From Podarcis vaucheri (taxonomy: Eukaryota), in assembly GCA_965113315.1 (NCBI GenBank), contig OZ220376.1: DNA of 64,000 nt. One strand, 5' to 3'. Made by a program: the position numbers and the translations under genes. Below the pieces are notes generated by a model. It was given only the letters and a program-made list of their open reading frames with translations, did not search any database and was not told the origin of the DNA. Below, piece after piece: positions 1 to 64,000 of this stretch; position 1 is the stretch's first letter; each line of letters starts with the position of its first letter.

Positions 1-143
1 TCCCACCCCTTGTGCAGCCCCTCACCTGAGCAACAAAAATATATTGGAAAATGTGCTTAAACCAATGTATATAAAGCAGGTGTTGCTGTTTTGCTGTCTG
101 CCTTGGTGGGAGACAAAACCCACCAAGCTAAATGTCAGAAGTA

Positions 144-380
144 CAGTGGTGCCCCGCAAGACGAAAAACTCGCTAGACGAAAGGGTTTTTTGGTTTTGCG
201 TTGCTTCGCTAGACGAATTTCCCTATGGGCTTGCTTCGCAAGACGAAAACGTCTTGCGCTTTTTTTAAAAAGACGCTTGAAGAGGCGCAGTTGCGACGGA
301 CCGTGCTTCGCAAGACGAAAAACATCGCAAGACGAAAAGACTCGCGGAACGAATTATTTTCGTCTTGCGAGGCACCACTG
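144..380. mobile_element. Tc1/mariner-pogo type MITE (CAAGACGA family)
   Basis: TIRs cagtggtgccccgcaagacg / cgtcttgcgaggcaccactg, flanked by TA; relatives at 23918 and 55842. Confidence 0.85.
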
Positions 381-3141
381 TAGCTCTCAAGTCTCACACA
401 AGATGCGGAACTGAACCCTCTTGCACCTTGACTGATTCCTAAGCATCTCAGACTTCAGCACAGCTCTCTTTTAGCAGCAACCTCCATGTAGCACTTCAAA
501 AGCAGTGAGTACATCCAAGGAAAGGCCCTTTTGGAGCTCGTTGATGTTACATTTTGTGTTTGTGTAGTAAACTGACTTGTTAATAAAATTGTAAAAGCCA
601 TTTGTGTTGTATGCCAATGTGTCTGGGTGATGCATCATGAGGTTTGTACCTTGGAAATATTTGCACCAGTGCTTCTGTTTTGATACTCAATTGGAGCGTT
701 TTTGTTCATTCTAGCCTTCCCCAAAATGTAGTCTGAAATGCACAGAGGGCACCAGGTTGGGGAAGGCTGGTTTTTACCCAGCATGAGTTGCCTGTGGCCA
801 TTCTGACATTATTGAATTCCAACTCCTATCAGCCCTAGCCAGCAGAGCCCAAGGGTCAGGGGAAATGGAATATGTCGTTCAAGCATTTAGAAGGCCACAG
901 GTTTTCCACTTGTGGTTTATAAAGTACTATTCCTGATGCAATTATGTATAGTTTGCAGAGGCATAGCAAGGTCAGGTGCTACCCGGTGTGGAAATTTTTT
1001 TGTCACCCGCGCCCATCGGCGGCTCAGGGTAGGCTTGGGAGTTGTGGGCGGGTGGTGCGCCCAATGTCACCTCCCCCCCCCAGCGATGACACCCAGGGTG
1101 ATCTGCCCCCCACCCCTCTTCCTACGCCTTTGATGGTCAAGCTGGGTCAACCGGACTTGGGTTACTTTAAACCAGGGTTAGCCAACCTGGTGCCAGCTGG
1201 ATGTTTGGCCACAACTCCCCCAATCTGTGGCCAGTGGCTAGGCTGCCTGAGGCTGATGGGAATTAAGAGTCCACAGTAGCTGGAGGCCACCAGGTTGGCT
1301 CTCCTGGCTTTCTGAAGTACGTTAAGATTATGTGCACCACTGCAGTGGTTGTGGCTAAAGCGTTGGAATGGGAGAGCAGGACAGCCTTGCCTTTGCCTGC
1401 TGCTTTGGATTTCTTCTCCTTGAGCACCGCAGCTTCTGCTAGATCAAATGGGGGGGGGGACTTTGGCTGTCTGGATGTTACTGAACTACAACTCCCATAA
1501 CTCCTAGCTTTTGAGCATGCTTGCTGGGGTTGAGGAGAGTGGTAGTTCAGCAACATACGGAGGACCAAAGATTCCCCAGACCTTTGCTGGATCTTCTGCA
1601 GAGGTTCTCAACTACATTCCACACATGCACCTGAATTTTCACTTCAAACAAGGCAAGGAGGAAGGTTCACCAAGGGAAGAAGAGGTATCTGGGGTGATCA
1701 AGGGCAACCAAGTTTCCTGCTTGATCATCTGCTCTGTCTGAGCCATCAAGGCAGCTGTGGCATGACTTCCAGCAAGGCTCAGATATCTCTCAGGAGCAGC
1801 AGTAGGGCGGGGACGTGTGGCTCTCTAGGTGATGCTAGACTACGACATCCAGTGTCTCTTGACTATTGACAAGTCCCACAGTGCTGATGGGAGCTGGCAT
1901 CCAACAACATCTGGAGGGCCACAGGTTCCCCCTCACTACTCGGGTATCAAGGTGTCTCTTGGACACATGGTTGGGATTCCCTATTATGTTTGCCAACAGC
2001 TCAGTAGCAGTACATCTGATTTGCAGGCAGAAGGTCCCAGGTTCAACCCCTGGAATTGGCAGTTAGGGCTGGGAAAGCCCCCTGCCTAAAGCCTAGGAGA
2101 GCCACTGGCAGTCACAATAGACATTAGTGAGCTAGACGGTCCAATGATCTGATTTGGTATAAGGTACTGTAGCTTCCTATATTAGAAGGGAATAAGATGT
2201 GGGAATGGCTCTGGCCTTCGGGTATGATACACTGAGCTAGGGTGGAGCAGAAGCAAGAAGGAGAAGTGATCATTAGCTCTCCATACCTGAGAACATCCTG
2301 GGAAACAGGAGAGACCTTGAGGGTCTCTTAGCTGCATGCAGAGCAGGACTATTGGGGTACATTGCCAACCAAAGCGGCGACTGACTTTGTGGCCTATTGT
2401 ATATTACTCAAGCAGTAAAGCAGTGCAACTCTTATCAAATGATGCATATGCAAATAAAGAAATACTAGGACCTATTACTTTAAATATGGAAGTGCACACG
2501 GGAGCAGTTGGAATCTCGCATGGAAAACATCCACAAAGCACCCATTAGAGGTCTGCAGTGCAGGTTAAGGGATTCGAGTGTAGAATTATTGGGGGGTATT
2601 TAATCTGCTTATTTGTGCTGCATCATGGGATCTGAAAGGTGTTGTCAGCAAGCAAACCAATGACTCCTAGATTCATGGCTGCAGAGGAGGAATATGAAAG
2701 ATACCCTGACTGAGGAGGCACTGGCAGAGATGGGTGAGGTCACCATCTGACCACCCACTGCCTGGGTCACTGGGCCATCTATGGTTCCACTGCTAGGGTT
2801 TGTCTCCCAAACAAGTGTCTCATGTCCTCCAGAAATGGCCCTTCTTTCCTCTGCAGACCAGTCCATTCTGTCAACAGCAGCTGTCAACAACTTAGAACAG
2901 ACTAAGTTCTGCAGTACTCTCTTTCGCAGATGTGAAACCTCCATATCTCCTTGGACTGCAGCACTTATCAGTCCCAGAGAGTAGAGCCAATAATTGGGGA
3001 TGGTGAGAGTTGTAGCCCAATCACATCTGGTTCTCCATCCCTTTCTGAGCTAGTCCTTCTGTGGCTGCTTGCTTTCTGCTGCTGCACACAGTGATGCACT
3101 GCGGACTGAAAACAATCCTCTCACCTGTGCAAAGAGAGACA

Positions 3142-3147
3142 TTTATT
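3142..3147 (-). terminator. Probable NMB polyadenylation signal (AATAAA)
   Basis: Plus-strand tttatt = AATAAA on the minus strand, about 220 nt after the NMB stop. Confidence 0.6.
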
Positions 3148-3366
3148 CACCATGCCTCCTCCACCAGCCGCTGCAGCACAAGGAAATGCCAGGAATTTTC
3201 TATACAGTCAATACTTGGTTCTTCAGAGGAAGGGGGGGAGGTCAGTATTAGGATTACAGTTATAAATTTGATATTTTACACTACAATTCTTGATGCTTTC
3301 ATTGGGAACAGCCCTTCAGGAGCTCACTTTCCCCCAAGTCTGTGGTGTTTTCCTCAGTTCATCCAT

Positions 3367-3408
3367 TTAAATGTATTTTGCCAGGTACTTTGTGAAGAAA
3401 GGTATTTC
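3367..3408 (-). CDS. NMB: Neuromedin B precursor, coding exon 3 (EIPFFTKYLAKYI*)
   Basis: Acceptor gtttttcgttacag|GAA, phase 0 matches exon 2. Short terminal exon resembles sauropsid NMB C-termini as I recall them. TAA at 3367-3369; AATAAA follows about 220 nt downstream. Confidence 0.82.
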   Translation of the reverse strand, partial: EIPFFTKYLAKYI

Positions 3409-3566
3409 CTGTAACGAAAAACACAGGCATCAGTAGCTTACACTTCAGCATAATAGAAAGCAAACTGGCCTTGCCCACTGATGAGAGAAGAGTATAGCTA
3501 CTCCATCACCACCTTGGACATCTAAAGTGGGTTTTACCCCCTCCTGGGCTGTGTGGGCTCCTTGAC

Positions 3567-4182
3567 TTGCTCTGCTGGGATTCCGATTCAGAGGATGAAC
3601 CAGAGGAATCCCAGCCTGCACAGGAGTCCCCGCCTCCAGGGCCGGCTGAACTGGGGCAGGGCCTTGATTCTGAGGCGCCTGCACCTGTGCCGGATCCTCA
3701 GGAGCAGGCACCAGGTGAATCCACTCTGGCTCCAGATGTGGTTGAGGACTCATTGCCTACAGGTGAGTCTCCCCCTGGGCCCAGTAACCCTTCAGCCTCT
3801 CCTGAACTGCAGAGGCTCAGGGCAGAGAGGTGAAGGGAACTGGTTTCTCCCAGGAGGAGTGCTCACCTTAAGGCCAGGAGAGGCGGGTCTCCTGGGGGCC
3901 TGGACCGCCCCTGGCCTCAGAGAAGATAAAGGCCAGTCAGTCCGGTCCCAGGTTGCGGAAGCAACGTTGTTGTTGAGTACCTGCTCCTACCCGGACCCAG
4001 ACCTGACCTTCCAGTGTTCCTGTTCCCCGCCCGGCTTCCTGCTTCTGACCTTCCAGTGTTCCTGTTCCTGCCCGGCCTCCTGCTTCGGACCTCGCCTCGC
4101 TCCTTGTGACCTGTTTCCAGGCTAGTGACTCAGGACTGAACTTGGACTACGATAACGGTAACCTTCCTCCCGGGACCAGCAC
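3567..4182 (+). mobile_element. Solo-LTR-like element in NMB intron 2
   Basis: GC-richer block with an acidic Pro-rich pseudo-ORF ending ...PRRSAHL, a TATA-like gataaa and internal tandem ctgaccttccagtgttcctgttcc repeats; ends ...CA. No clear TSD, so boundaries are approximate. Confidence 0.45.
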
Positions 4183-4275
4183 ATTATGGAAGGAAGCGAC
4201 ATGATCTCATCTTTTTAGTAAGTCAGCTAATGTTAGAAGGATGACAGCCACCCTTCTGAGGCCTTCAGGTAAATA

Positions 4276-4625
4276 AAAGGTAAAAGGACCCCTGACCATT
4301 AGGTCCAGTCGCAGACGACTCTGGGGTTGCGGCGCTCATCTCGCTTTATTGGCCAAGGGAGCCGGCGTACAGCTTCTGGGTCATGTGGCCAACATGACTA
4401 AGCCACTTCTGGCAAACCAGAGCAGTGCACGGAAATGCCGTTTACCTTCCCACCAGAGTGGTACCTATTTATCTACTTGCACTTGACATGCTTTCGAACT
4501 GCTAGGTTGGCAGGAGCTGGGACCAAGCAATGGGAGCTCACCCTGTTGCAGGGATTTGAACCACCAACCTTCTGATCGGCAAGCCCTAGGCTCTGTGGTT
4601 TAGACCACAGCGCCACCCGTGTCCC
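4276..4625 (-). mobile_element. Sauria SINE
   Basis: tRNA-like head, ACCTTT-type tail, 13-bp TSD cttcaggtaaata (4263-4275 / 4626-4638). Confidence 0.92.
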
Positions 4626-5345
4626 CTTCAGGTAAATAGATGACATCAAATTGTTGCACTGAAATGGGGTTTATTACATTAAGACCTCTCTGGTAGTGAA
4701 CCTACCTAGACCAGAGAGTGATGAGCAACAATGATCTGGTGATCCCTGAGATCAGGCACCTGGGTGGGGTTCAGGACCTTGGAGAGCTCTCTAGCCCAAG
4801 CGGGAGATGTTGTGCAACAAAGCCAAACTGCATTAAAAGGAGAGGGGTTCTGGTACCAGCCCACAAGAAATAGCTGGAGGAACCTAGGAAGCACTGGCTC
4901 TGCCCACCTGATAAACTTGGAAGAGGCAAGGATTTGGCATGATAGTCAAATCCCCGCTCCGGGATGCAATTAAATCCCAGTGTCAGAAAAGGGGAGGGAG
5001 TTCCCCAGAGCTATCTCTACCACCACTGGTGCCAGCAGGATCCTTGCCATGCTGGTCTGCTCCCTACAGTAGGAGGAGGACCAAGGGAAACACATTGAGA
5101 AGGCGTTAATAAATAAAATACAGACACCGACTTTATTCCTTTCCTACAAATTCCTTACGTAGTTTCCTCTGATGGCTGCAGTGCATCGCACAAGTGTTTG
5201 CAACCACTGCTTTTTTTCTGGAGGGACGCAGGGTACACGTACCCCTAAACATTCTGTGAATCTCTGTACTTTTGTCCATTTACTGTATTTATTTTCCTTG
5301 ATTTGAACTATAAAATGGTGATTTTCTTGAGTAAAAATGAGAGTA

Positions 5346-5579
5346 CAGTGGTACCTCAGGTTACATACACTTCAGGTTACACACGCTTCAGGTTACAGAC
5401 TCCGCTAACCCAGAAATATTACCTTGGGTTAAGAACTTTGCTTCAGGATGAGAACAGAAATTGCGCGGTGGTGGCAGTGGGAGGCCCCATTAGCTAAAGT
5501 GGTGCTTCAGGTTAAGAACAGTTTCAGGTTAAGAACAGACCTCCAGAACGAATTAAGTTCTTAACCCAAGGTACCACTG
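5346..5579. mobile_element. Tc1/mariner-pogo type MITE nested in an older element (~5206-5615)
   Basis: TIRs cagtggtacctc / aaggtaccactg, TA flanks; the host sequence resumes on both sides. Confidence 0.8.
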
Positions 5580-6007
5580 TACTCCTAAACACTTTTAAAG
5601 GGGGGAAAAACACTGTCTGCGACACACAATGGTCTGAGCACAGTTAACTAACTCAAACATGGACCACATTTCACAGGCAGTCCTGTTTCCAAAATGAGAC
5701 TAGAATTAGTTGACTCTGCCTGCCATTGGCTCTGGCTCCACCTGGTGCAGCAATCAAATTGCTAGCACATTTGCAAAGCTAGGCAGGGTCAGGTATGGCT
5801 TCAAAATGGATTGGGGGACCACGTGTTGAGGTTCATGCATTGCAGGGGTTGGAGTAAATGACCCTCAGGGTCCCTTCCAACTCTAACATACTATGATGCT
5901 ATCACTGGCTCTACTGTCAGCCGCCTAGTCTTCTGTGCCACCAGTCCCACTGGGCACTAGCCACCACATTCATTCCCTTCCGGACATCTAGAGAGGATGG
6001 TGCTCAC

Positions 6008-6204
6008 CTGGTCATTGGGATCACGCTTCCCTCGGTTCTCCTCCAGCAGCTTCTCTTGCAGAAGCATTTTAAGAAGTTCGCTCATCATCAGGTCTTTCAT
6101 CCCCTCTCTGAAAGCCTTGGGGGTGCTGTTGGTCTCTGAACTTTCTGAGAATGCAGACTGGACATGAGGAGAGCTTAGCATACTCTTCTTCCCCATGAAA
6201 TGCC
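6008..6204 (-). CDS. NMB: Neuromedin B precursor, coding exon 2 (G-HFM-GKK + C-terminal extension)
   Basis: Acceptor tcatttcag|GG CAT TTC ATG GGG AAG AAG completes WATGHFM-GKK (amidation + dibasic site). Continues to ...ELLKMLLQEKLLEENRGKRDPNDQ; donor CAG|gtgagc, phase 0. Confidence 0.93.
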
Positions 6205-7255
6205 CTGAAATGACACCAATTCTGGTCAGTACAGTGCTGGCCCAATTTTATTTTAATTTTTTTTGAAGGAGAGCTTTTGTGCACGATGGTTTGAGGGGTC
6301 TCACCACAGCCACATCCTCTTCCTTGCTGCTGTTGTCGGCCCATTGACTTGTTTTCTTCATTTGGGCTCAAACAGGGGTATGGGAGTACCTAGGGTTCAT
6401 CAAGCTGGGCCCTGCCAAAGGCACATGCCCAGGGTGTGTATGCAAAAATCATGCCTCTCCATTTTGCCTTAGAGTGGGGGCCATCCTTACCAGGGTGCCA
6501 GGGATGGAGGCACGCCGACACAGTTCCTTGTCAAGGGCACAAGGAAGCCTAGATACACCTCTGAAGAGGGAGAATGGAACCAAGTGCCTAGAAATCTGCA
6601 AAGGACAACTCCACGCAATAACATTTTATTGCAGATCCCACCTTTTATTATATGCTATTGAAAATGGATTTTGTTGGATATCATGCGTGTGCTCTTTAAA
6701 AACAAATGAATAAATAAATAGCCCTGCTTTTTTTAAAAAATCACCCCGTCTTTCCACTTTTCCAGGCAGCATGTGGCCATCTTCTTACCAGAATGCAAAT
6801 TTTCAGAGGAAGGAAGCACTTTTAAGTAACAATCAAGGTGGAGATTTGGACTTCATGACCTGCCCTCTACCTCAATCGCCACACCATGGCAGCCCTGCAA
6901 GAGAAACTATGGGGTGTCGTAAGGCACTATACTGTCTCTGATGCTATTTAACATTGACATGAAGCCATCAGGAGCAGTGAGGAGGAGATCTGGAGCAAGA
7001 TGTCATCAGTACACTGATGATACCCAACTCCCATTTCTCAGTAACATCTGAACTGGGAACGGCTGAGCAGGTGCAGGACCAATGTTGGTGTGCAGTGAAT
7101 AATATTATTCCTGGTGAGGAATAATAAAGTCTGCATCCTGACAGGCTGGAGTCTCTAGAAAAGTGGTTTCCAGACCCAGGAAGTCTGCCTTGGGTTGAGA
7201 TGCTGTCCCTGAAGCATTGGTGCTGTACCTGGATTCAGCTGCCTCTGGAAGTGCA

Positions 7256-7458
7256 AATAAAAAAATTCCTTCCAGTAGCACCTTAAAGACCAACTAAGTT
7301 AGTTCTTGGTATGAGCTTTCGTGTGCATGCACACTTCTTCAGTGTGCATGCACACGAAAGCTCATACCAAGAACTAACTTAGTTGGTCTTTAAGGTGCTA
7401 CTGGAAGGAATTTTTTTATTTTGACTATGGCAGACCAACACGGCTACCTATCTGTATG
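7256..7458. mobile_element. Penelope-like element remnant as an inverted (palindromic) pair
   Basis: Perfect 81-bp arms (7255-7335 / 7341-7421) with a 5-nt loop; minimal hammerhead core on the minus strand; 10-bp flanking direct repeat tggaagtgca (7246-7255 / 7459-7468). Confidence 0.75.
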
Positions 7459-9118
7459 TGGAAGTGCAGGTGCCCTTGGTGACTAAAGCACTTTCCCCCA
7501 ACTTTGGCTTGTAGGACAGCTATGATTGTTTCTGGATCAGGACAGCTTGACCACAGTTGCCCATGCACTGGTAACCTGGAGACTGGATTCCTGTAATGCG
7601 CTTTGCGCAATTGAGGTTGGTCTGGAAGTTTCAGCTGGTGCCAAATGCAGCAGCCATGTTGCTTGAGGGGCCGAACTCCCACCATCATGTAACCCTTTGT
7701 GGGATTTGCACTGGCTGCGCACCTGCTACGAGGCCAAGTTCAAGGCTGGGTACTAGCTTGTAAGACCCTCTGCAGCTCAGGACCAGGTTACTCGATGGAC
7801 TGCATTATCCCTTATATACGCAGCAGATTGCTGCCGTCTGTGGCAGAGCTTCTCCTACAAGTTCCAGAGTGGTTTGTATCCTGCTTGGTAGGATACTGCC
7901 CTGAGACCTGCAGGTATAGGGTGGCATATAAATCAAATCAAATCAAAATAAAATAAATACAGAACAGGGCAGTCTGTGTGGCTGCCGTTAGTCTGTGTAA
8001 CAGCATTCCCATCAAGGCAAGCAGGCGCCCAATACCTGCACTTTCCAGAAACAACGGAAGACATTTTTGTTCCAACAGCTGGACAAACAGGTCTGTGCCA
8101 TGGATATTTACTTCACAATACTTTTTAAAATTGATCTGTTATTTCCTGCATTGTTTTAAACTGTTTTTAGCTGTTCTCATTGCATTTTTGGGGGGCATCC
8201 CCTTGGGACATATGTGTGGAAGGTGATTAATAAACAAATTAATAAAGTTCCAAGCATCACCAGTGGTGAAATAATTGCTGCTCTGTTAATTTGTCCATCC
8301 TGGACAGAGACTGGATTTTCAACCTGATGACACGGGGAGCTGTCCCCTCTCCTGCTGCTGAAAGCATTGTTTTCTGACCCTCTGTGCCTGGCTTTCCAAA
8401 CAACCCCACACGCAAATCAAACCCAGCGCTGCATTAAAGTCTTAAAAACAAAGCAAAACAGCAATGTATTGATCTGCCATTTAGTTAAAGGATACGGTGT
8501 TAAAATGCAGCACAAAAATCACCACTGCCACTGTAACTTTCAGCCACGGAATCACGGTTCTGCAGGGCACTGTTTAACCAAATCCCATACAATTTTCCTT
8601 CTCTCGCCCCACAGAGTGACCTACCGGCTTCTTGGTGGCAGGAAGTACCCCCAGGCTCACCTCATCCCACCCCCATTTCCACAGGTCCTTTAGACGACCC
8701 TTCCCCAAGCTGGTGCCCTCCAGACGTTTCAGACAGAGGGAATCCAAAGGAGCCCTCGATGATGGAAGGAACTGGGCACATAACTGATCTCGCAGCACAG
8801 ATTCTACCCACCCTCCCCAAGCCCGCCCCATAACTTTATTATCTTTACACATATGAAAACATTAAACATTAAAAGCTTCCCGATACAGGGCTGCCTTCAG
8901 ATGTCGTCTAAAAGACGGACCCAGGTAAGGAGCACAATTTTGCAGCCTCTGCTCCAGTCCTTCGTTGCCCCCCCCCCCACCCTCTCCAGACACACACGCA
9001 GCCTTTTTTCTGCCAGGATCTTTACTAACAGGCAAGCATTTCCCACCGTCTGCGTTGGGAAGCTGCCCCCTTGGCAGACCGCCCCCTCCAGCGCCGCAGG
9101 GAGACGCAGGGGTCGTAC

Positions 9119-9251
9119 CTGTAGCCCAGAGGTTTTCCCGGAGCCGGATGGGTCCGCCGAGCGAGGGCGAGACAGAAAAAGTGGCGAAAAGGAGCAGATA
9201 AGCCAAGCTCCCCACTTGTAGGATCCTGCTGGCGAATCCTGCCGCCGCCAT
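9119..9251 (-). CDS. NMB: Neuromedin B precursor, coding exon 1 (signal peptide + ...IRLRENLWAT-G)
   Basis: ATG in strong Kozak context (gccATGG). Translates MAAAGFASRILQVGSLAYLLLFATFSVSPSLGGPIRLRENLWAT with a hydrophobic signal core. Donor ACAG|gtacg is phase 1 and splits the Gly of WATGHFM, as in bombesin-family precursors. Confidence 0.93.
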
Positions 9252-9520
9252 GGCTCTCTTTCTGGGCAGCGAGCGGACTTCGACGGACCGACGGGCGGAC
9301 GCGACGCCCTTGTCTCGCCTCCTCTGACCACTAGGTGGCTCCTCTCCTCCAAGCCTCTTTCCTGGTCTTCGCCCCGCGTGCGCTCCTGCTGTTTAAATAG
9401 CCCAGCCGTCGGGGCGGGGACTGACGCGGGGGCAGCGTCACCTTAGCAGCGCTCGCCCAGGGAGGGGTCGCCCTGGAACTGCCTTATCACGATTTTGCGG
9501 CCCAGCGGGACACTTGGGTG
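9252..9520 (-). promoter_or_regulatory. NMB proximal promoter / 5' UTR in a CpG island
   Basis: CpG-rich. TATA-like TATTTAAA (9392-9399, minus), GC box ggggcgggg (9411-9419), inverted half-CRE pair tgacg...cgtca (9422-9440). Confidence 0.65.
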
Positions 9521-9666
9521 CAGTGGCGTAGCGTGGGGGGTGCAGGGGGGCCGGCCGCACCGGGCGCAACACCTGGGGGTTAGGGTTAGGGGGCGCAAAT
9601 CCACGGGTTAGCGGGCGCAAATTACTTGCCTTGCCCCGGGTGCTGACAACCCACGCTACGCCACTG
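9521..9666. mobile_element. hAT MITE in the NMB promoter
   Basis: 17-bp TIRs CAGTGGCGTAGCGTGGG and 8-bp TSD cttgggtg; near-identical copy at 31785-31925. Confidence 0.92.
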
Positions 9667-10361
9667 CTTGGGTGCCCCCGGACGGTTTGGGGGAAGAAAA
9701 GAAGAAGGAATAGGGGCAAGCACGGCTCCCGGACCTATTTGGAACGCCAGGGTCAATCCTGAACCACCTGAAATAACAGAAAGGCAGTATCTCTGAGCAC
9801 CTACAGAGTGCAGAGCGACTGGGTAGCCCTAGGAGACGGAAGGATGTGGTAAAAGCTGCCGTCAAATAAGCCAGGAGAGCTTTCTCTACAATTGCCAGCG
9901 AGACAGAACCCAGACGAAAGCAGATGTCCTGCTGCACTGGCCGAGCAAAGCGGCTTCCTCAATTCTGGGCAGGAGGCCGCGCCCAGCCACTTTCCTCTAG
10001 TCAAGTCCCATTGAATCCAGCGAGGCTTGCTTCCGAGTATAACCACGTGTGCATGTCAGGGTCAATCAAATGATGGCCATTGCTTGCACACTGGCGGGGT
10101 TGGGGGGGTCAGGACCTTCCATGCCTGGGAGCCAGTTCCTAGGGGTTGAGGTCTCCCAAAGTTGATGGGCATCGCCGTTCAAATGTGATCGTCGATTATG
10201 CGGGGCAGGGCTTACCTTACCCCCCCACCCCCCAATATTTTATTCAAGTTGGCACCCCTGCTTCTATGCAATTGGGCCATTCCCACCTACCCATCACAAA
10301 CCTGCACTTCCATCATTTTGAAAACTTTCAAGGGTTAAAAATAAAATTTGTAAAAAACAAA

Positions 10362-10835
10362 CAGAAGCCTTCCTTTGGGGATTATAGGGGCAGAACTACC
10401 CGAAGTGTATAGAAATTTATTCATGTATGCGACTACAGCGGCAAAACTGTTACTTGCCCAAAAATGGAAAGAAGAAGAAGTCCCAGCAAAAGAAGAATGG
10501 ATACAAAAACTTATGGAAGATGCAGAAATGGCGAAACTTATGGGGAAAATAAGAAATCAAGGTAACATGCTTTTTATAAAAGAATGGAAATGGTTTATGG
10601 AATATTTACAAACAAAATGTAAATAGGTAAGAACATTGGCAGGATTATTGTAATAACCCGCAGTTTCAAAAGTGTATACATTTAATATAGAGGAATAATT
10701 AAGCATATTAAGTTAATTTGGATATGCAGAGAATATTTAAAATAAATTTAAGGAACCGCAGAAAGAGGGGGGAGGAAGTTGACTTTAGAAATGTTAAAAA
10801 GATTGTAAAATTATTGAAATGTATAAAACTGAAAA
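10362..10835 (+). mobile_element. L1-clade LINE 3' fragment
   Basis: ORF2 C-terminus-like ...LLAQKWKEEEVPAKEEWIQKLME...KEWKWFMEYL followed by an A-rich 3' UTR; related fragments at 23.5-24.5 kb, 33.0-33.7 kb and 61.7 kb. Confidence 0.7.
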
Positions 10836-11599
10836 AGACAATCATATGTGTTGTGGCCCATGCTTTCCTGGACTCAGGCTCACTCAAAATGCAGGAAAAC
10901 TTAGTTGGCAGGTATATCAAGGACAAAGTTGTAAAGTGAGACTTGATGGCAATGATGATAATAGCAGTGGCCATGGAGGATAAATTCCCAGACAGGCCCC
11001 TCCGTTTTCCGCACCTCTTGCCGCCAGCAGCAGCAGCAGGAGAGGCGGAGGAGTCGAGACAACAGCGGAGCCCGTGGAACTGGGTCTGTCATCCTGCTCT
11101 GCCTTTGCGGCCGCCCCTGCCTCTGAAGGGAGGCGAAATGCGGGGCCGCCCCCGGGCCCACCAACCGCTGATTCACAGCAGCTTCTGTGCCTTTTAAAAG
11201 TACCAGAAATGTGGTCCTCTGATGCAAATGTTGCAGATCAACACCTTGTTACACTGCGTGCAGACTTCTGGAGAGGGGAAAGGACTCAACAGTTGGATAG
11301 GAATTGGTGGGGGGTTTTTTGGAGGGGGGTGCTAAGAAGGGGGTTGCCAGTGTTGAGTTTGTATGTTTCTCCGCTAGTTAGTGGATGGGACTATAGCTTT
11401 GTTTATTGTTTGAGTATTTTTCTAATTTTTTTTATTAATTTAGGGGTGGACTGTGTTGTCTTTGTTTTCCCAGTATGTCGTATGGAATATTAATGTATCG
11501 TACGATTCTATGGCATACTGTATATCACGATGTCAGTCACTTGGAGACCCCTGTGTGACAAGAAAGTAAAAAGTTTTCAGTAATAAATAAATGGACAGC

Positions 11600-12260
11600 T
11601 GCCCGTGGGAAGATGTTCCTCCCGCCGTCGCGCTGCGTTTGGCTAAAGAAAGAGCCTGTTTGTGTCTCTCCCTCTGCTCTCGACCGAGGAATCCTGCACA
11701 GGGAAAGATTCCTTTCTGGGACGCAGCATGTGCGTCCCAGACAGGTGTCCATCCAACCTCTGCTTAGAAGTCTCCCGTGGAGCCTCAGTCTAGGGACCCT
11801 GGAGGTGGCGGCGCGGAGGAGAGACTTGCGGGGTCTTTGCCGTCTCCTCCTCTCTGCTTGGGCCCGTCCCGTCGGGCAAAGGCAAAGGCGCTCCGCGGCG
11901 AGCGCCCCCTTCTGCGCGGCCGTGAGCAGAGCTGCGCGGGAGACTCACCGTCTAAGCGGCGCCGTCTAAGCTGAGCGCAGAGCGGGCTGTAGGCGCCCAG
12001 CGCGGGGCGGTGCTCTTATATAGAGGCCGGGACGGGAGGGTCATGCAAATGAGGCGTTCGGCCCCGCCCCCGGCCCCTCCCTCCCCGTCCGGCTCCGACG
12101 GGACGATCAGCATGCTGGACAGACGCAGGGGCGACGGCGGTGCGCGGACTCCGGGGCGAGGGAGACGCGCAGGTGAGGAGGCAAAGCTGGCGGCAGGACA
12201 GGGAGTTGCAGGAAGAAGAGCCTTGTTCGAAGGGGAGGACCACAGATCTGCTGCCCCTGC
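11600..12260 (-). promoter_or_regulatory. Orphan CpG-island promoter with GC box, octamer, TATA and first-exon donor
   Basis: Minus-strand order: GC box (12061-12070), CTCATTTGCAT octamer (12043-12053), TATATAAG (12015-12022), probable TSS near 11990, donor ACG|gtgagt at 11949/11948. Confidence 0.65.
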
Positions 12261-13789
12261 AATGTAGATGGCCAGGCAGAGGTGCAGTCAGGACAGGACT
12301 TTGGGGGCAGAACTCTAGGGGTGGACTGAGTCTGAGGGGCCCCAAAACGCAGCAGAGGCTTAACACATAGGTTAAAGCAATACCCATCTCAAGAAGAAGG
12401 GGGAGCCAGTGACTTAAGATTGCCCCCCAGAAGCTGTTGCAGCCCACCCACCACTTTCATGTTAACAATGCCCAGTTAAAATAAATGTTTAAAGTCCTCC
12501 TTGTGAGAGCAGACCTTTTATGCTGGGGTGGGGGAAATAACCCCCTGGTTAGTATTACTACGGTCCACGCCATACAATCCAAGTGCATGCAATGCACATT
12601 TACAGCACACATCTTCCCCCCAAATAATCCTGGGAACAGTAGTTTGTTACTCATGATGGAATTTTACCCTTAACGAGAGGGAAACGACAGGTCCCATAAT
12701 TCTTTGGAGGAAGGCAGGTGCTTTACAGGTGCGTTGAACAACACCTTGTTTCTCATTCTGCCTTGCATCAGCAACAGCCACAACCTACGCACAGGATGCC
12801 AGGCCTAGATCTGTTTCTTTGGAGGCCTCCTGGCCATGGGTCAGCCTAGGCCAGTGGCCTGCCTGGACTGACAGCAGCTCTCCAAGGTCTCAGGCAGAAG
12901 GTCTTTGCCATCCTTTCCACCTGAGACCCTTCAACCGGAAACACTACCAGCTTCACCTGGGACCTCTGTACCTGCAGAGTGCCAAGCACCCAGGTTGCAC
13001 AACCATGAAAGGGCAGACTCCATACTGAAGATCCTTAGGAAAGGAATTGAAAACAAACCTGTCAGTATCATATGTCTATGGTGTGGACACACTTCGAATA
13101 CAATTGTTGTTGGCATCTGTCTCAGGAGACAATGGAGTGTGCCTCTGGGGGTGAAGTCAAACCACTGTGTTAGCATCACTGAAGTGACCTCTCTGGGTGC
13201 AAGCTTTAAAAAAACCCTTTTTTTAAAAAAAAACTTAACCAAACAAAAACCCTACTGTGCTGCGTGAAGACCTAGGAAGCCAAGATTGCATTATTCATGC
13301 CTTTATCTTGTTCGGCAAGCAGTGGTTCGTCAACTTGGGGGGGGGGGATTTAGTGTCCAAGATTTCGGGGCATGCAGAGTACAGGCAAATGAGAAGCACC
13401 TACAGCATGGAGTTATTTGGTTGATTGTTTTTTTTCAGGGGTAGGTGGGCATTAGAGTGAACAGGGCCAGAGCCTAGAAAGGATTATAGTGAATATGTCT
13501 AAGGAACTGGGATTAACTGATACCAAGTACAGGCTGACCAAAGGAAGCAGTGGCCTCGTATTCCCAGGGGAAATTACTGGATGCATCCAAGCATGTCTGA
13601 TGAGATGCAAGAGGCTGTATTTGAGCAAAAGAAGCAGGAGATCGGTACATCCTATGCAGTGGCAAAAATGTGGGGTGGATTTGCTTGAAGTGCCGCAGCA
13701 AAGCATTTTGTGTGCAAAAGGACAAAGTTCTGTTCTTTTGGGCATCTCCAGGTAGGGCTGGGAAAGACACCTGTCTGGAATCCCCCAAA

Positions 13790-14041
13790 AGGAAGAAGAA
13801 GAAGAGTTTGGATTTGATATCCTGCTTTATCACTCCCCTTCAGGAGTCTCAAAGCGGCTAACAATCTCCTTTCCCTTCCTCCCCCACAACAAACACTCTG
13901 TGAGGTGAGTGGGGCTGAGAGACTTCAGAGAAGTGTGACTGGCCCAAGGTCACCCAGCAGCTGCAGGTGGAGGAGCGGAGACACGAACCCAGTTCCCCAG
14001 ATTACGAGTCCACTGCTCTTAACCACTACACCACACTGGCA
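13790..14041 (-). mobile_element. tRNA-derived CORE-type SINE with (TTC)n tail
   Basis: Minus-strand head gccagtgtggtgtagtggttaagagc (A/B boxes), CORE-like ggtgaccttgggccagtcac, TTC tail. Confidence 0.75.
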
Positions 14042-14689
14042 CCAGTCCATGTAGGTAATACTGAGGAAAATAGACCAATGGTCCGGCTCAGTGCAAGTCG
14101 TGCTTTGAATGTTCAAGAAGCAGGGCTTTCGGTGATGTTCAAGAAGCTTTATAGCTCAGTGGTCAGACATTTGGTTTGTATGTAGAAGGTCCCAGGTTAG
14201 TCTAGCTCTAGGTAGGACCAGGAAAGACCACAGTTCAGACCTGCACAGCTGCTGCCAGTCAGTGCAGATGATTCTGATCCAGATCTGAAACAGTATAAGG
14301 CTGCTACATACCACTTGAAACATGCCCCATCTTTGTTAAATCAGACTTTGTTTCAGAGCATGGAGGAAAAGAAAGTATGTGCAACTACAGCATGCCCAAC
14401 CCTTGCTTGCCCAAGAGGTTTATATGAATAGGATGGTCATTTCCCGGTCAGTGTTCTACAGAGCACATGAGAAGACCCAGGATTAGAATTCTTATTGATT
14501 TACTCCCACTTTTCCTCCAAGGAGTGCAAGGTCCTCTCCCCATTTTATCCTCACAACAACCCTGGGAGGGAGGTCAGGCTGAGAGGCTGTGATTGGCCCA
14601 AGGTCACCCCATGAGCTTCATGGCTGTGGGGATTTGAATGCCAGGCTCTCAGGCTCTTCTTATATTTTTATATTGTACCTGTGAGTGAA

Positions 14690-15040
14690 GTGATGCGGGT
14701 GGCGCTGTGGGTTAAACCACAGAGCCTAGGGCTTGCCAATCAGAAGGTTGGTGGTTCAAATCCCTGCGACGGGGTGAGCTCCCGTTGCTCGGTCCCTGCT
14801 CCTGTCAACCTAGCAGTTCAAAAGCACGTCAAAGTGCAAGTAGATAAATAGGTACCGCTTTGGCGGGAAGGTAAACGGCATTTCCGTGCACTGCTCTGGT
14901 TTGGTCAGAAGTGGCTTAGTCATGCCGGCCACATGACCCGGAAGCTGTACGCCGGCTCCCTTGGCCAATAAAGCGAGATGAGCGCCGCAACCCCAGAGTC
15001 GGCCATGACTGGACCTAATGGTCAGGGGTCCCTTTACCTT
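14690..15040 (+). mobile_element. Sauria SINE
   Basis: Full length; TSD tacctgtgagtgaa (14676-14689 / 15041-15054). Confidence 0.92.
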
Positions 15041-16959
15041 TACCTGTGAGTGAAAGTATGGTTGGCATTTGGAGAAGACTGGAAGGAGGCTTCAATCTGT
15101 GTTCTGTGCGGGGAGACTATGAAACAAGTTGAGTGCCTTTCTATAGAGCACAGGAGGATCGGTCCAAGTATGATAAGCAGTCATTCATTGTTTCTGTTTT
15201 TTGTTTGTTTTCAATTATGAGCAATAATCAGTTTCCTTTATGGTCTAATCCAAGGTTGGCAACACCACTTGGGGCACCTGCCCACACCCACTGCCCTGGC
15301 AGGGCATGCCCCATGCTTTGTAACCCTCTTCCACCCAGTCTGGCACTCACAGCAGTGCCAGGTGGCTGGATCTAGCCATGCTTTTCCCCACAATGCCCTT
15401 GACCTCTAGCATCACCCTGGAGCATTGTGGGAAATTCAAAGGGCAGCTTGGAATGCACAGCTGCCCAGCATTGCTTGGGATGCTGTCAACACAGCAAGTT
15501 CAGCCCCCCAGGGCCCAGCTGAGAGAGGAGGGAGTCCACCTGGGGATACTTTGCACAGGGCCAGTCAAATCTGATGGAATTTAAGAACTGTGAAAGGACG
15601 GCTCAGATTTCTGAAGTATTATCTCTCACTGCCTGCCAAAGGTGAACTACCCATTCGCTCTGAAGTCTCCGTGTTTTTAAATGTCTATCCGATCAGCTAT
15701 GGATATTGCCTTGGTCCCTAGAACTCATTTTGATGGATTTTTTTCAGTAGTTAGAGATTTAATCTGCTCTTGCATTTCCCTTTTAAACAGTCTCCCATGC
15801 TGGGGTGGCCCGATAATGATCAGAAAGCTCAGAAGCCTCGTTTTTCATTTCTTAATATACAAAGCCTGAAAAATAATAATAAGCAAAATACATCCAAACC
15901 TTGCATTTTGGAAGCATAATTATATGATATAGAGGGAATCAAAATCTGTTTAATTTATGCTTATCAGAGAACTTGGATTTACATTAGCAAACAATGTATC
16001 TAGGGTACCTCTGAAGCTAATATGCCCAATTTAGTAGCTGCCAGTTCATCACAAGAGAAGCTTCCATCTCAAGTGAAAGCAGAAATCAGGTGTAATGTTT
16101 GTAGTACAGGCAAGTAAACAACTGATTGCTGGGTCTTGCAAGACACCCATGCACAGTGCTCTGCAAAAGGTAGTCACCCGACATCATTGTGACCTCAGAG
16201 GAGTCACAAGTGGGTGGCCCAGCGCATTTGTCAAAGTCATCCCCCCTAGACTGGGGAAGATTAAGGATCCAGTTCCTCATGCCTCAGCTAGAGATTGCTC
16301 TGGCCCTTTTGACACACACAGTTTACCCTGCATTTAACATACTTGTGGTTCCTACGCGCTGCACACATTTTACAGGCTTTACCTACCATTACAGAATTAT
16401 CATGCAATGGCTACAATGCTGCTGGAACAGTATTTTAGGGAGAAAGTGTGCAACAGCCACACAGAAACCAGGGCTTCTTAAGGATGCTGGGAGGTAGATA
16501 GATAGAAGATTCACTTCACTCCTCCCCAAATCCTGCCTCTTTGCCAGCAAAGTCTGCTGTAGGCTTGTCGTTACAGTTAAATCCCATGGGATGGAGGAAT
16601 CTTAATGCTTTTTTTTCTTCTTGCTTTCTGGAAAAAAAAGTGCCATTCTTAGGCAATATTTGTGGGTGACACCTCTCTTCGCAGCAATTAGCTGTTGCCT
16701 ACATGCGGGATATCAGCATCTGCACACAGTGTAACAAGGTGTTGATTAGCAACATTTGCATCAGGGGACACACGCACAAATGCCCAAGAAAAGGATGCAG
16801 CCAAAGGACCACATTTCTGGTACTTTTAAAAGGCACGGAAGCAAATCTAAGGACTATTAAAACACACACACATAACTTTTTAGCCTGCTTTTCAGACAAG
16901 TTGACTCCCTTACTCACCTGAAGACAGTGAATATTAAAGTGGCACTAAGGCTCATAGGA

Positions 16960-17315
16960 GGGACGCGGGAGGCGCTGTGGTCTAAACCACAGAGCCTAGG
17001 GCTTGTCGATCAGAAGGTTGGCAGTTCGAATCCCCGCAACAGAGTGAGCTTCCATTGCTCAGTCCCAGCTCCTGCCAACCTAGCAGTTCAAAAGCATGTC
17101 AAAGTGCAAGTAGATAAATAGGTACCGCTCCAGCGGGAAGATAAACGGCATTTCCATGCGCAGCTCTGGTTCACCAGAAGCGGCTTAGTCATGCTGGCCA
17201 CATGACCCGGAAGTTGTACACTGGCTCCCTTGGCCAGTAAAACGAGATGAGCGCTGCAACCCCAGAGTCGTCTGTGACTGGACCTAATGGTGAGGGGTCC
17301 ATTAACATTTACCTT
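16960..17315 (+). mobile_element. Sauria SINE
   Basis: Full length; TSD taaggctcatagga (16946-16959 / 17316-17329). Confidence 0.92.
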
Positions 17316-18217
17316 TAAGGCTCATAGGACTACAGAAAGCTGCCTTACACTCATTGAGACCCTTGTGTCCATCTAGCTATGTATTGCCTGCACTGACTGG
17401 CAGCAGCTCTCCAGGGTTTTAGACTGCCATGTCTCCCAGCGCTACCCGAAGATGCTAGGAATTGAACCTGTGACTTTCCACGTGCAAGGCAGATGCTCTA
17501 CGATGGAACTGCAGCCCACTGGCAAAAAAGTGGCGCTGGTGACCATTCTACGTCAGGGGGAGAAACCTCTAGAAGTTGCCAAACTGCAACTCCCATCACC
17601 TCAGGCCATTGGCTATGCTTGCTGGAGCTGTTGGAAGCTGTAGCTCAGCAATCCCTATAGGGCAAAAGGTTCCACACCCCTGTGGGCTCCACACAACCTC
17701 TGGCCTGTGGGCCTAATTCAGCCCAGAAGGCTGTTTTCCCCAAAAAACCATCCCCACCTGCTCCATACTGGACATTGTATGTGGACAGGCATAGCCATCA
17801 GGAACTCCCTAGTGCAGCTAGTGGGCCCTGCTTTCAGCGCAGATCAGGTGATGGATGTTGAGCCCCCTCAAAGAAGTCACCTCCACAGGGTGGAGGAATT
17901 TGGCACACCAACCAAACCCAATTCCTCACCACTTGCCCACATATTAGGCAAACAGGGTTGCTGTATGCTATTCTTTCAGCCTCATCTGGCTCATTTTCAG
18001 TCTGCAATAAGGGTCTAGCACTAGGCTAGGGTTGTTGTGAACCACTCTCAGCCTCATCCTCCAACATGTAATAGCAACAGTAGACCATGTTGTAGGGTTC
18101 TTGCAAGCTTTTCTCTCTCAGCCTCAGATGCTCCAAAACTAGTAATTTGGTGTTACCGGGCTGCATTGACGGCAGCATTGCATTTTGCAGGGCGGGGCTA
18201 TTTTATATATGCATATA

Positions 18218-18438
18218 CAGTCATACCTTGGAAGTCGAATGAAATCCATTCCGAAAGTCCATTTGACTTCCAAAACGTTCACAAACCAAATCGGGGCTTC
18301 TGATTGGCTGCAGCAAGCCCTGTCAGATGTTCAGCTTCCAAAAATAGTTTGCAAACCGGAACAGTCATTTCCAGGTTTGCGACGTTTGGGAGACAAAACG
18401 TTTGAGAACTAAGCTGTTTGAAAACCAAGCTACAACTG
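18218..18438. mobile_element. Tc1/mariner-pogo type MITE (degenerate)
   Basis: TA-flanked cagt...actg ends; related to 63760-63959. Confidence 0.65.
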
Positions 18439-18720
18439 TACACACAAAAGATTTGCCCTTATCGGTAGCCCACTTGGTCCAAGATACAACATCAAATGTT
18501 TGGTGGCCAGCTGCAGGCTGACTTCAAAGTTCTTAGGAGCAGAGTGTACCAAGGTTTTATCCTCATTTTATCTTCCCAGCAAACCTATGAAGCAAGTTAA
18601 GGCTGAGATATTGATCAAGTGCCAATTTTGTGATCCAGTGAGGAGTTATTTGAACTTCACTGCTCCTAACTGCTAGACCACACTGGCTTTCTTTCTGCTT
18701 CCAAATTCTACCACCTAAGG

Positions 18721-18860
18721 CAGGGGTGGGGAATGTTTGGACCAACAGGTGCTGCCATACTACAACTCCCATCAGCCCCAGCCAGCTTGGGCAATGGCCA
18801 GGGATGATGGGAGTTGTAGTTCAGCAGCATCTGAAGGGCCGCCAAAGGTTCCCTACCCTG
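18721..18860. mobile_element. Palindromic hAT-derived MITE (actacaactcccat core)
   Basis: cagggg...ccctg ends with internal inverted tacaactcccatc / gatgggagttgta; many degenerate relatives across the window. Confidence 0.7.
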
Positions 18861-20522
18861 AGCAAAGATTAAACATACCACTCCGCCAAGGGTTTCAACC
18901 TGAAGCCAGTCTGGATTCCAGATTCACTGCAAAGTGACAGATGTGGGAATATTAGCACATTAGCTGGTGATGCGCACGCAAGCGACAAGCCAGCATGTTA
19001 GAAACTGCCAGAGGAGCTCGCGCCGTCACGGCTATGAGGATGCGATTGTGCTAAAACACACACACGTCTTTGGTGACCTTTTCTAAAGGAGGTGTGATGC
19101 TGTTGGGGCAGGAGTCAAGTTACTAATGAGAAAGTGCCCTCTGCTCTTAATGGGGAGCTACAAAGAGAAAAACGAACCAGTGCATAAAATCACAGCATTT
19201 AGAGATCACGTACATAGCACGGAAGGCAATGCTACCTTCCCTCTGGTCACCTGGTTCCTTACTACGGCATGCCATGGATATTGACAAGCAGCCCTGCTTG
19301 GGACAGACACGCTGTGTGCTGACTTCTCTCCACCCCCAAGCTTGCCATGCAAGCACAGCATCAATGAAACCGTGGGGGGAAAGGGGTCCTCCACATCTTT
19401 AGAATGCAGAGAAGCAAGTCTCTGGGTAGCGCACAGTGAAGGCTCCAGAATGCAAGGGATGCTTTTCTTTTCCTTCAAGTCCTGTCTCAGAACCCAGCTT
19501 TAGGAACACCGAAGATTGTTTTGTGTCAGGTCAGGCTCCTTGTCCATCTAGGCCAGGGATATGGGGAACCTTTGACCCTGCAGGTGCAGTTGGACTACAA
19601 CCCCTCATGCCTGACTGTTCCAGACGAGGTTGATGTCAAGTTGGAATCCAACATGTCCCCCCATCCCTGATCTAACCAATCATTGCCTGTTCCTCTGTAT
19701 CTGGAGGTAGCTCTCCAGAGTTTCAGACCGTGCATTCTCTCTCTTCACTTGATACCAGATGATTTTTTGAACTGAAAATACCGGGGATTGAACCTAGGAA
19801 TTTCTGCAGGCAAAGCATGCATTCGACCACCAAGCTATGGCTCCTTCCCCAAAGAGGTATGCCAAAGCCTGTGCTTAACCCATCTTTGTCCCCAAGTCTG
19901 TGAAGCTATATTTGCTCATGTTCCTTTGCATTTCCCCTCACCTTCGCATTTCCTCTGCTATGTTGAGACTTGTCCGGCTTTAGAATGCAAGATCCTTGTG
20001 CAAGGACATGTCTTTCTTGCTTCTACCAAAAGGTCTGGCACAATTTTTAGGCCCTTTTTGCACTCCCACCAGTATATTGCCATTGGTGATGGCAATATAC
20101 TTGAACTGCTCAACATGCCCAACAGATCCCTGCAGCAATGAAGCAGCAGAGTCCAAAGTACTCTGTTCTGCTCTTTAAAGAACAAAAGCCCTGCTTAAAC
20201 ATTTCCCTGCAAATAGAAAGCTAAGCATGAGCTGGGTTAGATGTTTCTTCCCCAGTTTTCTGTCTGATTACCTTATTTTTTATTTTATTTTTACACAAGG
20301 GGGAAGCATTCACAAAGGACATCCCCAATCTGAAGTGGTACGGTACGTTCCACTCTGCACCTCCAGATTCTCCCATCTCATTCTGCTGCAGGTGTCAACC
20401 AGGTCCTTTCTATGAAGAGTCCCATGTGGTCTTCATCTGACTTTTGTGGTAGAACTCAGTACCTCTTCTTGATAGGCTGTACACCATTGCCCATTCACAT
20501 CTCACTGTGTCCTGTGCAAGTA

Positions 20523-20762
20523 CAGTGGTACCTCTGGATGCGAACGGGATCCGTTCCGGAGCCCTGTTCGCATCCTGAAGAAAACACAACCTGCGTCTGC
20601 GCGTGTCACAATTCACCACTTCTACACATACGTGTGACGTCATTTTGAGCGTGTGCGCATATGGTGAAACCCGGAAGTAACGGTTTCCGTTACTTCCGGG
20701 TCGCCGCAGAGTACAACCTGAAAACGCTCAACCTGAAGCAACTTTAACCCGAGGTATGACTG
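20523..20762. mobile_element. Tc1/mariner-pogo type MITE
   Basis: cagtggtacctc / gaggtatgactg ends; shares its right TA with the next MITE. Confidence 0.75.
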
Positions 20763-20764
20763 TA

Positions 20765-21432
20765 CAGTGGTACCTCTGGTTACATATGTAATTCGTTCTG
20801 GAGGTCCTGAAACTGAAGCTGTTCTTAACCTGAAGCACCACTTTAGCTAATGGGGCCTCCCGCTGCTGCCGCACGCCGCCATGCAATTTCTGTTCTCATC
20901 CTGAAGCAAAGTTCTTAACCTGAAGCACTATTTCCAGAGGAGGGCAACCAAAATGGTCAAAGGCCTGGAAACGATGCCTTATGAGGAACGGCTAAGGGAG
21001 CTGGGCATGTTTAGCCTGGAGAAAAGGATGTTAAGGGGTGATATGATAGCCATGTTCAAATATATAAAAGGATGTCACATAGAGGAGGGAGAAAGGTTGT
21101 TTTCTGCTGCTCCAGAGAAGCGGACACGGAGCAATGGATCTAAACTACAAGAAAGAAGATTCCACCTAAACATTAGGAAGAACTTCCAGACAGTAAGAGC
21201 TGTTCGACAGTGGAATTTGCTGCCAAGGAGTGTGGTGGAGTCTCCTTCTTTGGAGGTCTTTAAGCAGAGGCTTGACAGCCATATGTCAGGAGTGCTCTGA
21301 TGGTGTTTCCTGCTTGGCAGGGGGTTGGACTCGATGGCCCTTGTGGTCCCTTCCAACTCTATGATTCTATGATTCTATTTCTAGGTTAGCGGAGTCTGTA
21401 ACCTGAAGCGTATGTAACCCGAGGTACCACTG
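20765..21432. mobile_element. Tc1/mariner-pogo type MITE interrupted by a CR1 insertion
   Basis: Same family as 5346-5579 and 31939-32163, in reverse orientation; halves at 20765-20934 and about 21378-21432. Confidence 0.8.
20935..21377 (+). mobile_element. CR1 LINE 3' fragment
   Basis: ORF2 C-terminus [25 protein letters not shown]...VFKQRLD with (ATTCTATG)n tail. Confidence 0.93.
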
Positions 21433-22176
21433 TATCCTGAAGCTTTCTTGTTGGAGGGGCAGGGCACACATTTTAAAGCAATTTCCTAGTTGTTTTAATG
21501 ATGCCTCATGGGTCACTGGCAGAGCGTCTGCTTTCCATGCAGAAAGCTCTAGGTTTAATTTCTAGCATCTCCCAGTAGGGCTGGGAAAATTCCCCACCTG
21601 AAATTCTGGAGAGTTGCTGGCAGTGAATTTAAACAGGACTGAGCTAGAATGACCAGTGGTCTGGCTCAGTACAAGATAGCTTCTTATGTTCCTACTGCAA
21701 CTGGCTTTTGCATGCTGTGTCAAATAATGTTCCACTACAACACAGCAGGGACTGTGTTGTCCCAATGGGAGTTCTTGCAAACATATAGAAAATATACGTG
21801 CCACAATAATTGGAGCCTTTCACTCAAGGAAAGGTGGTGGTGGAGGAGCAGAATTGTATTGTGCCCGGTAAAACAAGCATGGCTATTCAAATGCCAAGTC
21901 AAGTACTCCATGCTGTTCCCTGTAGTTCTCAAAGGAGACCTTAGAAGCTGCTATACTTTTACAGTTTTAAAATCAGAAGGTATGATAGGGATTATGGGTG
22001 CCTCGCGATGTTTCATTTAGATCTTGATACAGTCTGCTTGCCCCATGGATTCATCCACTTGTGGTGCCCTCAAGCTGGTCGCCAAAGCCCTGCTCCCGTC
22101 TAACTTAATGTGACCAGCAAGAACGAAGAGAGAACTCATAAGCTCATAGAAAGACAAGATGCTTTGGCTTAAATCT

Positions 22177-22182
22177 TTTAAT
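22177..22182 (-). terminator. Candidate SEC11A polyadenylation signal (ATTAAA)
   Basis: Plus-strand tttaat = ATTAAA on the minus strand, about 210 nt after the stop, in U-rich context. Confidence 0.45.
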
Positions 22183-22388
22183 ATAAAAATCCACTGATGT
22201 ACAAAAATGCTAAAATGTGACAAACTGTTCAAAATACTGGGATCGACTCTCCTGTTACACGGCTGTTGAAAAACAAAAACAAAAGCCAAACCGAACTTGG
22301 TTAAGAAGCAGTGAAATGTACATACATCACACCTCACTGTCTACTCAAGAGCAAATGGCATCTCCAGCTGGCCTCCCTGGGTGGCAGG

Positions 22389-22439
22389 CTACTCTCGATG
22401 CACCAGCACAAACAAGCCCAGTAGAAAGAGGACAGTGTA
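22389..22439 (-). CDS. SEC11A: SEC11A exon 6 (terminal, YTVLFLLGLFVLVHRE*)
   Basis: Acceptor tctttcccccccacag|, TAG at 22389-22391. The six exons total 540 nt = 179 aa + stop. Confidence 0.96.
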   Translation of the reverse strand, partial: YTVLFLLGLFVLVHRE

Positions 22440-22746
22440 CTGTGGGGGGGAAAGACAAAAGGATTTGAGCTGTCAAACACACTTACAGCTTAGGTATAAG
22501 AATGCACAATCGTAATTTGTAGAATAGAATGGAAGACAGGCTACTATACAGGATCTCAAGATTTCATAGAATCACAACACCTCAGCTTAACAAAACCAAA
22601 ACAAAACTGTAATGCCTTTAAAAATGTGGGCTGGTTGTTTTTTTTTTTTTGGGGGGGGTTGTTTTTGTTTTATTTTGATTATGTAATTTCGGTTTTTATA
22701 TTTGATTTTATCCTGTGAACCCCCTGAGACCTGTGGGTATAGAGTG

Positions 22747-22748
<2 letters not shown>

Positions 22749-22790
<42 letters not shown>
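22749..22790. repeat. (AAT)n microsatellite
   Basis: Read directly; similar tracts at ~33150-33190 and ~42076-42118. Confidence 0.9.
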
Positions 22791-22792
<2 letters not shown>

Positions 22793-22884
22793 CATCAAGG
22801 TGGCAAACTAATACCTGGACAGTGGATCATATCACCACCTTCAGACTGCAGTTGGGGTTTACATGATGGGATCAAACCCACCCC

Positions 22885-22931
<47 letters not shown>

Positions 22932-23917
22932 GTCTCTCCACAAAAAAGCTAGATGTCAAAGGGGAAATGGTTCTAGCTTAGCCTTCACCCTGACTGTGCT
23001 GGTTTTTTATGTTCAGGGATTTATTTTATAATTGAGGGATCAATCATGTAACACACACACACCCCAATCTGAAGTTGGACATCCCAGGCACAGGGTTATC
23101 ACCTCCTTGAGGAGTAAGCCTGAAGAGATGCAATGGAAAACGTCTAGAATATGTAGAGTTTCTTTACCCGTTTGGAAGTCAGAGCAAGTCTTTGTGTGGG
23201 ATGGGCTGCAATTCCTTGGCTTTCCCTATCATGCTAAGTCATAAGTGCCTCCCCACCTTATGTATTCTGGCCTTTCCTCACCCCCAGTCCATGCCCAAAG
23301 AGTTAAGCAAAGCTCCAAGCTCTGCAAAGGGGGTAGCGGAGAGGATGCTCAGACACTGTGATCACATAATTAGAAGCAGGTTCACATTGTCTGATCTGAA
23401 CATAACATACAGTGAGCATAACATACAACAATACAAACAACCAAATAAAAGACTTCCTTTATCCTGCATCTGGCCTCCTTATTTACTTCTTATAAACGGT
23501 TTCCTTTATGAGTAATTATTAAGATTTTTCTAATTATAACTTAAATATCCACAAAGTCTCCTGCAGACATTGACTGAAACAAGTACAGGTATGTATTTTA
23601 AGGCACTGTTTTGTGAAGTATTCTCTGCATTTTCCCCATGCTTTTTGAAACTTGTCTAGTGTGATCTCGAATTGCCTCTGCTAATCTAGCCAGTTCAATA
23701 TACTCTAACAGTTTATCTTGCCATTCCTTTTTTGTTGGCACAGCTTCTTTTTGTTGAATGGTTTCTTTAAATGTAAAGTTCATCATTGTTGTGTCAGCAT
23801 CTGGGTGTAGTATATAAGGAGCAGCACCCAGCTCTCCCATTACCCTGGGGGATGGGCTGGTGGTTGGGCCTGGTTTGTTTGTTGATGTATTTAGTGTAAA
23901 TGGAGTTTTTGTAATTA

Positions 23918-24253
23918 CAGTGGTGCCCCGCAAGACGAATGCCTCGTAAGACGGAAAACCCGCTAGACGAAAGAGTTTTCCGTTTTGGAGGTGCTTCGCA
24001 AAACGAATTTCCTATGGGCTTGCTTCGCAAGACGACAATGTCTTGCGAGTTCCTGCTGGGTTTTTTTCCCTTCCCCCCCTTTTCCTAAGCAGCTAAGCTG
24101 CTTATCAGCTGATCCGATCAGCAGATAAGCCACTAAAAGCCGCTAATAGCGCTAATCTGCTAATCCATCAATGGGCTTGCTTCGCAAGACGAAAAAACCG
24201 CTAGACGAAGAGAATCACAGAACGGATTCTTTTCGTCTTGCGAGGCACCACTG
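23918..24253. mobile_element. Tc1/mariner-pogo type MITE (CAAGACGA family)
   Basis: Same TIRs as 144-380, TA flanks; lies between minus-strand L1-like fragments in SEC11A intron 5. Confidence 0.85.
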
Positions 24254-24896
24254 TAAAAGCTTGTTTAAGTTATTTTTTGAGTCCCTTTTTAATGCATGGT
24301 CTCCCCAGCAAGCTCTCTGCGTTACTATACTGCAAATAGCCAACACGTTTTTCCAGTTTTTAGCAATTAGGATCTTTGCCACTCCTGTGACATAGAGAAC
24401 TATTTTCTGATCTTCTCTTGCTATACCTGTGTCTGTTATCCCTAGTAGAAAAGCTTCTGTATTTTTGTTATGTTCACGTTTAATTAGGGTGGATTTGTGT
24501 ATTGGGGGTGGGGTGGGGGGGTTTGTGTTATGTTGTAAATAAAATTCCAATAAAAATTAAAAATAAAATAAAAACACATTGTCTGATCTGTTTAAAAGGG
24601 GCTCAGGATCTCTATCTGGGACAGTATCTGACTCACTCATCTTGCACAATGGAACTTCCTGTCCCCTTTCCTCTCCCCATGCGCCCACCCCCCACCCCCA
24701 GCTCCACAGGGTTGGGGGAACCCTCAGAGCCAAATTAGGGGATATACAGGGGGAGGAGAGGAAGGAATTCTGTTGCACAAGTGGGAAGAACTGTGAAGAA
24801 CTGCAGAGATCCTGCTAACAATTTTTCTACATAAAAGCTTCCTGCCTAAGGGAGGAAATAATTTCTCCAGCAGATGAACTGCATGGAAGATCATAC

Positions 24897-24954
24897 CTTA
24901 AATTTTGGGTAATCGTTCATAAGGATTGTCACTATTCCAATGTATGGCACAAAT
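24897..24954 (-). CDS. SEC11A: SEC11A exon 5
   Basis: Acceptor tctttctttttag|, FVPYIGIVTILMNDYPKFK, donor AAG|gtatga; 58 nt (too short for the ORF track). Confidence 0.96.
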
Positions 24955-25330
24955 CTAAAAAGAAAGAGATTATGCCACTGTTAGACACACAATGGGTTGA
25001 CTGTTGGTTCTGAAGATGCATTCGATAGATAGGACAAGGCTTTGGCCACATGGAGGAAAAACAAGATGGCCGACTCCTGAAATGGTACCAATTCAGAGAG
25101 CGGGTAGGGGACTGCAACATTTGCATGCTTGCTCTCCGCAAATTCTGCAAGTCAAAAGTTAGCACATTGAGGGAGAACCTCTACCCCAGCCCCTCCCCTT
25201 CTGGTGCTAGTTTCTTTTTACTTTTAACAAAGAGGAATGTTGAAAAATGTGTGCTAAAGACTGACAGCTTCACTGGAAATTGAACATGCAAGGTATGCTA
25301 CACATCGTCCCCTGCTGGCTCATAGCTTAC

Positions 25331-25450
25331 CCTCTTGCTCGCCCCACCACGTCTTTCTTCTCCAGCCAGTGCTGGCCTTGCTTGTACAAGCCTCTGTCAT
25401 CAACAGCATTATTGTCACCCTTCGTCAAGAACTTGATGTCTCCGTTTTGT
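25331..25450 (-). CDS. SEC11A: SEC11A exon 4
   Basis: Acceptor cctccctaag|, [39 protein letters not shown](G), donor GG|gtaagc; 120 nt. Confidence 0.97.
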
Positions 25451-25795
25451 CTTAGGGAGGGAAAACCAGAGTTAGGTAGCTGCTGAAGGGCAACCAAGGA
25501 AGAATCCAGCAACTTTTTAAAATAAAAAAACAACTGGTGTGCCTCTTATTCCTCTGGACAGGATGCCATTGTACAACAGGGTTACAGATGTGTGCAAAGG
25601 TCAGAAATGTAACAAAACATGCCTGCCCCAGAGAGAGAAAATGAATGGGATGCAATTCTGGGAGAGATTCTACAAAATTATCATTACTGATTTTCATTTC
25701 GTTTATTAGTTACTTCTCATGAGACACCCCAAAGCAATTTGAAATAAATTATGCACCTTCAGTCTTAAGATAGCCATGTTGCATGCACTCCTGCA

Positions 25796-25797
<2 letters not shown>

Positions 25798-25831
<34 letters not shown>
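25798..25831. repeat. (CA)n microsatellite
   Basis: Read directly; a (TG)n tract also lies at ~47711-47745 and a (CT)n tract at ~22886-22925. Confidence 0.9.
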
Positions 25832-25835
<4 letters not shown>

Positions 25836-26719
25836 ACTGGAATACTCTGTCAGGTCCAGCAGACTACAGGGTTTAAGGGATGTTGCAAAGCTAAAGGACA
25901 GAGAAAATGTTATCAAGTCAAGCAACTGGGGAGGGGATCACATTAAAAGTAGTTCCTATCAAAAGACAGACAATTTATTTGGTCACTGCAATTTATTTGG
26001 TCACTTTTATGAGAATAGATGTGAGAGGCCTTCTTATAAACATAGAATGCAAGATCCAATAAACAGTCCAATAAACTCAGCGGGGGACAACGACGGGGGG
26101 GACGGGGACGACGACACAGGAACAGCAGCATTCATCCAATAAACTGTGCCGCAGCATAAAATAGCCATGGTTTAGATTCCACATCTATTCCAGAACTGCA
26201 AATACCCCCACTAAGCCAAGGACAGAATGCTATTTCCTGTGTTATTTCCAAGGCAGCCAAACACGTTCAGACATCACACACCCTTATCTTGTGATCTTTA
26301 AAGGATCAGGAAGCAGCTTCCTCTTCTCTTCAAGCACTGGACTTAATAAAACTATTCCAGGTTTAACCAAACTAGTTTGCCGATCTGAATCAGTAACCTG
26401 TGATTTGAACAAGCTGTTCAAATACAATTTCAAAATGAGGATCAAATCATGACTGCACTCCTGGTTCAGAGGGTTTGCTCAAGCCAACTTGATGGTTTGG
26501 ATGCAATGGCAGGCTGTGGTTTATTCAAACCACAAACCAACAAATGAAACTGAGCATAGAAGAGGAGACGGGATTGCACAAGCACAGAACTTGTTCTCTA
26601 TCCTCTAAACCATGGTAATGTGACATCTGAACGCAGACGCTGTCTGGAAAAGGATTCCAGCATAAGGCGACATGTCAGCAGACTTTTGCAGCAATCACCA
26701 TCCAGAAAGGTACACGTAC

Positions 26720-26869
26720 TTTTCATGAATTTTCAAAACCCGATGCACTATTGGAATTTCCCTTCCTTCTATCCTAAAGACCACGATTTCGCCCACTCTG
26801 ATTGGCTCCTCGATACGATTGGTTAAGAACAGGAGATCTCCTCTGTGAAATGCAGGCTCCATACTGCCG
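26720..26869 (-). CDS. SEC11A: SEC11A exon 3 (catalytic Ser of SGSMEP; His of IVHR)
   Basis: Acceptor ttgtcttccag|, (S)[49 protein letters not shown](K), donor AA|gtacgt; 150 nt. Confidence 0.97.
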
Positions 26870-29513
26870 CTGGAAGACAAAGCCATGGGTTAATGAGCAC
26901 AGCGTTTGTGTCCTGAGATATCATCACCCAGGGTGGTTTTGAAGGGCTACAGGACTGCTAGAATGGACTAAGCTACACCAGCTATCACTTTAAGAATGAA
27001 ATACAGCGGGAATCTTCATGTGCATGCAAATGAAAACTCCCGGGAATCTAATTCCTCATGTGCTGCAGTAAGGGGCTGTTATTGATTCTCTCCATCACCA
27101 GCATTATTTTATCCCAGGCACTGCTAGGTCATTACTGATGTCTGGGAAATGGCAAAGTGATTCAAAATCCTTAACCTTTCAAATTTTACAATAATTGATC
27201 TAGTGCAGGCAGAGATGCTGAACTTTGTAAGCATTGTGCATCTGTATGTTATGCCTCCAGTTGCCAGGAAATACTGACATTCTGACAAGGAAAGCAAAGA
27301 CAAAGAGGGAGTCTTCTGGTGTCTGATTTCAAGCTCTGGCAGAAGATCTGCAGATAGTGCAAGCCATCAGCCATATGGGATGTAAGCTTAGGGATGAAGA
27401 TTCGGAATATTATTTGGCTATTGCAATCTTCGTCAACCTGAAGCCCTCCAGATGTTGGGACTACAACTCCCATCAACCCTTATAGAAAACAACTACATCT
27501 GAATGGCCCCAAACTGGGGAACATCGGCCTACTGTCTAACACCAGGGTTTTCTTCAGAACTGCTTCTTCCTGTATAAACATTTTAGAGGAAATTGCACAG
27601 CATCTGAAGCCCTTCTTACAGTCCCACCATTGATGGAGGCTCATAGAAACACAAGAGATGGCCTTCTCAGTAGTGGCCCCATACTGTGGAACAACACTCT
27701 AAGATGGGTATATTTGGTATCCTAGGACTGCTCCTTTTCTGTGTGTGTGTGTGTTTGTTTTAATTGAAGCATTTTAGGATTTGTTCCATTTTTAAGGACT
27801 CTGTTTATATTTTAATCAGTTTTATTGTTAGAGTATTGTTTCATTTTGTTTGTTGTTATGTGTCTTGTGTCTGCATCACAAAGAAAGCTGGTATAGACAT
27901 GTTATCGTAAGTACAGGCAGCAAATGTTTTAGGTGTGTCTGATATGTGTGCAACCGCACAAACGTGCATCATGTCAAACCAGGAAGTAACCCTAAAATGT
28001 CACAAAGAGGGGGCAGAACAAGGTGTATGAAGGCTTTTCCATGGGTGTTCCGCTAAGAAGCTATTTTACACCATCGTGCTATGACCCGGAACGCAACCCC
28101 TGCGCAAATGGGGAGTTGCCTGTATACAAAATCCAGCCCATCTGAAGCTCCTTTACTGTACTGCCACACCTGACAATGGGAACTTTTCCAAGAAGTAATG
28201 AGCTCTACAGGAGTCCTTGACATGTTACACTCTTGCCCATGAGTCCATCTCACGGCATGGCTGTTAATGTTTAAAGAAGGGATGGGGAACCTGTGCTGCC
28301 CAGATACTGTAGGACCAGGATTCCCACCATCCCTGACCATTGCGCAGAAGCTGGAGGCCAAGAACATCTGGAGGGCTGAAGGTTACCCATTAAGTGGACT
28401 CAACTGCATGCAGAAGGCAGAGAGATAAAAATTCACAAGGCCTTCTATCCTTGCAGCTAAAAGTGCCAGAAAAGAAATACACCGCCAGCTCTCTCAGGAC
28501 AGTCTGTACTGAGGAAGCCAGGAAGCTGCACTTTATTGTGCCTTTTAGTCTTCCCTGCCAGCTGACTTGGACTACTGATCTCTTGGCAGCCTTTCTTTTC
28601 ATTTCATACGCATTAATATATGGGTAGGAAGAAACGGATCTTGGCTCTTCTCAAGCTGTGGGTCCATGTTTTCCCTTTTATGTAACAGTTTAGTACTATT
28701 ATTCACCTTGCTGGCTCCATTAGAGTAGCAGCTTCAAAGGCAGCTGTAGAAGACCTAGGTAACCCTGGGAATCTATCCTGGAGTATATGAAGATCTGCCA
28801 GCATTAGCCCAACTATTTTACTACTATAATCAAGCTATCAGAAACCCCATAGCTCAAGTGGCCACCAGTGGAGATGGTCTGGCCTACCTCACAGCAAAAT
28901 GCACGTTCAGAACTCTGGATAGCTTTACTGTCTCTTTCTGCTCTGCAGCCCCAGTTTTAAGCCCAACCCGCTCCCATTAAAAGGGCCTCAGGAGGCACAT
29001 CTAGGAAAGTAATACACTGGAAGTCTTTGTGGTCTGCTGTCAATCAAACTAGACAACACTGGACTAGATAGCCCAAGGAGCTGACTTCATATGAAGAGAT
29101 ATGTTCATATTCCTAGAATGCCTCCCCTCAAGGGCTAATTACTCTCTTCTTCAAACGATCTCTCCCTCCCTACATTAAAAGTGTAATGCCTATCTTGAAA
29201 AATACAGTTTACTTAATAATGGACAGGCCCTTTTGCACTCTGTCACCCAAGAAACGCACCCCCTACTTGGTGGGCTTTTGAATATTTTGGGGTTTGCACC
29301 CTGCCTTTTTACAGATGTTTCAATAGCAGTTTCTTGCTATTCTGGGTTTCATAGGCCCGTCTGTCAAGATGGCAGTGGTGAAAGGGTCTGTGCTGGTTGG
29401 CAGAGGCCATGCCCAGAAGATGCTCCAGCCCAGAGAAGCCATTCCAGGCTATCTGAGCTCCAGCAATCCTTGAGGTCTCACCCTGCAACCAGAGATTCCC
29501 AGCACAGTTTTAC

Positions 29514-29623
29514 CTAAGCACGACCACGATGGGGCTTTCACTGCCCGTTGCCACCATCAGCCCCTTCCAGATCATCAGCGCTGAGGAAACGATCATCCCA
29601 AAGTTCAGCACCTGGTAATACAG
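29514..29623 (-). CDS. SEC11A: SEC11A exon 2
   Basis: Acceptor ccccctcccag|, [36 protein letters not shown], donor AG|gtaaaa; 110 nt. Confidence 0.97.
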
Positions 29624-31438
29624 CTGGGAGGGGGTGAAGGGGACAAGGGTGAGGTAGGCACTGAGAACACAAAAGCCACCCCACTGCCCAAGATACATAG
29701 GCACAAAGATCTCTCTCAAGAGAAACCCCACTCCAAAAAGCCCACCCTGCTTTCTCTAACTGTAGTTGGCAAACTTGTTTCATCTGCAAGTCCCATCACT
29801 GTCAACAGCACTACTTGGGAGTAAGTGGAGTGCAACCAGCAGCTTGCCTGGACATACAATTACATTTGAATTCTCAAGAACTGGTAAAACAGTGGAACCC
29901 AGTTCAAATAAAGTGGTTTAAACTGATAGCTTTAAATATTCTGAGACTCGATATTGTCTGGAGGTCAACATACTGGATCTGAATTTTAATGCCTATGCCC
30001 ACTTTTGCACTAATCACACATCAGACCTGGGGGGTCGGTCATGGGTTTTGTGGCCCTTTGCCCCAAAACAGGTTAGTCACACTTGCCCTTCAGTCCTCTG
30101 CTGTCTCCTTGGGGGATACTGAAGACTAGTTTTTGCACAGGGGCCAATTAATGGACTTCCAATCTTGCAGCAGGATGTTGGGACTTTGGATGGTTTTATA
30201 GGCGCTCCGTGCTAACAGCTCAACTCTTCCTACTGATAGCAAATCACCTTGAGTCCAGCAGCTGAACACTGCTTCATGCAAGTGTCGCATGACAGCACCC
30301 CTTCCCACCACACCTTCAAGCTGCAATCTTAGCCACACTTAATTGAAAGTAAATTCTTTTCAATTGGTAGCACTTAGTTCTAAATAAATAAGCATGAGTT
30401 CATATTGCATGGCTTCAATCCTTTGCAAACGGAAGCAAGCTCCACTAAACACAGCAGGCCTTACTTCCAAATTGCCTTATCTACAATCTGTTTGCTCTTA
30501 ATCTCCAGTTGAGCCAAGGAAAAGGAAAGAGCATCCTTTACCTGGACAAACCAAGTGGGAGCAAGTCTGATCCAAGGTGGGTCACAACAGCATTATCACC
30601 ATGCAATGATGCAAATATATGGTAAAGGATTAAGAAATCTGTCCCCAAATTCATGCTTGGTTAAAGGTACGTTCAAGGTTGGAAAAGGTTGAAGATACCT
30701 GCCAAACCCCATTTCAAAGCCATCTAAGGCCAATTATAAGCACATACTGTATTGAAATCAATGGGGTTTCTTTCTAAATAAAGATGTTTAGCCTCAGGCT
30801 GTAAGCCAGGGGAGGCAACATCATGTAACATCAAATTTCCTAAGGTTGCCACCTTAGACACGACTGACTTCTGAGTAAAATTGCTTTGCACACAGCAAGT
30901 GGCATACTACTTGAAGTACGGTCCCTCCCCAACATGCAATTTTAATTGACAGTGCACACCATCATAAAAAGGATTTCACTGCAAATCAAGACCGTAAAGG
31001 ATCAGGGAGCAGCTCATTTTGAAAGACTCTGGAAATCCATTGCTTGTCAAATCAGACATCACTGAGCTAGATAAATATACAGGTGTCAACCTAGCAGAAG
31101 GAAGCTCCCTGTGTTCTTAAAACAATGTGCTATGTGAAGAGGGCCCATTGCGTAGGGGGGAAAGCCACAATCCAACAGGCAAAGCACCTACTTTTGCATG
31201 CTCAAGGTCCTAGGTTCAATCTGCAATGGCATCTTCAGGCTGGGGGAAGCTCCTTGCCTGAAGACCTCAAAGAGCTACTTATTGCCTGTTAGTACTGACA
31301 ATAATGAGCTGGATGGACCAATGAGAATCCCGACTCCCAGCTTCCTATGCTCTGTCAGTGGCTCTCAAAGGTTGTGGTGGGAAGATTCACGGGCAATCAA
31401 AGAAACACTCAAATATTTCAGTGTAGTTTAGCACAGTA

Positions 31439-31680
31439 CAGTGGTACCTCGTGTTACGCACTTAATCTGTTCCGGAGGTCTGTTCGTAGCATGAAACTGC
31501 CAGTAACATGAGGTGTGCTTTCTCCAATGGCGCCTCCCATTGATGCCGTGCCACCGGAGCGCAACTTCCGCTCACATCCCGGGGCAAAGGTTGCAACAAG
31601 GGGCATCTACTTCCGGGTTAGAGGAGCACGTAACCCGCAGCATTCGTAAGGGGGGCGGTACGTAACACGAGGCACCACTG
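31439..31680. mobile_element. Tc1/mariner-pogo type MITE
   Basis: TIRs cagtggtacctcgtgttacg / cgtaacacgaggcaccactg, TA flanks. Confidence 0.85.
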
Positions 31681-31784
31681 TATCAAAATAATTATTTTTA
31701 TTTGCAGAATGTGCACAGATATCTTTTCAAAATGAGAGCAAGAGCACCACGTGATACCGAGGACAATCCTAGCTGTGTTGTCCA

Positions 31785-31925
31785 CAGTGGCGTAGCGTGG
31801 GGGGTGCAGGGGGGGCCGGCCGCACCGGGCGCAACCTCTGGGGGTTAGGGGGCGCAAATCCACGGGTTAGGGGGCGCAAATTACTTGCCTTGCCCCGGGT
31901 GCTGACAACCCACGCTACGCCACTG
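31785..31925. mobile_element. hAT MITE in SEC11A intron 1
   Basis: 17-bp TIRs and 8-bp TSD gttgtcca (31777-31784 / 31926-31933). Confidence 0.92.
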
Positions 31926-31938
31926 GTTGTCCATTGTA

Positions 31939-32163
31939 CAGTGGTACCTCGGGTTACATATGCTTCAGGTTACAGACTCCGCTAACCCAGAAATAGTACC
32001 TCGGGTTAAGAACTTTGCTTCAGGATGAGAACAGAAATTGTGCCCGGCGGCGCAGCAGCAGCAGGAGGCCCCATTAGCTAAAGTGGTGCTTCAGGTTAAG
32101 AACAGTTTCGGCTTAAGAACAGACCTCCGGAAAGACTTAAGTACTTAACCCGAGGTACCACTG
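31939..32163. mobile_element. Tc1/mariner-pogo type MITE
   Basis: TIRs cagtggtacctcgggtta / taacccgaggtaccactg. Confidence 0.85.
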
Positions 32164-32727
32164 CATTTATAATGAATAAAAAAGTTGGTGTGGTGTGAGC
32201 AAAGTTTGAGAACCACGGCTCTATGCTGTTTGTCCTAAATCTACGGCCAGCGAGGATCTTCCATCACTAGGTAGCTCCTCCCTGCCTCCAAGTTCTGCCA
32301 TTAAGGGAGGGAGGGATATCAAAGTCTAGTTTTGATTCTGTTAATGTTTAATTGTTTTTTAAATTATTCCCCCCCCCCGCCTCCCCTATGTTCTTAGCTT
32401 TTCTTGGTTTTATCTGCAAGCCGCCTTGGGTCCCTGTCAGGGAAAAAGGCGGGGTTTAAATTAATTAATCCTCCTCCCCCCTCAAGGCGACCCCTCAGGC
32501 CTTTGATCCTACGAGGCTACACAACCCCTCCCCCCACCCTTTCCTCCCCCCTCCGGCGCTGCGGCTCCCCTCCCCCCCTCTCAGGGGCTGCAGCTCCCCT
32601 CCCCCTCCCTTTTCTCCCCCCTCCGGGGCTGCAGCTCCCCTTCCCTCCCCCCTTCCTTTTCTCTTTCCCTCCCCCTCTCTCCCCCGTGGCCCTCGGCTCC
32701 CCGTCCCCTCCGGGCGTCCTCGCGCAC

Positions 32728-32778
32728 CTGCCGCTTATTCATCCGCCGAACATCGTCTAAGAAATCCAGAGAAAGCAT
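32728..32778 (-). CDS. SEC11A: Signal peptidase complex catalytic subunit SEC11A, exon 1
   Basis: MLSLDFLDDVRRMNKRQ is the SEC11A-type N-terminus (SEC11C is longer and different). Donor CAG|gtgcgc. Confidence 0.96.
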
Positions 32779-33010
32779 CACGGGGGACTTGGGGAGGGAG
32801 AGGTGGGGGGGAACAAAAAAAATGCCAGCGCCGGGGAAACCAATGGAGCCCCGCACTTCCGCTTCCGGTCGACTGACACCGCTTCCGCCCAGCCCGACCA
32901 TGGAGATCCATTCCCCAGAGCGGCCCGAGGGAAGCTGGTCCTCCCCGCCCCGCCCCTCCCGGAGCTGCACGCGCGGAGGAAGATGAAGGCAGAACGTTTA
33001 AGAAACCGAG
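32779..33010 (-). promoter_or_regulatory. SEC11A TATA-less CpG-island promoter / 5' UTR
   Basis: CpG-rich. Tandem ETS/GABP-type motifs (minus CCGGAAGCGGAAGTG, about 32854-32868; a further GGCGGAAGC near 32881-32889) and GC boxes near 32943-32955. Confidence 0.7.
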
Positions 33011-33014
33011 GCGC

Positions 33015-33147
33015 TTATTTTAAAATAGGATTTTTTATTAAATTTTGTTTTACAATTTCAGATAAACATTTCCCATACTTGAGATATCCATGACTTCCCT
33101 TCTTCTCTTTCCATGGTCCATTTTATATACATATCTTATACCCCTGC

Positions 33148-33190
<43 letters not shown>

Positions 33191-33710
33191 TTATTATTTA
33201 TACCCCGCCCATCTGGCTGAGTTTCCCAAGCCACTCTGGGCGGCTCCCAATCAAGTGTTCAAAACAGTACAAAAACTATTATCAATCGGTTTTCCATTAT
33301 TGCATCCATCAAAACTTATTTACACTGTTGAATTTATCTTAATGCTGCCAGCGTTTTCAGCTGTACACAATTATTTTCCATATATTCAACAAACGTTTTC
33401 CAAACGTCTTTCAAGGTAGGTTCTTGTTCTCTTATTCTATAATGTTAAGTCTGCAAGTTGTGCATATTCTGTCAACTTAAGTTGCCATTCTTCTTTGGTT
33501 AGGACCTGGCTCATATTCCATTTTGGGTCTAACAAAACACAGGCTGCAATTGTTGCACATATAAATAACATTTCCTGACGCCGGGGGAAATTTCAATCTC
33601 AATTACCCCCAACAGATAGGACTGTAATTTTAAGCATTTTTTTTCAATCATTTCCCAACATTCATTTACCCTTTTGTATGTCCACCACATATCAAATAAC
33701 ATTCCCTGCA
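33015..33710 (-). mobile_element. L1-clade LINE 3' fragment with a nested (AAT)n/L2-tail insert
   Basis: Minus-strand ...HMWWT...LLG...WQLKL-like remnants and A-rich tail; abuts the SEC11A promoter. Confidence 0.65.
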
Positions 33711-34192
33711 CCTCTACACTTCCCAGAGGTGCTTGTGTGTGTGTGTGTTCGTAAATTATGGGCTCACAGAGCGCATTTCCTTTTTTATTGCAGTGGTTTG
33801 AAGATCATTTATGAATTGCATTTTCCCATCCTGTCCAAAGAGGTAAAGGAGCAGTGTTCTGTGCTCCTCCTTTATTAGCACAACATCCCTGTAAAGTAGG
33901 CAAGGCTGAGACCTGAAGGTCGTCCAATGATCACCAAAACTGCTCTGTTGCAACTCCCAGTGGCAGATCCACCCATTTGCATTGAGGAGAGACAGCCAGG
34001 CTTGTTCTGTTTGCTTTTCTTGCAAACCTAGCTGCAGCGGAGGTAAAGGAGGCATGGAAGAATGTAAGAAGTATTAAGAAGCAGTGTCCCTTCCATTAAC
34101 AGTTTGGAGACTTGCATTTGCTTGTTTCCTTCTTCCTCCAAATTGCCCCAATGTATCATGTTTCTTGCATTGTATGCCCAAGGGTAGGGCCT

Positions 34193-34625
34193 GTAAAGGT
34201 AAAGGATAAAGGGACGCCTGACCATTAGGTACAGTTGCGGACGACTCTGGGGTTGCGGCGCTCATCTCGCTTTATTGGCCGAGGGAGCCAGCATACAGCT
34301 TCCGGGTCATGTGGCCAGCATGACTAAGCCGCTTCTGGCGAACCAGAGCAGCGCACGGAAACACCATTTACCTTCCCGCTGGAGCAGCACCTATTGATCT
34401 ACTTGCACTTTGATGTGCTTTTGAACTGCTAGAGCAGCGCATGGAAACGCTGTTTACCTTCCCGCTGGAGCGGTACCTATTTATTTACTTGCACGTGCTT
34501 TCAAACTTCTAGGTTGGCAGGAGCAGGGACCGAGCAACGGGAGCTTACCCCGTTGCGGGGCTTCGAACCGCCGACCTTCTGATCAGCAAGTCCTAGGCTC
34601 TGTGGTCTAACCCACAGCAGCACCC
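34193..34625 (-). mobile_element. Sauria SINE with an internal tandem duplication
   Basis: A segment of about 85 bp (agagcagcgca...actgctag) is present twice, at ~34345-34430 and ~34431-34512. Confidence 0.88.
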
Positions 34626-35289
34626 TATTTGCCAAAAATCTGTCTACGGTGCTTGTTTTAGGTACTTTAAATAATAATGAAGTATAAATTAAGAGAAGCA
34701 ACTGAATATTTGTCAGGTCTCCCCAAATCAAGTCCAGCCTTTTAACTTGCGAGAAGTGGGGTTACAGGGGACCAGGCAGAGGGCCTTCTCGGTAGTGGCG
34801 CCCGCCCTGTGGAACACCCTCCCATCAGATGTCAAGCAAATAAACAACTATCTGACTTTTAGAAGACATCTGAAATATTTAATGTCTGTTTTACAATTTT
34901 TAATGTGTTGGATGCCGCCCATAGTGACTGAGGGAACCCAGTCAGATGGGCAGGGTATAAATAATAAAATTATTATTAATATTATTAAACCTCCACACAA
35001 TATTAGTGTTATGTGATGAATTGGGAAGTGTAAAAGGAGATTAGTAAATGAATCTTGATGGCTGCAGAAACCTGCACCCCCCCATTTAATAAAATGAAAA
35101 CTGTATCGCTATTATTTCTGGTAATTATGCTTTAAGAGCAGAACAACACAATGCACCTTGCGCTCCATTAGTTTTTATCTTGGACAGGCAGAAAATTATC
35201 AGGTGGAGCCTCATTGTTGCTTCTCCTATCGACTTTCTGCTTGTCATAATGCATTTAAAAAACAGGAGCCCTGATATGCAAACATCATG

Positions 35290-35710
35290 CTTTTGGGCCC
35301 AGTGCAGTCGGGCCAGGATCAGTGTAATATGCTCAAACCATCTTCTCCTGGTGAACAACCTGGTCATCCAAATCTGTAGCAGCTGAAGTTTCCGAACTGT
35401 ATACAGAGACACATTGCAGTAATCTAGCCTAGAGGTTATCAGAGCACAGATGACCAAAGTTAGGCTTTCCCTGTCCAGATAGGGGTGCAGCTGGAGGAAT
35501 GCAGTCCGCACCACTGAGGCCACCTGAGCCAAGGATCTAGGAGCGCCCCCAAGCTATGTACCCACTCCTTCAGAGGGAGTGCAACCTCATCAAGAGCAGG
35601 CCATCTCCCATCTATCCAGTCTAGGGAACCGCCCACTCACAGTACCTCCATCTTATCTGGATTGAGTTTCAGTTTGTTGGCTCTCATTCAGTCCATTACC
35701 GAGGCAATAC
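35290..35710 (-). mobile_element. L2/CR1-superfamily LINE ORF2 fragment
   Basis: Minus-strand ...ALITSRLDYCN...RKLQLLQ...HITLILARLHW motifs. Confidence 0.75.
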
Positions 35711-36425
35711 ATTAAGTAGACTGAAATCTGAGAAGGAACTTAATGGTGGTGGGATCAGTTCGGTTCGAGGAACTGGCCTTATGGAGGAACAATACACAAT
35801 GCAGTATTATGCGAAGATGCCAGATGCGGTATTGGAAATAATTTATCTAAAGCAGTGTATTAGTCCTGGTTGAGATTATTGCATCAGACTTATTTTTTTA
35901 AAAAAAACGGGGTGATTATGTTGGAACAAAAACAGGAGTCTTGGGACCGTTTAACCTGACTTAATGCAACACACTCATATGTCACTCATGTTAAACTCCT
36001 GCCGTAAGACTCTTGATGGTTTTGCTGTAATAGACTATTAAGGCCACACTGCTGGAATCATATTGGAGAGCATTGCCATTTTGGTTCATAGCTGGAGCTG
36101 CTGCAGATTACTTTTTGGAAAGGGCATATACTGTACAAGGGTCATGAGCTTGCCTCTGGAACACTAAATGCGTATCTAATATTCAGGTGTGCATGTAACT
36201 GCATAAGAAACCCAAATTATCTACTGGCTGGAGAGGGATCATGTTTCCAATTGCACAAACTCATATTTATTGGGGAGCAGGGATATGTTGATATTGGCAG
36301 CCGTTAAATCTGACGGAAGCATTCAGATGCTACCTCTGACAAGTCACCCTCTCCCCACTTTGCTAGCAAATCTTTCTAGATTTTATTGCACAGGAGATGG
36401 AATCTGGAGGCATTAAAGTAGGGTA

Positions 36426-36762
36426 AGGTAAAGGGACCCCTGACCATTAGGTCCAGTCGTGACCGACTCTGGGGTTGTGGTGCTCATCTCGTTTTACTGG
36501 CAAAGGGAGCCGGCATACAGATGGTCATGTGGCCAGCAGGACTAAGCCACTTCTGGCGAACCAGAGCAGTGCACTGAAACACCGTTTACCTTCCTGCTGG
36601 AGTGGTACCTATTTATCTACTTGCACTTTGGAGTGCTTTCAAACTGCTAGGTTGGCAGGAGCAGGGACCGAGCAACGGGAGCTCACCCCTTCACGGGGAT
36701 TTGAACCGCCGACCTTCTGATCCGCAAGCCCTAGGCTCTGAGGTTTAACCCACAGCGCCACC
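36426..36762 (-). mobile_element. Sauria SINE
   Basis: TSD cattaaagtagggta (36411-36425 / 36763-36777). Confidence 0.9.
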
Positions 36763-36844
36763 CATTAAAGTAGGGTATGGCAATTAAATTCAGCTGAGCC
36801 TTCCCAACTGCTGAATGTTGGCAAGCTGCAATTGTATACACTTA

Positions 36845-37209
36845 AAGGTAAAGGTAAAGGTACCCCTGCCCGAACGGGCCAGTCTTGACAGACTCTGGGG
36901 TTTGTGCGCCCATCTCACATCTATTGGCCGGGGGCCAGCGCTGTCCGCAGACACTTCCGGGTCACGTGGCCAGCGTGACAACGCTGCTCTGGCGAGCCAG
37001 AGCCGCACACGGAACGCCGTTTACCTTCCCGCTGGTAAGCGGTACCTATTTATCTACTTGCCCCCGGGGGTGCTTTCGAACTGCTAGGTGGGCAGGCGCT
37101 GGGACCGAGCAGCGGGAGCGCACCCCGCCGCGGGGATTCGAACCGCCGACCTTTCGATCGGCAAGCCCTAGGCGCTGAGGCTTTAGCCCACAGCGCCACC
37201 CGCGTCCCG
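36845..37209 (-). mobile_element. Sauria SINE, CpG-rich young subfamily
   Basis: TSD ttgtatacactta (36832-36844 / 37211-37223); close match to 58022-58382. Confidence 0.92.
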
Positions 37210-37752
37210 TTTGTATACACTTACCTGGGAATAAATCCCACGGAGCACAGCAGAACTTACCTTTCGAGTAAAACATGCATAGAATTAAACCGCTAGAAAA
37301 CTGCAAAGGAGGTTGGGAGAAAACCAGGACACAACATAAAACTGCTAAAAGCCGCAAGTGACAGGAGCAGATTGCACACCATGCGCTTATTGTGCTGCTA
37401 GACCCACGTGAGATCTTCTCATGCGGCAAATTTCATAAAACAAGAGAAGGCAAGAGAACAGTCTCCCTAGTAATAGCTGAGAGTTAAGATCCAAAGTCTT
37501 TGCTGGAGGGATATCACGGATAAAGATGCCCACTGTGGGCATCTTCTCAACATGCACAGCATGAATGACAGCCTTGAGGGAAGGAACTGAAAGGAACTGC
37601 CTGCCTATGACCCCAGTCATGGCCCCCAAACCCTGAACTCAGGAGGGTGGGGAAGGAGCCGTTGCTTCCTTAAGGGGGGGCTTGCTGCCCCACACATGGA
37701 AGAACCACAGTATTAGAGAATGGAGCCTGGCAGCCACACATTGTTAGATGGT

Positions 37753-37758
37753 TTTATT
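37753..37758 (-). terminator. Probable ZNF592 polyadenylation signal (AATAAA), ~1.85 kb 3' UTR
   Basis: Plus-strand tttatt at the end of a TE-poor, U-rich (minus) stretch following the stop codon. Confidence 0.55.
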
Positions 37759-39180
37759 TGAAATACTTTGAAGTAAACATTATAGCAAGGCACAAATGCC
37801 ACTGCGGATTAAATAGATATGTGATGGCTTGGGAGGGACACACCCCCTCCCCACCCCCTGCTATTGTTACTATAGCTAGGCTACCTTGTAAAACATTCCC
37901 TAGACTAAAATGTACACAGTATCAAAAAATACAAAGGGTTTTATCAAAACACATTTCAGACGAGAAAGTGAGCAATTCAAATGCAATAAGATAAATAGGG
38001 TTTTTTTCCTTTTTTAAAATTATTTATAGTAAACAATGAGCAGGGTTCAGACTCAAAACATAAAAACCGTATAAAAAAAGTTAAGTATTACACAAAGCAT
38101 GAGGATCAGCACAGGTGAGGGGGAAACGGCACAGACAGGGAGACGAGTCAATGCAAGTGTGGAAAGGAAACTCCAGAATCAATTCGGCCAATTGAGCAAA
38201 GGTGGGAGGGGCAGGGAAGAGATATAATGTAGTTCCTCAAGAGCAGGAGCACTTGGAAGAAAACGAGGAAGGGAGATCTCTTGCAGCAAGCGTCTTCTTG
38301 TCCTCACTTTGCCGGGGGTGATCTGGGAAGCTCCATTCTGAAACGACGATAGGCAGCCGGCCATGCTATACTTGGCAGCTGGATATGTCAACAGACAGAC
38401 AGGTTCTGCTTCCTTGAATACTGCTTCTCCTGCAGCGCCCTTTTCACAGACTGAAATTCTTACGGGATGATCCTGCTCTGGCTGATACAGCAAGAGAAGG
38501 AACCAAACACAAGCAGAACAATATACTAAGCTTACAAGGAAGGAGAATCTTGAGACTCTGGGCTGGATCACACAGGGCTTGAATGGGCAGCTTAGGCATG
38601 AGAGACGACGTGGGAGCAAACCCTCTAGTGTAAACATTTAACCGTGCAGAAATTTTTCACGTATGCAACCCAATTCTTATTTAAATGTCATATGCCCAGT
38701 GAGAGAAAGGCACCCTGCAGTCTATCATATATGTCACTAATACTCCCAGGCCAGGTATGTGCATGTAATTAGTGCAAGCTTGTACTTTGGCTTGCAAGAA
38801 GCCCCAGCACAACCCGGCCCACTTCTGAACACAGGAGAGCTCCAATTGGGGCCAACGCTGAGGCTGATTATTGTTTAAAACACAGTGGGAACCTAGAAAC
38901 TCCATTTGTGCAAAATTTAACCCACGTAAGGTGAATGTTTAGTGGCACCGAATCTCTTCTAGAAAAAAAAAAGACCAATTTTGTTTTTGTGTTCTGCATG
39001 GTTGGAGGACCAGACTCACGGAGTGCCTGAAAGGTGAAGCCAACATGATTTTAGGGAAGGAAAGCCTCTGTGGATTCACATCTCAAGAGAAAAAAAGTTG
39101 ACGCAGGCTTTGCAGCCCAGACAGAATGCCTGGCAGGCTTGGGTAAGGAACTGAAGTGGAAGGCAATGCTTGCTATGAAA

Positions 39181-39255
39181 GAAGAAGAAGAAGAAGAAGA
39201 AGAAGAAGAAGAAGAGGAGGAGGAGGAGGAGGAGGAGGAGGAGGAGGAGGAGGAA
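39181..39255. repeat. Compound (GAA)11(GAG)13 purine tract in the ZNF592 3' UTR
   Basis: Read directly; about 75 bp of uninterrupted purines. Confidence 0.95.
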
Positions 39256-39595
39256 AACTGAGGTGGAACTGTTGGCTGAGGCCTTTAGTGGGACAAGAGT
39301 GGTCCTGCTGTTCCTGGAAAAGGGGTGGGGGGAGAGACACACACACAAAGCAGAAAAGTGCTCCTGACCCTGAAGGTTCAGACATGGTTCAGCTGGACAT
39401 CCTCATCACATTCTACTTCCCCCTCTCATAATTGTTACATATTCAGTGCTACAGAGACGGTGGCAGTTTGCCGTTTTGATTTCCCTTCCTAATTAAAGTG
39501 AATGGAATGCCGCGCCCATTCCATGAAATGAACAGCGTGTTTAAGAACCCCACCCCCCCTCCAATCAACATTTAGAGTGAGGCAAAACACGCTCT

Positions 39596-40090
39596 TTAAA
39601 TATTTGGAGATTTGGGATGTTTGTTCTGCGTGCTGGGCTTTTCTGCATCACAGGACGTGGGGTCGCCCTCAGAGTCCTGGCTCTTTGAACCACCTCCTTC
39701 CTCGTCTGCAGTGTTCATCTTGCCATTCGGCTCTGCAAGTCCGTTCTCGCTTGTCTCCATTTGCTGAGCCTCTTTTTCAGAATCTGGCTCAGGCTCAGGC
39801 TCCTCCTGTTCCTCCTCCGGATCTTTCACTTTATGAACAATGAAGAGGTGCCTGTTCAGAGAGATGTGAGACGTGTAGCACAAGCCGCAGAGCTGGCACT
39901 GGTACGTGGAGCTGTCCGTCTTGTGCCGAGGTATGTGTTCCAGAAATTCACTCTCAGCGGCCGTTGCAAATCCACACTTGGCGCACTTCCAGTGTGCCTT
40001 CAGTTTTTTTGCTGGTGGATCTTCAGATCCCGATGCCGTAGTTTCCGTTTGGTCCAAACCACCTGCAGATACCCTCTTTGGATATTTTGC
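39596..40090 (-). CDS. ZNF592: Zinc finger protein 592, last coding exon
   Basis: Acceptor ttcatttcctag|GCA. Contains WKCAKCGFAT...HIPRH and YQCQLCGLCYTSHISLNRHLFIVHKVKD plus an acidic tail, matching the ZNF592 C-terminus; TAA 39596-39598. Confidence 0.93.
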   Translation of the reverse strand, partial: AKYPKRVSAGGLDQTETTASGSEDPPAKKLKAHWKCAKCGFATAAESEFLEHIPRHKTDSSTYQCQLCGLCYTSHISLNRHLFIVHKVKDPEEEQEEPEPEPDSEKEAQQMETSENGLAEPNGKMNTADEEGGGSKSQDSEGDPTSCDAEKPSTQNKHPKSPNI

Positions 40091-41394
40091 CTAGGAAATG
40101 AACACATGGCTTTATTGCGCCAATCAGCACCGTAAGACAACGTTCCCGCCCACCATGCGTGCACTGCGAATACAGAGATCCCCAAAGGGCATCTTTTCCC
40201 AACCAGAAGCCCCTCAGATGCTGTTGGACCACAACTCCCATCAGACCCACCCATGCTCAGGGATGATGGGAGACCAACAAGACCTGGAGAGCATTCGGTT
40301 TGGGAAGGCTGCCGTAGGCTATCACATCCATGTCCCCTTCCCTGGCCTCCTCGCTTAGCAAACCAAGCCATTATGAGACTGAGGAAGCCTGTGCACAACT
40401 CCTGTATCCCTGATCAAGCCTTCTGCCTGGTCAAGGAACATGCTATGCCCACAGTGGCCTTGCACAGTGCTTTCACTAGGATGTGTGTGTGCGGGGAAGA
40501 GCGAGAGCACACAAAAATCTCTATTACACCCTATGGAGAGCAGATCCCTTCAGATGTGGGTGCTGTACTCACAGTGGACCTGACCAGGCCATAGACCACT
40601 CCCCAGATCTGATCTATTTTTATGCTCGGGATGGGAAGCATGTGGCCTTCTGGAGGTTTCTGGACTGTAGCTTTCATCCTCCCTGACCACTGGCTAAGCT
40701 TAATAGGAGTTGTAGTCCAATAACCTCTGGAAGTTCTCCATCCCTGACAGACACACAAATGCAATGGAGCAGCATTTTGGGAGGAGGCAGGAAGAAAGAT
40801 TTAGGAACTGCTGCCACCAATGCTTTGCATAAAAAAGGACAAAAGCTGCTGAAAGTGGATGTTCCTTCCAGGTATCACTAATTGTATTAATTGCCTCATC
40901 TGCATTTCATTGTTCTCCATGTGGAAAACTCTCTGTCCCATCTCTAACAATGCCAAAAGATGTCCAACATGACCTGCTACCAGCTCCCTAGAAGCCTCTA
41001 ATTTCTCCTCACATTCTGCCTGGTTATCTTCAGTTTAATTACTCTATTAGTTCGGATTATAATTTAAGTTTCTTCAGTGCACAGGATTGTAATTTAACGA
41101 GGAAACAAGATGAGAGCTAATTTATAAGAGACATGTGCTCAGAGGATAGAGGAACTAGATAGACTGAAACTTCCCTACAGATTTTTAAAAAACCACATTT
41201 TTAATGGGAGATCTAGCAGTTCCTCCAAGAGATTCAGTTTTGTATATAATCTATATCTATACAGAATTCAAATCCTGATGGAAAGAAAAAGCTGAAAATG
41301 AATTCCACAGGCCACAAAAGGAAGGCAGTTCTTGAAGGAGGCCAAGCACATGAGATAGAATTACATATTATTTAAGAAAAGCATGGTAGATTAC

Positions 41395-41530
41395 TTTTGT
41401 CAAGTCTTCTGCCGGAGCTTTGGTTTTGGATATCTGGGAAAGGTCTGGGTTTTTGATGCCGTGCATGAGGCTGATGTGGCTCTCTAGCATGGACAGCTGA
41501 GGAAATGTCTGGATTTCATCTGTGCAGTAC
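41395..41530 (-). CDS. ZNF592: ZNF592 penultimate coding exon
   Basis: Acceptor gtatttttaag|[46 protein letters not shown], donor AAA|gtaatc. Confidence 0.93.
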
Positions 41531-42073
41531 CTTAAAAATACAAAGCAAAATAGTATCATGATATAAGTAGCATTTCTTTTTCATATTTTTTAAAGAAAAT
41601 ATTTTTATTGGATTTTGGTAATGTAAGTGTCTATACAAATATATAAGCAGAAAAAGGTAAAAAGGATTAAAAATAAAATATGCAATATAAAAATAACAAA
41701 AGGAGCAAACAGATTCATGAAAAAGAAAAGGTGTTATGTCACAAGTTAAAGAGAGGATAAACACAGTTCTTCCACAAATCTATGACATGTTTAAAGATGT
41801 CAAGAAGTTAACCCCAAACCTCCCTGCATAATGAAGCATGAGCATTATATCAGTAGTATTCCGCCTCTCATCCCTTACCTATTCTCCTACTTGTCTGTTG
41901 GCTCCCCACAACTATCAATATATTGATTGCAAGTTTCTTGGGGCATGGACCTTATCTTTCTGCTTATGCAAGTAGCTCAAAAATGGACATTTTTGTTTTA
42001 CTTCAGAGGACAGTCGTCAATCCACCTAAACAAATAACCTGTTCCAGTTCTGCCCCCTCAAATGGTTTCAAAT

Positions 42074-42119
<46 letters not shown>

Positions 42120-43050
42120 AATTTGTATATCATCCATCATCAAAAGATCACAGGGTGGTTTACATTTTAAAAACACAAAAATACCTACCATAATAATAGA
42201 AGAAAAACAATTATACATTGGATGACACGAGGCTCTCAAACATTTTTCCTTCTTAATTACTACAAAAGACCAAAAGCAATCTATGTATACATCCACTTCC
42301 AAGAGCCATCTATTTCTATTCCAGCAGCACTATGGCAAACCTGGCCCCTTTTACAGCTCTTCTCTGTACAATGACAAAGGATAACAACGGCTTCCCTTTT
42401 AGAGAATCAATAATTTAAAAAAGAATCAACAAGAGCAGAATCTGTTTCGTCCGTGAGGGAAATGTCAACATTTGTGTCCACATTAGAACTTTCAAGACTA
42501 AATTGCCAGATGTACTTGTACAACAAAATGTACTGTGTATCAGTGAAAGTCACATTCCTGCTCAGAATCAGAGTCTCCTTGGTCATGGATGTCATGAGAA
42601 GATGTGTCACATTTGTGTAATACAGCATTATAAAAGCATCAGTACAAACCTTAACATGCGAGTCTGTTACTAAAGGTGATCATGAAAGGAGTGGATGTCC
42701 ATATTTTATGAAAAGTTGTTTAACTAGCAAAATGTTGGCGTTTAAATACATTTATTCATCAAAATAATAATATTGCAATACTTTCAAAGTACGCATCATT
42801 TTATAGAGTTACATTGGCGGCTACGCTGTAGCAGTTAGAAGTCACCTGTAGACTTGCAGGAAATTTATTTAGTGGTTTGTCTCATTTGTGTCCTCACCTT
42901 TCCCTTCAAATTACAAAGACTAGTCTCTCATTTCATCCACACAACCACCCTGGGAAGGAGGCCAGGCTGAGAGGCAGTGATTTGTTCAAGGTCAGCTTCA
43001 TGACTTTGAACTTGGATCTCCCACCACCAAACCAGGCAGTCTAGCCACTG

Positions 43051-43438
43051 GGTAAAAAGGTAAAGGTAAAGGACCCTTGGATGGTTAAGTCCACTCAAAA
43101 GCGACTATGGGGTTGCGGCGCTTATCTCGCTTTCAGGCCAAGGGAGCCAGCGTTTGTCCACAGACAGCTTTCCGGGTCATGTGGCCAGCATGACTGAACC
43201 GCTTCTGATGCAACAGAACACTGTGACAAGCCAGAGTGCATGGAAACACCGTTTTACCTACCTGCCGCAGCAGTACCTATTTATCTACTTGCCCTGGTGT
43301 GCTTTCGAACTGCTAGGTTGGCAGAAACTGGGAGAAGGCAACAGGAGCTCACCACCGGTGCATGGATTCGAACTGCCAACCTTCCAATCAGCAAGCCCAA
43401 GAGGCTCAGTGGTTTAGACCACAGCGCCACCCGCTCCC
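43051..43438 (-). mobile_element. Sauria SINE (third subfamily)
   Basis: aaaggt tail repeats and Sauria core with a variant 3' region. Confidence 0.85.
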
Positions 43439-43930
43439 CTGCTGTGGGCTATGCCAATCAGGTGTCTGCGCTAAGTTCGGCATCAATATGGCGAACCCTG
43501 GGGAGCTGAGTTGCGCCAGGTTGCCCAAGGAGGGGTGAACCAGCCCAGGTTGGAGATGGAGCAGGTAAAAACTCCCATGCCGATCAGTAGTGGGACTGTG
43601 CCTGTGAATAGCCACTGCAGCCTTACCTGGGCAAGACAGCAAAACCCAGACTCTAACCACTACACCACACTGGCTCCAGCAAAGTTAATATAGAAGGAAC
43701 TAAGCATTCTACATTTGCTTAGATATAGCCCAGTGGTTGCATCATCAATGCCTAACGTGCTTCAGTCTTATCATGGAATCTAGCTGTGAAACCTAAAAAT
43801 GTACCTGAGTTAGTGCAAGATCCTTTGTTCTAAGCTATGCCCTAAAAAGCCTTAGATATGGCCCATTACAAAGCACTTTTTTAGCCTGGAAGACTCATAG
43901 AAATTTTCAGGAAAACAGTTGTGTACTCAC

Positions 43931-44043
43931 CAGCAGGTGTAAACTTTCTTTGCTGTGTCATGGTTATTGCGTACATGTCTGTGCAGACTATTGGAGGCGT
44001 TGAATGACCGCTCACACTGCCGACAGGGATATCTTTTCACATT
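43931..44043 (-). CDS. ZNF592: ZNF592 coding exon (C2H2 finger)
   Basis: Acceptor cattcctctcatag|, [37 protein letters not shown](W), donor TG|gtgagt. Confidence 0.94.
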
Positions 44044-44964
44044 CTATGAGAGGAATGGGAGCGTTAGTCCTAACAGCAAGAATGAGCTGCCTCTTTTTTT
44101 TTTGGTCTTGATCTGTGCAAAAGAATCCACACAATCTAGATTTGTGTACTAGCATCTGTAATGCATCTGCCTGTATCCTTGATCTGACAAAGTGTACTTT
44201 TGTGAGACATGGAAAACACATTTAAGAGTCCTGGCCAATTGTGGCCCTTAGGTGTGCATTTCTCAAGGGGTTACAGACATGTTTTTCTTCGAGAGTCGCT
44301 GTGCTCACCATAGAGACATGCAATTGACCTGCTACAAACATGTGTCTCTTGCAGCATAAAAAGCAGCCCTTGGCCATAAACCTGATAAGCTTGCCTTGAG
44401 CCAGTTCCCCATCTGCAGAATGCGAATGTTCATGATCTAATTTATAATATTTTTGTGGAGAAGAATCCCGATAATGCTTATGCATTTGCAGTCAATACAG
44501 TTTCAGAAACATATGGTCTTAAAAGGGGAACACATGGAGAGAGAGAAAGAAAGAAACATACTCTGAAGTTTATCTCTGATGCTGCCACAGGACTGCAGAG
44601 ACCAAAATGAACAATGCATCTACTCAGGCTCTCACCCTGCTACAAGGTTTATGTAATAAGCAATTTTATTTGTTTAGATGTAAGCTATAACAAACATAAA
44701 ATGTATGTATGAGGTTTAGATTAGATTTGCACATTGCTTCTTATTACGAAGGTCCTGAAATAATTTGCAAACAAAACAAACTCCACACAACCATTATTAA
44801 AAACAGATGCAACAGTACAGCCATATCATTGGTGCTGCCTAAATGGTGCTGCCTAAAACAAAAACTTGTTCCCCTGGAGCTCAAACAATGACAGGCAGGC
44901 TGCTGAAGAGTTTTAGATGAATCCTGTGGGAAAGAGGAACAAAATATAGCCCCCAGACCCTTAC

Positions 44965-45228
44965 CTTTCCATGGCTTTTCCTCATATGGGACACATAGGT
45001 TTCTCGGTCAGGGATGCACTGCGAACACTCCCGACATGTCCAACTGCAGGGTTTTGGCTTGGGTTTTGATTCTGGGCTCGTCCCTTTTGTGGGCAAAGAG
45101 GTCTGGGAAGTACCATTGATTACTGAAAGCTCCTTTGATGCTGGAAGAACACTGCTGTTAGTTGCTGTTTCTGTCTTCTGTCGGAAGCTAGCAAGATCTT
45201 CAGGATTCTCAGGGACCCCATGGACGCT
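44965..45228 (-). CDS. ZNF592: ZNF592 coding exon
   Basis: Acceptor tttgttcattag|, SVHGVPENPEDL...WTCRECSQCIPDRETYVSHMRKSHGK, donor AAG|gtaagg; 264 nt, phase 0/0. Confidence 0.93.
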
Positions 45229-46821
45229 CTAATGAACAAAAACAAAAAATCCACAGCATTAGAGCAGGGCAAAGGGAAGTTGCCTATTTTCCTAAAATAG
45301 CAGGAAACTGCTCTGCTTAACAAAAGCATATCATTTCCCACCTCCTTCTTTTTTAGACAGCCCAGGACTAAGATAGAGATTATGTCCATAGCCAATAGGC
45401 TATGTTAACCCTAATGCAGTGTGATTCATTCCATCAACACAGTGAGAAACTATGCACTTAAATTATAACAGAACAGCATAGTGTGTTTGCAGCAGACTTA
45501 AGACTGAATTCACAGTTTGGAGGATTGTGAAAAAGTGCTGCTGCTGTAGAATGCTGCCTCCTCTGGCTCTGTGCAGAACATTATGGTTTGCAGATACATC
45601 CAAACTGGCAAACTAAAGTTTGAGCAAGCCCTCCAAACTGGGATTGCAAATCCTAGTTTGGAATGCTTGATGAAAGGAAAAGGGAGTGTGAGAGCACACG
45701 TGTTTGTTCACAATCCTCAATATTCACATCAAGCTTGGCCCAAGGATGTGATCTGAGGAAACTGCACCCCGGTTTGTCAATTAAACTCTGAACCAATGCA
45801 AAGTGAAATGCCATGAAAGCTCTTCCTTGAGTACAAAAGTAGCAGGTGGTCACTGTTGCTTTTCAGACAGAAAGATACAGGCAAAATTTAACTAGATGCT
45901 GCAGCTAAATCATTCAGCCTCTCCAATACATGTTTTGAAGAGTGCTTCTGTAAAATATTTTCTTGCTTGTGAACAGCCTGAACGTCAGGAAGGAAAGAAG
46001 CCTAGCTTGTAACCCAAGAGGAAGGAAGGAACCTGCAGCCCTCTAGATGATGGATTCCAACTTCCATCATCCTTACCATTGGCCTTGTTGGCTGGAAATG
46101 ATGGGAGTTGGAATCCAACAAGACTTGAGAGTCACAAATTTTGCAGCTCTTAAGTTTTCCAGGGAATTTTGGAGGCATGAAGAGAATTAATATGCCTGAT
46201 ACACTTATTTATTAGAAGAATTTTTATTTTCGCCCTTCAATCATATTTTCAGGGCAATTTACACAAAGAACAATAAAATGTGGAGGGGGGGGAGCATGCC
46301 TGTGCACATACAGAAATGCACATATACACAACAAGCTAAAAACCCACAAAATTATAAAAGCAGCATTAAACAGTTAACAGGCTTAAACCTGCATTTTAAA
46401 AGCTTTAGATAGTATTTGGCACTGAAAAGAGAGCATTCCACAACTGGTCTTCAGGCACATACTACTACTGACAAGGGAAGAGTTTCACGTATGGGCAGGT
46501 GCACATGGAGAGCAGTGACCCTTCAATTACGCTGGTCACTTTGCACTGCGCCCAGAAATGAACTGGGAGGCAGTGAGTATAGCACCAGTCTCAGTAAGAA
46601 ATCTAGATGCTGTAGGTACTTGGACTATTAACGCAACACACTTCTGGGAGGACTGTTTTACACGCAATCTTTGAATTGGTTTTGAGGCTGCTTGTGAAGA
46701 TATCCACCAGTGGTGGGTAAAAAAGAAAGAAGGGCGGCCGATGTGTTTCATGCAAAGCAATCTCAATTCAGAAGGTAGAAAAGTGTTCTGTGCAGGCATG
46801 GTATCCTCTCCAGTCACCAAC

Positions 46822-46981
46822 CTTAACATGCTGCATTAGCTGAAGTTTCTGCATATACACCAGCTGGCAATGCGGACACTTGAACACTCCCACCATCAGC
46901 CTGTTGGCATTCTGCTGGAAGTGCTCCTGCAGAAGCCTCTTCTTGTTAAAGACTGTCTCACAAGAGCATTTGTAGATCACC
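46822..46981 (-). CDS. ZNF592: ZNF592 coding exon
   Basis: Acceptor aattgttccag|[22 protein letters not shown]...[23 protein letters not shown], donor AAG|gttggt. Confidence 0.93.
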
Positions 46982-47708
46982 CTGGAACAATTGAAAAATG
47001 AATTAGCAATGAAAGTTTACTCTAAACAAAAAAATCAACATAGAAAAATTTATTATCATCATCATCAAATTAATTATTGAAGTATTATTATTATTTATTC
47101 AATATATATACCACCCCCTGTATCAGAAGATCTCAGGGCAGTGTACAACATTAGAAACCCAACTCCAACAAAATGCCTTGGAAACATGTATTTTAACAGG
47201 AAACATTGTTGTGATGTCACCTGGCGGGTGGGTCTCAATTCTGTTTTGCTGCAAGTGGCTGTTCCCAGCAGGAACAGCTTACAGGTGACGGTTAAATCCT
47301 GCTCCATTTGGCTGAGCGCATCTGTTCCCTCTTTGTAACAGGTGCATACAGTCAAAGGAAGCAGAAGAAAAACACTGAGTCTGCTTGCTTTCACTGTGTG
47401 CGCCTGTTCCATGGAAAGAGGTGCCTGCAGCAAAAGCAGACCTGTTTTAATTCTGCATCAATACATGAAAGGGGGGGAGGAGAGAGAAACCGCTAGGGAA
47501 GGTTGATCCTTGCAAAGGGGGTTTTCCCATCCCCTTCCTGGGAAGCGTGTACTGAGCAGAGGTTAAATTCTGCTCCATTTTGCTGCACACAGCTCCCAGG
47601 GGGAATGGGGAAAGAACTGCTTTTGCAAGAATCAGCCTTCCACAAGTGTTTTTCCCCATCTCCTGGGAGCTGCAATTTCTCCTTCATGCATCAGTTGGAT
47701 CTACCTTT

Positions 47709-47751
<43 letters not shown>

Positions 47752-48642
47752 CTTCAGAAAGAAGGGAAGGGGCTCATTTTAACATTGCTCCAGTATGGAC
47801 TTTTGATGGGTGGGTGTGTTGCCCACCTGTCAATCATGTGGAGTGCCTCACTCACCTATCAAATTTGGCCTGTGAAGCTAATCCTGATAAGGATTTGGCC
47901 CACAGAGGCAAAAAGGTTCTCCACTCCTGCTCTAAGTGCTGCTATTTATTTTAATTTGTAGTTCTGCCCGACAGGCTCTTCCTGAAGCTCCCATTACTGC
48001 TTCTCTAGCAGACAAGAATTACAAGGCAATTTCACAGAGACATGGAATCAAAAGGACTTTGGAGGGCATCTATTTCCAATCTCCTGCTCAATGCAGGACC
48101 TGAAATCCTGGATGCAAGTACAGCATTCCCAACAGATGGCTGCCCAACGTAAATATAACCAGTGAAGGAGACCCCGACAGCTCTGCAGACAGTCTGTTCC
48201 CACTGTCAAACAGCTCTTACCACTGTTTATCCTCATGGTTTGCCAAAATGGGTTTCTGTGCAATAACCATCCATTGGTTCTAGGATGCCCTCTGGAGAAA
48301 CGCGTAACATCATGCAGAGCACAGGGGCTGTCTGTACGCTAACAGATGATAAATCCGTCCTTGCTTCTTTCCAAGTGTGAAAAGTCTTAGGAGCAGATGG
48401 GCTACATAACTAAATATTAAGATAACTAGAAAACAAGATTTCTGCCTAACCCTTCATTTCTTTAAAAGAGAAGGTATGCAGATCCTACTAAAAACTGTCT
48501 CCACAACACAGTTTATTCTCTCTCTCTCCATATAGTTGGGACAACAACGTTCTTGTAAGCCCGGTGGGGATGGGCATAGAAGGCAAACTGGGTAAAGAGG
48601 AGAAATTGAGCAATACATTTATTTAACCGGGCAGCCACTTAC

Positions 48643-48819
48643 TGAGATGTCTTATGAGGTTCTGCGGGGTGCTGACTGGTAATGTGAGCAGTGGTGCTGT
48701 CTGCAGACTTGAAGGCCATAGGACAGAACGAACACTTGTGGAAGACTTCACAGTGCTTCTCGTGAATGTGCACTTTCAGCATAGCTTGCGACATGAAGAC
48801 AACCCCACAGTGAGTGCAC
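48643..48819 (-). CDS. ZNF592: ZNF592 coding exon
   Basis: Acceptor ctcttttcccag|[52 protein letters not shown]..., donor CA|gtaagt. Confidence 0.94.
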
Positions 48820-49318
48820 CTGGGAAAAGAGAGAGAGAGCTAAACTTGAGCTCTGCAAACCAAAACAAAAAAATCATAAGCACACACTGAGATTTCCGTG
48901 AAAGTTCAGGAAACAAGGACCCACTGAGGTCTGCCTCACTGACCTGGAGGGAGTAGTAAAATCCACAGCATTTGTAAAATCCACAGCATTAAAGTGTTCC
49001 AGGGTGATCAATAATGGCGATAAAGACAAAAATGAATAATAATAATAAAAAAAAACCAGGGGGAAAAGCCTGTTTTCTGATAAGACACTCAAAAGTCCCA
49101 ATGAAATGCACACTGAAAATGTTTTAAAACCTCCAGGGATACAGCTGATCCTGGACAAAGTCACTCCAATTTGAGGGGTGTTCAAATCAAAATGCAACTG
49201 CTGTTAGCCACAAAGCGCTAACAGCAGGACCAAACTTCCTTTCTATTTATTGCCTGCATTAGCCTGGGCTTCAGTGCTTTTATTCCAAGCAAATCAAGTC
49301 ACTTAGGAGTCTGCTAAG

Positions 49319-49670
49319 GTAAAGACAAAGGGACCCCTGACCATTAGGTCCAGTCGTAGCCGACTCTGGGGTTGTGGCGCTCATCTCGCTTTACTGGCCA
49401 AGGGAGCCGGCGTGCAGCTTCCGGGTCATGTGGCCAGCAGGACTAAGCCGCTTCTGGCGAACCAGAGCAGCACACGGAAACGCCGTTTATCTTCCCGCCG
49501 GAGTGGTACCTATTTATCTACTTGCACTTGACGTGCTTTCGAACTGCTAGGTGGGCAGAAGCTGGGACAGAGCAACGGGGGCTCACCCCGTCGTGGGGAT
49601 TCGAACCGCCGACCTAATGATCGGCAAGTCCTAGGCTCTGTGGTTTAACCCACAACGCCACCCACGTCCC
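49319..49670 (-). mobile_element. Sauria SINE
   Basis: TSD taggagtctgctaag (49304-49318 / 49671-49685). Confidence 0.92.
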
Positions 49671-50896
49671 TAGGAGTCTGCTAAGCACCCTTTAATTCAT
49701 GCTGCATTGTTCCAACTAAGCAATAAAAAAGTATTTGGTGCTCATGTTGCTCTTGCTGTTCTGTTTTACATCAAGGGTTGGGAAGCTGTGGTCTCTCCAG
49801 GTGCTGCTGGACTCGCATCAGCCCCAGCCAACATGGCCAACAGCCAGTGATGATGGCAGCTATAGTCCAGCAATTTATATTCTGCTTTCCATGCTCAAGG
49901 AGGCTTACATCATGAAAAAATGCATAATTACAAATATAACAAATATTGTCAGAAACAATACATTTAAAAAATCAGGAAGTACACAACCAAATTGAACAAG
50001 TTCCACATAAAACCATAAGAAGATCTAAAAATAAAGATACAAAAAATAAATATCAATAACAGAAACAAACCCTGCTAACAACCCCCACCCTAAACAATAC
50101 CCAGGAGTCTGTTCAGCAGCCTCAGCTTTTGTAGCTGGAGTCAGTCAGCGTACCACCTTTCCAGGCCAGGTGGGAAAAGGCCTGCAAGGCAGGGAGCAGG
50201 TCTTCCAGGACTCACAGCCAAGATGGCCACATCAAAAGGGCCATAAGTTCCCTGCCTGTAGCATAAAGTCAGTATCGCATCAGTATTTCTTCAGTTAAGA
50301 CACAGAAACACCAAATTTTAGATCAATTCAGTTTTCCCCCCTATGGATACTATTTATTTTTAAAATGTCTAATCCACCGTTTATCCAAATGGTAGTGAAT
50401 AAAAATAAAAATGCAATATAATAATAATAAAAAACACCACCACAGTACCCTCCTTTGCAAGCAACAAAACTGAGAAGCCAGAGAGCGACAGAACTATAAA
50501 GCATACAGAGGAAGCAAACTACGTGTCAGAATCAGACCATCACTACTTCATAACCTTTAAGAGGGCTGTGAAAGTCCATCAAAAAGCCCTGGCATTTGCA
50601 GCATTTCCCCCTCTCTTAGCCTGCAAGCACAGAAGAACACTCATTGCCAAAGTGTCTATAAAGATGTGCCTCCTGAAGGCACGGCAGGACAAACACGCCT
50701 TATCAGCATTTGATATCCTGAAATTGTCAGCCTGTCTGATCACCAAACAAGTTGGCAGCAAAGCTGTGTGGCGTGAAAAGGATTTGATAAGATTTTAAGC
50801 TCCATTCCCCCTCGCCCCATTCATCCCCGCTCGGTGTGCATTAAATGTCACGACACATCTTCCTCGTGCACCCCCACCCCTCAATTGAGCACAAAC

Positions 50897-51075
50897 CTGT
50901 AGCCAACTTTGCGCGAGTAATGAAGGCAGTTCTCCTTGACGTGGGTTTGGAAATAGGCCGACCGGCAAATGGCGCCACACTCTGGGCAGCAATAAGGGGA
51001 TTTGTGAGCATGGATTCTTTGATGAGCACAGTAACTGCACTTGTTGGGCAACAGCATCTGGCACACTTGACAAGT
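50897..51075 (-). CDS. ZNF592: ZNF592 coding exon (most 5' one in window)
   Basis: Acceptor ttcttcctttag|, [59 protein letters not shown](R), donor AG|gtttgt. No further ZNF592-like exon seen in 51076-64000. Confidence 0.95.
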
Positions 51076-52647
51076 CTAAAGGAAGAAAAGGAGATGCCAC
51101 AATTAGCCATTCCTGCTGCACTCTTCACATCTTTTTCCTGCTTCTTTCCATTATGAGAACTTCTACCAACAGAACTTCTTACGTAAATCCTATGGTCTCC
51201 CTTTATCTTCTTACCTTTGCCATGCCACTTCCGTGTTCCATAGAGTGCCCACATACCGCTGGCATTAAATGGTATCCCTACAAATGGGAATTTGGCTTTC
51301 TTCAGCAAGTGTTTTCTCCCCAGGGGTGTGTGTAAAAAGAAAGACAGGTCTAACATAATGCTTATTTCTACTTTCCAAACACCAGGACCATGTTGTAAAG
51401 AGAGCTGTCAGGATTTTCCAGTGACAAGTCGTTCCAATGTCAAATCCTAACGTACTTACCAGTAGAAAGAATTCTGAGGAAGCACTTAAGCCAAGCCAAC
51501 TTAACATTAGCACCATGTTTTCCAGCACCTGAGCAAGGGAATTTCAAGGCCTCTCCCAGATCCCCTCTCTGTAGATCACAAATGACATCAACCCACTCCT
51601 GGTCTATACAACAGGGCACACAGTCACCACTTCTGCTTCCTGGGCCTTCAGTGCTTTGATTCAACCCTAAAGATCTTTCCTTTCTCTGCCCTTGAACTCT
51701 TGTCACTCTCCGTCTGCAGTTTCCTGCCTCCCACCAGTCATGGCTATTCTTGAAGCCCACGTCATGGCTTGCTGCCAATACAGACAATTTGAATTTGACA
51801 GAGGATTGTGCCCTGACACTGCAAAACAGCTCTCCTGCTGATCATTCCATTTTACTACGTACGTTTCTACACAAGTTACAGCAATTTCGTCAGAGGCCTT
51901 ATCATTGTCCCTGAAAGACTCGCAATCCAAGTACTGAATGTTTACTTGACTTACGTACATATGTTTCTATTAATAGCCTCAGAATGGTTTTAAATAGTTA
52001 CCTATTTATATTTTTGTTCTGTGCTTTTAGAACGCCTTTAGTTATTGTTAATATAACCGGTTATCACACACACCCTAAAAATTTGGACCTTTGGGCCTCA
52101 AAACACAGTAAACACTGAAATTCCAGACTAAAAGCTCAGGGAGAACAGTCCAGAATTTCAACAGCCTACAAACCTGCCTCTTCCCATCTCCTTGCCCCTT
52201 AAGATCAACACTGGACTGCATCCCTGCAGGTGGCAAGGAGTGTCAGACAGCAGAACGCTTCTGACCCCTTTCCGTATTCCCCTACAGAAAAAACCTCTGC
52301 ATGTGGAAAGCTTGCACACCAAAGAGGATGAAACTTCTTCCTGACATATTAGCTGTCTATGTGTGAGAAGATTTTTACACAATGGGAAATTTAAGGATAC
52401 TGTTCCCCCACTGCCAGCAGGTTTAAATAGCACAGATGGGGAAAGACTACTGGAACTATGGAATTTCAACATTTAGTATACTCTGGGGCCCAAAGGTCCT
52501 GATTCGCAGAGAGATTGTGGTGGTTGCTTTCATTGGAGTCATGTTTTGGATGCTTAAATCAGGAGTTGGTCTAAGATTCTTCTTCCACAGCAGCTGCCTG
52601 ATACACATTCAGAATTCAATTTAATCATGCTACTGTTTCATCAAGAC

Positions 52648-53959
52648 CAGGGGTCGGCAACCCGCGGCTCCGGAGCCGCATGCGGCTCTTTTACACCTTT
52701 GCCGCGGCTCCGCAGATCCTCGGGGACCCTGAGCAGAAAAGCAAAAGTGCCAGAAAGAGGAGGGGGATGGAGCTGGACAGCCGAGCTGGGCAAAGCAAGG
52801 CGGCGGCAGCGGAGCTCGAGAGGCGGCGGCGGCCGGAGAAGGGCTGCTACTGCTGCTGCTTCTGCCGCCGGAGGGAGGTTCTGCCAGGCGGCTTCATGGC
52901 TCATAGCTTCCCCCGGGGTAGGACGGGCGGCGGCGGCGAGGGGGAATGCTCTCCCAGGCCACGCTCTTCTCAGCCCCGCGCGCGAGGCACCTGAGGCGAG
53001 GGAGAGAGCGCGCGCGCTCGAGGGAAATGGCGGGGTGGGGTTTTTGTGTGTGTGTGTGTGAGAGGGGTGGCGGTGGTGCTTCGGGATCCTTTTCCATGCC
53101 TTGCTTCTGAGTGGCTGCCCGAGTTGAGAGAGAGCACCTGAGGTGAACCACAAAATGGGCCCGCCCTCCCTGTCAGGGAGGAAGGGGTGAATTACGTCAG
53201 TGACGAGGAGGGGGTCCAGAGGTAGCCAGCAGGTGCTGTGATGCAGCATCTCGGCCTCAGAGAGAGGCGGGGGAGCGCGAGAGCAATTGCCAGGGGAAGC
53301 TGTTAGGCACCAAAATCCTGCATGCGGGATTTCCCCCGTTCTCTCGTGCCTATGCAATTCCTGCCCTTCTCCCTTCCCCCTCGAGATTTGCTGCAGAGAC
53401 AAGCAAATGAAGAAGGGAAGAGTATTAGCTGACATGTCCCCGGATCCCATGGAAAGCACCACAGATTCCTTTGCTTACCAGCTCTTTTTATTTTAAGTTG
53501 GCTTCAAACCTGTAATTGCGTAGGTGTATGTATGTATACATATACACACACATAAATATTCATATCTCTTCCCTCTCACCTTCCTTTCACCCAGTTTCTC
53601 TGGCACTGGTTTATAAATGCTGCTATGTAGAAATGATGAGAAAGTTGCACCAGCAGAAGGAATGGATATGTGCTGTTAGTAAAAAGAGAGGGAGTTGAAC
53701 TGCAGGGAGGGACTGACACTTTTCTATGTATTAATTTGTATAATGCCCTCTATGCACATGGTGCTTTGCAAAAAATGGATATGAGAGGTACCATACCCCT
53801 CTTTGCTATCTGAAATAGACTCGGGAAAAAGAGAGAGAATGGGGGAAGGGGAAGAATGTGTGGTTATTTACATTTGGCTTGTTTTGCGGCTCCCAGTTTT
53901 TCCGCCCTTCAGAAACGGGTCCAAGTGGCTCTTTTTGTCTTAAAGGTTGCAGACCCCTG
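52648..53959. mobile_element. Non-autonomous hAT element (1312 bp) with CpG-rich internal cargo
   Basis: TIRs caggggtcggcaacc / ggttgcagacccctg, 8-bp TSD atcaagac (52640-52647 / 53960-53967); no transposase motifs seen. Confidence 0.9.
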
Positions 53960-54715
53960 ATCAAGACCATCCAGTCTAATTTTGTGAAGTGGAAACGTTT
54001 ATATAAAAACTGAAATTATCATAGGCTTATGCAAGTAACGCAAGTTACTGTAAAGCTGTGATAAGAAATGTGAGCAAAAAGGAGGAAAAGTTGGGTAATA
54101 ATCCACAACCATTTAAGCCATAGAGGTTTTTCCTACCGAATTCTGTATGTTGTGGATTTAACCCTTTTTATCTACTGTTGTATGATATGTATGCCCTTGA
54201 TGTCTGGGAAATACTTAAGAAGGTTTTGCCAATGAAAGCTACCAATTTATCTCAAAATTTAAATTCTAAGGTCCTCCCAAGCCTCATGAGCTTCACCAAT
54301 TCATTGGAGTCAAATCTCCACTATCATTTATCTCCTTTTCATTTATCTCAGCTCTTCTTCACTTTATGCTCCCATCATTGCATCAGGCTGTAGCAGAGCG
54401 ATCGATGGGAGCAGGACCACTCCATTAGCTCTGCTGAGAAACCAGCTCCACATGGAGCCTCCTCTCCATAAATGGCTTCCATGCCAGTTGGTCATTATAA
54501 GAACAACTATGCAAAAGAGCCTATGTTTGCTTGTTTCCCTTTTCCCTCCTCATTCCTTTGTCCTGTGTCTTTTAGACTGCAAATCTGTGGTCAGGAACTG
54601 TCTTGTTTCATTAATCTAATGTAAGTCTCTCTTGAAACCTTTTGGTTGAAAAGTAGAGTACATTAATAAATTAATCTATAGGGGAACAGCTGTGATGGTC
54701 CTTGATCATCTATTT

Positions 54716-54852
54716 CAGGCACCCCCAACCTTCGGCCCTCCAGATGTTTTGGCCTACAACTCCCATGATCCCTAGCTAACAGGACCAGTGGTCAGGGATG
54801 ATGGGAATTGTAGTCCAAAACATCTGGAGGGCCGAAAGTTAGGGAAGGCCTC
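54716..54852. mobile_element. Palindromic hAT-derived MITE
   Basis: Long internal inverted repeat cggccctccagatgtttt / aaaacatctggagggccg; same family as 59373-59509. Confidence 0.75.
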
Positions 54853-55374
54853 ATCTAAGTAGTACTTCAGGGTCTCTTTTGTTTCTAGCCTCCTAAGCAT
54901 CTGGTGAACTGTCAGGCAGATCTTCAGGGAGAGGGAGGTTAGATGGGGAGAGAATCTAGTTTAGAAAAGGATGTTGGTAAAATAGTAGTTTTACCAGTTC
55001 CCACTCACTATCTCCCGCAAAACCACAAAGATACTTAACTACTGAATAATGCTTAGAAACTACAATGGTACTATCTGTTTAATTAAAGGGAAATAGATAA
55101 AAAATAATCAGGCAGAACCCAGCACCAAATGTTGCATTTCCGTTGTATGTTCCCGAGGGAAAAGTAACTTCTGACTTTGACGCTTTCACTGCAAAATAAA
55201 ACTAAAGTGTGCATTAAGTAAATAGAGTACACATATTCTCAGATTTCTAAAGTGAAGAGATTCCCTTCCTTAAGTAAATGCTACCATTGAGGCAGCTGCC
55301 CATCCCATAATGCTACCTGAGCAAAAGACTTGCACATCCCTTACCTGCAACTCTGAATCTCTCTCATCCTAGTG

Positions 55375-55707
55375 CAGGGGTCTGCAACCTGCGGCTCCGG
55401 AGCCGTATGTGGCTCTTTTACACCTTTGCCGCGGCTCCGGGGCAGATACTAGCGAGGGGAGGAGGCGCATTGTGTGCCCCGACACTCCCCACTGTGGCAG
55501 GCACTGTACTGGCTGTGACGTTGCATGGGGGCGGTGCGTGCGTTAGTCACGCACCGTCCCAACGTCACCTTCCCGCCCGCTGTTAGATCAGAGGGCAGCG
55601 GCACGCATGCTTTAAATGTCACAATGGTTTTGCGGCTCCCAGGTTGTTGTTTTTCTTCGGAAACGGGTGCAAGTGGCTCTTTTTGTCTTAAAGGTTGCAG
55701 ACCCCTG
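55375..55707. mobile_element. Non-autonomous hAT element (333 bp), same ends as 52648-53959
   Basis: TIRs caggggtctgcaacct / aggttgcagacccctg, 8-bp TSD tcctagtg. Confidence 0.92.
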
Positions 55708-55841
55708 TCCTAGTGTTTCATTGCAGTAGCTTGTATTTAATCAAATATTTGATTTCAGTATACAATTAGAAACTGTGATATGCTACAACTACAGCAGCAT
55801 ACAAAGGAATGTGGTCAGCTGACAGGTTTAGCATTAAATTA

Positions 55842-56053
55842 CAGTGGTACCTCGCAAGACGAATGCCTCGCAAGACGAAAAATGCGCAAGACGAAAGAGT
55901 TTTCCGGGTTTTTTGAGTTTGTTTCCTTTTTCTTAAAGCTGCTAAGCCGTTAATAGCTGCTAAGCCGCTAATAGCCGTGCTTCGCAAGACGAAAAAACCG
56001 CAAGACGAAGAGACTCGCGGAACGGATTAATTTCGTCTTGCGAGGCATCACTG
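55842..56053. mobile_element. Tc1/mariner-pogo type MITE (CAAGACGA family)
   Basis: TA-flanked TIRs, same family as 144-380. Confidence 0.85.
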
Positions 56054-56225
56054 TATCCAAATTAAAAAATAAATTATCTGTATTAGTGTTATCTATTGAA
56101 ATTCCATTTTCATTTGTATAGTTGTAAATTAATCTGTCACTCACAGTTTCCATAATGAAAGTATATTTATTCAATACACCTGGCCCATGTTCTCCACAAT
56201 TCCATGCCTCTTTTTCTCCTGATTT

Positions 56226-56653
56226 CATAGAATCATAGAATCATAGAGTTGGAAGAGACCACAAGGGCCATCGAGTCCAACCCCCTGCCAAGCAGGAAAC
56301 ACCATCAGAGCACTCCTGACATATGGTTGTCAAGCCTCTGCTTAAAGACCTCCAAAGTAGGAGACTCCACCACACTCCTTGGCAGCAAATTCCACTGTCG
56401 AACAGCTCTTACTGTCAGGAAGTTCTTCCTAATGTTTAGGTGGAATCTTCTTTCTTGTAGTTTGGATCCATTGCTCCGTGTCCGCTTCTCTGGAGCAGTA
56501 GAAAACAACCTTTCTCCCTCCTCTATGTGACATCCTTTTATATATTTGAACATGGCTATCATATCACCCCTTAACCTCCTCTTCTCCAGGCTAAACATGC
56601 CCAGCTCCCTTAGCCGTTCCTCATAAGGCATCGTTTCCAGGCCTTTGACCATT
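56226..56653 (-). mobile_element. CR1 LINE 3' fragment
   Basis: Near-identical to 20935-21377 in reverse orientation; (CATAGAAT)n tail; short direct repeat tgattt on both sides. Confidence 0.93.
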
Positions 56654-58021
56654 TGATTTGCAGGACAAATGCAACACTTTGCCAGTTTGGATGAAAAAGG
56701 CATAAATACATAACACTAACCTTTAGCCCTCCAGATGTTGCTGGACTACAACTCCCACAATCCCACCACTGGCCAACAACATCCAGAGGGCTGCACATTT
56801 GTCACCTCTGACATAACCCTATACCAGTTTGTCACTGCATCTGACGCACCCAAATGTCATAAAATATGAACAAAGATTCTGCACTGTTATGTGTCTACAG
56901 TAAACACAAAGAATAATAATTCCTAACTTTACTCCTAGGTTGTGATGTTGGAAATATCAATTTAGAATCAACCAAGGGGCTCTTTAATGATGGATACTCA
57001 AGACAAATTTTCTAACTTTCAGCAGACATAGAATTCCGGCTATAATCATGAAAAAGAAGGCTCATTTGGCCCGGAAATGAGTCCTCCTTTATCGGCATTT
57101 TGAAGACACATCACTTAAGCCACTGTTTGTACCCAAAAGGGTGAACAGGAGTAACAAAGTCATCTTAACTAAAGCTGACATTTGTCCTATTGCCAAAGAA
57201 GATCACAGCCAATGGGAAGAATAACTATCAGCAACTCCAGAGATTATGCAAGGAAAATTCAAGAGGTCTAATCAATCTACTGCATTTCTGAATAAAAATT
57301 ACCCTCCAGATTCAGCAGACGGGACTGTTCCAGAAGAAGAGGATTTGCTGAGTAATTTTGTTAACCTACCAAATAAAGAGCAAAGTGACATTCTCACCAA
57401 ACTAGCTAAGTTACAGTCCAGGTTGACCCAAATACAACAGCATGGACAACAAAATGTTGGTGAAACAATTGACAATCAAGCCTTTTGCCCACAAGCTGTT
57501 TCTCCAAAGTGTATAGTTAAAAAGAGGGCTACCAGAGGAACTTCGAAGTGTATAGATGGAGAGCTGCAAACTCAACCCCCCTTGGAATATGATAGGATGA
57601 GGGACAATCCTGATGGCATGACTACGAATTCCTGGCTGAGCTATGAGAAATTAGCTCCAAATGTAATAGGTAGTCCTCTCCCGAGAATCAAAAAGGATAC
57701 TAACAACGTTGAATGTGTTCTTACTGATAAGAGGAATGGAAGCGTTTTTTAAGAAAAATGATAAATCGATATTTCCTGAAGTTTGGGCCACAGCCCTATA
57801 TTCAAAAAGGGCCTTACATTCAATCTAGCTAGTTATAGACCAATTAGCTTGCTACCAGTAATTAGCAAATTATATGCAAAGCATCTTTACAATAAGCTAA
57901 TTGACTGGATAAGTGATGAAGCTATTCTTGCCGAAGAGCAAGCAGGATTTAGTTGAGTCAGATCCACTATAGATCATTGCTTTGTACTAGTTCATTTTAC
58001 AGATGAGTATGTTAAGAAACA

Positions 58022-58382
58022 GGGGACGCGGGTGGCGCTGTGGGTTAAAGCCTCAGCGCCTAGGGCTTGCCGATCGAAAGGTCGGCAGTTCGAATCCCCG
58101 CGGCGGGGTGCGCTCCCGTCGTTCGGTCCCAGCGCCTGCCAACCTAGCAGTTCGAAAGCACCCCCGGGTGCAAGTAGATAAATAGGTACCGCTTACCAGC
58201 GGGAAGGTAAACGGCGTTCCGTGTGCTGCGCTGGCTCGCCAGATGCAGCTTTGTCACGCTGGCCACGTGACCCGGAAGTGTCTTCGGACAGCGCTGGCCC
58301 CCGGCCAATAGATGTGAGATGGGCGCACAAACCCCAGAGTCTGTCAAGACTGGCCCGTTCGGGCAGGGGTACCTTTACCTTT
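58022..58382 (+). mobile_element. Sauria SINE, CpG-rich young subfamily, inserted in the LINE RT
   Basis: TSD tatgttaagaaac (58008-58020 / 58383-58395). Confidence 0.92.
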
Positions 58383-58642
58383 TATGTTAAGAAACCAGGT
58401 GGTGTGCTATATGCAGCTTTCATTGATCTGAAAGCTGCATTCGATTCAATCTCTTGAGTAAGACTGTGGGATTAATTGAACTCCTAAATACAGATAAAAT
58501 ATTATTGTTCTTGATTAAATGTCTATATAAAAACACTGTGCTGAAAGAGCGTTGCTCTACAAATGGGCAGCTCACAGGATCTGTACCAGCCACAAAGGGA
58601 GTTAAGCAAGGTTGCATCCTAGCTCCTGCACTGCTTTAATTA

Positions 58643-58794
58643 CCATATTTTCCTGTGTATAAGACTACCCCTATTTTTGGCTGCAACCAAACACTCGTCC
58701 CCCCCATGCATATATTTCCATGTATAAGATGGCCTATGTTTTTAAACATTATTTTAGAGTAAAAAAACCTAGTCTTATACACGAAAAAATACAG
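58643..58794. mobile_element. TA-flanked Tc1/mariner-superfamily MITE in the LINE RT
   Basis: ccatattttcctgtgtataagac / gtcttatacacgaaaaaatacag ends; the RT reading resumes afterwards. Confidence 0.75.
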
Positions 58795-59372
58795 TATATA
58801 TAAATGCCATTGTCCAGAGTTTAACATCCCCAGAGTATTATGCCCCTAAACTGGCCACAAAAGCCATCTCTGTATTATTATACGCAGATGATGCGATACT
58901 TCTATCTCAAACAAAAGTGGGCCTAAAAAGATTGATGAGGGCATTCTCAGGATACTGCCAAAGAGAACAGCTGGCTGTGAATTACAAGAAAACTGAAGTC
59001 ACAGTGTTTTCAAGAAACTATAGGGCTCATAGACGGTATATGGATAATCAGTTGATCAAACAAGGTAAAGTCTTTAAATACCTCAGCCTTATTTTTCAGT
59101 CAATAATCTAGTAATTATTTAGTTCTGTCTTGGTCCAAATATACTTGCCAAATTCCTCCTGCGTCCCACCTAAAGACTGCTGTAAACTGCGGACGTGGAA
59201 GCAGCAGCACTGCTCCCAGCTTTTTCTTCCCATCTTCCCATCTTGTTTAACATCCTGTCCGACAAAGAGTTCTGAAGTACTGGAAAGCTTCCTCACTATT
59301 CTGGGTAATGTCCTAATAGAAGTATTGACCAACTGTGGGTTCTCAGTTTTTCCTTTATTTGTATTCTCTATA

Positions 59373-59509
59373 ACAGGCATAGGCAAACTCGGCCCTCCAG
59401 ATGTTTTGGGACTACACCTCCCATGATCCCCAGCTAACAGGACCAGTGGTCAGGGATGATGGGGATTGTAGTCCCAAAACATCTGGAGGGCCGAGTTTGC
59501 CTATATCTG
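59373..59509. mobile_element. Palindromic hAT-derived MITE
   Basis: Long inverted arms; 8-bp flanks ctctataa / cactataa (one mismatch). Confidence 0.8.
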
Positions 59510-60156
59510 CACTATAATCTATAACCTATTGCTTGAAAGTTTACAGTGTGGTGACCTGCTCCGGTTGCCCTGCTAAGGAAAGCAGCAATTACTGAAGTTC
59601 AACCACACTGTTTTTGTTTCTAATTAAGCCAAAAACTTCACCAATGAGAGACATGGAATTTGCACTAATTTTCTTGAAGGAAAGCCTACGTGCAGGAAAG
59701 AGGCAAGAACAGCACAGAGCTGCATAACTCACTGGCAAACAACCACTGGATAAAACCAGTTCTTTAGCTTACTCGTTTATTTCAGAAACATTGTAAGAGC
59801 TCACTTTATTTCGTGTGGTTTTTTTGTTTTTACCCAAAGCCAGATTTTACTGGAACGAATGCTCTCGAACAACTTCCCTGCGTCTCTTCAATTTCTCTAT
59901 AGGACTTTGTACACATTGGAAGTTGCTGGCCATAGGCAGCCTGAATTCCATGAATACCCCTGGTAGCGTAACTCAACCCCACCTACAGATGGCGTAGAAG
60001 AAAGAAGGAACGGGGGACCTGTGACCTCCCATCAGCACCAACCAGCATTGCCAATGGTCAGGGTGGGTGATAGGGGCCGCAGTTCAACAACTTCTAGAAG
60101 TCCGCAGGCTCCCTACCCCTGCTTCAGAGTAAGAGTGAGCAATTGCTTTAATTGAG

Positions 60157-60492
60157 TGACACATGTGGCGCTGTGGGTTAAACCACAGAGCCAAGGACTT
60201 GCTGATCAGAAGGTCGGCGGTTCGAATCCCGGTGACGGGGTGAGCTCCCGTTGTTCAGTCCCAGCTCCTGCCAACCTAGCAGTTCGAAAGCACGTCAAAG
60301 TGCAAGTAGATAAATAGGTACCACTCCGGCGGGAAGGTAAACGGCGTTTCCGTGTGCTGATCTGGTTCGCCAGAAGCTGGCCGCATGACCCAGAAGCTAT
60401 ACGCCAGCTCCCTCGGCCAATAAAGCGAGATGAGCACCGCAACCCCAGAGTCGGTCACGACTGGATCTAATGGTCGGGGTCCTTTTACCTTA
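60157..60492 (+). mobile_element. Sauria SINE
   Basis: Head gtggcgctgtgggttaaacc through tail ccttttacctt. Confidence 0.88.
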
Positions 60493-61675
60493 CTTATGAT
60501 GATGATGATATTTGTACCCCGCCCATCTGACCAGCTCAGCTCTCACCCACTCAAGTAAAAAGTCTTAGGTTCAATCCCTGGCATCTTCAGGTAAAGGCTG
60601 GAACCCTGGAGAGCCACTGCCAGTCAGTGCAGTAAACAATACTGTGTGCTACATGGACCAATTGGTCTGATTCAGAATAAGGCGATGTTTTCTGTTTCTA
60701 TGGAAGATTCAAGATGGATTCTATCATGTACGGTGCAATTCTAGAAAATCAAATTCTGCAAAGCAATTGTAGATAGGCTCCACAAATCCAATAATACAAA
60801 GGCAGCGTATGCAAAACTTTGGGGCCCTGGAATTGCCCACTGGAATGGTGGGTGCTATCCAGGTGCCACCTGGCTGCTCTTGTCATTGCAGGCTATGAAT
60901 CAACACAATAAAGGTTGCTGTTGTGTTTCCCTGTAGGCCAGAGAGTCTGATTAATGCCCTAACTGCCGCTTTAGTGGTGCTAATCTGTTTTCAGGGGTTT
61001 GGGGTTATTTACAGTTTTTACAATGGGAAAATTGATGGCTTCTCTTACAGAGTTACAAGAATATATCACATGCCAGCCTGACACAGAAATCTGCACATTA
61101 GAGTGTTTCTACAACAGTGCACCCACCACAGCACAGGAGACACCTTCAAAAGGTCAGAAATAGTAAAGCCGAGCCTGAACAGGAAACTGGTCAAAACCAA
61201 TATTTTTGTCTCACATTTGGAAATCTTTGCTGAAATTTAACAAAAATATATTCAAAGTTACTAGTTCGGGATAATGATTCAATTAAAAGCCAATGGGGTA
61301 AAGGCTCCAGGTGTACAAAGAATATGGGTGATGAGGTGTAGGGGTTAGAGTATTGAACTAGGAACCGGGAGGCCAGGGTTTAGTCATCAAGCTCATGGAG
61401 GGACCTTAAGCTAGTCGTCCTCAGTCTAACCTACTTCGCAGAGTTTCTGCAAAGATAAAACGGGCGCAGGAACCACCTATGCCACCTTGAAGCTCTTGAA
61501 GAAAAGCAGGGGCAGAAATGCAATAAAAAATATAATAAAATGGAAGGCTGCATGCTGCTTTGTCCTCTCCTGGTCTTTTCTTCTCCAGCACGAGTTACAC
61601 CACTGTCTTCCCCCCCAGCTGATCCGCTGTTCACCACTGCTGAGGTTTATATCAGCAGCAACATTAGCCATTCGT

Positions 61676-62035
61676 GGAGACGGTGGAGGAAGACTGGAAG
61701 AAATTTAAAGTCTATCTTAAGAACTATTATAATGTTAATGAATGCTAAAACGCCAAGGTTAGGAAAATAAGAGGATACAGCTGTATTGATTTGGTAAAGA
61801 CAAGAGGAGTAAAAGGTTAATTAGCTAAATTTTGAAGTGAGGTTTTGCTGGAAGAAATTTGAAAACAAGGATGCAGAAAGGGAAGGTATGGGGAAGTCGG
61901 AGAAACAGGGTTTAAGAAAAGAAGGTTTTGAAATTTTACATGTTTATGTGTTTGTTTGTTATTGTATTGTGTTTTGTTTGTGTTAAATATGTGTTAAAGA
62001 AAACAACCAATAAAAATTATTTTTTTTTAAAAAAA
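61676..62035 (+). mobile_element. L1-clade LINE 3' fragment
   Basis: AATAAA plus A tail; 16-bp TSD aacattagccattcgt (61660-61675 / 62036-62051). Confidence 0.85.
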
Positions 62036-63241
62036 AACATTAGCCATTCGTTATGCCAACAGGGGTTCCTTTTACAAAAGGTTTTGTAACCAGTTTTAAA
62101 GCTAGGCTTAAAACGCTGCTTAACAGGCAATGCTGGTGAGCATTAACCACAGTGCCATCTGGCAGCGGGAGAAGAGGGAACTCATGCCAGCGTAAGGAGA
62201 CGTGGGGGGATGCAAACCTGCTAATAAGAAGGTAAGAAGAGCCTGCTAGATCAGTCCAGAGGCCCATCCAGTCCAGTATCCTGTTCTCACAGCGCCCAAC
62301 TAGACACCTATGGGAAGCCCACGAGCCAACGTTCAAAATTCGCCTGGTGCCAGGCACTTTGGGCACATGGCTATTGGCCACTTGCAACCAAGTGAAGATG
62401 CCCAGGTGCCAGGATGGCACCTGAAGTCTCCGCCATCTGGATGTGCATGCCTGGGGGTCCTTGGATCTTGACTGTTTTCACATGCTAGCAACACGTTCTG
62501 TAGAATTCTATCCACTATATACTTTGTCTGCACAATCAGAATTTCTCGAACCAAAATGAGCACAGAATGTGGGCTGTCCCTGGATCAAGTGGTTTTTCTT
62601 CTTTAGGATCTCAAAGCTCTTAATCTAGCTCAAGGCTGTCATCTGAACTAGCCAGATGTTTCACTGAGAATCCATCATGGTCAGTCCATCGTTTGAAAAA
62701 TAAGACTTTAGAGCTGTCTTGCCCCCAAATGGCAACTAGATGATTTGGCGATTGTAATGTTGGTTAAAGGAACAATTTGGCGCCTGGCTTATATATCTGA
62801 GTTTCTAACACTGCCACAAGCAGAATCTGAGTAGAAGAGCACGTCTCCCCTCAGTTCCTGCCCCTTAAGTATGGTGAAGTAACTGGGAGTGTTACACTGT
62901 CCCTATCCCAACAGAAGCTGGGATATTGTAAACCACACTGTGATCCTTGGATGAAAGGTGGTATAGAAACTTAATAAATAATAATATGATAAATAAGTAG
63001 CCAGCAAGAGCTCTGGGATTCATAATGAGGCTACACTGAATAGCAAAGTTAAGTGCTTTTTTAAAAGGGCCCAAAGCAGGACATTAAGGGATTGGGAGAA
63101 GCCCCTGTGATGGATAGCTGCAGGATGGGTCGTCCTGGAGTAACCTGAGGCATTGCAGAGTACAGCAAGTCACATGGTACTATTGACAGAGATCGGTACT
63201 GGTCAGCAGCACAGTGAAGGCTGGGTAGTGTTTCTCACCTC

Positions 63242-63379
63242 CAGCGGTTCTTAACCTGTGGGTCCCCAGATATTGTTGGACTACAACTCCCATCATCCCT
63301 GAGCTCTGGCCTTGCTAGCTAGGGGTGATGGGAGTTGTAGTTCAACAACATCTGGGGACCCACAGGTTGAGAAAGGCTG
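63242..63379. mobile_element. Palindromic hAT-derived MITE
   Basis: aacctgtgggtccccagat / atctggggacccacaggtt inverted arms. Confidence 0.75.
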
Positions 63380-63759
63380 CTCTAGGAGCTGGCAGTGATG
63401 TTTGATGATGGGAAGGCAGGTGAGCAACACCACCCTGTCTGCGCTGCCCAATACTGCTGCCCCTACCAGTGCACAGCTACAAATGAATATTGATGGATTT
63501 CCCCCAATAGCAATTTTGAGCATGTTACTTCCTCTACCACCTAGTGTTACAAAATCAGCATTGTCAATATTAACTCTTTTCTGGCATGAACCTCAACAGT
63601 TACTGGTTCAACTCCCTACCTTGAAGGGGCTGAAGTGGTTACAGAAAGCATCTGGTAACTACAATAAATCCCCCAAAATAATACAGGTAAAACCAGTGCA
63701 ATTTTTCCTGAAAAAGAGGTGCTAGAACTCGTCACGAGCACCTCCCTTGCTCTCTTATA

Positions 63760-63959
63760 CAGACGTACTTTGGAAGTCGAACAGAATCCGTTCCAGAAGT
63801 CCATTCAACTTCCAAAACATCCTGCAGCCAACTGGAAGCCGTGCTGGATGTTCGGTTTCTGAAAATCATTCAAAAACCGGAACAATCACTTCCGGTTTCC
63901 GATCATTCGGGAGCCAAAACATTTGAGTTAACAGGCGTTCAGCTTCCGAGGTTCCATTG
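63760..63959. mobile_element. Tc1/mariner-pogo type MITE (degenerate)
   Basis: TA-flanked; related to 18218-18438. Confidence 0.6.
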
Positions 63960-64000
63960 TAATGGCAATAGCGCCCACCTGAGAGGTGCCAGAACAAAAA

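Follow-up and report, generated by a model that had tools for sequence, protein, structure and literature searches.

Neuromedin B of Podarcis vaucheri is of a squamate type, with glutamate at position 1 and a remodelled N-terminal extension

The neuromedin B (NMB) gene found in the window, that is, the whole 64-kb stretch of DNA that we have analysed, encodes the peptide region ...GPIRLR-ENLWATGHFM-GKK, in which Glu opens the decapeptide. Among the matches listed, Glu occupied this position in 24 of 24 named squamate records, from 23 species, and in none of 102 non-squamate records. In a 34-row tree of the C-terminal part only, 20 squamates grouped as one clade (support 100/99). The variant, which the sequence-only reading had presented as a divergent neuromedin B, is thus squamate-wide. 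With a confidence slightly above even, we favour the reading that this squamate-type NMB would be released here mainly as a 16- to 18-residue amide, with Glu as an internal residue, and would still prefer NMBR.

The gene has three exons on the minus strand, with its ATG at 9251, and SEC11A adjoins it. The features of the locus are as follows.

39599..51100, minus strand: exons of a C2H2 zinc-finger gene, putative ZNF592 (C2H2 motifs; Pfam zf-C2H2_11, 64 bits; named from its position)
26719..26868, minus strand: SEC11A exon, the upstream neighbour and a synteny marker of the NMB locus; more SEC11 motifs near 25425 and 29581
9392..9399, minus strand: TATA-like box TATTTAAA, about 140 nt 5' of the ATG, of presumed function; spliced contigs extend to 9285 and 9318
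9119..9251, minus strand: NMB coding exon 1, 44 codons and one base, with signal peptide, short extension and decapeptide residues 1-6; present in spliced contigs
9156..9251, minus strand: likely signal peptide, residues 1-30 or 1-32, 1-26 being less likely (hydropathy and the (-3,-1) rule of thumb)
9138..9155, minus strand: squamate-type extension GPIRLR, with P34, R36 and R38 invariant in 20/20 aligned squamates
9135..9137, minus strand: position-1 codon GAA, Glu39 of the precursor (sequence; agrees with the X5 contig)
6205..9118, minus strand: intron 1, 2914 nt, GT..AG, phase 1, interrupting the peptide's Gly codon; joined in the X1, X5 and X12 contigs
6008..6204, minus strand: NMB exon 2, with G-H-F-M, the amidation/cleavage signal and C-terminal propeptide (sequence and spliced contigs)
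6185..6193, minus strand: Gly-Lys-Lys amidation and cleavage signal, read from the sequence; GKK in 19 of 20 squamates, GKR in one
3409..6007, minus strand: intron 2, 2599 nt, GT..AG, phase 0 (sequence and spliced contigs)
3142..3408, minus strand: NMB exon 3, coding from 3408 to 3367 (last 13 codons and stop), followed by the 3' UTR with AATAAA at 3147-3142

Exon 1 ends in ...SVSPSLGGPIRLRENLWAT-G (also written ...SPSLGGPIRLRENLWAT-G), and exon 2 starts with G-HFMGKKS. The range first proposed for the peptide gene, 6187..9160, falls within these limits and leaves out exon 3, the greater part of the signal peptide and what follows in exon 2. Exon-wise tblastn showed 122 of 123 residues to be the same as in the annotated neuromedin-B of Podarcis muralis (P0001), and P0001 matched the Pfam Bombesin domain (PF02044) with 34 bits, against a cut-off of 18.1. 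This identity and domain score indicate that the gene call is not a chance result. A PDB sequence search with P0001 gave chance-level matches only (E 1.6).

By its sequence, the gene is a spliced NMB orthologue. The gene order ZNF592-SEC11A-NMB, reported for the NMB/bombesin locus in the accessible text of PMC8233351, was matched in the window, with ZNF592 identified from position. A phase-1 intron within the peptide together with a phase-0 intron is a hallmark of the family (PMC12002301, accessible text); both occur here, the second in the C-terminal part. The peptide is also of NMB type in its L3, T6 and F9 and its GHFM-amide end, as opposed to the H3, V6 and L9 of GRP, these being the respective signatures of the two peptides (PMC9892485). 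The best PDB match of the SEC11A exon was SEC11A (96.4 bits vs 83.9 for SEC11C). We take the neighbour of GRP to be SEC11C, whereas that of NMB here is SEC11A. The homologue searches returned named NMB precursors as best homologues, the tree rows being without GRP. The first assignment of the gene to NMB was thus confirmed by the PF02044 score, the SEC11A synteny, the intron phases and the L3/T6/F9 residues.

We have compared four of the 24 listed sequencing runs with positions 3050-9500. Three of the four (X1, X5 and X12), representing three studies and two organisms, each held a single contig of 537-662 nt that links all three exons at the predicted junctions, with 3' ends at 3145-3158. On the basis of these spliced contigs, the NMB gene is expressed, and the spliced structure proposed from the letters was borne out at both junctions. 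While the X1 and X12 contigs confirm the junctions, support for the Glu codon comes from the X5 contig alone; it covers 9118-9318 with mismatches only at 9180 and 9271, and hence agrees with GAA at 9137-9135, as originally read. In X23, a set of raw reads of which about 12 in 100 were sampled, a few reads matched exons 2 and 3, while exon 1 had none. The strand of these exon 2/3 reads was that expected for minus-strand RNA in most stranded libraries. NMB splicing was visible at low depth, in runs without tissue labels. None of the listed runs is catalogued as RNA, which weighs neither for nor against expression.

The position-1 residue was scored in homologous precursors. Three homologue searches and one representative search yielded 146 distinct proteins, of which 19 lacked the peptide stretch and were dropped, leaving 127; the largest homologue search contributed the best 120 of 547 matches, from 8000 scored candidates. 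The named squamates with Glu span geckos, skinks, lacertids, an amphisbaenian, a tegu, iguanians and snakes, and Glu was found in one further, snake-like record among the matches listed. The 102 non-squamate records comprise 85 from crocodiles, turtles, birds, salamanders, caecilians, lungfish and ray-finned fish and 17 further fish-like ones. Position 1 was Gly in 98 of them, the others having N, N, A and S; in two of the four, an insertion behind Gly brings this about. No Gly-type squamate record appeared among the best 120 matches, though turtles, birds and fish were represented there by Gly-type records, and no second, canonical NMB copy was present in the 64-kb window or among the listed squamate records. 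The named matches include no tuatara, anguimorph, mammal or frog record. For tuatara, there was no record among the best 120 of 547 matches, and a search for shorter proteins gave 0 of 188 candidates. Since no tuatara record was among the named matches, the Gly-to-Glu change would fall anywhere between the archosaur/turtle split and crown squamates.

The substitution comes with a remodelled extension. The motif P-x-R-[LM]-R-E-[NH]-L-W-A-T-G is common to all 24 named squamate records. Among the matches listed, the Arg before Glu was kept in 24/24 squamate records, and the residue before this Arg (P2) was Leu or Met in all 24, vs Pro in 98 of 102 non-squamates. According to the accessible text of PMC12002301, a PRXN motif is common to bombesin-type peptides from echinoderms to chordates. 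Squamates, with Leu or Met before the Arg and Glu after it, thus depart from a very old motif on either side of this residue. In 21 of 24 squamate records, and in none of the 102 others among the matches listed, KR or RR occurred within 14 residues upstream; of the 24, only Podarcis, Zootoca and Rhineura were without it, the tegu Salvator having KR/RR.

In the alignment, most squamates have KR/RR before N-G-P-x-R-x-R-E-N, and the lacertids and Rhineura are without those four residues. The extension would therefore have been shortened in two steps, by about 8 residues in the squamate stem and then by 4 more that include the dibasic pair. Judged from these three species, the four-residue deletion is most simply placed once, in the lacertid-amphisbaenian line. 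Lacertids and amphisbaenians are related lineages. The deletion sets the G-P start directly after the likely signal peptide in Podarcis, Zootoca and Rhineura. Averaged over 20 squamates, the share of the majority residue was highest in the decapeptide (0.98), followed by the extension (0.86), and lower in the C-terminal propeptide (0.70) and signal peptide (0.68); P34, R36, R38 and E39 were invariant. The lacertid C-terminal propeptide is about 7 residues shorter than that of other squamates by alignment.

The length of the product depends on the signal-peptidase site. By the (-3,-1) rule of thumb, Podarcis has three allowed sites, which would give amides of 22, 18 or 16 residues, with 12, 8 or 6 residues before the decapeptide. 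Each of the six outgroups tested has an allowed site that gives exactly 30 residues, and this site aligns with the S30-L31 bond of Podarcis, the 18-residue option. That option is open to Rhineura too, and the 16-residue option is not. The extension of about 6 residues given by the sequence-only reading is thus one of three allowed lengths, and 8 residues appear at least as likely. Its proposal that the extension is too short for NMB-30/32 held in the alignment: there is neither room for a 30-residue form nor a Pro-Arg/Gly-Asn site, the lizard having L-R-E-N and 16-22 residues available.

In the reading that we favour, signal peptidase would cut between S30 and L31 or between G32 and G33. A convertase, carboxypeptidase E and the amidating enzyme would then act at GKK, where C-terminal processing is expected to be normal from the sequence, and would release residues 31-48 or 33-48 of P0001 as an amide. 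In other squamates, a cut after KR/RR would yield a similar 17-mer, so that their product is likely of about 17 residues. The ancestral Pro-Arg/Gly cut that frees the decapeptide would be weakened or lost. What favours the long form is that this site is altered on both sides, that a new dibasic site lies upstream and that the G-P start follows the signal peptide. KR is the commonest cleavage flank in the accessible text of PMC2976990. Mass spectrometry has detected a starfish bombesin-type 14-mer that is located beside its signal peptide and whose N-terminal Glu is written as unmodified; the same peptide was also present as a truncated 10-mer (PMC12002301, accessible text).

Some observations stand against the long form. 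The invariant Arg (24/24) is equally compatible with a cut site that has been retained and with an internal residue that has been retained. In other squamates, the KR/RR pair may follow the signal cut by as few as 1-3 residues, a spacing that is perhaps too short for convertases, and the choice among 16, 18 and 22 residues is a guess from a rule-of-thumb signal site. Conservation of the extension does not decide, since outgroup extensions, too, are highly conserved though they are cut.

A free-Glu decapeptide is the main rival reading, although we hold it to be less likely than the long form, at roughly one chance in four. Arg38-Glu39 would still be cut as in other vertebrates, giving this decapeptide beside a longer form, and the Gly-to-Glu change would be tolerated outside the receptor pocket. 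Arg is kept at P1, in the ancestral position, in 24/24 squamates among the matches listed, and position 1 varies elsewhere too (4 of 102 records, with N, A or an insertion). A basic residue at P8 is favourable for monobasic cleavage, and the upstream Arg of KR/RR sits at P8 in most squamates, fitting this rule; the lacertids, however, are without a basic P8 residue, and no squamate scored has kept Pro at P2. The Arg-Asp cleavage of CCK-8 is a precedent for an acidic P1' residue. Processing at a single Arg does occur (PMC2976990, accessible text). As to mere tolerance, the fixation of Glu in 23 species goes beyond what drift suggests.

The receptor side can be approached by analogy with human structures. 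In the cryo-EM structures of human NMBR and GRPR, only the C-terminal 9 residues (2-10) of the peptide were resolved (PMC9892485), and NMBR selectivity was assigned to positions 3, 6 and 9, i.e. L3, T6 and F9 (PMC9892485; preprint 10.1101/2022.10.10.511544). Residues 2-10 of the lizard peptide are all canonical NMB. With these residues retained, L3, T6 and F9 among them, the preference for NMBR has probably not changed, judging from the human cryo-EM contacts. The altered receptor preference first suggested as possible for the variant finds no support here: position 1 lies outside the resolved NMBR contacts and the selectivity residues are kept. By the human structures, residues 2-10 of the long form would dock as in mammals and signal through Gq via NMBR, and via BRS3 in addition. 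A response to canonical NMB-10 is described for BRS3 from non-placental vertebrates, turtle and chicken among them, in the accessible text of PMC6422423, which names no squamate among the receptors assayed. The minimum for full potency is the 10-mer and not the 9-mer (PMC9892485; 10.1101/2022.10.10.511544), and in frog, a 13-mer and the corresponding 10-mer were of different potency in one tissue out of two (PMC6152109, accessible text). Because of these two observations, Glu or a cationic extension may have modest effects on potency. Since the core that contacts the receptor is the same, altered processing or half-life is more likely than any large shift in function.

It is also conceivable, although we regard it as a tentative and improbable extension of the argument, that stem squamates rewired NMB processing to yield a distinct hormone of 16-18 residues or with a pGlu cap, with its own half-life or receptor balance (e.g. 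on BRS3). If so, the broken PRXN motif, the new KR/RR and the invariant P-x-R-x-R-E would mark a second independent specialisation of NMB beside frog bombesin, and the four-residue deletion would be a molecular mark common to lacertids and amphisbaenians.

A cut after Arg38 followed by glutaminyl cyclase, giving a pGlu amidated decapeptide as a main product, was what the sequence-only reading had inferred, with a likeness to frog skin peptides and a possibly changed stability or receptor preference; we consider it chemically possible but quite doubtful. Glu is invariant in the squamates scored, glutaminyl cyclases accept N-terminal Glu besides Gln, with QPCT active in secretory vesicles (PMC13077600, PMC2892616, accessible text), and frog bombesin is a specialised NMB orthologue (accessible text of PMC8233351). 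This reading, however, depends on two hypothetical steps, the receptor-contact residues 2-10 are canonical, and its cleavage would have to proceed with Pro lost at P2 and, in 21 of 24 squamate records, with a dibasic site upstream. Glu cyclises much more slowly than Gln. The frog-type Gln at the mature N-terminus was present in 0 of 24 squamate records, with Glu in 24/24, although Gln is one transversion away. The frog pGlu that was checked arises from Gln (PMC6152109, accessible text).

An assembly error (GGA for GAA), for which the first reading had allowed, or a private mutation was excluded, with Glu in 23 species and agreement of the independent X5 contig at the codon. Artefact or decay explanations of this kind, including a second copy under relaxed constraint in a genome that also has a canonical NMB, are extremely improbable, given the intact three-exon frame spliced in three studies, the SEC11A synteny and the absence of Gly-type squamate records from the best 120 matches.

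The squamate sequences are already public annotations and stand in two published analyses. A gecko NMB appears in the tree of PMC8233351, with its accession in the supplement, and the NMB alignment of PMC6422423 includes Anolis according to the legend of its S3 Fig, as far as the accessible text of both goes. We found no description of the squamate NMB variant in the literature searched, subscription journals being outside its coverage, and nothing on NMB processing in PMC3499383. Thus, from the provision of the first reading that the variant might be widespread and already described in squamates, the wide distribution stood and the description did not. NMB is described as a peptide of high conservation, human and zebrafish having the same 11 C-terminal residues, and is said to have diversified mainly in frogs (PMC8233351, accessible text). 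Squamates are a second exception to this conservation beside frogs. They offer a natural test of the role of the Pro-Arg/Gly site and of the N-terminal extension, and mammalian NMB-10 is the wrong ligand for lizard and snake work on itch, feeding and thermoregulation.

With the NMB-10/NMB-30 system of other vertebrates, the lizard gene shares the SEC11A synteny, the phase-1 and phase-0 introns, NLWATGHFM, GKK and a homologous C-terminal propeptide. It differs in having Glu and L-R-E-N where the others have Gly and P-R-G-N, and in a long form that, from the aligned signal site, would count 18 residues in contrast to 30 in crocodile, turtle, bird, salamander, caecilian and gar. The NMB of other squamates has an extra four residues with KR/RR, absent from lacertids and Rhineura. 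GRP/neuromedin C belongs to the same family and has the same gene structure, but GRP carries H3, V6 and L9 where the lizard peptide has L3, T6 and F9.

Frog skin bombesin and ranatensin come from an orthologous gene (PMC8233351, accessible text) and share with the squamate peptide a GHFM-amide end (ranatensin group) and a lineage-specific N-terminal remodelling. According to the accessible text of PMC6152109, however, the frog peptides have a Gln-derived pGlu, diverged positions 2-6 and an origin in skin secretions, whereas the squamate core is canonical NMB. The starfish peptide ArBN (PMC12002301, accessible text) is alike in being a short bombesin-type amide beside the signal peptide, and it was found in a long and a truncated form. 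Unlike the lizard NMB, ArBN has kept PRXN, and its C-terminus and receptor are very different.

The sequence at the end of exon 2 contains a motif that could be read as a second processing signal in the NMB precursor:

Window ~6039-6019, minus strand: ENR-G-K-R in the C-terminal propeptide, at the end of exon 2

Judged from its residues, this would be a possible second amidation and convertase site. The alignment revealed a GKR at the same place in four geckos and none there in Zootoca, Rhineura, skinks and snakes; because of this absence, the putative site is probably incidental. The same alignment showed that about 7 C-terminal propeptide residues are missing in lacertids (P0001/P0002; around 6105 in exon 2 of the window) and retained in Rhineura and other squamates, with 6 further residues missing in Zootoca.

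Both introns carry repeats:

Window 7250-7426, intron 1: near-perfect palindrome with 86-nt arms, 98% complementary, and a 5-nt loop; high-copy in the sequencing runs aligned to this part of the window
Window 5341-5584, intron 2: very high-copy repeat
Window 4276-4625, intron 2: very high-copy repeat

The palindrome is a hairpin-type interspersed element. One of the intron 2 repeats has 23-nt terminal inverted repeats and is MITE-like, and the other we take to be SINE-like. A 345-nt contig from run X5 spans 6205-6549, the 3' part of intron 1 as far as its acceptor site, and stems either from pre-mRNA not yet spliced or from an alternative exon upstream.

Two further homologues (P0122, P0134) are divergent, squamate-like products of exon 2 that lack exon 1; they may represent lineages absent among the named matches. 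Comparison of the NMB homologue records showed that decapeptide position 2 is variable as well, with His in three records, those of Anolis and two geckos (P0014, P0016, P0026), and Ser in one falcon record and several turtle records (P0029, P0032, P0033, P0035, P0037, P0038, P0050); the newt Lissotriton (P0081) has N-K at positions 1-2. In the skink Lerista edwardsae (P0004, residues 50-55), TGPFM-GKR has Pro in place of the receptor-contact residue His8. Either the sequence is in error or NMB is decaying in this species; in Tiliqua, the other skink compared, the peptide is intact.
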